A stretch of 38,612 nucleotides of DNA, taken from NCBI GenBank assembly GCA_903877345.1, contig CAIRDL010000120.1:1-38612 (forward strand). Reading direction: 5' to 3'. This DNA comes from an uncultured Oscillochloris sp. GTDB lineage: Bacteria > Chloroflexota > Chloroflexia > Chloroflexales > Chloroflexaceae. Numbering within the stretch: position 1 is the stretch's first letter; every line of letters starts with the position of its first letter. Positions 1 through 38,612 of this stretch are shown here, one piece after another. A program made the position numbers and the translations under genes. The notes beneath the pieces were generated by a model, which was not told where the DNA came from, did no database searches, and saw nothing but the letters and a program-made list of their open reading frames with translations.

Positions 1-86
1 ACTGTAGCAATCCTACACAGGTTGTGAAGGTTATCCGGCGGCTGAAGCTACGGTAGTGCCTTTTTTCTTAATCTTGATCCTTCTGC

Positions 87-115
87 TTGACAATTAGCCC
101 TCCATGTGGTAGTTT
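87..115 (+). promoter_or_regulatory. candidate sigma70-type promoter of the encapsulin operon
   Basis: TTGACA (87-92), 17-nt spacer, TAGTTT (110-115), about 45 nt upstream of the GTG start at 160. Confidence 0.4.
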
Positions 116-159
116 CGCCCCGCGCATAGGTATCGTACGCAAAGCTAGGAGTTCTCAGC

Positions 160-1092
160 GTGGCTGACAATCAACCGGGTCCGCAGCTTGCCCTGAGCGA
201 CAATGCCGCTAGGCAGCTCGCCAACACGACCAAAACCGCCCCTCTGCTCGCCACCATTACCCCGCGCTGGCTGGTTCATCTGCTCCAGTGGCTGCCCGTC
301 GAGGCTGGTGTTTACCGCCGCAACAAAGTTAAGAACCCTGGTAAAGTTGAAGTTGCATGCGGGAAGCAGGACGAGTCCGAACTGCCACAGACCTTCGTAG
401 ACTACGAGGAGAAGCCCCGCGAGTATGTGCTCAATACGGTTTCGACCGTGCTGGACGTGCATACACGCATCTCGGACTTGTACAACAGCCCACACGACCA
501 GATCAAAGAGCAACTGCGTCTGACCATCGAGACGATTAAGGAGCAGCAGGAAGGCGAGTTGCTCAATAATAAGGATTACGGCCTGTTGGCGAATGTCGAG
601 GCGAGCCAGCGCCTGACGCCGCGCACTGGCGCGCCCCAGCCCGATGATCTCGATGATCTGATCACCAAGGTCTGGAAAGAGCCCGCCTTTTTCTTGACGC
701 ATCCGCTTGCCATTGCCGCCTTTGGCCGCGAATGCACGCGCCGGGGCGTGCCGCCACCCACCGTCAGCCTCTTCGGCGCGCAGTTTCTGACCTGGCGTGG
801 CCTGCCGCTCATTCCTTCCGACAAAGTGCCGGTCACGGACGGCAAGACCAGCATTCTGCTGCTCCGCGTGGGCGAAAAGCGCCAGGGTGTGGTTGGCCTC
901 TATCAACCGGGGCTGGCGGGTGAGCAAGGGCCGGGGCTGTCGGTGCGCTTCATGGGCATCGGGCGCAACGCCATCGCCTCTTACCTCATCTCACTCTACT
1001 GCTCGCTGGCGGTGCTAACCGAGGATGCGCTGGCGGTGCTGGAAAATGTGGAGGTCACGAAGTACCATGACTACCGCGACACCTACCGGTGA
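160..1092 (+). CDS. family 2A encapsulin shell protein (SrpI-like)
   Basis: 310-aa ORF with a GTG start. Blocks typical of SrpI-type family 2 encapsulins as I recall them: ITPRWLVHLLQWLPVEAGVYR, HTRISDLYNSPHDQIKEQLRLTIE, VWKEPAFFLTHPLAIAAFGRECTRRGVPPPTVSLFG, GKTSILLLRVGEKRQGVVGLYQP, SLYCSLAVLTEDALAVLENVEV. Its size leaves no room for a cNMP-binding insertion, so 2A rather than 2B. A desulfurase cargo gene follows immediately. Confidence 0.8.
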   Translation: MADNQPGPQLALSDNAARQLANTTKTAPLLATITPRWLVHLLQWLPVEAGVYRRNKVKNPGKVEVACGKQDESELPQTFVDYEEKPREYVLNTVSTVLDVHTRISDLYNSPHDQIKEQLRLTIETIKEQQEGELLNNKDYGLLANVEASQRLTPRTGAPQPDDLDDLITKVWKEPAFFLTHPLAIAAFGRECTRRGVPPPTVSLFGAQFLTWRGLPLIPSDKVPVTDGKTSILLLRVGEKRQGVVGLYQPGLAGEQGPGLSVRFMGIGRNAIASYLISLYCSLAVLTEDALAVLENVEVTKYHDYRDTYR

Positions 1093-2893
1093 TGAGGTGC
1101 TGCAGGCGGTTGGGGTGCTTGCTGCAAACCTGCCCGATGAGGACATCTTGGCGCGTCTCGCCAATGAGTTCTTTCACATGCTGCCGGGTGAGGCGAGCGG
1201 GGTCTCGGTCGCCGATGCGCCGGTGACGCCTCCCTCCGCCCTGCCCACCGACCTCGCGCCGCCCCGGCTTGCCCCGGCAGCGGTGACGCCCACTGGCGTG
1301 CCGGATTACCTGGCGACCAGCGCCCCGGCAAGCGACGGGCGCGTGGGCGGTTTCGCCCTCGGCGTCCCTGAAGTCTATGCTGCCGCTTTGCCAAGCGTTG
1401 ACGCGGCCCCGGTGCCGGTACCCACATCGCCCTACTACTTTATTGGCGAGGCGAGTGCCTATCAGCCGCCTGCGGGTACGCCAAGTGCCGACCGCGTGAC
1501 GGCGCAGCCTTTTACCCTGCCAGGTGCGGGCGATTTTTCCACCCTGTTGGCAGGCATTGATCTGGGCTATGCCCGCGACCCGCAAGCAGCAGCCCCAACT
1601 GCCGCAGCGAGTCCCGATCCCCGGTTCTATTTTCTGGAGACGGGCGGGCCGACGGTGCTCCATAGCGCCCATCCGCCGTTCGATGTCCACGCCGTCCGAC
1701 GTGATTTCCCCATTCTCGCTGAGCGTGTCCACGGGCGGCCTTTGGTCTGGTTCGATAACGCCGCCACGACCCAGAAACCCCAGGCGGTGATTGACCGTCT
1801 GGCTTGGTTCTACGCTCACGAAAACTCGAATATCCACCGCGCTGCCCACGAATTGGCAGCCCGCGCAACCGACGCCTACGAGGGTGCCCGCGCCAAAGTG
1901 GCTCGCTTCCTCGGAGCTGCTTCGGCCCAAGAGATTGTCTTTGTGCGCGGCGCGACCGAAGGCGTCAATCTGGTTGCCCAGACCTTCGGGCGGCAACATA
2001 TCGGCGCGGGCGACGAAATCGTGGTCTCGTTGCTCGAACATCACGCCAACATCGTCCCTTGGCAGCAGATCGCGGCAGAAAAAGGGGCGCGGCTGCGGGT
2101 CATTCCCGTGGATGACAGCGGTCAACTGTTGCTCGATGAGTACAGTAAGCTGCTCAGCGACCGCACCAAGTTGGTGGCGATCACCCAAGTCTCCAACGCC
2201 CTTGGCACGGTGACGCCCGTCAGCGAGGTGGTGCAACTCGCCCACCGGGTCGGGGCGCGGGTGTTGGTGGACGGAGCGCAGGCCGTGTCGCACATGCGGG
2301 TGAATGTGCAGGCACTCGACGCCGATTTCTATGTCTTCTCAGGACACAAGGTGTTTGGGCCAACCGGCATCGGCGCGGTGTACGGCAAACAAGCGCTGCT
2401 CGACAGCCTGCCGCCCTGGCAAGGCGGTGGAAATATGATCGCCGATGTCACCTTCGAGCGCACGCTGTACCAACCGGCTCCGGCGCGCTTCGAGGCAGGT
2501 ACCGGCAACATCGCCGACGCCGTGGGCCTCGGTGCGGCGCTGGACTATCTGGAGCGCATTGGTCTGGAGAATGTGGCGCGTTATGAGCACCATTTGTTGA
2601 GTTATGCCACCCTGGGCATACAGACAGTGCCGGGGCTGCGACTGATCGGCACCGCTCGTGAGAAGGCGAGTGTGCTTTCCTTTGTGCTGGCGGGCTACAG
2701 CACCGAGGAAGTGGGCCACGCGCTGAATGAGGAAGGCATCGCGGTGCGTTCCGGCCACCACTGTGCCCAACCGATCCTCCGTCGTTTCGGCCTTGAAGCG
2801 ACGGTGCGGGCCTCACTGGCCTTCTACAACACCTGCGCCGAAGTGGATCACATGGTCGCCGTTTTGCGTACCCTCGTCCGGGGGCGGCGCTAG
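1067..2893 (+). CDS. cysteine desulfurase (SufS/CsdA-like, class V aminotransferase) with a disordered N-terminal encapsulin cargo-loading domain
   Basis: ORF 1025-2893. The most plausible ATG is at 1067, overlapping the shell gene by 26 nt; GTG 1097 is an alternative. The C-terminal ~400 aa carry VRRDFPIL, DNAATTQKP, the PLP-lysine motif FSGHKVFGPTGIG and the catalytic Cys in RSGHHCAQP. The N-terminal ~200 aa are Pro/Ala-rich and low-complexity, with LARLANEFF at 1148-1174. Confidence 0.85.
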   Translation: MTTATPTGDEVLQAVGVLAANLPDEDILARLANEFFHMLPGEASGVSVADAPVTPPSALPTDLAPPRLAPAAVTPTGVPDYLATSAPASDGRVGGFALGVPEVYAAALPSVDAAPVPVPTSPYYFIGEASAYQPPAGTPSADRVTAQPFTLPGAGDFSTLLAGIDLGYARDPQAAAPTAAASPDPRFYFLETGGPTVLHSAHPPFDVHAVRRDFPILAERVHGRPLVWFDNAATTQKPQAVIDRLAWFYAHENSNIHRAAHELAARATDAYEGARAKVARFLGAASAQEIVFVRGATEGVNLVAQTFGRQHIGAGDEIVVSLLEHHANIVPWQQIAAEKGARLRVIPVDDSGQLLLDEYSKLLSDRTKLVAITQVSNALGTVTPVSEVVQLAHRVGARVLVDGAQAVSHMRVNVQALDADFYVFSGHKVFGPTGIGAVYGKQALLDSLPPWQGGGNMIADVTFERTLYQPAPARFEAGTGNIADAVGLGAALDYLERIGLENVARYEHHLLSYATLGIQTVPGLRLIGTAREKASVLSFVLAGYSTEEVGHALNEEGIAVRSGHHCAQPILRRFGLEATVRASLAFYNTCAEVDHMVAVLRTLVRGRR

Positions 2894-3017
2894 ACAAAGG
2901 GGCCAGGGTTCAGGTCAGGGGCTAGGCCCAATACTTTTTAAATAAGCGCCGGGCCCTCACCCCCCCTTCTCCCTGGTTGGCTCCCCTCTCTCGCAGAGAA
3001 AAGGGCGGCGTCGGCTG

Positions 3018-3055
3018 CAAACGGTCAAGCTGGTTCAAGCCAGCTTGACCGTTTG
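3018..3055. repeat. perfect 16-bp-stem palindrome built from two inverted copies of the CCAGCTTGACCGTTTG repeat core
   Basis: caaacggtcaagctgg (3018-3033), ttcaag loop, ccagcttgaccgtttg (3040-3055). The core is shared with the dispersed repeat at 21938, 23798, 30554, 32143 and 37806. The adjacent motif ctatagcaatccttttgaggttgcgaagg (3108-3137) recurs at 2-31. Confidence 0.8.
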
Positions 3056-3281
3056 GTGCGCGGAACAATGCCTTTCGGGCTACTGACAACGGATTCCGCA
3101 TCAGAAAGCTATAGCAATCCTTTTGAGGTTGCGAAGGCGGCACATTGCACCAAACCGGCAGAGATGGCATACTTCCAGATGTAGCAACTACGCCGCCAGC
3201 CGATCTGGCGTATGCAGCACACCAGGACTGAAATGAGGTGCGGCGACGATCTCAGGCGTACCAAGGGAGCAGGGAAGAGCT

Positions 3282-3647
3282 ATGCGAGTTCTTTTGGTTG
3301 ATGATGAGACTGAAGTGCGGCGCTTCTTTGCACGGGTGCTAACCGAGCTTGGATCGTGGCTTGAGGTGCTTCAGGCGGCTGATGGCCGCGAGGCGCTCGA
3401 ACTCTTTCTGCGCGACCCTGTTGATTTAGTACTGAGCGACCAGCGGATGCCGCACATGACCGGTCTTGAACTGTTGATGGCCCTGCGTTCGCATTCGCAC
3501 GTCCCCTTTCTGCTCATCTCCGCCGATGACAGTATTGCGCGGGTGGCCTTTGCCCTGGGGGCCAACGAGTTTCTTACGAAGCCGATTAGCCTCGTGGCGT
3601 TGCGGAATGTGGTCAAGCATTACGCCCCGCCTGCGGAACAAGGCTAG
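3282..3647 (+). CDS. single-domain response regulator (CheY-like receiver)
   Basis: 121 aa. MRVLLVDDE acidic pocket, phospho-acceptor context DLVLSDQRMPHMTG, conserved Lys in FLTKP. GGGAG-type RBS upstream. Confidence 0.85.
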   Translation: MRVLLVDDETEVRRFFARVLTELGSWLEVLQAADGREALELFLRDPVDLVLSDQRMPHMTGLELLMALRSHSHVPFLLISADDSIARVAFALGANEFLTKPISLVALRNVVKHYAPPAEQG

Positions 3648-3665
3648 CTTGCCGATGTGCGTTTG

Positions 3666-3717
3666 AGATTTGTGATTTGTCAGAGTGCGGCCCGGTCACG
3701 GATCACGAATCACGGAT
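3666..3717. repeat. GATCACG-type palindromic intergenic element (reverse-oriented, degenerate copy)
   Basis: gatttgtgatttgtcagagtgcggcccggtcacggatcacgaatcacggatc. The reverse complement carries the family loop ccgggccgcaCTctgacaaatcac. It lies inside the N-terminal extension of track ORF 3657-4511. Confidence 0.7.
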
Positions 3718-3734
3718 CAAAGGCAACCCTTTCT

Positions 3735-4511
3735 ATGCCCATTCCTCACTATGACGGCTATATCTTCGACCTTGACGGCACGCTTTATCTGGGCGAGGTG
3801 GCCCTGCCCGGTGCGGTTGAGGTGCTCGCCAGTTTGCGGGCCGCCGGTCGTCGTGTGGTTTTTCTCTCGAATAACCCGACCAAGACTCGCGCCCAGTACG
3901 TGGTCAAGCTACAAGGACTAGGCTTCCAAGCCGATCTAGCCGAGGTAGTCAACTCCTCGTATGTCTTGGTGCAGTGGTTGCGCGAACACGCGCCAGGGGC
4001 GACGCTCTTTGTCTGCGGCGAGGCACCCCTGATCGGCGAACTGACGGCAGCGGGTTTTCCGCTCAGCGAACAGGCCGACGCGATTGCGGTGGTGGTGGCG
4101 TCGTTCGACCGCACCTTCACCTACCACAAGCTTCAGGTGGCCTTTGATGCCATCAGGGCCGGAGCTTGCCTCGTGGCGACCAACCCCGACCGCTTCTGTC
4201 CTGTCCCTGGTGGGGGCGAGCCGGACGCCGCTGCGATCATCGCCGCCATTGAAGCCTGTACGAACACCCGTTGCCTGGTGAATGTCGGCAAGCCCTCACC
4301 GCTCATGGCGCGCACAGTCAGCGCCCTGCTCCAGTTGCCGCCGGCGCGCTGTTTACTGGTGGGCGACCGCCTGCTGACCGATATTGCGATGGGCGCGGGG
4401 GCCGGGATGGACACGCTGCTGGTACTCACCGGGGATAGCACCCGCGCTGACCTACCCGACGCCCCCGCCCAACCCACCTACATCGCTGCAACGCTGCACG
4501 CTCTGCTCTAG
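3735..4511 (+). CDS. HAD-superfamily subfamily IIA hydrolase (NagD-like sugar-phosphate phosphatase)
   Basis: HAD motifs: I FDLDGTLYLG, II FLSNNP, III VGKP, IV VGDRLLTDI. Start moved to ATG 3735 (MPIPHYDGYIF) because the longer ORF reads through a repeat element. Confidence 0.8.
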   Translation: MPIPHYDGYIFDLDGTLYLGEVALPGAVEVLASLRAAGRRVVFLSNNPTKTRAQYVVKLQGLGFQADLAEVVNSSYVLVQWLREHAPGATLFVCGEAPLIGELTAAGFPLSEQADAIAVVVASFDRTFTYHKLQVAFDAIRAGACLVATNPDRFCPVPGGGEPDAAAIIAAIEACTNTRCLVNVGKPSPLMARTVSALLQLPPARCLLVGDRLLTDIAMGAGAGMDTLLVLTGDSTRADLPDAPAQPTYIAATLHALL

Positions 4512-5728
4512 TACGAAATGATCACCCGCGTGCCGACTGCCGCCCATTTATAAAGCCACTCGGCGTCGTCTACGCGCAAGTTGATGCAGCCGTGCGACAT
4601 ACGCACGCCAGTGCCGTGGGCGTTGTGCCAGTACGTGCCGTGCAGCGCCACGCCGCCAACGACATACTGTACCCAGGGAATGTTCGGCACCGTCCAGCAC
4701 TCATCGCCGAGACAGCCCGCCATCGTCTGCTCGTCATACTTGCTGTAGATCGCATACTCACCGACAGGCGTGTTGAAGCCATCGCGCCCCGTCGCCACGG
4801 GTGCCCGGTACACGAGCAGATCACCCTCGTAGGCGCTGAGCCACTGTTCGCTCAGATTGACCTCAATGCGCCGCTCCCAAAGCGCCGGATCCCAGATGAA
4901 GGTGCCGAGCAGTTGCGGCAGTGGCGCAATGTTGATGCTGCGGAGTTGCGCTAACTGGCGACCCAGATCACTCAGTTGTACTTCGCCGAGGGTGTCAATG
5001 GGGAAGCCGCGCATAGCCGCTTGGCCCGCGAGGAAGGCGTTGGCCTGTTCGGGGAGATAGACCAACTTGGCCCGCTCGAAATACTGCACACTCCGCCCTT
5101 GCTCATCCACCGTTTCGCTGAGCGGGAAGCCAAACACCCGCAGCCCGCCCCGTTTCTCCCACGCACGGGCAAACGTACCGCTGAGCGTGTGACGGGTTTC
5201 GGGGAAGTAGCGGGCACCATTCTGCGGATCGTCAAGCCCGTCGGGCGTGCCCTGGATGGCGAGCATTTCACGCCCAATTAGGCCGAGTTGCACCTGTTGT
5301 TCGGTGGCAAGTTCGGGGTGAAATTCGAGGCGGGCGCGCTCAAAATACTGGACAATTCGCCCCTGCTCAACCAATTCCTCGGTGATCGGATAGCCAAAAG
5401 TGCCAACCTGCCCGTTGGCCCGCCAGAAGTTAAGAAAGCCGCTGCGATTGCTCACGTGGTGGCCGGTCTGTGGAAAATAGACCGTCTGCATCGTGGGGAG
5501 CTGCGCAGCATGAACCATCCCGGTCGGTTGGGCGAGGCGGGCGCGGAACTGAGCCTCGGAGGTCTGGGCAGCCTGCACGGCAGCACGGGCGGCGCTGCCA
5601 CTCAGCGGTGCGACAAAGTCAGCCGTGGGGAGGCGCGCATCCGCCGCACGTGACCAACCAATCCCGGCGGCGAGCAGCAGCATGGTCAGCAGCAGAAGCG
5701 TGGCGAGCTTGATCCTGCGGGTGGACAT
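4508..5728 (-). CDS. secreted L,D-transpeptidase (YkuD domain) with two internal N-terminal repeats
   Basis: N-terminal signal/TM segment LATLLLLTMLLLAAGIGWS. YkuD catalytic motif HGTYWHNAHGTGVRMSHGCINLR near the C-terminus. Repeated GYPITEELVEQGRIVQYFERARLEF and GFPLSETVDEQGRSVQYFERAKLVY modules. Confidence 0.8.
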   Translation of the reverse strand: MSTRRIKLATLLLLTMLLLAAGIGWSRAADARLPTADFVAPLSGSAARAAVQAAQTSEAQFRARLAQPTGMVHAAQLPTMQTVYFPQTGHHVSNRSGFLNFWRANGQVGTFGYPITEELVEQGRIVQYFERARLEFHPELATEQQVQLGLIGREMLAIQGTPDGLDDPQNGARYFPETRHTLSGTFARAWEKRGGLRVFGFPLSETVDEQGRSVQYFERAKLVYLPEQANAFLAGQAAMRGFPIDTLGEVQLSDLGRQLAQLRSINIAPLPQLLGTFIWDPALWERRIEVNLSEQWLSAYEGDLLVYRAPVATGRDGFNTPVGEYAIYSKYDEQTMAGCLGDECWTVPNIPWVQYVVGGVALHGTYWHNAHGTGVRMSHGCINLRVDDAEWLYKWAAVGTRVIISY

Positions 5729-5870
5729 AGCGATCCTTAACTATATGGCGGGTGAATCTAGTGTGCAGGATTCCCAACGGGGGTATGCCCCATTATAGCT
5801 AAGGCAGACGTTTCCGACTAGGGGGCTTGTCGCCAATGACGTGCGCAGATCGTCATCCAGGCACCTACTG

Positions 5871-7226
5871 TCACGGCGTCGCCTGGGTCGTATCCATATC
5901 CGCTGCTTCGGGCCAAGGCTCTTGGTTGCCCGCCGCATCGGTACCCCGGATGCGGAAGGCAAAGTGTTTGCCCTCATCTGGCCCCCACCAAGCGCTCGTC
6001 GTACTGACCCCAAGCTTCCAGTTCGTCCAGCCACCCTTGGGCAACTTACGCACTTGCAGGTCATACGTGGCGAGGCCGCTCATATTGTCGCTGCCGCCCC
6101 ATGTGATCTGGTAGCCGTTGTCTTTGCGCCTAATGGCAACCACTTGGGCATCGGGCGCGACGGTGTCGGTACGCGGCACCCACGCCAGCGCATCAAAACG
6201 CACGACCCGACTATTATCATCGGTGAGGTCGCTCAGGGTGACGCTCGGCGGCCCGTTGGCCTCGCCACTAAAACGAAAGCTGCCGAGGGAAGCCCAGTCA
6301 CCAGCGTGGGCTTGCTGATTCACCAAGACTTCGGTGGTTACGCCGTCGTGGGCGACCTTGTAGTGGGCCGAAGTCGTGGCGACGCCCCCGCATTCGGGGA
6401 TGTAGGCCAACAGTTCGTAGAAGCCCGGCGCAGGCAGTTGCGGCTCCCAGGTGGCCGAGGCTGTGGCTTTGCTCGGGTTCGTGGTTGATTTCGTCCAGGC
6501 ATGTTTCCCGCCCAACCCACAGCCCGCCTCACTCCAAGGTTCGCCCTGCCGCGTGTAGCCAACCGCACCGTCGTCCACGGCGATTGCGCCAGCTTCAATG
6601 GGAACGGGCTTGGCGGCTACGGCAGCGGGCGGCGCAGCGGGAATCGTTGTTGTGGGCGGAACAATCGTCACGGCGGCTCCCGGCCCGGGGTCCGTTCCGA
6701 GCCAAAGGAAGCTGACCTCAACCCAATCGTCGCGTTTCATCTGAAGATCATCCAAGAAGGTGCCATCGGCGATGTCAATACCATTGGGGCTATTGATGTG
6801 GCGGCCCCACTCGTCAAGCCCGCCGTTGTAGCCGTCAAGGTAAGCCGCCTCAGCCATCGGGCGACCAAGCGGCAAGTCGCGGTACCGCCGGTTCGGACTC
6901 CAATAATCATCCTGCGTATTCCACGGGCCGACATCCCACACCGGGACGACCACACTGCGCCCTTTGTAGGTCACGCGCACCTGAAACTTGGCGCTACCGT
7001 CAGGGGCAACCACCGAGCGTGAAGGCAAGGCGACGAAACGGTCGCGGGGCAAGACGAGATGGCCGTTGACGGTGATTTGGCCGACGAGACCCTCGCGGGT
7101 GGCGAAGATGCGGTAGGTTGGGGCAAGTGTGGACTGGGCCAAGGCAATGGGGACACCCCGCACCTGGGTTATGCTGGCAATGACAAGCACCAAGGCGATG
7201 TAGGGGCGTAGCTTGGCTGCGATCAT
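5871..7226 (-). CDS. secreted multidomain protein of unknown function
   Basis: 451 aa with signal peptide LVLVIASITQVRGVPIALAQS. The domain impressions are weak: an N-terminal RlpA/3D-like barrel region, a central Pro/Ala linker, a GxY...AxY.V.H.G....V.VNQ....G.W..LG.F.F segment (golvesin-C-like) and a C-terminal Fn3-like module. Confidence 0.6.
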   Translation of the reverse strand: MIAAKLRPYIALVLVIASITQVRGVPIALAQSTLAPTYRIFATREGLVGQITVNGHLVLPRDRFVALPSRSVVAPDGSAKFQVRVTYKGRSVVVPVWDVGPWNTQDDYWSPNRRYRDLPLGRPMAEAAYLDGYNGGLDEWGRHINSPNGIDIADGTFLDDLQMKRDDWVEVSFLWLGTDPGPGAAVTIVPPTTTIPAAPPAAVAAKPVPIEAGAIAVDDGAVGYTRQGEPWSEAGCGLGGKHAWTKSTTNPSKATASATWEPQLPAPGFYELLAYIPECGGVATTSAHYKVAHDGVTTEVLVNQQAHAGDWASLGSFRFSGEANGPPSVTLSDLTDDNSRVVRFDALAWVPRTDTVAPDAQVVAIRRKDNGYQITWGGSDNMSGLATYDLQVRKLPKGGWTNWKLGVSTTSAWWGPDEGKHFAFRIRGTDAAGNQEPWPEAADMDTTQATP

Positions 7227-7361
7227 AGGGGAGCAGGAGGTCAGCGGGCGCTCGTGTTAGGGTCGCTTGCCCACTAAACCCTCGTAGGCCAGGGGCGTGA
7301 GCGTGGTTGCTCACGCCCCGAGGCGCGTGCCGTTTGTGCGGCGTTGTTAGGGAAGTGGAAA

Positions 7362-7436
7362 TGATCCGTGATGCGCGTGATCCGTGATCGGGCCGCACCT
7401 TGACCAATCGCGGATCACGGATCACCGATCACGCGT
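7362..7436. repeat. GATCACG-type palindromic intergenic element
   Basis: tgatccgtgatgcgcgtgatccgtgatc / loop gggccgcaccttgaccaatcg / cggatcacggatcaccgatcacgcg. Arms share a stem of at least 13 bp (gtgatccgtgatc). A partial copy of the second repeat family (gacgtttcaaacc) follows immediately. Confidence 0.85.
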
Positions 7437-7467
7437 CAGATGGGACGTTTCAAACCTTCCGTTCCCC

Positions 7468-8496
7468 TTACGACCCGCCCGTCACCGTCAGGTTTTTGAG
7501 GGAGGGCAGGGCTGCAATCCAGACCGGGCCAGGGTTCAGGGCGATCTCAGTGCCGTCGCGGCCATAGAACTGGAGTTGGGCGAAGCCCGCCGCTTTGCGC
7601 CACGTAGCCGTGAGCATTTTGCCATCCATGAAGATCCGGGCCTGCCCTTCGCCCAGCACATCCTGCTCAATCCGGCGCTTAGGATCACCAGGGATGGGGC
7701 GCTCGGGTACTTCAAGCAGCACCACATTCTTAAAGCTCAACTGCTGCTTCGTGACGGCATCCAGATGCGGGCGCTTCTGGCGGAAGTAAAGGTAATTGTT
7801 GCTCGCCGGATCGTAGCGCCAGGCGACATAAGTCTCGGGGTAGAGGAAATAATAGTTGAAGCTCTGCGCGGCGGGCCGTTGGGCCACAGGCGCTTCCGTT
7901 TTGTAGAGGAAGCCAAGCTCACGCAAATCGGGCAGCGTGCCTTTCTGCGCAGTAGCAAAAGCAGCGAGGTTGGCACTGGAGGTGTAGAGATTGTGGGGCG
8001 CAAAGCGGCCCTTCGCCCGCCAAAAGTAGGCTGAAGCGTTATTCCGTAGCGCATCCATATTCAGAAGCTCAATCGCCGTTTGGGCCATGAGCAGCCCATC
8101 GGGCGACCCGCCAGCGTGGGCATAGACGGCACGGAACCCTTTAGCGTACTCGACGAAGTAGGCGCGGGTACTCCGCACAGGGCCAATCGCGGGCAATTCG
8201 GGGCTAATCCCAGGCACAAAAACCGCCATGTAGCGGGTGATGCCATACTCAGCCAGTACCTCAAAGACAATAGGCGCTTGATTGAGCCCCGTCTGTGGGT
8301 AGGCGTTGGGGTGATTATCAATCATCACCGCAAAAGGGCGGGCAGTGACGCCCCCACGGGGTACCGTAAGCGGGGCAGTGGTCGGTGTTGGGGGCGTGGT
8401 GCGTGTTTGCGGGTGGGCATTGGCGGTGACAACCCCGGCGAGGGTGGTTACGAGGAGGAGCAGCAGGGCACTGGCGCGATGCAGGTGTTGGGCCAT
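7468..8496 (-). CDS. DUF3048-family secreted protein (YerB-like)
   Basis: Signature RPFAVMIDNHPNAYPQTGLNQAPIVFEVLAEYGITRYMAVF, with signal peptide ALLLLLVTTLAGVVTANA. The track ORF begins at a TTG (8535); ATG 8496 (MAQHLHR) with an upstream GGAAGGA is preferred. Confidence 0.75.
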   Translation of the reverse strand: MAQHLHRASALLLLLVTTLAGVVTANAHPQTRTTPPTPTTAPLTVPRGGVTARPFAVMIDNHPNAYPQTGLNQAPIVFEVLAEYGITRYMAVFVPGISPELPAIGPVRSTRAYFVEYAKGFRAVYAHAGGSPDGLLMAQTAIELLNMDALRNNASAYFWRAKGRFAPHNLYTSSANLAAFATAQKGTLPDLRELGFLYKTEAPVAQRPAAQSFNYYFLYPETYVAWRYDPASNNYLYFRQKRPHLDAVTKQQLSFKNVVLLEVPERPIPGDPKRRIEQDVLGEGQARIFMDGKMLTATWRKAAGFAQLQFYGRDGTEIALNPGPVWIAALPSLKNLTVTGGS

Positions 8497-8783
8497 ACGA
8501 GAGTTCCGTTCCTTCCGCGTGCGTGGCGGGTGCAACCCATAGCAGCGCCCATCATAGCATAGATTTGAGTGCGCCGAAGTATGGTTCGTAATGACCCCGC
8601 AAACTGGCTGTCATCATTTCGTTACCTACGCTGTGCGGTCATGCACCTTTTGGCTCGGTTAGGTCAGGGCAAGGGCAATCACCTGCCCGTAATTCCCACC
8701 GCAGCGCGCAAAAGGAGGTCCGCCTATTGGTCAAACCTGTGTCCACTGGAAGCTTTTTTGATCTAAAGCGAGGGAGTTAGGAT

Positions 8784-9836
8784 ATGCACAGCGAACGACA
8801 ACGCATCTATTCGCGGGCACTGTTGGGGGTGTTTGCCGGGGGACTGGCGCTCGTGTTGAGCCTCTGGTCTTGGCGTACCTTTGCGGCGGCGAGCCTGTCG
8901 GCATCGCCCGCCAACCCGCGCCAGAACGACACGGTCAGCTTGGTCGGCACCGGCTTCGCCTCTGGCGAGACCGTCTCGGTCTGGATTACCTATCCCGACT
9001 TTACCGTATTTGGCGTGGCCGAGGTGGTGACCGGCAATGACGGCAGCTTCAGCTATCCGTACCTGCCCGATTTCTTGGGGGCTACCTACACCCCAACTGG
9101 CAAGTACACCTATACCGCCTTCGGCCAGAGCAGTGGCCGCGAAGTCTACGCGACGATCAACGTTGACATCGGCAGGGCAGCAGGCCCCTCGCCGAACGTG
9201 CAACTGACGGCTGAGCCACGCCGCGACACGCAGGGCAGCACCTATTTCTTCAGCGGTCGTGGCTACAGCACCAACGAAGAGGTGGCGATCTGGTTGCGCT
9301 ACCCCGATAACCACGTCGAGGATCTGGGGCGCATCCAGTCTAGTGCCGTTGGCGTGATCGGCTACGAACTCTATGTCGGCGGCGTGCCCGTCGGCCATTA
9401 CGCCTTTACCGCCCAGGGCCTCCGCACCGGCACCAATGGCATCGTCGAGTTTGATGTGCGGATTGATGATCTGACCCAGGCCAGCGGCACGGCCTACCTC
9501 CAAGTTACCGCCAGCCCCGACAACCAACGCAGCTACGCGACCTTCAAAGGCACCAGCTACAAGCCCGGTGAACTAGTCACGATCTGGGCCACCCTGCCCG
9601 ACTATTCGACCCTCTGGGTTGGCGACATCACGGCTGACAAAAATGGCATGTTCAGTGCCGTGCTGTATCTGAGCGAACAAGAGCCCGTGGGCAAGCGGAC
9701 GTACACGGCCTACGGCAACACCAGTGGTCGGCGGGCCATTGCTGACTACACGCTGACCCCTGGCGGTGGCCCTGGCGCTCTCGAATACGTTGATCCAATC
9801 CCGACGGGGCGCTGCGAGGGCAGTGGCTGCTTCTAA
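8784..9836 (+). CDS. secreted protein with three Ig-like internal repeats, unknown function
   Basis: Signal peptide, then three ~100-aa repeats of the pattern ASP.N....(S/T)..G.G(F/Y)...E.V.IW..YPD..........(T/S)...G.F. GAGGGAG RBS upstream, terminator downstream. Confidence 0.65.
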   Translation: MHSERQRIYSRALLGVFAGGLALVLSLWSWRTFAAASLSASPANPRQNDTVSLVGTGFASGETVSVWITYPDFTVFGVAEVVTGNDGSFSYPYLPDFLGATYTPTGKYTYTAFGQSSGREVYATINVDIGRAAGPSPNVQLTAEPRRDTQGSTYFFSGRGYSTNEEVAIWLRYPDNHVEDLGRIQSSAVGVIGYELYVGGVPVGHYAFTAQGLRTGTNGIVEFDVRIDDLTQASGTAYLQVTASPDNQRSYATFKGTSYKPGELVTIWATLPDYSTLWVGDITADKNGMFSAVLYLSEQEPVGKRTYTAYGNTSGRRAIADYTLTPGGGPGALEYVDPIPTGRCEGSGCF

Positions 9837-9878
9837 GGGTGCATAAAGTTTACGGAAATAGCACTGACCCACGATTGA

Positions 9879-9920
9879 CCCCCTCGCCTATGCTGTGTGG
9901 CACAAGCGAGGGGGTCTTTT
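9879..9920 (+). terminator. rho-independent terminator
   Basis: 9-bp GC stem ccccctcgc (9879-9887) / gcgaggggg (9906-9914), followed by tctttt. Confidence 0.7.
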
Positions 9921-9964
9921 GCGGGCACCGGCGGGGAATGGGTACGACTGGTTTGAAACGTTCC

Positions 9965-12292
9965 CTATGTCCACGCCAGCACGAGCACGTTCAGTGCGCC
10001 GAAGCCCAACCGCCCACCCTGAAAGACGATGTCGTGCAGTTCGTCGTAGAGGCGGCGCGGCAACGGTTCGCTGTGGGCTGCGGTGTTGCGGATTTGGGTG
10101 ATGCGGGTAAGCGTGTGGTCAATCAGGGCGTCGAAGCTGATGACGCGCTCCGGGTCGTTCGGATTGGGCCGGTTGTTCCAGTGCGCGGCGACGTAGGTGT
10201 TGATGCGCGTCCAGTTCCCAGTAGTGTCATCCGTGCGCTTCAGGTAGGGGAGCCTGCCCAGAGTCTGCTTTTTGGGGTTGGTTACCTCGCCTTCCAGACC
10301 AGGACAGGCGAAGATGCGCCGCTTGATCACGATTTCAATAACGCTTGACAGGTGGATCGCCGGCGCGGAGTAGTCGGTCGCACGTACCTTGAAGAGTTGG
10401 TCGGTGAGAAAGATTGCCAGCGCCAGCGATTCCTGCTCCGTTGCGCTGAGTAGATCGAAGGTCGTACGCATCCCCAGCCCACGAACGCGCTCGTGGTAGA
10501 ACGCCAGATCTACGTGCGCCAGATCGGCGAAGCGCCGGGTCAGGTGCTGCACCCGTTCGGCGATAGCGCTCACCCGTTCCTCGCTCGGATCGTCTGCGGT
10601 GCCTTCGCCCAGGATGTGCTCCAGTTCCCGCAGCAGGCTCTCAATGTCACGCGGCGGACGAATGGGCGTGCGCGCCTCAGCCTGCCCGACAATGTGGCAG
10701 AGCCGTTCGTCCTGGCAGCAATGCATGGCGCGGCTCACCAAATCTACCCGCCACGGGCCAAGGTGAGGCTTCGGACAGACCAGGAGGTCGTCAGGACGCC
10801 CGTGAAGCGGCGTCCCCCAACGGTCGCTCAGCGCGCCCTGTTCGGTGACACTCACGCTATCAAGGAAGACCCCCTGACATACCGGCACGACCGGCTCGCG
10901 CAGGTCGGCGTGGGCGTGATCGAGCAACTGCACCAGGGCGCGCTGGATCTCCGCGCTGGGCAGATCGGGGCCGAGGGCGATCACGTCAACGCGCAGCCGT
11001 GGGTCGAGGCTCGGTGCGGCCGCACGCGCTGGTTGGAGGCGTTGTACCAGCGCGGGTACACCATCAGGGAGCGCCGCGTCGTCGCTCTCATCAGCCCGCA
11101 GAAACGCGAACAGCAAGCTGCCCCGTGTCTCTCCGGTTAAGGCTAGGTCGGCCAGCATGCGCTTGACCGGCCCGCTTGGCGCGTGGTTCCGGTCGCGCTC
11201 ACGATAGTATTTGGCATCCCAAATCACGCCGGGTTCGCGCCAGATCATCTGGTTGCTTGCATACACCTCGGTCATGGGTGGATCGCAGCGGCGCAGGTGG
11301 TAGTCTGGCCGTACCCCTGGCACCCGTGCATCCGCTGGCTCCGAACGCCAGACCGTGGGCTGTTCACGAATGCCTTGGTCATGACGGAGTTCGTAGTGGC
11401 GCATGGTGTCGCCCTCGCCCCAACGAAAGCGCAGCACCGCAGGCAGGTGGGTTCCCGTGTCGAGCAACCCGCGTCGGATGAGCAGATCCGCCACCTCGAA
11501 GAGGATCCAGAGTTGGTAGAGGCGATTATCCCGCCGTGGGTCGGCACCGAGCAGATCGGCGGGAGCGTCGGCAGGACGCCGCCGCAGCAGGTCGAGCGCA
11601 CGGTAGCGCCGCCGCCAAGCCAGCAGATCGTCGTAGGCGCTACTGCCGCCAGGTTGACCGCCAGCGGCGACGCGGGCCTCCAGTGCTTCGACTCCGCCAT
11701 GCGCGCCGTCGAGATACGCCTGGGCTGCGGTGCGGATGCCCGCAAATTGGGGGAAGGCCAACGCTCGTTCGCACCGCTCAACAATCACGGTGAGCGGGTG
11801 GCGCAGGCTTTCGGCTCCCAGCGCCACCGTGTCGCTCAGCAGGAGCCGCCGCACCGCGCTGCCATATTCCAACAGCGTTGCGACCGTCAGCAGGTTCGTA
11901 GGCGTGGCAAAGGTGCGGAGCCGTTGGCGGGCATGGACGGTCAGGGGCGGCTCGCCGGGACGCTCGTGCCAACTCGCCTCCAGGGTACGCTCCCAATCTA
12001 TGCGGCCACGCCCCGGTGGCTCTTCGACCACCAAGTGATGCGGCGAGACAAAGCTGAGCCGCCGCACGATGCGCGGCAGGATTTCCTCGAAGAGCGCGGT
12101 GCGAAGAAAGAAGAGCACGGCAAGATCGCGGTACACCTGGAGCGCCGCCGTGGTTTCCTCGCGCATGAAGTTCTGGTGGTCGGTGAAAAATTTGCGGTAT
12201 TCCTCCTCGCTGAAGCGCAGCAGCAAGGCGACCATGCGGGCCTGCATCTGACCGTAGGCCCGCTGCTCAGTTGGGGTAGGTTGGGCGGCCAT
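9965..12292 (-). CDS. McrC-like PD-(D/E)xK nuclease fused to a Cys/His-rich region and a C-terminal HEPN (Rx4H) domain
   Basis: 775 aa. The N-terminal region carries GRGRIDWERTL (McrC/DUF2357-like). Nuclease core is VRPD(330)YHL ... IWD(359)AK(361)YY, followed by VKRMLADLAL (nt 11210-11305). Cys/His cluster CPKPH...HCCQDERLCH at nt 10694-10777. C-terminal helical region ends in TRITQIRNTAAHSEP, where R735-N-T-A-A-H740 is cgcaacaccgcagcccac on the minus strand at 10073-10090. The start ATG is 1 nt from the stop of the upstream AAA+ gene. Confidence 0.75.
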   Translation of the reverse strand: MAAQPTPTEQRAYGQMQARMVALLLRFSEEEYRKFFTDHQNFMREETTAALQVYRDLAVLFFLRTALFEEILPRIVRRLSFVSPHHLVVEEPPGRGRIDWERTLEASWHERPGEPPLTVHARQRLRTFATPTNLLTVATLLEYGSAVRRLLLSDTVALGAESLRHPLTVIVERCERALAFPQFAGIRTAAQAYLDGAHGGVEALEARVAAGGQPGGSSAYDDLLAWRRRYRALDLLRRRPADAPADLLGADPRRDNRLYQLWILFEVADLLIRRGLLDTGTHLPAVLRFRWGEGDTMRHYELRHDQGIREQPTVWRSEPADARVPGVRPDYHLRRCDPPMTEVYASNQMIWREPGVIWDAKYYRERDRNHAPSGPVKRMLADLALTGETRGSLLFAFLRADESDDAALPDGVPALVQRLQPARAAAPSLDPRLRVDVIALGPDLPSAEIQRALVQLLDHAHADLREPVVPVCQGVFLDSVSVTEQGALSDRWGTPLHGRPDDLLVCPKPHLGPWRVDLVSRAMHCCQDERLCHIVGQAEARTPIRPPRDIESLLRELEHILGEGTADDPSEERVSAIAERVQHLTRRFADLAHVDLAFYHERVRGLGMRTTFDLLSATEQESLALAIFLTDQLFKVRATDYSAPAIHLSSVIEIVIKRRIFACPGLEGEVTNPKKQTLGRLPYLKRTDDTTGNWTRINTYVAAHWNNRPNPNDPERVISFDALIDHTLTRITQIRNTAAHSEPLPRRLYDELHDIVFQGGRLGFGALNVLVLAWT

Positions 12293-12293
12293 T

Positions 12294-14390
12294 CTACAGC
12301 CCTTGCTCGCTCACAAAGGCGCTCAGCCGCCGCGCAAACAGCCCATCCGGCGTGATGCCGAGCGGCGCAGGCGGGCCAAAGATCGCCCGCACCTGTAGCT
12401 CCGTCAGCGCCTCGGGGCGATGGGGGTCTACGCTGGATTCGATCAGGCGCAACTGGAGCAGGTGGGCGCTCTGGCGTGGCCCCGAGAGACTGCTGAGGAT
12501 GGTGCTGATGCTGTCGCGGAGCGCCGCGCTATCTTCGGGGTGAGCAATCAGGGCGAGGAGCACGCGCAGTTCGTCACGGGCAAGCACTTGGAGTTGATCC
12601 GCCAAGGTGTCGGCAAGGGCGGCATCGAGGGCGCGTTCCCACGCCATGCCGACCGCTCGACCAGCAAGGAAGTCGCGGTAGCCCGCCTCCGCCTGGGCGG
12701 TGCCAAGCTGTCGGTAGATCCGCACCGCCGCGAAGACGCGCCAGAACTGGTCGCTGGCCGTGCGCGCCGCCGGATCAGCGTCAGCGCCGATGGCGTAGCG
12801 TACCAGGGTGTCATGCTCGGCAGGGTCGGCCCGGCGCACACTGAGCGTCTGTGCCCAGGTGGCGTAGCCGAGGTCAATATCGGCGCTAAACCCCGTCAGG
12901 CCATGCTCCGCCAAGCGACTGAGCGCACCAAACAGCGCGAGCGCCTGTTCCTCAGCGGCGCGCTCACGACCGGGCGGCAGCACATCAATGAAGGTGAAAC
13001 GGCGCTTCAGCGCTTCGCTGATCTGATTGAGGAAGTGCCGGTCAAAGCTGTTGAGTGTCCCAATCAGCCGGAAGTCGTGCGGCAGGCGCACGGTGCGCTC
13101 GCCTTCGTCACTGGGAAAGGTGAGCGTCGGCTGCCGTTGGCCGCCAAGGGTGGTCAGCAACCCGCCGAAGGCGGCATCAACCTGGGCGCGGGTGAACTCG
13201 TCAATCACCAGCCAAAGACCGTGATAGCGGTTCTCCTCACCGTCGGTGGGTTCGCGGCGGGGCAATGCGCTCAGATCGGTCGCGCCGTCGCTATCAAACT
13301 GGTAATTTGCCAACACCGCCCGCGTAAGGCAGCCATACTCCACCCGGTAAACCAGCGTGCTTCCCCGCTCATCGCGCTGGATCTTCGGGGCAATCCCGCC
13401 AATCACATGGCGCACGCCCCAATCCTCGGTAGCCGTGACGACGTCAACTAGATAGCCCTCACGACGCAGGGGTTCCTCCAAGGGAGCCTCGGTCGGCGCG
13501 AGCGTCGGGTCATTCGGCAGCGTCAGCCGCAGCGTGTCCTGATCGTCACGCCAGAGAATGCGCGGGAGGATGCGGGCCAAGTGGGTTTTGCCGGTGCCGG
13601 GCGGGCCGCTGAGAATGACGTGGTGCCCGGCGATCAGGGAGCGGTAGATCCGCAGGATGGTCTCGCGGTCAAGCAGCAACTCGCGCTGAATTTCGGCAAT
13701 CCGTTCCTCCAGCACCGCCGACGGTAGGATGCGCAACGCGGCGTCGGTCAGGGCTGGCAGATCGTGCGGCCCGCTCCGCACCCGATGCAGATGCGCCAGA
13801 AACGTGTTGATCGCGTGCGCCGTCGTGCGGCGGTCGTCAAGCGGTGCAAGTGCCTGTGGGAGCGCTTGCCAAGTGCCATCGGCATTCCGTTGCGCCAGCC
13901 CGGCCTCTGCATACCAAGCGAGCAGTGGCTCGCCCAACGGCCAAGCCTCGGCTGCGTGGGGCAGCCCATCGAAGGGTGCCTCCAGAGCGGGCAAACGGTA
14001 CTCGTCTTCGTCGTTGCTTGGCACCAGCAGCGTCAGCGCACAATAGCGGAGCAACAAATCAAGGCTGGCATCACCGAGATGCGCCCAGCGCCGATAGCAC
14101 CCGTCGTCAAGCGGCTCCAACAGACGGAGGCACAGCAGATCATCCACCAGTTGGGCCGCGTCGAACGGCGCAGCGAGTGGCGCAATGGGCGGCATCACCG
14201 TCCCCAGCACATCGCGGATCGCAGCGGGCGTGTAGCGCTCACCGCTGAGATGGGTGGCTAGTTGCACGTAGGGTCGCAGCGCAACGCCGAGGGTGCGGGG
14301 CAGGGCGGTTGGCAGGGCGTTATCAATGAAGCGCTGCGCGGCGGCGTAGACGCGAACGGCGGCAGGGGTGGTGAGACGGGGCATTGGCAT
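12294..14390 (-). CDS. McrB-like AAA+ GTPase (AAA_5 family) with novel N-terminal (~250 aa) and C-terminal (~230 aa) extensions
   Basis: 698 aa. Walker A SGPPGTGKTH (13584-13607); TATEDWGVRHVIGGIAPK, the counterpart of the McrB YEDF..G..P block; Walker B LWLVIDEFTRAQVDAAFGGLLTTLG (D397/E398 at 13197-13202); RLIGTLNSFDRH with the McrB-type NxxD GTP-specificity motif (13041-13052); ALKRRFTFIDV. Confidence 0.8.
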   Translation of the reverse strand: MPMPRLTTPAAVRVYAAAQRFIDNALPTALPRTLGVALRPYVQLATHLSGERYTPAAIRDVLGTVMPPIAPLAAPFDAAQLVDDLLCLRLLEPLDDGCYRRWAHLGDASLDLLLRYCALTLLVPSNDEDEYRLPALEAPFDGLPHAAEAWPLGEPLLAWYAEAGLAQRNADGTWQALPQALAPLDDRRTTAHAINTFLAHLHRVRSGPHDLPALTDAALRILPSAVLEERIAEIQRELLLDRETILRIYRSLIAGHHVILSGPPGTGKTHLARILPRILWRDDQDTLRLTLPNDPTLAPTEAPLEEPLRREGYLVDVVTATEDWGVRHVIGGIAPKIQRDERGSTLVYRVEYGCLTRAVLANYQFDSDGATDLSALPRREPTDGEENRYHGLWLVIDEFTRAQVDAAFGGLLTTLGGQRQPTLTFPSDEGERTVRLPHDFRLIGTLNSFDRHFLNQISEALKRRFTFIDVLPPGRERAAEEQALALFGALSRLAEHGLTGFSADIDLGYATWAQTLSVRRADPAEHDTLVRYAIGADADPAARTASDQFWRVFAAVRIYRQLGTAQAEAGYRDFLAGRAVGMAWERALDAALADTLADQLQVLARDELRVLLALIAHPEDSAALRDSISTILSSLSGPRQSAHLLQLRLIESSVDPHRPEALTELQVRAIFGPPAPLGITPDGLFARRLSAFVSEQGL

Positions 14391-14506
14391 TCCTCGACTG
14401 GAGCGTAAAGAAGCAAAGAGGGCATTGGCAGTAGCGCAAACCTCACCTGGTCACGCCGAGCGTCCCGGCGGGCAGGATAGATTGCAGTCTCGTCGTCGTA
14501 CGGGCC

Positions 14507-17500
14507 TCAGTTTTCCGCGTCGGTGGGCGTCAATAACTGGCTCAACAGGGCCAACAAATCGCGTAGACGCACCGGCTTGCTAAGATACGCCGTCGCTCCG
14601 GCCTCCAGGCAGCGCGTCCGATCCTCCGGCATCGCCAGGGCCGTGAGGGCTAGGATCGGCACCGTGGCGCCTGTAGGTAGCGCCCGGATACGCCGGATCG
14701 CTTCGAGGCCATCCATGTTCGGCATCTGGATGTCCATCATAATCACGCTGGGCCGCAGCGTCGCGAGCGTGGCTAACGCGCTGGCGGCATCCGGCGCCTC
14801 ATGCACCGTGAAGCGATGGGCCTGAAGGTAGTGCGCAAGCACCTTCCGCCCCACGGCGTCATCGTCAACGAGGAGCAGTGGAGCCACCGGGACGACCAGC
14901 GCCGTCGGCACGGCCACCGGCGTCGGCGGCGCGGTGATCCGCCGTGGGTTGGGAGGTACCGCCTCGGTTGGCTGGTGCCACGGCAACGTCACCGTGAAGT
15001 GACTGCCCTGGCCGGGGGTGCTCAACACGGTGATTTGACCGCCATGCAGTTCGGTCAAGCGCCGCACCAGAGCCAGCCCCAAGCCCGTTCCCGGTTGGCT
15101 GCGTGATAACCGCGAGTCGAGTTGCACGAAGGGTCGGAACAGCTTGGGTAGATCCAGCGCCTCAATCCCAATCCCGGTATCAGCGACCAGAAAGTGGATC
15201 ACCTGCGCCTCAGCGTCACCAGTCACCGTCAGGCTTACCCGGCCCCGTTCGGGGGTGAACTTCACGGCGTTGGCAAGCAGATTTACAAGGATTTGGGTGA
15301 AGCGGCGCTCGTCGGCGAGCAGTGTCGTCACCGTTGCGTCCAGCGACAGCGTTGTCCAGATTTGCTTAGCCACCGCCTGTGGCCGCACCAAATCCAGGCT
15401 CTGTTGACAGACTTGGGCCACATCAAGCGCCGTCAGTGCCAACACCTCTTGCTCAGCCTCGATTTTCGAGAGGTCGAGAATGTCGCTGATCAGCGCCAAA
15501 AGATGCATACCGCTTTGCTCAACTTGCTTCAGCGCCGCATCTTGCTGCGAGTTGAGCGCGCCAAGGACGGTGGTTTGGAGCAACTCGACATTCCCCAAGA
15601 TAGCGTTGAGCGGCGTACGCAGTTCGTGGCTCATCGCAGCCAAGAAGGCGGACTTGGCCTGATCCGCCACCTCGGCGACCTCCTTCGCCCGCAGCAACTC
15701 TTGGGCGGCCAACCAGCGCTCGGTACTATCGTGAATGACCACCATCCCTGCGATCACCGCGCCGTCGCCCGCCCGCACCGGCAGCACCTGCGCGTCATAG
15801 CGCCGCGCTTGCACGACCGTCTCAAAGGCACCAGTTTCGCCCGCAAGGGCCGCGTTGCAGTACGGTTCGAGCAGCGCCACCATTTCCGGGAACAGCCCCG
15901 ACGTGCGGATCGTCTGGGCCGTCAGATCTCCAGGTTGCTGCCGAAGTTGCCCGAGCGCCTGCCCGCCAGCGACGAGGCAGCGCAACTCGCGATCAAAGAG
16001 TACGACCGCACCATTGGGAAACTGCTCAACCAAGGTGCGATAGCGCGCTTCGCTGGCCCGCAAGGCTTCCTCCATCCGCGTGCGTTCGCTGACGTCACGC
16101 AGAAACGCCTGGAGCACATGGGCACCGTCGCGGGCGACCCGGCGGGAACTTACATTGACCACCACCGTCGAGCCGTCTGGGCGGGGGATCATGACATCAA
16201 ACATGAGTGCGCCCGCAGCGACGATCTGCGCGTTCCGCGCCCCAAGTTCTGCGGGCATTTCACCCGTGAGCGTGGTGATGTTCATCCCGACCAAAGTTTC
16301 CTGCGTGCGTTTGAAGATCGCACATGCCTGCGGATTCACATCAAGGACAATGCCGTCAAGGCTCGAAATGACCAGCCCGTCGTTGCAGTGTTCGACAATC
16401 GAGCGGTAGCGGGCCTCGCTGGCGTGAACCGCCTGGGTCAGCCGGTGCCGCTCTGTCACATCGCGCACGATAATCAGCGCCTCGTCAGGGGCGCTGCGGG
16501 TCAGGCGACCCTCATGGACATACACCTGTCCACGCACCTCGAAACTCTGCTCGACCGTCACTACGCCACCCTCCTGTAGCACGGTGGGCATGGCGGTCTC
16601 AACCGCTTGGGCCGTTCCCGCGTCAATCCATTGGGTCAGCGGGGTTCCATTCACATGCACGGGCGCTGCGGGCAACTGGGCTGGATTGGGGTGGTGCAGA
16701 CCCCGAATCAGCCCGTCGGCACCGAGCCGAAAGAGCATGTCGGGCATAGCACTGACCAGCGCCCGATTGGTTTCAACACTGCGCTGCCAATATTCTAGCT
16801 GCCGCGTGTGTGTGATGGCTAAGGCAAGAACCGCTGCGAAATCTTGGGCGATTTGAATAGCCTTTCCACCTAAAAGGCTCGAACGGTCACTCAGGATGAC
16901 CAACGCGCCGACCTGGTTCTCCTGTGCGCTGATCGGAAGTCTGAGCAGATACCGCCCGTCCGGCGGCGCACCGGCGGCAAGCTGCGGGTTGGTGGCGAGC
17001 TTGGCGCTGATCAGTGCCGTGGCGGGGCTGGTTGGGGCGAGGAACTGGGCGAACCACGTCTGCGTGTCTGCCGTTGCATTGGTGGCGAGAAGGCGCGGAC
17101 TGGCGTCGGGTCGCCCTTGTTCGAGGATCCAGACCTGTACCGGGCCAAGGGCTTCCAGGGTGGTGCGCAGCCCCGTTGCAGCGACCGTCGCCAAATCAGC
17201 GTTGTCCAGCGCTTGGGCAAAGAGTGCCCGCAGCGCCTGTTGACGCCGCTGCTCGACCTGATGTAATTGGCTGAGCCGGTTGACCAAACCGGCAAGGAGT
17301 ACGGCATCAAGGCCGAGCAAGCCCAAGGACGGGAAGCTGAGGGGCGCGGCGAGCAGCCGACCAGCGGCGAGACCGACAAGCCCAATGCTCAGGATGGTCG
17401 TGGGCAGTTTTGGGACGAGCGTCGCACCCACCGCCACACTGACGAGGAGGCAGACGCGCAGCACATCGCCGCTAAGCGCCGACAGGACGCTATTCGTCAC

Positions 17501-17563
17501 CAGGGCGACCGCCCAGAGGATCTGCAGTGGCGGTGCTGACCGGAGTGCGAGGAAATGCTTCAT
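14507..17563 (-). CDS. membrane-anchored hybrid sensor histidine kinase (TM-GAF-PAS-PAS-PAS-HisKA-HATPase-REC)
   Basis: H-box [14 protein letters not shown]-box [13 protein letters not shown]-boxes ADTGIGI and [13 protein letters not shown]-terminal receiver LLLVDDD...[12 protein letters not shown]...LSKP. Start set at ATG 17563 (MKHFLAL), 14 nt after the upstream stop; the track start 17617 would overlap the upstream gene. Confidence 0.85.
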
Positions 17564-17577
17564 CCTACCATCCAAAC

Positions 17578-20043
17578 TCACCCCGCGCTCGGCAAAGTCG
17601 GAGCCTTGCGCCGCCAATGCTCGATCTGCTCAACCAACTTGCGGAGACTCACTGGCTTGCTGAGATAGTCGTTTGCGCCCGCCGCCAAACAGCGCTCACG
17701 GTCGCCGCTCATCGCTAGGGCCGTCAGCGCGACCACCGGGATGACGGCGCTGCCAGCCTTCGCCCGGATGCGGCGGGTTGCCTCCAAGCCATCCAGCACC
17801 GGCATTTGGATGTCCATCAAAATCAGATCGGGCTGCCACTCTTCAGCCATACTCACCGCCTCCGCCCCGTTGCGCGCCACCAACACCCGATAGCCGTGCG
17901 CCTCAAGGTACTGGGTGGTCGTGCGTAAAACGACCTCGCTATCCTCGGCCAACAGCAGCACCGGACGCTCTTGCTCGTCTGGGCGAACGTGGAACTGCCG
18001 CTCTGGCGCGGGTTCGGGCGCAGGCTTGGGGGTCTGGTTTTGCCAAGGCAGCGAAACGGTGAAACTGCTGCCCACGCCGAGCGTACTCGTCACCTTCACC
18101 GCGCCGCCGTGTAGGTCGGCCAAACGCGAGACAAGGGCCAGCCCCAGCCCCGTACCCTCGTGGCGGCGGCTCAGGCAACTGTCGAGTTGCACAAATGGCT
18201 TAAACAGGCGCGGAATGTCCGCCGCAGCGATGCCGATGCCGGTGTCGGCAACCGTAAAATGGATGACCTCCGCCTCCGGGTCGCCGCGCACCTCAAGGTT
18301 GACACTGCCGCCTTGGGCGGTGAATTTCACCGCGTTGGAGAGCAGGTTGACCAAGATTTGTTTGAGGCGGCGCGGGTCAGCGGCGACCATCTCGACGAGC
18401 GGGTCAATAGTGCTGATCACGCGCAACCGTTTCGTCTGGGCGATCTGGCGCACCATGCGTAGACTGGCCGCGCAGATCTCTTCGACCTCCAACGGCTCAA
18501 TGGCAAGCTCGACTTTGCCCGCCTCAATTTTGGTCAAGTCGAGGATGTCGTTGATCAGCGCCAACAGATGCTGCCCGCTCTCCGCAATCATCTCCAGCGA
18601 CTGAGTCTGGCGCTCGTTTAACGCACCATACACGCCCTCGACGGTCGATTCCGACAAGGTCAGGATGGCATTGAGTGGCGTGCGTAATTCGTGCGACATA
18701 TTCGCCAAAAACTCATCCTTGAGCCGCGCCGCCCGCTCGAGCTGACTGTTGGCCGCACTCAGCGCGGCGGTACGTTCCGCCACGCGGCGCTCCAAGTTCT
18801 CGTTTGTCTGGCGGAGCAGCGCCTCGGCCTGTTTGCGCTCGGTAATTTCTTGAAAAAAAACCGTCACGCCTTTGGTCGCCGGGTAAATATGGCGCTCGAA
18901 CCAGCGGTTACTCGCATGATCATGCTCCTCAATCGTGACGGTAGTCTGGCGGGCAAGCACCTGACGGCAGGCTTGATGGAAGAGTTGGCCGAACCTTGCA
19001 GTGGGCTCATTGCCAATGCTCGTGCCGATCAGCGCCTCGGCGTCGCACCCGAGGAGTTGCGCCGCCCGTGGATTGACTCGGAGATAGCGCCAGTTAGCGT
19101 CAAGGGCCACAAAGCCCTCGGTGAGGCGGTTCAAGATCGCGTCCGTCTCACCACGCGCTTGCTCGGCAGCGGTACGCGAATTGATGGCGAAAGCTAACAG
19201 GCGTTCAAGCTCCTCGTTCGTCTGTTGTAACAACTGCTCGGCGGTGTGCTGCTCGGTAATATCTTCAGCCAAACCGACGACCCGGTACGGTGTGCCACGC
19301 GCATCATGCACCGGAAAAGCCCGGTCACGAATCCAGCGCATCGTCTGATCGGGCCGCATGATCCGGTAGACCACCTCGGTCATTTCGCCACACGTCTGCC
19401 GCTCCAACGCCTCCCGCGTTACCTCTTGGTCGTCCGGGTGAATAGGCATAACGAAAGATTGGGCATCGGCATAAAGGCTTTCGCGACTGTGTTGCCAGAT
19501 CTGCTCGTAGCTTGGACTCACGTAGAGTACTTGGTGGGTCTGGAGATCAAAGATATAAAAGACTTCGCTGATATGTTCGGTAAGCTGACGAAACCGCTCT
19601 TCGCTTGTGTGTAATTGCTGCTCAGTCGCGGCGCGTTGCTCCGTTTGGCGCTCGGCCTCGACAGGGTAAATCAGCGCCGTGGTGCCGTAGCCTGCCGTCG
19701 TGGGCCACGGTGTGAGCGTGAGCGTGAGGGGCAGGCGCGCACCATCACGGTGGAGGCCCAACAGGTGGATGCCTGGTTCGGGGGCGGCGAGGGGGTTGCC
19801 AGTCTGCGCTAAGGTGAGGGACTGGTGCAACTGGGCGGGCAGCAGCATCGTGAAGGGTCGGCCCAAAACCTCGGCGGTTGGGTAGCCAAAGAGTCGGGTT
19901 GCAGCGGCGTTCCACGTGCAGATCATGCCGTCCGGGTCAACCGAAACTACCGCAGCAGTGGCCGACGCCGCGACCGCAGCAAGCAGCGCGGCGAAGCTCG
20001 GTTCGGACGACGGACTCGCGGACGGAGCGGCGAGAGGCTTCAT
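17578..20043 (-). CDS. soluble hybrid sensor histidine kinase (PAS x3-4, HisKA, HATPase, REC)
   Basis: H-box [44 protein letters not shown], receiver LLLAEDSE...[12 protein letters not shown]...LSKP. Confidence 0.85.
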
Positions 20044-20262
20044 GCTTGGGGCCAGACTACTAGTACAGCTTTCTGGAAGTCCGTGACCAGTTGCGACCGC
20101 TGACCACTGACCGCCGCCGGAAGCGGTCAGAACCCGCCAGAAACTTCCGGGAGGCAGTCCTAGAGCTCCCGGAAATTCGCCCTAACAACGGTCGCAAGCG
20201 GGCCGTGTCGTCGACTCAGTCTAGCATATACGCACAGCTTGGGTTTACGCTTGTAGGCGCGC

Positions 20263-20291
20263 TTGGTGCTGCCCGCTCGAAACGGTATAAT
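20263..20291 (+). promoter_or_regulatory. candidate sigma70-type promoter
   Basis: TTGGTG (20263-20268), 17 nt, TATAAT (20286-20291). GGAGGAG RBS and ATG 20312 lie just downstream. A 9-bp inverted repeat ttccgggag/ctcccggaa sits at 20145-20174 upstream. Confidence 0.45.
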
Positions 20292-20311
20292 GCTCGCATG
20301 GAGGAGCGCTA

Positions 20312-21379
20312 ATGTCGAGACTACGACGGATCGTGGCGCGGGCTGGCAGTGACGCCGAGGAGTTGCTCGAACGCCTACGACGGCGGCGCAACCCAGGGCC
20401 GGTGCAGATCTGCGCTTACCGTGGCATGGGTACCCCTGCTGGCTTGAACTTGAGTGGACGCGTGCTTGAGGATCGCGGCATCCAGCCAGCGGTAGATGAC
20501 CAGACCCGTCTGCGGAACCTACGTGATAACTGGCGGCGTTTCGGTACCCGTGAACTGACCGGCGTGTTGGTGCGGGCCGCTTTTAAGGGCCAAATCACGC
20601 AGGCGCGTACCGATGCGGAGGGCTACTTCCAACTGCGGATCGCGCCCATCCCGTCCCTTGACCCAACGCTTTGGCAAACGGTAGCCCTTGAACTGCCCGA
20701 CCTTGGTGTACAGACCACTGGCGAGGTCTTGGTGCCGCCGCCCGCCGCCCGCTATGCGGTGATTAGCGATATTGACGACACCATCCTCCTGAGTCACGCC
20801 ACTGATACGCTCAAACTGCTGCGCCTGACCCTCCTTCAGAATGCCCGCACGCGGGTGCCTTACGCGGGTGTCGCTGCGCTCTACCAAGCCTTTGCTGCAG
20901 GCGTGAGCGGTGTTGAACACAACCCGATTTTCTATGTGTCGAGCAGCCCGTGGAATCTGTACGATTTCCTGATCGAGTTTATGGCCTTCCACGGGCTGCC
21001 GGCTGGCCCGCTTTTTCTAACTGACTATGGGCTTGACCGCGAACAACTGATTAAGCCGCAGCATACAGAGCATAAGCTGGCCCAAATCGAGTGGATTGCC
21101 TCCACCTACCCCCACCTAGAGCTGGTGCTGATCGGCGATAGCGGGCAGCACGACCCGGAGATCTACCTGACGGTGGCGCGCACCTACCCTGGGCGCGTCG
21201 TGGCGATCTACATTCGCCACGTCAGCGACCGACGGCGGGCGGATGAAGTGGCAGCGTTGGCGACCCAAGCCGCCGCCCTTGGCACCCCGCTGCTCCTCAC
21301 CACCACCTCGGCGACGGTTGTCGCCGATGCGCTGCGGCGCGGCCTCATCGCGGCAGCAAGTGACCGTGGGCAGCGGTAG
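20312..21379 (+). CDS. App1-like phosphatidate phosphatase family protein (DUF2183, DxDxT phosphatase)
   Basis: YAVISDIDDTIL (DxDxT), FYVSSSPWNLYDFL, GPLFLTDYG, LIGDSGQHDPEIY. Confidence 0.7.
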   Translation: MSRLRRIVARAGSDAEELLERLRRRRNPGPVQICAYRGMGTPAGLNLSGRVLEDRGIQPAVDDQTRLRNLRDNWRRFGTRELTGVLVRAAFKGQITQARTDAEGYFQLRIAPIPSLDPTLWQTVALELPDLGVQTTGEVLVPPPAARYAVISDIDDTILLSHATDTLKLLRLTLLQNARTRVPYAGVAALYQAFAAGVSGVEHNPIFYVSSSPWNLYDFLIEFMAFHGLPAGPLFLTDYGLDREQLIKPQHTEHKLAQIEWIASTYPHLELVLIGDSGQHDPEIYLTVARTYPGRVVAIYIRHVSDRRRADEVAALATQAAALGTPLLLTTTSATVVADALRRGLIAAASDRGQR

Positions 21380-21484
21380 CGCCCGTGCAACACTGGCCAT
21401 CTGTTGGGCGTAGAACCGCCAGAACGCCGGACGACTAGCGCAACGGGCGCCGGGACGCGGCGGTAACGATAGAAGGATCGAGCC

Positions 21485-21928
21485 GTGAACTTCAACCAGA
21501 AGCAAGCCCGCAATGCTGGGATTACCCTGATTGGCCTGGGCCTTGTTGCACTTTTTCACCTGTGGTGGGCGTTGCCCCCGGCGCTGTTGGCCGCTGGCGG
21601 TATGGTGATCTACCAGCGCCAGAAGGCCCGTGGACACACCGGCGGGGCGGTGCAAGCCGTACTCTGGGGCGTTGGGTTGGCGGTGCTGCTGCTCGTACAC
21701 TTCATCATGCCGGGGGTGCTGTTGCTTGGCGGCACGAGCTTGCTCATGCGTGGTCGCGAGGCGACGGTCGAGGCTGAGGTCTTTGCGCTGGTTGGCCGCT
21801 TCAGCCGCCGCCGCACCCCAGTTGCCCCCTTGGCCTCGGTGACGGCTGCGCCGACTACGCCTCAACGTGTCACCATTGTCGAGACCCGCGAGGTGGCGAG
21901 TGGCACCGAAACGACTCGGCTGCGCTAG
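21485..21928 (+). CDS. small integral membrane protein, unknown function
   Basis: 147 aa, GTG start, 3-4 hydrophobic helices (ITLIGLGLVALFHLWWALPPALLAAGGMVIY, AVLWGVGLAVLLLVHFIMPGVLLLGG). GC3-rich codons; terminator downstream. Confidence 0.55.
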   Translation: MNFNQKQARNAGITLIGLGLVALFHLWWALPPALLAAGGMVIYQRQKARGHTGGAVQAVLWGVGLAVLLLVHFIMPGVLLLGGTSLLMRGREATVEAEVFALVGRFSRRRTPVAPLASVTAAPTTPQRVTIVETREVASGTETTRLR

Positions 21929-21937
21929 ACACACTTG

Positions 21938-21997
21938 GGCATGTTTCAGATTGCAGCTTTGCCGCACTAGGAGACGGCGCATTTGCCCAAACTGTAA
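21938..21997 (-). repeat. dispersed ~75-90-nt intergenic repeat (GTTTCAAACCAGCTTGAC family), reverse-oriented partial copy
   Basis: The reverse complement ttacagtttgggcaaatgcgccgtctcctagtgcggcaaagctgcaatctgaaacatgcc aligns with copies at 30554, 32143 and 37806. Confidence 0.75.
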
Positions 21998-22027
21998 CCT
22001 AGTCGCGAACCTTGTCTAACCGTAATA

Positions 22028-22069
22028 CCCCCTTCGTCCGCAAGTACGGGCGAAGGGGGTGTTGTTTGT
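22028..22069 (+). terminator. rho-independent terminator
   Basis: cccccttcgtccg (22028-22040) / cgggcgaaggggg (22047-22059), 13-bp stem with one mismatch, then tgttgtttgt. Confidence 0.7.
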
Positions 22070-22156
22070 CCTGCAAGCTTGTCTGTATAGCCCCTCCTTC
22101 GCCAAAGCTGTCCGCAAACGCGCCTAGTTCACCTGCGGCAAAGCTGCAAGCTAAAC

Positions 22157-23242
22157 TCACTTTGGCCTCACCTCGCCCCGGATGAACTGCTCAGTGAAAT
22201 CATGCGCCTCATTGTCGCTGTACTGCTTCGGCGGGGTCTTCATGAAATAGCTACTCGGCCCCTCAAGCGCCCCGCCAAGCCCCCGGTCAAGCGCCAATTT
22301 GGCGCAGCGAATCGCATCAATCACCACCCCCGCCGAATTGGGCGAGTCCCAAACCTCCAATTTCAACTCCAAGTTCAACGGTACATCACCAAAGGTCGTC
22401 CCTTCCATGCGAATATAGGCCCATTTACGGTCGCCCAACCAGGGCACATAGTCACTTGGCCCAACATGCACCGCATCTGCGGGCAGCGTGTAGTTGAGTT
22501 GACTCGTCACGGCGTTGGTCTTGCTGATCTTCTTGCTCTCAAGCCGCTCACGTTCGAGCATGTTCAGAAAATCGGTGTTGCCGCCGAAATTAAGCTGGTA
22601 CGTCCGGTCAAGCCGCACCCCACGCGCCTGGAAGAGCGCCGCCAACACGCGATGCGTAATCGTCGCTCCGACTTGGCTCTTAATATCGTCCCCAATAATC
22701 GGCAGCCGTTTCTCCTCAAAACGCTTCCGCCAATACTCTTGACTAGCGATAAAGACTGGCACGCAGTTGATAAACGCGCACCGCGCCTCGAGGATCTGCT
22801 CGACATACCACTTCGTCGCCATCTCGCTCCCCACCGGCAGATACGAAATCACTACGTCAGTCTTCGTCGCTTTCAGAATGCCCACGATGTCGTCGGTGGC
22901 GCGGGGCGCTTTCTTAATCACCTGACTGAGATATTTCCCCAGCCCATCGTGCGTCATTCCGCGTGACACCGGCACGCCCATATGGGGCACCGGACTGAAC
23001 GTGTAGGTGTTGTTGGGCTGGGCGAAGATCGCCTCGGCGAGGTCGCGGTCTACCTTGGTGTCGGCAATGTCGAAAGCCGCCGTAAATTCGATGTCACTGA
23101 TATGGTAACCGCCCAAGCTGACATGCATCAGCCCAGGGATGCTGTCGCCCTCGTTGGCGTTGCGATAATAATGGACGCCCTGCACCAGCGAGGAGGCACA
23201 GTTCCCTACCCCAATAATCGCCACCCGGATCTTTTTGCTCAC
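22157..23242 (-). CDS. ino1: inositol-3-phosphate synthase (myo-inositol-1-phosphate synthase)
   Basis: 361 aa. N-terminal Rossmann motif [22 protein letters not shown], and overall prokaryotic MIPS blocks ([32 protein letters not shown]). Confidence 0.85.
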
Positions 23243-23594
23243 AGAGAGTCCGACCTTTCAGCTGGATTTGCTCAGTCCCTACCGATGCTGCCAGCGACCG
23301 GGCATGATACTGCGGCTGATCTAGTTTGGCAAGGCAGCCCCAACCGCCGCCAAGGCAAAGCAGCCAAGCCGCAGGCTACGCACCTGCCAACGGCGTTTCA
23401 TGTTGGTTGAAGACATCCGCGCCGTGCCGTCCCTCCGCCAGGCAGCGCTGCGGGAGCGGGGCGGCCCACATGGCCCCTCCCGCAACCCAAGCGACCCGCT
23501 GGGCAACGGTGGCAACAAACCACCCACGCCCTGCCGCTTCGCAGCTTTGCTCCGCCTTTAGGGATGCGGAAATTTTAAAGCATCCCAACACCAT

Positions 23595-23652
23595 GTCATT
23601 CTGAGCGAAGCGAAGAATCCCGACCGGGACCCTTCGCTTCGCTCAGGGTGAC
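23595..23652. repeat. 21-bp-arm palindrome of the GTCATTCTGAGCGAAGCGAAG type
   Basis: gtcattctgagcgaagcgaag (23595-23615) pairs with cttcgcttcgctcagggtgac (23632-23652). The only two non-Watson-Crick positions are U.G wobbles on the + strand. Confidence 0.8.
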
Positions 23653-23685
23653 ATGACAGCATGCCTTTTGCGGTAGTGCGTTTCC

Positions 23686-23783
23686 GGCTTTGCGGCTTTG
23701 CGGCTTTGCGTGCGCTTGCTCCGGCTTTGCGGCTTTGCGTGCGCTTGCTCCGGCTTTGCGGCTTTGCGGCTTTGCGGCTTTGC
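23686..23783. repeat. tandem octamer repeat (GGCTTTGC, 9 copies) with a 29-nt higher-order unit
   Basis: GGCTTTGC x3, gtgcgcttgctcc, x2, gtgcgcttgctcc, x4. An extra copy lies at 23841-23848. Confidence 0.9.
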
Positions 23784-24109
23784 GTCAGATCGCTGAACGG
23801 TAAAGCTGGTTTGAACCATGCCTTTGCGTCAAATGCTTCCGGCTTTGCGCCTTGCGATCCAGCACCCTACGGTTCGGGTCAATCCGTTCACCAGAGATTC
23901 GACGCGGGCCACGTCCGGCGGAAGGGCCGTCAGCACGGCTCAGTAGTCAGTAGTCGGCGGTCAGCGGCAATGCTGGCCGCCGTTGTTGTTCAATATATCT
24001 AAATGGGCGGAACCGCGCTTGGATCTTTTAACATACTATTCCAAGCAAAGATGTGAGGCTATGGACGATTGATCTAAACCGTTTTGAACTATTTTAAGCT
24101 TGTGTTGTC

Positions 24110-24570
24110 AAGGTTCGCCCCCGATAGCTCGGCAGTTATACGGCTCAAAAATAATAGTTAAGAGATTACAACCAAAAATCTGGCTCTGGGTATTGCCAGA
24201 CATAGCGATTGATGCTATATTCCTCGTAGGCCCGTTGCTGAACCCCAAACAAAGCTGGTGCGCTGGTAGAGGATAATGTAGTGCTCTACCAAACCCACGC
24301 ACCCCCCTGGTCCACGCGAACACCACAATGTCGTACCGCCCGTGTCTGTTCTTCCCTGCAACGTTGCAGCCCCCGGTCTGAGGCTCCTTTGGCTTAGGTG
24401 GCACCCGGCGCTGGCTAAGCGCCGCTCCACGTAGGCACCCGCTCAGACCTCTGGTTCGCCCCGTGCCGCCAAACCCGGCGGGGGCTTCGCAGCAACTACA
24501 AAGGGAGTACAGCTTTGCCCTCTCCTCTGGCTCCACCCACACCAGTCTGATCCATCGCCCGTTTGTTTTT
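24110..24570 (+). other. stem-loop-dense GC-rich non-coding segment upstream of nifH (candidate structured RNA or leader; strand uncertain)
   Basis: No + strand ORF of 60 aa or more. The minus-strand ORF uses AGG/AGA/CTA/TTA/ATA codons, unlike neighbouring genes. Helices: 24179-84/24195-200, 24265-71/24284-90, palindrome 24356-69, 8-bp 24375-82/24442-49 enclosing 24407-12/24418-23, and 24458-85. Ends in the T-run gtttgttttt (24561-24570). Preceded by AT-rich DNA at 23990-24110. Confidence 0.35.
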
Positions 24571-24612
24571 CAGTTGTCCATGCGGTGTGCAATGCACCTC
24601 ATCGGACGATAA

Positions 24613-25572
<960 letters not shown>

Positions 25573-25579
25573 TTGTAGC

Positions 25580-25640
25580 TTTTAGATTGACGATTGTAGA
25601 TTTTAACTTGCAAGCTAAAGTCTACAATCCGAATCTAAAA
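25580..25640 (+). promoter_or_regulatory. nifH-nifB intercistronic bipartite stem-loop
   Basis: ttttagatt (25580-88) pairs with aatctaaaa (25632-40), and gattgtaga (25592-600) pairs with tctacaatc (25621-29): 18 bp in total with small internal loops. AT-rich. Confidence 0.6.
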
Positions 25641-25657
25641 TCCCCTAGGGAGCAGCA

Positions 25658-26587
25658 ATGGACACCCAGCCCACAAGTACCTGTCAGGGCAGTTGCATTC
25701 CGAAAGTTGATGTCAGCACGCACCCGTGTTACAGCAGCGCCGCCCACTTCCGCTTCGGGCGGATCCACGTTCCGGTGGCCCCGCGCTGCAACATTCAGTG
25801 TAATTACTGCATCCGTAAGTTTGCCTGCCCCAACGAGAACCGGCCCGGCGTGACGATGCGCGTCGTTTCGCCCGACCAGGCGCTCACAACTATTCGCGAG
25901 GCCGTCACCCGCGACCCGCGCCTGAAGGTGTTGGGCGTGGCTGGCCCCGGTGATGCCCTCGCAAACGAGGCCACGCTCGCCACCTTCGAGCGCGTCAAGA
26001 CTGAGTTTCCAAGCCTGACGCGCTGCATCTCGACCAACGGGCTGCTGCTGCCGGATCGCATTGAGGCCATTGACCGGGCCGGGATTACCACGCTGACCAT
26101 CACGATTAACGCGGTGGATCCAGCTATCGGCGAGCAGATCTATTCGCATGTACGGTACCACGGCAAAACCTATCGTGGCCGCGAGGCGTTTGAACTACTC
26201 AACCACAACCAGTTGACGGGGCTGCGCGAGGCTTCCTATCGCGGCATGCTGGTCAAAGTCAATGCGGTGCTCATCCCCGGCGTCAACGATGAACACCTCG
26301 TCGAGGTGGCCCGGGTGGCGAAAGACCACGGGGCTTACATCATGAACATCATCCCGATGCTGCCCCTGGCCCAGTTCGCCCATCTGCCGGAGCCGACGGT
26401 CGAACAGATTAACAAGGTGCGGAACGAGTGCGCCAAGGTGATTGAGCAGTTCCGTAATTGCCAGCGCTGCCGCGCCGACGCGATTGGTGTACCTGGCGAA
26501 GACGGGTGCGGCCCCACACCGGAGAAAGTTTGTGTGCCGAAGTTCCTGACTCAGCGTAAAGAGCAAGCCGAAGTCGCCGCCGACTGA
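25658..26587 (+). CDS. nifB: nitrogenase cofactor biosynthesis radical SAM protein NifB (stand-alone SAM domain, no NifX-like extension)
   Basis: 309 aa. HPCYSSAAHFRFGRIHVPVAPRCNIQCNYCIRKFACPNENRPGV (Cx3Cx2C), GVAGPGDAL, STNGLLL, C-terminal CQRCRADAIG. AGGGAG RBS. Confidence 0.9.
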   Translation: MDTQPTSTCQGSCIPKVDVSTHPCYSSAAHFRFGRIHVPVAPRCNIQCNYCIRKFACPNENRPGVTMRVVSPDQALTTIREAVTRDPRLKVLGVAGPGDALANEATLATFERVKTEFPSLTRCISTNGLLLPDRIEAIDRAGITTLTITINAVDPAIGEQIYSHVRYHGKTYRGREAFELLNHNQLTGLREASYRGMLVKVNAVLIPGVNDEHLVEVARVAKDHGAYIMNIIPMLPLAQFAHLPEPTVEQINKVRNECAKVIEQFRNCQRCRADAIGVPGEDGCGPTPEKVCVPKFLTQRKEQAEVAAD

Positions 26588-26697
26588 GTCCGCCGCCGGT
26601 TTTTACCACGCAGGCCGAACTGCTCTAGCTGTACCTTAGACCAACCTTCAGGTTCCATTCTCGTTTCGGTACGCGCATGGCTGTCGCCTGCGCTCAA

Positions 26698-26739
26698 CCT
26701 GAAACCTGAAACCTGGCCCCTGAAACCTTCCTTCAGGAG
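26698..26739 (+). promoter_or_regulatory. CCTGAAA heptamer repeats and a hairpin overlapping the nifD ribosome-binding site
   Basis: CCTGAAA at 26698, 26705 and 26719. cctgaa (26719-24) pairs with ttcagg (26732-37), overlapping the AGGAG RBS (26735-39); ATG at 26747. The 15-mer cctgaaaccttcctt recurs at 30709-30723. Confidence 0.45.
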
Positions 26740-26746
26740 ATCGACG

Positions 26747-28174
26747 ATGGAACTCAAGTGTAACGAAACCCTCCCCGAGCGAGCGCTACATATCGCGCTG
26801 AAAGTCGAGGGCGGGAAGTGCAAACGCGGCGACGGCGCTGGCTGCGCGATTGTCAGCAATTCGGCCACCACTCCCGGCGATATGACGGAGCGCGGTTGTA
26901 CCTACGCCGGTTGTCGCGGCGTGGTCGGCGGCCCGGTGAAGGATGCCATTCAGCTGACCCACGGCCCCATCGGTTGCGCGTTCTTCTCGTGGGGCTATCG
27001 CCCGCACTTGGCCGATACCGATTTCCACATGAAGTACACCTTCGTGTCGGATATGAATGAGACCAATATCGTCTTCGGCGGCGAGAAGAAGCTGCTCCAG
27101 TCCATCATCGAGGCCAGCCAGGAGTTCCCGGAAGCCAAGGCGGTTTTCGTCTACAACACCTGCTCGACCGCCCTGATCGGCGACGATGGCCGCGATGTCG
27201 CCAAACAGGCCGAGGCGATTATCGGCAAGCCCGTGGTTTTCTTCGAGTGCGAAGGCTTCAAGGGCGTCAGCCAGTCGGCAGGCCACCACGTCGGCAACGA
27301 GACCATCTTCCGCCAATTGGTCGGCTCGGCTGATGCGGCAGGCGATTTCAGCCGGACGATCAACATTGTCGGCGACTACAACATCAAGAATGACATCCGC
27401 ACCTTCGAGTATCTGTTCGAGGCAATTGGGCTGAAGATCATCACCCGCTTCACCGGCAACGTCTCGGTAGACGACCTGAAGATCATGCACAAAGCGGCGC
27501 TCAACGTCGTCCACTGTCAGCGCTCGGCCACCTACATCGCCGACATGATGCAGGAGAAGTACCAGACGCCGTACATCAATGTGACGCTGTGGGGGATGAA
27601 GCACATGGCCCAGGCGTTGCGTGACACGGCGGCGGTCTTTGGGCTGGAAGCGGAGGCCGAGGCGGTGATCGAGCGCGAGTTGGCGAAGATCAAGCCCAAA
27701 ATTGACTACTACCGCCAGCGCCTGACGGGCAAGAAGGTCTTTATTTACCAGGGCGGGCCGCGCACCTGGCACTGGATCGAACTGTTGCGCGAGTTGGGCA
27801 TGGAGACGCACACCGCCGCGACCACCTTCGGCCACGACGACGACTACGAGAAGATCTTCGAGCAACTCGACGAGGGTTCGATGATGATTGACAACCCCAA
27901 CGTGCCGGAGCTTGAGGAGATCCTGACCCACCGCCGCCCCGACCTGTTCATTTCGGGCAACAAAGAGAAGTACCTGGCCTACAAACTGGGCGTGCCTTTC
28001 GTCAACGGGCACACCTACGACACCGGCCCCTACGCTGGCTTCCTCGGTATGGTCAACTTCGCCCGCGACCTTGACAAGGCGCTGTACGCCCCGATTTGGC
28101 AGACCTTGAAGCGCCGGGCCAAGCCCGCACCCGCCGTCCATCACTCCGCCCACGGCTTTGAGGAGGTGCTCTGA
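26747..28174 (+). CDS. nifD: nitrogenase molybdenum-iron protein alpha chain NifD
   Basis: 475 aa. P-cluster Cys in RGCTYAGCRGVV, HGPIGCAFF and YNTCSTALIGDD. SQSAGHH, equivalent to Gln191/His195. Cofactor ligands VVHCQRS (Cys275 equivalent, nt 27515-17) and NGHTYD (His442 equivalent). Confidence 0.92.
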   Translation: MELKCNETLPERALHIALKVEGGKCKRGDGAGCAIVSNSATTPGDMTERGCTYAGCRGVVGGPVKDAIQLTHGPIGCAFFSWGYRPHLADTDFHMKYTFVSDMNETNIVFGGEKKLLQSIIEASQEFPEAKAVFVYNTCSTALIGDDGRDVAKQAEAIIGKPVVFFECEGFKGVSQSAGHHVGNETIFRQLVGSADAAGDFSRTINIVGDYNIKNDIRTFEYLFEAIGLKIITRFTGNVSVDDLKIMHKAALNVVHCQRSATYIADMMQEKYQTPYINVTLWGMKHMAQALRDTAAVFGLEAEAEAVIERELAKIKPKIDYYRQRLTGKKVFIYQGGPRTWHWIELLRELGMETHTAATTFGHDDDYEKIFEQLDEGSMMIDNPNVPELEEILTHRRPDLFISGNKEKYLAYKLGVPFVNGHTYDTGPYAGFLGMVNFARDLDKALYAPIWQTLKRRAKPAPAVHHSAHGFEEVL

Positions 28175-29601
28175 TGAGTGTTGTCGTCAAACAGAGCCGG
28201 GCGGTTGCCATCAATCCGACCCGGTCGTGCGCCCCGATTGGGGCCATGCTCGCCAACTACGGCATCCACGGGGCCATTACGATTAACCACGGCTCGCAAG
28301 GCTGTGCGACCTATCCGCGCCACCAGATGGCCCGCCACTTCCGCGAGCCAGTCGAGGTCGCCAGTACCTCGCTGACCGAGAAAACGACCGTCTACGGTGG
28401 TAAGGGCAACCTGTTGGCGGCGCTGAAGAACATCTGGGAGCGCTTCCACCCGACGATGATCATGGTCTGCTCGACCTGTCTTTCGGAGACCATCGGCGAC
28501 GATATTCCCGGCGTGATTGACGAGTTCCAGGAAAACCATCCTGAAATCACCATCCCGATCCTCTCGGTGAAAACGCCCTCATACATCGGCAACCACACCA
28601 CCGGCTTCGACAACTTCCTCAGGGAGATCGCCAACAATCTGCCTGACCGCAAGAAGAAGAAGGGCGAAACCAACGGCAAAATCAACATCATTCCTGGATG
28701 GGTAAATCCCGGCGACATCCGCGAGTTGAAGCACATCGTCCGCGAGATGGGTCTGCACGGCCTGTGGCTCACCGACTACTCCGAAACGCTGGATGGCGGC
28801 TACTACGAGCCGCGCCTGCACTTCGCCCGTGGCGGCACCACCGTTGAAGAACTCCGCAGTTCCGCGAAATCGTTGGCGACCGTAGCGCTCCAGCGCTTGG
28901 TTGGTGGCGAGGCGGCCCACATCTACGAACGGCGCTACGGTGTCCCTGCCCATGTGTTGACGATGCCGATTGGACTAGCGAATACCGATGCCTTTGTCGA
29001 GACCCTGACCGAGATCACCGACCACACCATCCCCGAGGCGCTCCAGGTTGAGCGGGCGCGGCTGTTGGATGCCTTGGTGGACACGCACATGTTTACCACC
29101 GGGCTGCGGGTAGGACTCTTCGGCGACCCGGATCTGTTGGAAGGACTGGTGGGCCTCGTGAGCGAAATGGGGATGACGCCCGCCTATGTGCTCACCGCTG
29201 GCGAGAACGGGCCGTGGGGCGAGCGGATGGTCGAATTGACGCAGGAGCTAGGCGTCGAGAGCGAGATCATTCTGAAGGGCGACCTGCACGAACTGCACAA
29301 GCGCATCAAAGCGAAGCCAGTTGACCTGATCATCGGCCACTCGAAGGGCAAATTCATCGCCGACGCCGAGCAGATTCCGCTCATCCGCATGGGCTTCCCG
29401 GTCGAAGATCGCTTCGGCTACCACCGGCGCTCGGTGGTGGGCTACAACGGGGCCATCGCCCTGGTAGACGAAATCACCAACGTGGTCTTCGAGCGCAAGG
29501 CGTCTTCCGTGGTGAGTAACACGCTGGTTGAGTTGGGTGTGGAGGGGCCGACCAGTTCCCCGATCATCCTAAGCAACGGGAATGGGAACGGGAAGCACTG
29601 A
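28174..29601 (+). CDS. nifK: nitrogenase molybdenum-iron protein beta chain NifK (short form without N-terminal extension)
   Basis: 475 aa. The ATG overlaps the nifD TGA (TGATG at 28172-28176), with a GAGGAGG RBS. P-cluster ligands in SCAPIGAM, HGSQGCATY and VCSTCLSETIGDD. Confidence 0.92.
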   Translation: MSVVVKQSRAVAINPTRSCAPIGAMLANYGIHGAITINHGSQGCATYPRHQMARHFREPVEVASTSLTEKTTVYGGKGNLLAALKNIWERFHPTMIMVCSTCLSETIGDDIPGVIDEFQENHPEITIPILSVKTPSYIGNHTTGFDNFLREIANNLPDRKKKKGETNGKINIIPGWVNPGDIRELKHIVREMGLHGLWLTDYSETLDGGYYEPRLHFARGGTTVEELRSSAKSLATVALQRLVGGEAAHIYERRYGVPAHVLTMPIGLANTDAFVETLTEITDHTIPEALQVERARLLDALVDTHMFTTGLRVGLFGDPDLLEGLVGLVSEMGMTPAYVLTAGENGPWGERMVELTQELGVESEIILKGDLHELHKRIKAKPVDLIIGHSKGKFIADAEQIPLIRMGFPVEDRFGYHRRSVVGYNGAIALVDEITNVVFERKASSVVSNTLVELGVEGPTSSPIILSNGNGNGKH

Positions 29602-29618
29602 GTAGTAGCCTGCATTTT

Positions 29619-29648
29619 TGTAGAGACGCAAGATATTGCGTCTCTACA
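29619..29648 (+). promoter_or_regulatory. perfect 13-bp stem-loop directly after nifK
   Basis: tgtagagacgcaa (29619-31), gata loop, ttgcgtctctaca (29636-48). No T-run follows, so this is more likely an RNA stability/processing hairpin or a repeat unit than a terminator. Confidence 0.6.
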
Positions 29649-29665
29649 TATAAACCAGGGAGGCA

Positions 29666-29884
29666 GTGATGATGGACGACGCACACGGTTACGAGGAACG
29701 ACGCGACGGCAGCGACGGCCCCCAGATCACCGCGAACGGCGACTTTCTCTGCGTCCAGCACGAGGGCCAGCCGCGCCACATCTATAAACGGGTGCCGACC
29801 GGCAGCGAGCCACACCCACTGGTGAGCCGCAAACTGCACGCTGGTGAGCTTTACAGTCTGGCCTGGATCGAAGATGACGCATAG
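29666..29884 (+). CDS. small hypothetical protein co-transcribed with nifHBDK (about 71 aa)
   Basis: AGGGAGG RBS (29655-61), 7 nt before ATG 29669 (GTG 29666 in the track). Strong GC3 bias like neighbouring genes. The only convincing terminator of the nif unit lies after it. No recognisable domain. Confidence 0.55.
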   Translation: MMMDDAHGYEERRDGSDGPQITANGDFLCVQHEGQPRHIYKRVPTGSEPHPLVSRKLHAGELYSLAWIEDDA

Positions 29885-29906
29885 CCGCTGTACCATTTTA
29901 GATAAC

Positions 29907-29925
29907 CGATAGCCGATAGCCGATA
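29907..29925. repeat. right arm of the perfect 19-bp inverted repeat bracketing the nif unit
   Basis: cgatagccgatagccgata is the exact reverse complement of 24631-24649. Confidence 0.9.
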
Positions 29926-29948
29926 CCTGGTAGTCAGAGCCTACGAGA

Positions 29949-29987
29949 CCCCGCAGCGCGACGCGCTGCGGGGCATTCATATTTATT
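29949..29987 (+). terminator. rho-independent terminator of the nif transcription unit
   Basis: ccccgcagcgcg (29949-60) / cgcgctgcgggg (29962-73), GC-rich 12-bp palindromic stem, followed by cattcatatttatt. Confidence 0.75.
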
Positions 29988-30026
29988 GGTTATGATATTC
30001 ATTCCGAAAGGATCAGTTTTTCGGGC

Positions 30027-30055
30027 TTGAAAAAGTCAAAAAGTCCAAATATACT
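30027..30055 (+). promoter_or_regulatory. strong sigma70-type promoter in an AT-rich spacer
   Basis: TTGAAA (30027-32), exactly 17 nt, TATACT (30050-55). Confidence 0.6.
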
Positions 30056-30064
30056 GAGCGAGTA

Positions 30065-30083
30065 CTTGGATCATTGATCCAAG
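30065..30083. promoter_or_regulatory. 19-bp perfect palindrome (operator-like) at the predicted transcription start
   Basis: cttggatca t tgatccaag, beginning about 10 nt after the -10 element. Confidence 0.55.
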
Positions 30084-30184
30084 ACACAAGCCGAGACTTA
30101 TTCTAAACCCTTTGGGTAAGCGAACTTAGATCGAAGCGTGAGGTAGGTCGCCTCATGCCAAACAAGTGACGAGGAGTGCTCTCG

Positions 30185-30469
30185 ATGAAGACAGCCGAGC
30201 GACAGTTCACAGCAGGGGCCAGCACGCAGGACGGGACGGCAGTGTCGTTCGAGGACATGGGGGCGGATCTCCACGCGCTGTACAGCGGCAACACCGTCGC
30301 GCTCGCCTCGCTGGCCGTGGATCTTCAGGCTCTCTACGGAAGCACGCCGCTGCCGATCAGCCAGAACACCCTGCTCGCCGAGCTGCGCGAACTGTACGGC
30401 GACGCCGAGGTAGCGTGGGCGGACTTCCGCACCGACTTCGAGGCGCTTTACACCTCGCACCCCGTCTAA
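30185..30469 (+). CDS. small acidic protein with four (D/E)(L/F)xALY repeats, unknown function
   Basis: GAGGAG RBS then ATG 30185 (MKTAERQ; track ORF starts at 30176). Repeats ADLHALYSG, VDLQALYGS, AELRELYGD and TDFEALYTS are spaced about 18-20 aa apart. GC3-rich. Own promoter and terminator. Confidence 0.6.
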   Translation: MKTAERQFTAGASTQDGTAVSFEDMGADLHALYSGNTVALASLAVDLQALYGSTPLPISQNTLLAELRELYGDAEVAWADFRTDFEALYTSHPV

Positions 30470-30499
30470 GCACGTAACCGGACCTCTGAACTTCACGCG

Positions 30500-30546
30500 C
30501 CGTTGCCGGTTGTCAGCCACCCTGACGACCGGCAGCGGTGTTTTTA
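30500..30546 (+). terminator. rho-independent terminator
   Basis: ccgttgccggt (30500-10) / accggcagcgg (30528-38), 11 bp including one G.U, followed by tgttttta. Confidence 0.75.
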
Positions 30547-30553
30547 CGCCTTA

Positions 30554-30640
30554 GACATGTTTCAAACCAGCTTGACAGTTTGGGCACATGCACCTCGTCC
30601 TGTTGCGGCAAATCTACCATCTGCAATCTGAAACATGCCT
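30554..30640 (+). repeat. dispersed intergenic repeat (GTTTCAAACCAGCTTGAC family), full copy
   Basis: gacatgtttcaaaccagcttgacagtttgggcacatgcacctcgtcctgttgcggcaaatctaccatctgcaatctgaaacatgcc. The ends are inverted: catgtttca 30556-64 / tgaaacatg 30629-37. Confidence 0.8.
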
Positions 30641-30720
30641 TGACGAGGTTCCGGGCTACTTTACAGTTTTGGCTGGCGCGCGGCTTCCTGATGCGCTCGA
30701 CCTGAGACCTGAAACCTTCC

Positions 30721-32127
30721 TTAGAGGCGTGGCCCGTGCCACGTCGGCATCAGCGCTTGCTGCACGGCCATGCCTGCCGCCAGCAGGGTCGCCTCGGCGC
30801 CGGGGGCACCGACAAGTTGCACCGCCACCGGCATGCCGCGCCCGCTGAAGCCCACAGGCACGGTCAGCCCTGGCAGTCCGGCAAGGTTCACCCACGTTTG
30901 ATAGCTGGCGGTCAGCAGATTGAGATACGACCAATGATGCGGGGGCGCGGTCGTGGGGAAGATCGGACAGACGGCCACGCCGCCTGTCCCGACGAGTTGG
31001 CGCATTTGGGCGCGCAATTCCTTGCGGCGGCGCGCACCCTTAACTCGTAGCAGCACATTGAGGGTCGGGCCGTAGTGAGTGGTGAGCCAGGAAGCCAAGG
31101 CAGGGCCACTGACGCGGGCGCGGCCCACCAAGGCGCGCAGCAGTTCGGCTCCAGGCGACCAAGCGATACCATTGCCGAAGCTCTCCGCGATGGCGTGGCG
31201 CTCGGCGCGGCCTTGTAAGACGGCCCAGGCGAGGGTGGCGAGCCGACGCCCCTCCGGTGCCCCCGCCACGGGGCGCATTCCCGCCGCCACAAGGGCAGCG
31301 GTCGCAGCCTCGACGCCCGCCATCACTGCCGGGCTACTTGGCAGCAACCCATCATCAAACCAGTGGGCCACTCGTTCGCCGCGCAGGCTGTCGGTGTCAG
31401 GTGGCTGGGGCGTTGCGCCGCGCAGCACATCCCATGCGAGGGCCAGATCTTCCACTCGACGGGCCAGCGGGCCAATTGCGTTCAGATCCGCCAAGCGCCC
31501 GTGTGAAGCTGGATAGAACCCAGCCTCGGGCAGCGCCGCACTGGTCGGGCGCAAGCCAGCGATACCGCAAAAGGCCGCCGGTAGCCTGATGCTGCCCGCG
31601 ATGTCCGAGCCCAGACCCAAGGGCGAGCCGCCGGCAGCGATGAGGGCCGCCTCGCCGCCAGTCGAGCCGCCGACGGAGCGGGTGCGCGCCCACGGATTGT
31701 TCACGCGCCCCTTCAGCAAGGTCTGGGTCTCTTGTGCCCAGCAATTATCGGGGGTGATAGTTGTGGCGACGATAATCGCCCCCGCTGCCCGCAGCCGCGC
31801 CACGGCGGTCGCGTCGGTGGTGGCGACATGACCGGCGCGACTGGTGAGCCCACAGGTGGCGGGCATCCCGGCTACGTTGAAGGCTTCTTTGATGGTTACG
31901 GGCAAACCGGCAAGCGGGCCGGGGCGCGGGTCGGCAGCCTCGCGGCGCGCCTCAGCGAAACGTTCGTCGGCCACCGCGTTAATCGTCGGGTTCACGGCCA
32001 AGATACGGGCGATATGAGCCTCGAGCACGGTACTCGCGGTGAGGTGGCCCGCACGCATGGCCGCCAAGAGTTCGGTCGCGGAACGTAAGGTGAGATTGAT
32101 CAAGTTTTTTTCCTTCACTAAAGCCAC
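30721..32127 (-). CDS. amidase (amidase-signature family, GatA-like)
   Basis: 468 aa. AS signature GGSTGGEAALIAAGGSPLGLGSDIAGSIRLPAAFCG and catalytic Lys in VTIKEAFNVAG. Confidence 0.85.
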   Translation of the reverse strand: MALVKEKNLINLTLRSATELLAAMRAGHLTASTVLEAHIARILAVNPTINAVADERFAEARREAADPRPGPLAGLPVTIKEAFNVAGMPATCGLTSRAGHVATTDATAVARLRAAGAIIVATTITPDNCWAQETQTLLKGRVNNPWARTRSVGGSTGGEAALIAAGGSPLGLGSDIAGSIRLPAAFCGIAGLRPTSAALPEAGFYPASHGRLADLNAIGPLARRVEDLALAWDVLRGATPQPPDTDSLRGERVAHWFDDGLLPSSPAVMAGVEAATAALVAAGMRPVAGAPEGRRLATLAWAVLQGRAERHAIAESFGNGIAWSPGAELLRALVGRARVSGPALASWLTTHYGPTLNVLLRVKGARRRKELRAQMRQLVGTGGVAVCPIFPTTAPPHHWSYLNLLTASYQTWVNLAGLPGLTVPVGFSGRGMPVAVQLVGAPGAEATLLAAGMAVQQALMPTWHGPRL

Positions 32128-32142
32128 AAAGAGCAGGGGGTA

Positions 32143-32215
32143 GGTTTCAATCCAGCTTTACAGTTTGGGCAGATGTACCGCGTCTTACTGCGGAAAATCT
32201 GCAATCTGCCTAAAG
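32143..32215 (+). repeat. dispersed intergenic repeat (GTTTCAAACCAGCTTGAC family)
   Basis: ggtttcaatccagctttacagtttgggcagatgtaccgcgtcttactgcggaaaatctgcaatctgcctaaagg. Confidence 0.8.
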
Positions 32216-32242
32216 GTCACAGATGCTTTCGTTGCAGCAACG

Positions 32243-33655
32243 CTACGGCGTGGCCGTCGGCCCTGGCGTTGGCGCAGTCGTGGGGGGCGGCGTAGGTGTC
32301 GGCGTCGCAGCAGGCGAAGCTGAAGGCGTTGGCGTCTCACCGGATGACGTGACTGTCGCCGTACTCTGCGCGCTCTCCGTTGGGGGCGGTAGCGTGCTCG
32401 TCGCGACGGGCAGCGCCAACGTTACTTGCACCGTGGGCGGGTCGCCTACAAGGCGGAACCCCTTGGGCAGCGTGGCTTTGACGGGCAACGTGTAGCTGCC
32501 CGCCCCCAAACCACTCACGTCAACGGTGGCAGGGAGCGGCGTCTGCGCTAGACCTGCCAGCATTTCGGTGCTGCCAGTCACCGTCAGGTTCACGAAAGGC
32601 GTGTTTGCGACCACCGTTAGTCCAGCACCCATGCCCGTGACTGTGATTTGCGCCGGAAGTTGAAGTTGGAAGGGCAACGCCAGTGGCGCGATCCGCACCG
32701 TTACGCGGACGGCGTTTGGCTCGCCGGTGCGGGGCGACGTACCTGCGGGGAAGTTGACCGTGACGACGCGGCTCAGGGTTGCGCGGGCATCGTTGAGGTC
32801 AAGCGCAGTAGTGGTCAGCACCTCAATCGTGTCGAGGGGGCCAGAACTGCCGGCCAGCGCGATCAGCGGCGGCTCGACAACCACACTGCGTACCTCGTAC
32901 CCGGCGGCGGGCAACCCAACGATAATCGGCGTCACCGGCACCAGTTTGAGGCCCACCACCGGGTTGATAGGGATTTGCACCGTCACCGTAGTGGGGTCAA
33001 GGCGCACCCCTTCAATGGTTTGGCCACCAGCATCAATCGCTTCCAGACTCAACGCCGTAAGATAGGTGGCCCGCAGTTGCTCAATATTGGCGGTAGCCTG
33101 CACCACCGTCACACGAGCGACCCGGCTTTGCGGGCCAAGCACCTGCACGGTGGTGAGCGAAACGCCAGCGCGACTCACCGTGGGTTCACCGCGCTCGAAA
33201 CTGAACGGCAAATTGCCCTGCACCTCAACCTTCACCGGAATCTGCTGCGTACTCAGTTGCTCAAGCCTAATCGTCACCGCCGCAGGTTCAAGGCCACTCG
33301 GCACCGGCTGAAACGAGACGTTGCTGCGGGTTCCCTGCACACTTACCGGAACAATATGCTCGCCTGGCCCCAAGCCCTTCAAGTCGGTTACAACGCGAAT
33401 ATCCGTCGGGCGCAGGGCGGTAAGCTGTTGGCGATCCGTGCGTAGTGTGACATTCACCGTAGGCAACGCCTGATTAGGCAATCCATTGCTATCAACAATC
33501 ACCAGACCCGCATCCAAACTGTCAGTCGTGATCATCATATCCGGGAACGTCACCGTCTCCTCAGGATTCTGGCTAAAGGAGACAAAGGCCCAAATGGCAA
33601 AGCTGAGGCTCAGAGCGAGCATGATGCGGAGGAGCGAAGCGCGGAGCGTGGTCAT
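32243..33655 (-). CDS. cdaR: YbbR-domain protein CdaR (regulator of diadenylate cyclase) with a Pro/Thr-rich C-terminal tail
   Basis: Start set at ATG 33655 (MTTLRASLLRIMLALSLSFAIWAFV, TM anchor), 7 nt after the cdaA stop. Four repeated beta-rich YbbR-like modules. Tail PTPSASPAATPTPTPPPTTAPTPGPTATP. The longer track ORF (to 33922) overlaps cdaA. Confidence 0.75.
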   Translation of the reverse strand: MTTLRASLLRIMLALSLSFAIWAFVSFSQNPEETVTFPDMMITTDSLDAGLVIVDSNGLPNQALPTVNVTLRTDRQQLTALRPTDIRVVTDLKGLGPGEHIVPVSVQGTRSNVSFQPVPSGLEPAAVTIRLEQLSTQQIPVKVEVQGNLPFSFERGEPTVSRAGVSLTTVQVLGPQSRVARVTVVQATANIEQLRATYLTALSLEAIDAGGQTIEGVRLDPTTVTVQIPINPVVGLKLVPVTPIIVGLPAAGYEVRSVVVEPPLIALAGSSGPLDTIEVLTTTALDLNDARATLSRVVTVNFPAGTSPRTGEPNAVRVTVRIAPLALPFQLQLPAQITVTGMGAGLTVVANTPFVNLTVTGSTEMLAGLAQTPLPATVDVSGLGAGSYTLPVKATLPKGFRLVGDPPTVQVTLALPVATSTLPPPTESAQSTATVTSSGETPTPSASPAATPTPTPPPTTAPTPGPTATP

Positions 33656-33662
33656 AGGCGAC

Positions 33663-34481
33663 TTACTTTCCCGCCTCGTCAAGCGGCACACGGAGCAGAT
33701 TGGCGAGCATGCCGCGCAGGCGGGTCTCGGTGAGATAGCCTGCCATGCGCCCATCTTGCACCAATGAAATCGCGCCGGTCTCTTCGGAAACGACGACGGC
33801 GAGGGCATCAGTCTGCTCGCTGATACCCTTCGCGGCGCGGTGGCGCGTACCGTAGCGGCGCGGGCCGATGACATCCTCGCTAAGCGGCAACACGACATTA
33901 GCGGCGAGGATGCGATTGTCACGCACCAGCACCGCCATATCGTGCAAGGGCGAGTTGGGGTAAAAGATATTCAGCAACAGCGGTGTCGAGATCCGGGCAT
34001 CGAGCAGCACGCCACGGTCGGCATACTCTTGAAGTTGGGTAGCGCGCTCGATCACAATGAGTGCGCCGACGCCTTGTTGCGAAAGTTGTTGGGCCGAGCG
34101 CGAAATCGTGGTAATCGTTTCGAGCAGTTCCGAGCGGTTGACGCCGATGAGGGGGCGACTGAGCAATTCGCTCGAGCGCCCGAGGCTTTCGAGGGCACGG
34201 CGCAACTCGGGCTGAAAGAGCACTGGCACGCCGACGATCAGGGCGGGGGTGATGATCGTACTGAGGAGCCAAGCCAGGGTTTGGAGCTGATTCCCAGCCA
34301 CAGTGCCGACAAAGATAGTCAGCGCCAACACAATCCCGACCCCGCGCAAGAGTTGCACCGCCCGCGTGCCACGAATGACACCGAGCAGCCAGTAGAAAAG
34401 GATGGCGACGATCAGAATATCAAGGATCGCGAAGGGTGAGGTCAGTGGGTTAAGGCGCGCCCAGAGGCGAGAAAAGTCCAT
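33663..34481 (-). CDS. cdaA: diadenylate cyclase CdaA (3 TM helices plus DAC domain)
   Basis: N-terminal TM helices. DAC motifs GALIVIE, YGTRHRAAKGISEQTDA and VVVSEETGAISL. The canonical DGA motif reads HDMAV (nt 33933-33941). Confidence 0.85.
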   Translation of the reverse strand: MDFSRLWARLNPLTSPFAILDILIVAILFYWLLGVIRGTRAVQLLRGVGIVLALTIFVGTVAGNQLQTLAWLLSTIITPALIVGVPVLFQPELRRALESLGRSSELLSRPLIGVNRSELLETITTISRSAQQLSQQGVGALIVIERATQLQEYADRGVLLDARISTPLLLNIFYPNSPLHDMAVLVRDNRILAANVVLPLSEDVIGPRRYGTRHRAAKGISEQTDALAVVVSEETGAISLVQDGRMAGYLTETRLRGMLANLLRVPLDEAGK

Positions 34482-34580
34482 TGGCGAAGCAGCCAGGCTA
34501 TGAGGATCCAGATAGTACGACCATAGATCGCCCGTACAGGGTAGCGTGGTGAAGCAGGTCTGTCAACTCAAGCCCCTAGA

Positions 34581-34661
34581 TGCGTGATCCGTGCTGCGTG
34601 ATCCGTGCTGCGTGACCGGGCCGCATCCTGACCGATCACAGGTCACGGGTCACGGGTCACG
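34581..34661. repeat. GATCACG-type palindromic intergenic element
   Basis: tgcgtgatccgtgctgcgtgatccgtgctgcgtgac / loop cgggccgcatcctgaccgatcaca / ggtcacgggtcacgggtcacg. Arms are made of 7- and 14-nt tandem units. Confidence 0.85.
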
Positions 34662-34847
34662 CTACAAGCCAAACCCCGTAGATCTACGCGCCCCCACCAC
34701 GTAATAGTTCGCCCCCCTTCACCACAGCTTTGCCGCCCCGTAATCCGTAACAGGCCGCAGTGACACCCTTCCGCCGCCGCGTTATGCTTGGAAGTGTAGA
34801 GTGCGCGTATTGGCCCATGCACATGAACTTAAGCGAGGAGATCAGCT

Positions 34848-35279
34848 ATGGGACGGGTCTTCTTGGTGGCTGCTCACCCGATGTTACGCGAGGCGCTCAT
34901 CACGTTCCTGCCCATACAGAGTTCCGGGCAACTTACCGTGGTCGGCACGGCAAGTTGGCACCCTGACGATCTGGCGGCGCTGGCGACCATCGCCCCCGAT
35001 GTGGTCGTGGTTGCTGTTGGGATCGAGGCCCGTCAGGATTTGCACGCCTTGGAGCAGATCCGCGCCCTGGCACCACACACGCCTCTAGCGGTGATCACGA
35101 CGATGCGCTGCCTCATCTGTGAGATGGCCCTGGCCCTGGAGGCTATTGACGCCTTATTGATTGCCGAACGCCTCCCCGAAGATTTGGTGCGCGTCGTCCA
35201 ACAGTTGGTCAACGCCCGTGATACAATCAGCCCATCGCCGCTCCTACAGCCGCAGGCAAATAGTGTAACCCAGGGCTGA
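34848..35279 (+). CDS. receiver-like (pseudo-receiver) domain protein
   Basis: 143 aa with a NarL-type REC layout, but the acidic pocket DD is replaced by AA (FLVAAHP) and the phospho-acceptor Asp by Ala (DVVVVAVG). GAGGAG RBS. The stop lies 4 nt before the next ATG. Confidence 0.6.
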   Translation: MGRVFLVAAHPMLREALITFLPIQSSGQLTVVGTASWHPDDLAALATIAPDVVVVAVGIEARQDLHALEQIRALAPHTPLAVITTMRCLICEMALALEAIDALLIAERLPEDLVRVVQQLVNARDTISPSPLLQPQANSVTQG

Positions 35280-35283
35280 CGAA

Positions 35284-37644
35284 ATGTACCTTGCGCCGCT
35301 CGTCAGCTTCCTGCTTTTTGCCACCGGAGCTTCGTTTGTGGCCGCTCTGATCGCCCGCCGCCGCGAGGATGTCGCCGGGCGGCAGTTGTTTGTTTGGTTG
35401 ATGGGCGCAATTGGTACTTGGAGCGGCTTGAATGCGCTGGAACTGGTGGTGCCCGACCAAGCGCTGAAGATTGGGTTGTCCAAGCTCGCGTATCCAGCGG
35501 TTATGAGTGTCGTACCGCTTTGGCTGCTGCTGGTGCGCTATGTAGCCGGTCATCCGCCCCTCAGACCCCGTCGCATTGCCCGCCTCGCCATCATTCCCAT
35601 GCTCACAGTCGTGTTGGCCTGGACGAACGAACTCCACGGGTGGCTCTGGGCGAGTATCACACCCGCCACGCCCGCTTCTGGGGTGCTCGTGTACGCCCAC
35701 GGCCCCTGGATCTGGGTCTCCGCCGTCTATAACTACGGGCTGCTCATCGCCGCGACGGTCATCCTGATCCGTGCCTTGCGCTCGACTCCGCGCCCTTTTC
35801 ACCCTCAGTTGCGCACTTTGTTAGTCGCTGGGAGCTTCCCTTGGCTCGGTAATCTGCTCTATCTCACCGGGACAGTGCCGCTGCTGGGCCTCGATCTCAC
35901 CCCGATTGCGTTTATGCTGACCGGGCTGCTTACCCTGTGGAGCCTCACGCGCCAGCAACTTTTCGACCTCGTGCCGGTTGCGCGGGGCGTGCTGCTTGAC
36001 CATTTGCACGATGGCGTGCTGGTGCTTGATCGGCAGCAGCGAATCGTGGATCATAACCCGGCGGCCTTGCGCCTGAGTGGCCTTGTCGCCACTGCTATCG
36101 GGCAACCGCTCACCGCCGCGCTCCCCGCTTTGGCCCGAACCGTGCAGACCGCGCTTACCACGGGCACCGCCCAGATGATTGAGGCGTGCGGCCCGCAGGC
36201 GGTTAGTGTGGAGCTACAGACCACCGCGTTGCACGACCGCCACGGTCAGTCGGCGGGGTGGTTGGTGCTGTTGCACGATGTCACCGTTCCGCAGCGCCTT
36301 GCCGCCCAGTTGAGTGCCGAGCGTGATTTCGCGCTTCAGGTGATGCAGACGATGGGCGAGGGGCTAACCGTGACCAATGAACTGGGCCAGTTCACCTTTG
36401 TGAACGACGCTTTTGCCCAGTTGGTAGGCACCACACCCGCCGCGTTGCTTGGGCGGCGACCCATTGAACTGATTATCGCGGAAGATCACCCGCTGCTCTT
36501 GGCGGCCCTGACGATGCGCCGCCAAGGTCTGGTGAACAGCTACAGCACGCGCCTGCGCCGCGCTGATGGTCAACTCATCACAGTGCAAGTTACGGGCGCG
36601 CCACGGTTGGTTGGCAGCCAGTTTGTGGGTAGTGTCACCGTGATCACCGATCTGAGTGAGCGCATCGCCGCCGAGGTGGCGCTTCGTAGCGTTGAGCAGA
36701 CGCTGCGGAGTTTCTTTGACAGCGCGGGCGTGATGATGGGCATTGTCGAGTTGGGCGACCACGATTTCCGCCATATCGCCGATAATGCGGTGACGGCAGC
36801 CTTTTTCGGCACAACTGTCGAGGCGATCCGTGGTCAGTGGGCCAGTGCCTTGCGCATCCCGCCCCCAGTGATCCAGCACTGGCTCCACGCCTATCGCGAG
36901 AGCGAACGGCTCGGCAAGCCGGTGCAGTTTGATTACACCCACGAGCGGCCCAACGGGCGTTTCTGGCTCGCCGCAACGGTGTGCTGCATTGGCCCAGCGC
37001 CAAACGGACAGATTCATTACTCCTACGTGATCACCGATATTACGGCTCGCAAAGAGCTAGAGCTGCAACTCATCGCTTCGCAGCAACAGCTTGAGGTTGC
37101 CAACGCCCAACTCCGCAAACTGGCGCGCACCGATGGCCTGACCGGACTATGGAATCGCACCGCTTTTGATGAGCGGCTCGCTGAAGAGACCGTCCGGGCG
37201 AGCCGCTATCACACGCCGCTCTCGTTGCTTTTACTTGATATTGACCACTTCAAAACCTATAACGACACCTACGGTCATGTGGCGGGCGATGCGGTGCTGC
37301 GTATGATTGCCCAAACCTTCCAGGAACAGTCGCGCCAAAGCGACTTGGCAGCGCGCTACGGTGGTGAAGAATTCGCGGTTATTCTCCCCAACACCGATGC
37401 AGAGGAAGCGGTGTTGGTGGCCGAACGTATTCGCCACCGCGTCGAGTGGACGGCGTGGCCGGAACGGGGGATTACCATCAGTATTGGCGTGGTGACGTTC
37501 CTCCAAGGTTTAACGGTTGAGCAGTTGGTGCAATTGGCTGATGATGCGCTGTACCATGCGAAAGCACAGGGGCGCAATCGGGTGGTGCATGTTCGTCAGA
37601 TCGCGTTGGTGCTGGGTTCTTCCCGTGCGGATAGTACGCCGTAG
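35284..37644 (+). CDS. 7TM-sensor / PAS x3 / GGDEF diguanylate cyclase
   Basis: 786 aa. N-terminal ~230 aa with 6-7 TM helices (HisKA_7TM-like), PAS modules, and a C-terminal GGDEF domain: RTDGLTGLWNR, LLLDIDHFKTYNDTYGH, active site RYGGEEF, ALYHAKAQGRNR. Confidence 0.85.
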   Translation: MYLAPLVSFLLFATGASFVAALIARRREDVAGRQLFVWLMGAIGTWSGLNALELVVPDQALKIGLSKLAYPAVMSVVPLWLLLVRYVAGHPPLRPRRIARLAIIPMLTVVLAWTNELHGWLWASITPATPASGVLVYAHGPWIWVSAVYNYGLLIAATVILIRALRSTPRPFHPQLRTLLVAGSFPWLGNLLYLTGTVPLLGLDLTPIAFMLTGLLTLWSLTRQQLFDLVPVARGVLLDHLHDGVLVLDRQQRIVDHNPAALRLSGLVATAIGQPLTAALPALARTVQTALTTGTAQMIEACGPQAVSVELQTTALHDRHGQSAGWLVLLHDVTVPQRLAAQLSAERDFALQVMQTMGEGLTVTNELGQFTFVNDAFAQLVGTTPAALLGRRPIELIIAEDHPLLLAALTMRRQGLVNSYSTRLRRADGQLITVQVTGAPRLVGSQFVGSVTVITDLSERIAAEVALRSVEQTLRSFFDSAGVMMGIVELGDHDFRHIADNAVTAAFFGTTVEAIRGQWASALRIPPPVIQHWLHAYRESERLGKPVQFDYTHERPNGRFWLAATVCCIGPAPNGQIHYSYVITDITARKELELQLIASQQQLEVANAQLRKLARTDGLTGLWNRTAFDERLAEETVRASRYHTPLSLLLLDIDHFKTYNDTYGHVAGDAVLRMIAQTFQEQSRQSDLAARYGGEEFAVILPNTDAEEAVLVAERIRHRVEWTAWPERGITISIGVVTFLQGLTVEQLVQLADDALYHAKAQGRNRVVHVRQIALVLGSSRADSTP

Positions 37645-37733
37645 AGCTTTTGGCTTTTAGATTTTAGATTGTGGATTGCCGGAGGAGCAATCCGCCTGGC
37701 ATTGTTGCGTGGAGTCGAGGCTTTAGGGACAAT

Positions 37734-37799
37734 GATTCGTGCTGCGTGATCCGTAACCGGGCCGCACCCTGACCGATTACGGATCACGCAACACCGATC
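37734..37799. repeat. GATCACG-type palindromic intergenic element
   Basis: gattcgtgctgcgtgatccgtaa / ccgggccgcaccctgaccgat / tacggatcacgcaacaccgatc. The loop is nearly identical to those at 7389 and 34617. Confidence 0.85.
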
Positions 37800-37805
37800 A
37801 GACGG

Positions 37806-37877
37806 GATGTTTCAAACCAGTTTGACCGTTTAGGCAATGCATTGCGTCTTGGTGTAGCAAAGCTGCAATCTGAAGCC
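37806..37877 (+). repeat. dispersed intergenic repeat (GTTTCAAACCAGCTTGAC family)
   Basis: gatgtttcaaaccagtttgaccgtttaggcaatgcattgcgtcttggtgtagcaaagctgcaatctgaagcc. It abuts the palindromic element, as at 7437. Confidence 0.8.
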
Positions 37878-38064
37878 TTGTCTTTGGATCTCTGTGTCTG
37901 TGGTACGATCACCGAGCGCTGTTGCGTTGTTGAGTTAGGGTAGCGGTAGAAAAGAGTTTGTCTGAGAAGTGGTATTCTTGCGCGTGACGCACCTAAGGAG
38001 CAACCGATGGAACTGCCCAACGCCTGCAAGATCATGGTGCAAGGATAGCAGATGCGTAGTTCTT

Positions 38065-38200
38065 AAGGGAAGCGGATCTTTTCAATTGTTCCGTCGTGAC
38101 CCGTGATGCGTGATCCGTGATCGGTCACGGCACGGCCTCGTCACGGATCACGCATCACGGGTCAAGCGGTGACAAGACGTTTTAATTTTTCCGCTTCCCT
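38065..38200. repeat. nested long palindrome (GATCACG-type core with an extra outer stem)
   Basis: Outer arms are agggaagcgga (about 38066-76) and tccgcttccct (about 38189-99). The inner core is cgtgacccgtgatgcgtgatccgtgatcggtcacggcacggcctcgtcacggatcacgcatcacgggtca (38095-38164). Confidence 0.75.
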
Positions 38201-38238
38201 AACAACTATTTCAAATTGAAGAAAGATGATTACCACAG

Positions 38239-38612
38239 TATGAATTCATTGCACCCACAGGATGTCACCGCCGCGCTCCAACAGGTTGCAGCGGCATATG
38301 CGCGTATCACCCATGCTGCGGCGCAGGCCCACAAGGCAGAGCGGCAGTATCTTGACACGGTTCACGCAGCCTCTACGGCCCACCATGACGTGATCGCCCA
38401 GTTTACCCAAGCAGCCCTCGGCGGAACGTTCCGCTGGAGTACAGCCCCGTGGTCAGATCCGCTCTGGGACGCCTTTGCGCCTGAACTAGCAGCGCCCATC
38501 CCGGCTACAGTGCGCCTCGGGCACATTGTCCCGCTCGATGCTCCGACGCTCGAATTGCCCGCGCTCGCGCCGCTCATCGGTCACGGCCACCTCTTTTTCT
38601 TGGGCCAAGACC
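38239..38612 (+). CDS. hypothetical protein, 3'-truncated by the window end
   Basis: My own translation from ATG 38239 stays open to the window end (124 codons): MNSLHPQDVTAALQQVAAAYARITHAAAQAHKAERQYLDTVHAAS...LPALAPLIGHGHLFFLGQD. GC3-rich. Not in the supplied track because it has no stop codon. Confidence 0.5.

Follow-up and report, generated by a model that had tools for sequence, protein, structure and literature searches.

A McrB-family GTPase paired with a McrC-like protein bearing a probable HEPN RNase tail in Chloroflexota

The window analysed here is the whole 38.6-kb (38,612 nt) stretch of DNA from an uncultured Oscillochloris sp. It carries two adjacent intact open reading frames of 698 and 775 codons on the minus strand, as are all features described below: gene A (12294..14390), identified by its reading frame and by Pfam, NCBIfam and PDB matches as a short, reader-less McrB-family AAA+ GTPase, and gene B (9965..12292), identified by its reading frame, its homologues and its AlphaFold model compared with Foldseek as a McrC-like effector. 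Gene callers place the start of A at the second methionine, which gives a protein of 696 aa. At the junction of the two genes (12290..12296) the coding strand reads ...CTG TAG A ATG GCC..., with a single spacer base (12293) between the stop codon of A (12294-12296) and the ATG of B (12290-12292). This 1-nt gap is consistent, at the level of sequence, with translational coupling, and junctions are equally tight in five related loci (L002, L068, L071, L072 and L074; 1-4 nt overlap or 0-3 nt gap). A GC-rich 17-bp hairpin (9877..9916) lies 50 nt 3′ of the stop codon of B, between convergent genes. Its fold energy is -40.8 kcal/mol (z-score -5.3), a value reached by none of 200 shuffled sequences. 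It is likely a terminator, though one lacking a U tract. A search for promoter-like sites upstream of A found none. The initial annotation of this DNA had described two reading frames with a coupled stop and start and had listed motifs in both proteins; the coordinates were reproduced exactly and each motif was found at the position cited for it.

By its sequence, gene A is a McrB-family AAA+ GTPase. The GTPase module (aa 236-470, 12981..13685) contains the Walker A motif GPPGTGKT (aa 262-269, 13584-13607), TEDW (aa 321-324), the Walker B motif DEFTRA (aa 397-402, 13185-13202), FGGLL (aa 408-412), the NxxD signature NSFD (aa 447-450, 13041-13052) and ALKRRF (aa 460-465). We found 328 homologues of A. 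In a set of 36, Walker A and Walker B are kept in at least 95%, as is the N of NSFD, its D being kept in at least 80%; in the PDB alignment NSFD falls on the NTAD region of E. coli McrB. The module matches Pfam AAA_5 above the gathering score (5.4e-11), and McrB proteins take the first five places among PDB sequences (9e-10 to 1.9e-8, including 6hz4, 6ut6 and 6ut3; the next match is at 0.05), the best solved relatives being the E. coli and Thermococcus proteins. The best NCBIfam match is also the McrB model, yet at 36.6 bits against an equivalog cutoff of 637. The earlier identification of A as McrB-like with the full motif set is thus borne out by these searches. The GTPase module is flanked on both sides by conserved regions. 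About 250 N-terminal residues had been reported as unrecognised: they indeed contain no known domain, but they really consist of 25 aa left over from a deleted module and a family-specific core of about 210 aa (aa 28-235, 13686..14309) that is conserved in all homologues. This core has no significant PDB or Pfam match and shows weak matches of winged-helix type (HemN_C, ROXA_wH, MarR_2). The C-terminal region (aa 471-698, 12297..12980), whose roughly 230 residues had likewise been noted as unrecognised, is conserved across the family and gave no match in the PDB at E≤10; the AAA+ lid is probably part of it.

Gene B has no sequence match in Pfam, PADLOC, NCBIfam or PDB. The Pfam models for McrC (DUF2357 and PDDEXK_7) do not match it at E≤1, because sequence identity is too low; three of its homologues carry the UniRef label 'DUF2357 domain-containing'. 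PADLOC, which had been proposed as a check, gave only weak matches to A, and PADLOC-DB v2.0.0 had no model matching B. We therefore rely on the predicted fold, and McrC membership of B is at fold level only. When the AlphaFold model of the whole protein (pLDDT 79.7) was searched with Foldseek, the top three matches were the McrC chains 6hz4_M, 6ut7_G and 6ut6_G, with E-values of 3.8e-6 to 2.8e-5 and a probability of 1.0, the alignments spanning 442-493 columns. Because B has several domains, the TM-scores are low, at 0.18 by query and 0.35 by target. The model thus supports a McrC-like fold for B. The alignment covers a DUF2357-like McrC N-terminal region (aa 1-275, 11468..12292), which is followed by a PD-(D/E)xK nuclease core (aa 286-465, 10898..11437) with conserved residues and an alpha/beta core in the model.

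B has 209 full-length homologues, and its conservation was assessed with 40 homologues from the Chloroflexia clade that are 43-81% identical. D330, E353, A360, C472, C506, H510, C525, C532, E653, R735, N736 and H740 are invariant in this set, while at least 90% of the sequences keep D359 and K361; the motifs of B, like those of A, are not due to chance. The motifs PGVRPD (aa 325-330) and DAKYY (aa 359-363) supply the predicted catalytic residues D330, E353, D359 and K361 (within 11210-11305), so that the triad reads D330 ... E353/D359-A-K361, a refinement of the one first proposed. Downstream, CPKPH (aa 506-510), HCCQD (aa 524-528) and LCH (aa 531-533) belong to a Cys/His cluster (aa 468-535, 10688..10891; C472, C506, H510, C525, C532 and H533), which is invariant in both clades of the family and probably forms a zinc-binding module; some members of the sister clade have extra CxxC pairs in this region. 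Three further statements of the initial annotation therefore hold: a McrC-like nuclease, here with fold matches to McrC at probability 1.0 and an intact triad, a Cys/His cluster, and a protein roughly twice the size of classical McrC.

The remainder of B (aa 545-775, 9968..10660) is an entirely helical domain in its own AlphaFold model (pLDDT 90.2). The motif R735-N-T-A-A-H740 (10073-10090) is found at the end of model helix 720-739. The helix before it, 642-659, contains E653-x3-K657 (10322-10336), and an insert separates these two helices. These motifs and the predicted structure match the hallmarks described for HEPN domains, namely an Rx4-6H motif with a polar N, D or H after the R at the end of core helix 3, a conserved acidic Ex3[KR] in helix 2, and an all-alpha bundle (PMC3710099). 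R, N and H of RNxxxH are invariant in the 40 close sequences; in 21 distant ones R and H are invariant and N is kept in at least 90%. The E-x3-K motif is conserved in a domain whose other parts have diverged to about 20% identity.

We scanned 21 members twice against Pfam, and no HEPN profile reached its curated threshold. The best weak match, HEPN_RiboL-PSP (2.9e-5 / 1.1e-4; 22.6 bits, the cutoff being 28.4), was obtained with 5 and 6 members in the two scans, Swt1 with 4 and 6, Abi_2 with 1 and 2, and DUF4145 with 5 in the first scan, all sub-threshold, while Csm6_HEPN, MAE_28990, AbiU2 and RnlA_DBD gave one weak match each. Seven different HEPN families are represented among these weak matches, and the only families that recurred in both scans are HEPN families; FEZ and Homeodomain were each matched by two members in one scan, and all other non-HEPN matches were singletons. 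PDB sequence-profile searches found no HEPN structure. The Foldseek-type comparison proposed at the outset gave McrC for the whole protein, as described above. For the C-terminal domain its top matches were the HEPN toxins RnlA (E 0.5, probability 0.84) and LsoA (rank 10), together with Csm6 (rank 29), no single match being significant. Judging from its motifs and model, the C-terminal domain of B is a probable HEPN RNase tail. The HEPN motif first reported has thus kept its invariance, its helix-end position and its hallmarks, but all profile and fold matches are sub-threshold.

The B family is confined to Chloroflexota and is rare, with 140 representatives among 1.84 billion; several paralogues occur per genome. 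Of the 35 loci with enough upstream sequence, 32 have A immediately before B, so that the pairing anticipated in the initial annotation is conserved. Its expectation of a defence context was also borne out in relatives. Among 24 loci for which 4 kb or more of upstream sequence is available, 14 have the pair next to an ARMADA/DISARM-like cassette with a YprA-MZB helicase, a BrxHII-like SNF2 helicase and a PglX-like methyltransferase, and such a superoperon has the module at its 3′ end in most relatives. Neighbours in relatives also include GmrSD, a DEAD-HNH protein and an integrase; EVE-NOV_C, a second DUF2357-PDDEXK_7 protein and IS66; and CHAT, AAA_22 and an integrase. The McrB proteins of relatives carry variable N-terminal modules (EVE, Mrr_N, HARE-HTH or a family domain of about 260 aa). 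In a Ktedonobacteria-type sister clade, the PD-(D/E)xK residues are lost in 6 of 11 representatives; RNxxAH and the Cys/His cluster are kept in all 11.

A and B probably constitute a McrBC-family (Type IV restriction-like) defence module with a dual-nuclease McrC-type partner. By homology with McrB, A would form a hexameric ring, and B would plug into it as the McrC-type partner, bringing a predicted PD-(D/E)xK DNase and, at its C-terminus, a predicted metal-independent RNase of HEPN type, with the zinc module between them. The motor, putatively driven by GTP, would load on foreign DNA and translocate. By analogy with McrBC, two motor-effector complexes that meet or stall would bring their McrC-like subunits together and so license DNA cleavage. 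The same encounter may pair two HEPN domains and so complete the composite active site on which HEPN RNases depend; the paired domains would cut transcripts in the vicinity or, should restriction fail, host RNA. Our tentative proposal, possible rather than probable, is that the McrB-type motor directly gates the HEPN RNase, collision or stalling on foreign DNA dimerising the HEPN tails and DNA sensing thus leading to RNA cleavage in the very polypeptide that cuts DNA. DNase-less lineages would then be DNA-triggered RNA-only effectors, and the reader-less copy of the window a minimal working form.

The two activities could alternatively be coupled by a PrrC-like release of a silenced RNase. In such a PrrC/RloC-like fail-safe, the HEPN RNase would be held inactive in the McrB-McrC complex and freed upon phage inhibition of restriction or damage signals; it would cut host tRNA, mRNA or rRNA and cause abortive infection, RNA cleavage being uncoupled from motor collision. 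We regard this as rather unlikely, if by no means far-fetched. Anantharaman et al. put forward this logic as a general one for HEPN domains in fusions with R-M nucleases and ATPases, PrrC being the model of an RNase that a restriction enzyme keeps in check (PMC3710099). It also agrees with the sister clade, where the HEPN motif is more strongly constrained than the DNase motif, and with the presence of reader-less short forms at several divergence levels. However, ARMADA, the usual neighbour of the pair, acts directly and in a non-abortive manner according to the abstract of the ARMADA study (10.1101/2025.09.15.676423), and the pair has no antitoxin-like or inhibitor gene. Sequence data alone cannot separate such a fail-safe from the collision model.

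The window copy of the module is solitary among housekeeping genes: none of the ARMADA genes (YprA-MZB, BrxHII-like SNF2, PglX-like) is present within the 38.6 kb, and no methyltransferase, helicase or integrase was found near the pair. The N-terminus of its A protein (aa 1-27, 14310..14390) is the remnant of the long-form module: MPRLTTPAAVRVYAAAQRFIDNAL is identical to the first 24 aa of the long forms P0122 and L074, and after ...FIDNAL the protein joins straight to PTALPRTLG, at residue ~376-382 of long forms. An in-frame deletion of about 350 codons compared with the closest long form, with its junction at about 14312/14313, has therefore removed the variable reader module, and we found no known reader fold in what is left, the remnant and the family-specific domain. 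Neither this loss nor the separation from the ARMADA-like cassette had been noticed in the initial annotation. Target selection would then rest on the N-terminal core of about 210 aa or on partners encoded elsewhere, and the copy may be impaired, given that it has neither a reader domain nor defence neighbours. One could go further and consider it a decaying leftover, cut off from its ARMADA-like partners and kept only because the deletion is recent, with no current function. Its isolation, the extent of the deletion, the negative search for a promoter-like site and the occurrence of frameshifted or orphaned relatives (L050, L056, L033 and L046) would all fit such decay. Nevertheless, this appears improbable. 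Both reading frames are intact, and against a contig that shares the same deletion dN/dS is 0.16 for A (59.5 synonymous versus 28.5 non-synonymous differences) and 0.11 for B; both genes are under purifying selection, and these low values, measured against that contig, place it after the deletion as well. Moreover, reader-less forms of 660-700 aa recur independently (18 among the 120 homologues listed), including in complete ARMADA-like operons of Kallotenue and Chloroploca, and the identical B protein occurs on 23 contigs from several metagenomes.

It is very improbable that the C-terminal domain of B is a helical nucleic-acid-binding, dimerisation or regulatory domain with a chance R-x4-H, in a DNA-only McrBC variant, as the sub-threshold HEPN profile and fold matches, the lack of a HEPN structure in the PDB sequence-profile searches and the existence of non-catalytic HEPN domains (PMC3710099) might suggest, since R, N and H do not vary in either clade and E-x3-K is retained in an otherwise diverged domain, the motif occupies the canonical helix-end position and is lost only in two divergent proteins (P0300 and P0301), and sister-clade members without DNase residues keep it, suggesting a remaining catalytic activity.

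According to recent surveys, McrBC has diversified into RNA-targeting CoCoNuTs, with the RNase always on a separate protein and the GTPase modified to NxD (PMC11090510). The A/B family would represent a second, independent route, in which a canonical NxxD McrB works with a McrC that has itself gained a predicted HEPN RNase and a zinc module, the sister clade being seemingly caught in the course of losing its DNase. If both centres are active, the pair would offer a compact two-protein model of a DNA-translocating motor controlling an RNase and of a hand-over from restriction to abortive infection, and would add a missing module to ARMADA/DISARM-like superoperons. Gene B also exposes a gap in PADLOC-DB v2.0.0. 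Being rare and restricted to Chloroflexota, the family has a limited practical scope.

McrBC is the textbook modification-dependent restriction system. Like the McrBC of E. coli and Thermococcus gammatolerans (6hz4, 6ut6, 6ut3-6ut7), the A/B pair is a two-gene operon in which an NxxD McrB GTPase is followed by a PD-(D/E)xK McrC; McrBC provides the closest sequence relatives of A and the closest fold relatives of B, and the family as a whole has variable reader modules on the McrB N-terminus. In contrast to McrBC, B is 775 aa long, about twice the size of McrC, with an added Cys/His module and HEPN-like domain, A has its extra N-terminal core and some 230 C-terminal residues without known match, and the window copy is devoid of a DNA-reader domain.

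In CoCoNuTs (Bell et al. 2024, PMC11090510), McrB and McrC homologues are linked to HEPN RNases and both DNA and RNA targeting is predicted. Their GTPases have a shortened NxD motif and long coiled coils, their HEPN domain is located on a separate CnuE protein beside a CnuH helicase, and they occur mainly in Pseudomonadota and Bacillota. As in the sister clade described above, they tend to lose the activity of the McrC nuclease and to retain HEPN. On this description we rejected CoCoNuT membership of A and B: NSFD is NxxD and not NxD, and the pair is a two-gene cassette in which HEPN is part of the McrC homologue itself, the window containing neither a helicase nor a CnuE-like gene. Its restriction to Chloroflexota is a further difference. 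A HEPN-fused McrC is not described in the available part of that work, whose authors defer the NxxD clade to a later publication. Canonical NxxD McrBC are attached to DISARM-like and ARMADA Type I cassettes according to the same survey and the ARMADA study, the latter of which also demonstrates phage protection by ARMADA experimentally (PMC11090510; 10.1101/2025.09.15.676423). The 14 of 24 relatives that follow the methyltransferase and the two helicases resemble these, unlike the window copy.

Fusions of HEPN with a restriction-type DNase in one polypeptide, sometimes with a zinc ribbon, are known in R-M systems (DUF4145, EC042_2821, Swt1/Abi2-type), where the HEPN part has the Rx4-6H motif, and DUF4145 has been reported in operons with McrB/C (Anantharaman et al. 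2013, PMC3710099). Here, by contrast, the nuclease is a McrC with its N-terminal McrB-docking region, and the HEPN-like domain falls in no curated family, its closest weak similarity being to RiboL-PSP and Swt1. The toxins RnlA and LsoA, the best, non-significant fold neighbours of this domain, as well as PrrC and RloC, share with it an Rx4-6H site, which is metal-independent in the toxins; unlike them, the A/B pair has no ABC ATPase, no NRD or Dmd-binding architecture and no antitoxin gene. The initial view of the architecture as undescribed is true of the exact fusion, which was not found in the literature searched, whereas its ingredients are known from PMC3710099 and PMC11090510. The A/B pair is an uncommon variation on a well-known restriction system and not a new kind of system.

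Two long open reading frames on the reverse strand form the pair, gene A (12294..14390, 698 aa) and gene B (9965..12292, 775 aa). On the coding strand they meet at CTG-TAG-A-ATG, the stop codon of A and the start codon of B being one base apart, and both frames and junction lie where the initial annotation had placed them. The same holds for every motif it cited: GPPGTGKT (262–269), TEDW (321–324), DEFTRA (397–402), FGGLL (408–412), NSFD (447–450) and ALKRRF (460–465) in A; PGVRPD (325–330), DAKYY (359–363), CPKPH (506–510), HCCQD (524–528), LCH (531–533) and RNTAAH (735–740) in B. In alignments, homologues of only 43–81% identity show little or no variation at these residues, so the pattern is real and chance is excluded.

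The protein encoded by A matches AAA_5 in Pfam (5.4e-11). McrB is its top model in NCBIfam, yet far under the equivalog cutoff, and its best five matches among PDB sequences are all McrB proteins from E. coli and Thermococcus gammatolerans (9e-10 to 1.9e-8), the next match falling at 0.05. An NxxD signature sets McrB GTPases apart (PMC11090510); in A it reads NSFD. On its sequence A is an McrB-family GTPase, as first proposed. The regions flanking the GTPase core, described as lacking a recognisable domain, gave nothing significant in Pfam or PDB, PDB hmmsearch profile searches included. Both the N-terminal core (aa 28–235), with weak matches only to winged-helix families, and the C-terminal region (aa 471–698) are kept across the family.

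We compared the architectures of 120 listed homologues of A out of 328. All share a conserved core corresponding to window residues ~28–698, to which most add an N-terminal extension of 90–630 residues; bare cores of 660–700 aa account for only 18 of the 120. The commonest extension is a conserved domain of ~260 aa, labelled PF28530 (DUF8426) by a newer Pfam release in a Ktedonobacter racemifer relative (contig L068, 6723–10004). This module, missing from the window copy, had no significant PDB match in an hmmsearch profile search and is a possible DNA reader of the long-form McrB. EVE, Mrr_N or HARE-HTH domains replace or accompany it in some homologues. The window protein begins with MPMPRLTTPAAVRVYAAAQRFIDNAL, which is also the start of the long form in its closest relatives, protein P0122 and contig L074 (84% identical), and then runs straight into PTALPRTLG, a stretch that the long form reaches only ~350 residues later. 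By this comparison, therefore, gene A of the window derives from a long form through an in-frame deletion and lacks the variable module by which the target is normally read. Relative to L074 (4485–7646), ~350 codons are lost at 14312/14313 (codons 26/27) and the first 24 codons are kept; the ~260-aa domain and the HTH-like segment after it are gone. A GCCCTGC repeat lies near the junction; assigning it as microhomology would require the direct ancestor. Contig L075 shares the deletion with the window and served as reference for selection. Between the two, A has accumulated 59.5 synonymous and 28.5 non-synonymous substitutions (dN/dS 0.16) and the dN/dS of B is 0.11, indicating purifying selection on both genes since the deletion.

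Searches with B against Pfam, PADLOC, NCBIfam and PDB sequences were all empty, even at E≤1–10. Its 209 full-length homologues are all annotated as hypothetical; the UniRef name "DUF2357 domain-containing" is carried by one of them and by two homologues of a sister clade. An AlphaFold model built from 40 sequences (pLDDT 79.7) has as its best three PDB folds the McrC chains of 6hz4, 6ut7 and 6ut6 (E 3.8e-6 to 2.8e-5, probability 1.0). Judged by this predicted fold, B is a McrC homologue to which two parts have been added. Model and alignment together delimit a McrC N-terminal region (aa 1–275) and an all-helical C-terminal domain (aa 545–775). Between them lie a PD-(D/E)xK core (aa 286–465), in which D330 and E353 never vary and D359 and K361 are kept in at least 90% of sequences, and a Cys/His cluster (aa 468–535) with the ligands C472, C506, H510, C525, C532 and H533. 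The McrC likeness, the nuclease core and the Cys/His cluster of the initial annotation are all borne out.

HEPN domains are recognised by three hallmarks (PMC3710099). Helix 3 ends in an Rx4-6H motif whose R is followed by a polar residue; helix 2, upstream, carries an acidic residue, mostly as part of Ex3[KR]; and the fold is an all-alpha bundle in which an insert often separates helices 2 and 3. In B, R735-N-T-A-A-H740 lies at the end of model helix 720–739, E653-x3-K657 within model helix 642–659, and a 60-residue insert lies between these two helices; the model of the domain alone reaches a pLDDT of 90.2. The C-terminal domains of 21 close and 21 distant homologues were scanned against Pfam sequence by sequence. 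Only HEPN families recurred in both scans, and they also dominated the repeated matches: HEPN_RiboL-PSP in 5 close and 6 distant members (best 2.9e-5), Swt1 in 4 and 6, Abi_2 in 1 and 2, and DUF4145 in 5, with one match each for Csm6_HEPN, MAE_28990, AbiU2 and RnlA DBD. In the first scan the unrelated FEZ and Homeodomain families were each hit by two members, and the remaining families were singletons. RiboL-PSP was also matched at 1.1e-4 by one distant full-length homologue. Foldseek with the domain model ranked RnlA first (probability 0.84, TM 0.43), LsoA tenth and Csm6 29th, all at E>0.1; against viral structures (BFVD) it returned noise only. A PDB hmmsearch with the domain profile retrieved no HEPN structure, the lone marginal match being a DUF3732 protein (0.005) in a helical linker. 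Each of these matches is non-significant taken singly, and together they are concordant. The proposed C-terminal HEPN identity thus stands on motif, helix placement and agreement among weak matches, and not on any single significant one; we regard membership as very probable and catalytic competence as somewhat less so.

The family is small. With the C-terminal-domain profile, 1.84 billion representatives yielded only 140 proteins at E≤1e-3. Full-length B proteins fall into a Chloroflexia clade (Chloroflexales, Herpetosiphonales and Kallotenue) and the more divergent sister clade, mostly Ktedonobacteria, and the C-terminal domains of the two are homologous (hhalign probability 99.7). PD-(D/E)xK residues are replaced in 6 of 11 sister-clade representatives (P0315, P0329, P0336, P0356, P0330 and P0317, from Ktedonobacteria and some Chloroflexales); RNxxAH and the Cys/His ligands are kept in all 11, as is Ex3K in the six. 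The converse loss, of the RN..H motif, is seen in homologues P0300 and P0301. Shorter relatives (~525 aa) align with only about two-thirds of the family profile, and as the match ends at ~position 545 they apparently lack the HEPN-like domain. Elsewhere this domain stands alone or is fused to N6/N4 DNA methylase or Sel1 repeats. Several genomes hold multiple paralogues; tblastn found no B among 72,556 plasmids and 50,697 phages. The pair is broken by several frameshifts in contigs L050 and L056, the former from a low-coverage (3.2) contig of a MAG labelled Candidatus Gracilibacteria, probably misbinned Chloroflexota DNA.

In the survey of homologues, upstream sequence was long enough at 35 loci; 32 of these have an A homologue immediately before B in the same orientation, usually with a very tight junction, in line with a conserved pair. 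A same-strand array ends with the pair in both Kallotenue papyrolyticum and Chloroploca sp. Khr17. Upstream of the pair it comprises a SNF2 helicase and a PglX/MmeI-like methyltransferase, and a small PDDEXK_3 gene lies between these two or next to them; a YprA-MZB helicase precedes the array in Kallotenue, and McrB is short and reader-less in both genomes. These partners also surround a long-form pair in Herpetosiphon aurantiacus. YprA-MZB, SNF2 and methyltransferase partners define ARMADA Type I, for which phage protection was shown experimentally (10.1101/2025.09.15.676423); the same authors report that canonical McrBC operons are often accompanied by a DISARM-like cassette, a clade they deferred to a later paper (PMC11090510). 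ARMADA-like genes adjoin 14 of the 24 related loci with at least 4 kb upstream. Other relatives have a further set of defence or mobility genes as neighbours: GmrSD, a DEAD-HNH protein and an integrase; EVE-NOV_C, a second McrC-like gene and IS66; or CHAT, AAA_22 and an integrase. Homologues of the pair are thus found in defence contexts.

In the window, the pair is flanked by a hybrid histidine kinase and a secreted-protein gene amid housekeeping and photosynthesis genes, an arrangement that recurs in several metagenomes. Tandem hybrid histidine kinases (14507–20043, reverse strand; PAS-HisKA-HATPase-REC, 1036 and 821 aa, frames overlapping by ~40 nt) lie directly upstream of A on the same strand, and co-transcription is possible. 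A conserved link with the kinase is rejected because upstream neighbours differ in every relative examined. A promoter scan found no sigma-70-like site upstream of A, a result that is uninformative for Chloroflexota. On the other side, the 350-aa predicted secreted protein (8784–9836, forward strand; no Pfam match) apparently contains three similar ~100-aa repeats, each with G-x-V-x-[IV]-W-x-x-x-P-D. Its gene and B converge on a perfect 17-bp GC-rich hairpin (9877–9916, z = −5.3) without a U tract, which may be a bidirectional terminator. Further away, at 160–2893 (forward), a gene for a Type 2A encapsulin shell (SrpI-like, 2.7e-106) overlaps the gene that comes after it, a cysteine desulfurase extended by ~240 aa at its N-terminus (Aminotran_5, 4.5e-146); the two look like a classic encapsulin-cargo pair. 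A row of NifH/BchL-type Fe protein, radical-SAM protein and two nitrogenase-component-1-type subunits (24619–29601, forward) resembles a (bacterio)chlorophyll reductase cluster of BchXYZ or BchLNB type, fitting a phototrophic Chloroflexales host, and a diadenylate cyclase gene (DAC domain) followed by an overlapping YbbR-repeat gene (32243–34481, reverse) resembles a CdaA-CdaR c-di-AMP module.

By analogy with McrBC structures, A would assemble into a GTP-driven hexamer on which B docks via its N-terminal region. Convergence of two such complexes on DNA would bring two B subunits together and license PD-(D/E)xK cleavage, and, from general HEPN biology, the same encounter could build the HEPN dimer required for RNase activity. 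Alternatively, as in PrrC, the RNase might be kept silent and set free once restriction is blocked (PMC3710099). That the sister clade has shed the DNase and kept HEPN argues for the RNase as a principal effector, as proposed for CoCoNuTs. As the window copy is reader-less, its targeting must fall to the conserved N-terminal core domain or to factors encoded elsewhere.

Among known systems, CoCoNuT identity is ruled out by the NxxD rather than NxD motif, the absence of CnuE and CnuH, and the fusion of HEPN to McrC. The pair would work as McrBC does, and it has the sequence and predicted-fold features of McrB and McrC except for the reader domain, absent in the window. The architecture had been put forward as undescribed. 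This holds for the McrC-Zn-HEPN fusion itself, of which we found no description in the literature searched, and PADLOC has no model for B; it holds less well for the general idea, since a 2013 catalogue already covers fusions of HEPN with REase and HEPN genes near McrBC (PMC3710099). Rare, taxonomically narrow and conceptually anticipated, the pair offers a neat and testable two-protein case of DNase-RNase coupling under an McrB motor.

Follow-up and report, generated by a model that had tools for sequence, protein, structure and literature searches.

A McrBC-type operon of a Chloroflexia bacterium encoding a McrC-like protein with a predicted HEPN-like C-terminal domain

Main finding

Positions 9965-14390 on the minus strand of the window (the whole stretch of DNA analysed, 38,612 nucleotides from an uncultured Oscillochloris sp.) most probably represent a two-gene Type IV (McrBC-type) restriction operon of a Chloroflexia bacterium, the second gene of which encodes a McrC protein with a HEPN domain. 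McrBC, the textbook example of modification-dependent restriction, is viewed as a pure DNase. An apparently active McrC with a strictly conserved HEPN motif would join DNA restriction with RNA-level, possibly suicidal, defence in one protein.

Organization of the operon

The two genes and the motifs of the first are located as follows:

12294-14390, minus strand: McrB-like AAA+ GTPase gene, 698 aa, first of the pair (HMM matches and motifs)
13584-13607, minus strand: Walker A of the McrB-like gene, GPPGTGKT
13185-13211, minus strand: Walker B of the McrB-like gene, LVIDEFTRA
13038-13061, minus strand: McrB signature of the McrB-like gene, GTLNSFDR (NxxD type)
9965-12292, minus strand: McrC-like gene, 775 aa plus stop codon (open reading frame list, AF2, Foldseek)

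The McrB-like protein matches Pfam AAA_5 (5.4e-11) and the NCBIfam McrB model NF008457 (2.2e-9, far under the equivalog cut-off). Its N-terminal ~230 aa, the presumed DNA-recognition part, contain no recognisable domain, and the profile-library scan detected no coiled-coil family in the protein. The ATG of the McrC-like gene is positioned 1 nt past the mcrB-like stop codon, with both genes on the minus strand, and in 37 of the 41 related loci the McrC-like gene is directly preceded by a McrB homologue. The pair has housekeeping and sensor kinase genes as its neighbours within the window. Neither an RNA element nor a notable signal over the McrC-HEPN gene emerged from Rfam and promoter/terminator scans of positions 8500-15000.

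The McrC-like core and the linker

The following features were assigned upstream of the C-terminal domain:

10898-12292, minus strand: McrC core, aa 1 to ~465, with an N-terminal helical/beta region ahead of a PD-(D/E)xK nuclease fold (Foldseek, secondary structure)
11204-11311, minus strand: PD-(D/E)xK catalytic motifs, R-P329-D330-YHL ... IW-D359-A-K361-Y-Y (conservation)
10694-10879, minus strand: Cys/His-rich linker, aa 472-533, with C472, C506-P-K-P-H510, H524-C525-C526 and C532-H533 (conservation, model)

The full-length protein was modelled with AF2 at a pLDDT of 83. Foldseek searches of the PDB with this model returned McrC chains as the top three matches (6hz4_M, 4.6e-7; 6ut6_G, 9.1e-6; 6ut7_G, 2.3e-5; all with probability 1.00), over alignments of about 430-450 columns, and in this respect the name McrC-like given in the initial annotation is borne out. 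The curated McrC and DUF2357 models of Pfam, NCBIfam and PADLOC gave no match to the protein at E ≤10; one homologue (P0113) carries the source name "DUF2357 domain-containing". Because its sequence is strongly diverged, the 775-aa protein is assigned to McrC, as a putative member, by its fold, its motif and the gene context. Among 64 aligned homologues P329, A360 and Y362 of the nuclease motif are invariant and D330, D359 and K361 are at least 90% conserved; PD..DAKY is present in 57 of 59 loci.

In the linker, C472, C506, P507, H510, C525 and C532 are invariant in the 64 homologues, C526 is at least 90% conserved, and the AF2 model places a beta hairpin at residues 503-520. Judging from the conserved residues and the model, this region (aa ~470-535) probably forms a zinc-binding ribbon that connects the DNase module to the HEPN module.

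The C-terminal domain

Three features define the C-terminal part of the protein:

9968-10648, minus strand: all-helical HEPN-like module, aa ~549-775, ~225 aa (AF2, hhalign, weak Pfam matches, Foldseek)
10316-10375, minus strand: first conserved HEPN helix, D640-Y-S-A-P-A-I-H647...E653-x3-K657-R-R659 (conservation)
10073-10090, minus strand: R735-N-T-A-A-H740, an Rx4H motif with predicted catalytic Arg, Asn and His (direct reading, conservation)

The AF2 model of aa 555-775 consists of helices only (mean pLDDT 92.1, pTM 0.89). The last ~175 aa had been described as helical; the helical character holds, while the extent was set too short, the module starting at about aa 549 (position 10648) and not at aa 600 (position 10495). 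Two conserved helices precede the start reported originally. Between the two core HEPN motifs there are roughly 60 inserted residues (aa ~660-719).

The C-terminal end of the 775-aa open reading frame reads ...ITQIRNTAAHSEP...LAWT, followed by the stop codon. An R-N-x-x-x-H motif had been reported at 10073-10090, and direct reading of the frame confirms it: the reverse complement is cgc aac acc gca gcc cac, which is in frame and encodes R735-N736-T737-A738-A739-H740. The residue directly after the Arg is polar (N), as is characteristic of the Rx4-6H motif of HEPN domains. The motif by itself is weak evidence, since shuffling the McrC-like protein with its composition kept yields RN...H in 5.7% of cases, and the protein itself contains 11 Rx4-6H matches. 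Conservation raises RNxAAH above chance, because R735, N736, A738, A739 and H740 are invariant in the 64 homologues, down to 43% identity, RNxAAH is present in all 58 genome loci that cover the motif, and residues 735-740 form the densest invariant six-residue stretch of the whole protein. Lack of conservation of R735 and H740 had been named beforehand as an outcome that would speak against a HEPN domain; both were found invariant in these two sets. Nearly all distant relatives of the C-terminal domain retain RNxxAH. In one homologue (L032) the DNase motif is degenerate (WGAAF) and RNRAAH is kept, which suggests that the HEPN motif is selected for independently of the DNase.

On the preceding conserved helix, E653 is invariant in the 64 homologues, and D640, S642, A643, I646, H647 and R659 are at least 90% conserved. 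The superfamily-level alignment (A4) likewise has Glu at the E653 position throughout. The residue at +4 is K657 in the window (E653-I-V-I-K657) and is Q in 28, K in 25 and R in 6 of the 64 sequences, so that only the Glu is strict. E653 supplies the acidic residue that lies upstream of the Rx4-6H motif in HEPN domains, and is a candidate for the second HEPN motif, "Ex3[KR]".

Profile and structure comparisons

Pfam, NCBIfam and PADLOC searches of the whole protein and of the segment reported originally gave nothing at E ≤10 except one chance-level match to Tom37. When 32 members of the family were searched, the Pfam families matched by more than one of them were RiboL-PSP-HEPN (7 members), DUF4145 (5), Swt1-HEPN (5) and Tom37 (4), all below threshold; the best DUF4145 match, also under threshold, had an E-value of 1.4e-4 (5/32). 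Distant relatives of the domain add weak matches to Csm6_HEPN, Hypoth_Ymh, HEPN (PF05168) and RnlA-toxin_DBD; ten short ones scanned against Pfam gave mostly no match. The weak HEPN-clan matches cover the motif region.

The DUF4145 and Swt1 matches near threshold among these distant relatives were rejected as direct matches of the domain, being located in the N-terminal domain of tandem-domain proteins; those N-terminal domains therefore served as an independent HEPN template. Local hhalign comparison with these DUF4145-type domains gave Prob 79% and E 1.6e-5 for the family C-terminal alignment (A2), and Prob 95% and E 2.8e-8 for A4, the C-terminal domains of the template proteins being distantly related to the query and the link to Pfam HEPN running via one borderline call (template member P0307, 23.7 bits against a DUF4145 cut-off of 23.1). 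Reversed or unrelated-helix controls reached at most 0.3%. Both conserved helices are aligned in register, and the E653 helix still aligns with the equivalent DUF4145-type helix after removal of the RNxAAH part (P 0.011 and 5e-4). The Prob values lie within the HHpred range of 75-98% used to define new HEPN families (PMC3710099). Profile searches of PDB sequences with A2 and A4 gave chance matches only (diphosphoinositol phosphatase, TFIIS), hhalign showed no significant similarity of either alignment to the one E. coli RnlA sequence used (Prob 0.1-0.2%), and a homology search seeded with the RnlA HEPN domain recovered only 3 close sequences. In PHROGs, A4 found isolated weak matches only, among them an "abortive infection resistance protein" family. 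At E ≤1e-3, a search of 1.8 billion proteins finds 164 representatives of the domain family.

In Foldseek searches of the PDB with the domain model, the best match was the HEPN RNase RnlA (6y2r_B, probability 0.93, TM 0.43), which is not significant. LsoA ranked with it among the best matches, 4i8o and 5hy3 being further RnlA/LsoA entries, and Csm6 and Csx1-Crn2 ranked lower. None of these HEPN matches is significant, with E-values of 0.3-8 and TM scores of at most 0.43. Against viral predicted structures nothing rose over noise.

The assignment of the C-terminal domain as HEPN-like is supported by these profiles and models. The initial annotation had proposed a HEPN module and had named a lack of any HEPN-clan hit or four-helix-bundle prediction as grounds against it; HEPN-clan matches are weak but present, the all-helical model is confident, and the hhalign values and the invariant R and H point the same way. 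It is very unlikely that the tail is a lineage-specific helical domain of obscure role, not homologous to HEPN, that happens to bear RNxAAH: library models all below threshold on the window protein, Foldseek E-values of at least 0.3, the frequency of RN...H in shuffles and the small domain family agree with such an origin, but the weak matches keep falling on various HEPN-clan families and on hardly anything else, hhalign aligns two helices in register at values far from its controls, the top fold matches are HEPN RNases, and an acidic residue with a basic residue at +4, followed by R-N-x3-H, fits the published HEPN signature (PMC3710099).

Comparison with known systems

The operon resembles the McrBC systems of E. 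coli and Thermococcus in its gene order, mcrB then mcrC, in its Walker A, Walker B and NxxD motifs, and in the PD...D-A-K nuclease motif. Unlike the McrC chains matched, which are about 340-415 aa long, the McrC-like protein has 775 aa, with an additional Cys/His linker and the ~225-aa HEPN-like tail.

HEPN domains of the DUF4145 type are fused to restriction endonucleases and also occur in operons with McrB/C (PMC3710099, Anantharaman et al. 2013). Like the DUF4145-type domains found on restriction endonucleases or helicases, the tail has R-N-x-x-A-H and a conserved upstream Glu and is placed on the DNA-cleaving subunit of a restriction system. It differs from DUF4145 in being about twice as long, with extra N-terminal helices and the ~60-residue insert, and in scoring below the Pfam threshold. 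The fusion partner here is McrC, which is not mentioned in PMC3710099.

RnlA and LsoA (RNase LS) may be similar in fold, as the best, non-significant, PDB match to 6y2r_B and the weak RnlA-toxin_DBD Pfam matches of distant relatives suggest. The best hhalign path to RnlA, likewise non-significant, places E653-x3-K657 on the E-x3-K of RnlA (ELRTIEGVLK). RnlA is a stand-alone toxin with the RnlB antitoxin, whereas the domain described here is fused to a DNase and is accompanied by no antitoxin gene.

CoCoNuT systems are derived from McrBC and combine McrB and McrC homologues with HEPN RNases; some of their McrC homologues carry a zinc ribbon, and RNA targeting is predicted (PMC11090510, Bell et al. 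2024). Their McrB homologues have a shortened NxD signature and coiled coils, in contrast to the NxxD (GTLNSFDR) found here. The HEPN domain of CoCoNuT is located on a separate protein, CnuE, and in the types that have it (II and III-A) the McrC nuclease has lost its activity or is missing, unlike the fusion described here, in which the HEPN-like domain is joined to a McrC with an intact PD-(D/E)xK motif. CoCoNuT identity was rejected on the basis of the NxxD signature and the lack of a detected coiled-coil family.

In 20 of the 41 related loci, for example those of Kallotenue and Herpetosiphon, the pair is less than 10 kb from a SNF2/BrxHII-like helicase, a PglX/MmeI-type methyltransferase and/or a YprA-DUF1998 helicase. 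This fits the published link of McrBC with DISARM-like and ARMADA loci (Bell et al. 2024; available text of bioRxiv 10.1101/2025.09.15.676423). The window is without the helicase and methyltransferase genes of such loci. The terms "HEPN" and "McrC" are absent from the available text of the ARMADA preprint (10.1101/2025.09.15.676423), a fusion of HEPN to McrC is not described in Bell et al. 2024 (PMC11090510), and no paper on such a fusion was found in a literature search. Fusions of HEPN domains to nucleases are already known as a theme.

Proposed function

The McrC-like protein would be built of three parts, a McrB-binding and PD-(D/E)xK DNase core, a Cys/His linker, and the ~225-aa HEPN tail, in which the predicted active-site residues appear intact (R735, N736 and H740, with E653 on the preceding core helix). 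HEPN RNases are metal-independent and generally require a dimer in which two Rx4-6H motifs meet. For McrC, the dimer forms as two McrB6-McrC complexes come together on target DNA. Once foreign or modified DNA is recognised, GTP-driven assembly would turn on DNA cleavage and, by pairing two HEPN tails, would allow RNA cleavage too. From the dimer requirement of HEPN and the dimerisation of McrC, assembly-linked cleavage of both DNA and RNA would be the most likely mechanism. The RNase may in this way be licensed by DNA recognition, since a HEPN RNase works as a dimer and McrC forms dimers only upon assembly. The tail would then act as a metal-independent endoribonuclease coupled to McrBC assembly, and may provide the RNA-targeting or suicide output that had been proposed for it. 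The RNA target could be phage transcripts, or host RNA, which would lead to dormancy or abortive infection. As the window and the few related loci inspected show no conserved antitoxin-like gene downstream, control of the HEPN activity is probably intramolecular or assembly-dependent.

It is tentatively proposed that one Type IV enzyme couples DNA sensing to RNA destruction: collision and dimerisation of two McrB6-McrC complexes on foreign DNA would create a composite HEPN site, invader DNA would be cut and RNA degraded, with an abortive-infection back-up in one polypeptide, and beside ARMADA genes the enzyme may serve as an effector arm.

Rather doubtful, although the tail would again be an active RNase, is an activity independent of DNA recognition by McrBC, in which a constitutive toxin restrained by the McrB/McrC core is freed when a phage inhibits the restriction complex, as PrrC is from EcoprrI. 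Such a logic was proposed for HEPN domains tied to R-M systems by Anantharaman et al. (PMC3710099), and it agrees with the finding that no separate antitoxin gene is seen in the window or in the few related loci inspected; PrrC is, however, a separate polypeptide, while the HEPN domain is here covalently fused to the nuclease subunit.

It is unlikely that the tail has a HEPN fold but leaves RNA uncut and serves, by binding nucleic acid or by dimerising, to position or regulate the McrC DNase, in the manner of MtlR or of the nucleotidyltransferase-fused HEPN domains. Non-catalytic HEPN domains are known (PMC3710099), and an added dimerisation domain would be useful to McrC, which must dimerise for double-strand cleavage. 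Such domains are, however, typically without Rx4-6H (PMC3710099), whereas R, N and H are invariant here together with E653, and the homologue with the degenerate DNase motif retains RNRAAH.

Annotation

The domain was missed by each library model tried (Pfam, NCBIfam, PADLOC). Its distant relatives, including the uncharacterised NCBIfam HP0729 family, could be annotated as HEPN-like. About 200 Chloroflexota proteins bear the label "hypothetical".

Gene organization

The HEPN-like module and its gene context occupy the following regions of the window.
9965..12292 (stop included), minus strand: McrC-like ORF, 775 aa, C-terminal end ...ITQIRNTAAHSEPLPRRLYDELHDIVFQGGRLGFGALNVLVLAWT followed by the stop
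aa 1 to ~465 of this ORF: McrC core with nuclease
10694-10879, minus strand (aa 472-533, the Cys/His cluster of a linker at aa ~470-535): Cys/His-rich linker between the nuclease and HEPN modules, with C472, C506-P-K-P-H510, H524-C-C526 and C532-H533
from ~10648, minus strand (aa ~549-775): all-helical module, defined by AF2
12294..14390, minus strand: McrB-like ORF, 698 aa, stop 1 nt ahead of the McrC-like ATG
14507-17617 and 17578-20043, minus strand: two large hybrid sensor kinases (PAS-HisKA-HATPase-receiver) with a 40-nt overlap, just upstream of the McrBC pair

The 775-aa protein is without an above-threshold match in the Pfam, NCBIfam or PADLOC models. A homology search found 209 relatives, and 64 full-length relatives were aligned (lowest identity 43%, mean column identity 51%). 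A PDB search with the full-length AlphaFold2 model built from this alignment (pLDDT 83) ranked three McrC chains from solved McrBC structures highest, all with probability 1.00 (6hz4_M, E 4.6e-7; 6ut6_G, 9.1e-6; 6ut7_G, 2.3e-5). The PD-(D/E)xK signature, P329-D330 ... D359-A-K361-Y362, is conserved in the alignment and present in 57 of 59 related loci. The McrB-like ORF matches AAA_5 (5.4e-11) and the NCBIfam McrB model (2.2e-9). It contains GPPGTGKT and LVIDEFTRA, and its McrB signature, GTLNSFDR, has the canonical NxxD form by the motif definitions of PMC11090510. Of 41 related loci whose upstream sequence is long enough, 37 have an McrB-like gene directly upstream on the same strand. Fold match, nuclease motif and McrB-like neighbor together therefore show the label 'McrC-like' of the initial annotation to be correct, and the gene pair is an McrBC-type operon. 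At four loci (L034, L035, L048 and L059) tblastn recovers no McrB-like gene from the position next upstream of the McrC-HEPN gene; the upstream ORF of L048 is on the opposite strand.

Linker residues C472, C506, P507, H510, C525 and C532 are invariant among the 64 sequences, and C526 is conserved in at least 90% of them. By its residue pattern the linker is probably a zinc-binding ribbon, resembling the zinc ribbon reported in some McrC homologues of CoCoNuT systems.

The C-terminal module

The AF2 model of aa 555-775 consists of nothing but helices (pLDDT 92.1, pTM 0.89), as had been predicted for the C-terminal end; the proposed boundary at 10495 was displaced, since in this model the module begins ~50 residues earlier, at ~10648. 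The reverse complement of 10073-10090 reads cgc aac acc gca gcc cac and encodes R735-N-T-A-A-H740, exactly as first read from the DNA. Taken alone, RNTAAH is weak evidence for HEPN; RN...H occurs in 5.7% of composition-matched shuffles of the protein, which itself holds 11 Rx4-6H matches. The motif is accepted as real because it is conserved. R735, N736, A738, A739 and H740 are invariant in the 64 homologues, including the arginine and histidine on which the initial annotation had staked its proposal, residues 735-740 form the densest invariant 6-residue stretch of the whole protein, and RNxAAH is found in 58 of 58 loci covering the region. Another conserved helix of the module, D640-Y-S-A-P-A-I-H647...E653-x3-K657-R-R659, includes the invariant E653.

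HEPN domains are described as helical bundles with an Rx4-6H motif, a polar residue following the arginine, frequently an additional acidic residue within an Ex3[KR] pattern, and HHpred similarities of typically 75-98% probability (Anantharaman et al., PMC3710099). Both motifs, Rx4-6H and the acidic E653, are present and invariant in the McrC-like family. All 32 members of A2, the C-terminal alignment of this family, were scanned one by one against Pfam. Just four families drew matches from two or more members, namely RiboL-PSP-HEPN (7), DUF4145 (5, best 1.4e-4), Swt1-HEPN (5) and Tom37 (4); the first three all belong to the HEPN clan, and all matches were below threshold. An exhaustive HMM search with A2 gave only 164 representatives at E ≤1e-3. 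Distant relatives retain RNxxAH near the C terminus, and their matching regions weakly match RiboL-PSP, Swt1, Csm6_HEPN, Hypoth_Ymh, HEPN (PF05168) and RnlA-toxin_DBD. Some, ~450 aa long, contain two RNxxAH domains, the N-terminal one being a DUF4145/Swt1-type HEPN; one of these relatives, P0307, scores 23.7 bits against Pfam DUF4145 (cut-off 23.1 bits).

Eleven N-terminal domains of this kind were aligned as the template for local hhalign comparisons. A2 matched it with Prob 79% (E 1.6e-5, 95 columns) and A4, a broader superfamily-level alignment, with Prob 95% (E 2.8e-8, 113 columns), the DYS...E and RNxAAH helices being in register in both. As controls, alignments that had been reversed and three segments taken from elsewhere in the McrC-like protein scored Prob ≤0.3%. 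With the query truncated ahead of RNxAAH, the DYS...E helix still matched its counterpart (P 0.011 for A2, 5e-4 for A4). In a Foldseek search of the PDB with the module model, the HEPN RNase RnlA ranked first (6y2r_B, prob 0.93, TM 0.43), ahead of a second RnlA entry and LsoA; Csm6 and Csx1-Crn2 appeared further down. E values were 0.3-8, and the fold matches are therefore supportive only. Profile searches of PDB sequences with A2 and A4 were empty, and Foldseek against a viral fold library returned nothing. The hhalign comparison to a single RnlA sequence was not significant; its best path places E653-x3-K657 on the E-x3-K of RnlA. The module is very likely a HEPN homologue, and the fuller statement, which includes predicted catalytic competence, is likely.

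Nine of 21 A4 members match the uncharacterized NCBIfam family HP0729_fam (best 9e-12). These are presumed to be the ~450-aa two-RNxxAH proteins (P0221, P0224, P0307 and similar), in which case HP0729_fam may be a tandem-HEPN family. The same C-terminal domain occurs in the Sel1-repeat proteins P0236 and P0259. In P0208, a 925-aa metagenomic protein, a distant relative of the HEPN-like domain, with RNRAAH at residue 892, is joined to a zinc ribbon and an N6/N4 DNA methylase; this looks like an exception to the statement that HEPN domains associated with restriction-modification are not fused to methylases (Anantharaman et al. 2013, PMC3710099).

Predicted function and comparison with known systems

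The partner of the McrB GTPase is an McrC in which strict purifying selection maintains both the PD-(D/E)xK DNase motif and the HEPN Rx4H/E constellation. HEPN RNases work as dimers with their Rx4-6H motifs paired, and an encounter between two McrB6-McrC assemblies makes McrC dimerize. A HEPN domain that has kept its motif intact is an endoRNase requiring no metal (PMC3710099). Taken together, these properties favor, as the best-supported model, a two-headed nuclease in which the assembly that licenses DNA cleavage would also turn on the RNase, and phage or host RNA would be degraded as a second line of defense. A PrrC-like RNase, freed when a phage inhibits the complex, would differ from this model solely in its trigger and is a less probable alternative. 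A non-catalytic, structural HEPN domain is unlikely, as such domains lose the motif (PMC3710099). That the module is not HEPN at all is improbable; the HEPN-clan affiliation originally suggested was recovered in weak Pfam matches and in hhalign matches of Prob 79-95% to DUF4145-type domains. At locus L032 (Chloroflexaceae MAG F17_56; L032:3065-3178 and 4133-4351) the DNase motif is degenerate, with WGAAF for WDAKY, and RNRAAH is intact; judged by these motifs, HEPN may be the only working nuclease there.

Both HEPN-restriction endonuclease fusions and DUF4145 genes located in McrB/C operons were already described (PMC3710099). In CoCoNuTs, HEPN RNases likewise accompany McrBC homologues, but the HEPN is on a separate protein, McrB is of the NxD type, and the types that carry HEPN have an McrC nuclease that is inactive or absent (PMC11090510). 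Full-text literature searches that combined McrC or McrBC with HEPN yielded no account of HEPN fused to an apparently active McrC. Such a fusion would be unsurprising in principle to specialists in defense-system genomics; this one has yet to be annotated, is sharply conserved and lends itself to mechanistic tests.

Distribution and gene neighborhood

The full-length family is almost confined to the class Chloroflexia (Oscillochloris, Chloroploca, Viridilinea, Kouleothrix, Roseiflexus, Herpetosiphon and Kallotenue). More divergent full-length McrC-HEPN relatives, which match the full-length profile at E 1e-81 to 1e-210, carry RNxLAH; one is from a species of Dictyobacter, presumably also a member of the Chloroflexota. 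The gene is multicopy in several genomes, with two to four divergent paralogues each, as in Oscillochloris sp. ZM17-4 (L007/L029), Ca. Chloroploca mongolica (L045/L052/L060/L061) and Chloroflexales ZM16-3 (L016/L024).

An SNF2/BrxHII-like helicase, a PglX/MmeI-type methyltransferase and/or a YprA-DUF1998 helicase is encoded no more than 10 kb from the pair in 20 of 41 loci (for example L001:1-5836; L003:1-4624 and 10522-15609). This set now goes by the name ARMADA (bioRxiv 10.1101/2025.09.15.676423). Such neighbors fit the 'DISARM-like-associated' NxxD branch of McrBC that Bell et al. noted and left unanalyzed. No ARMADA or DISARM-like genes accompany the pair within the window, where its neighbors are DUF3048, Golvesin_C and YkuD proteins and the two hybrid PAS sensor kinases; no evidence was seen tying the kinases to the pair. 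The McrC-like gene is not followed by a small gene in the same orientation, either in the window or in two related genomic neighborhoods inspected, and no Rfam families or notable signals overlap the region. Within 10000-15000 the G+C of the McrBC genes is 0.64-0.67, slightly above that of the flanks (0.60-0.63).
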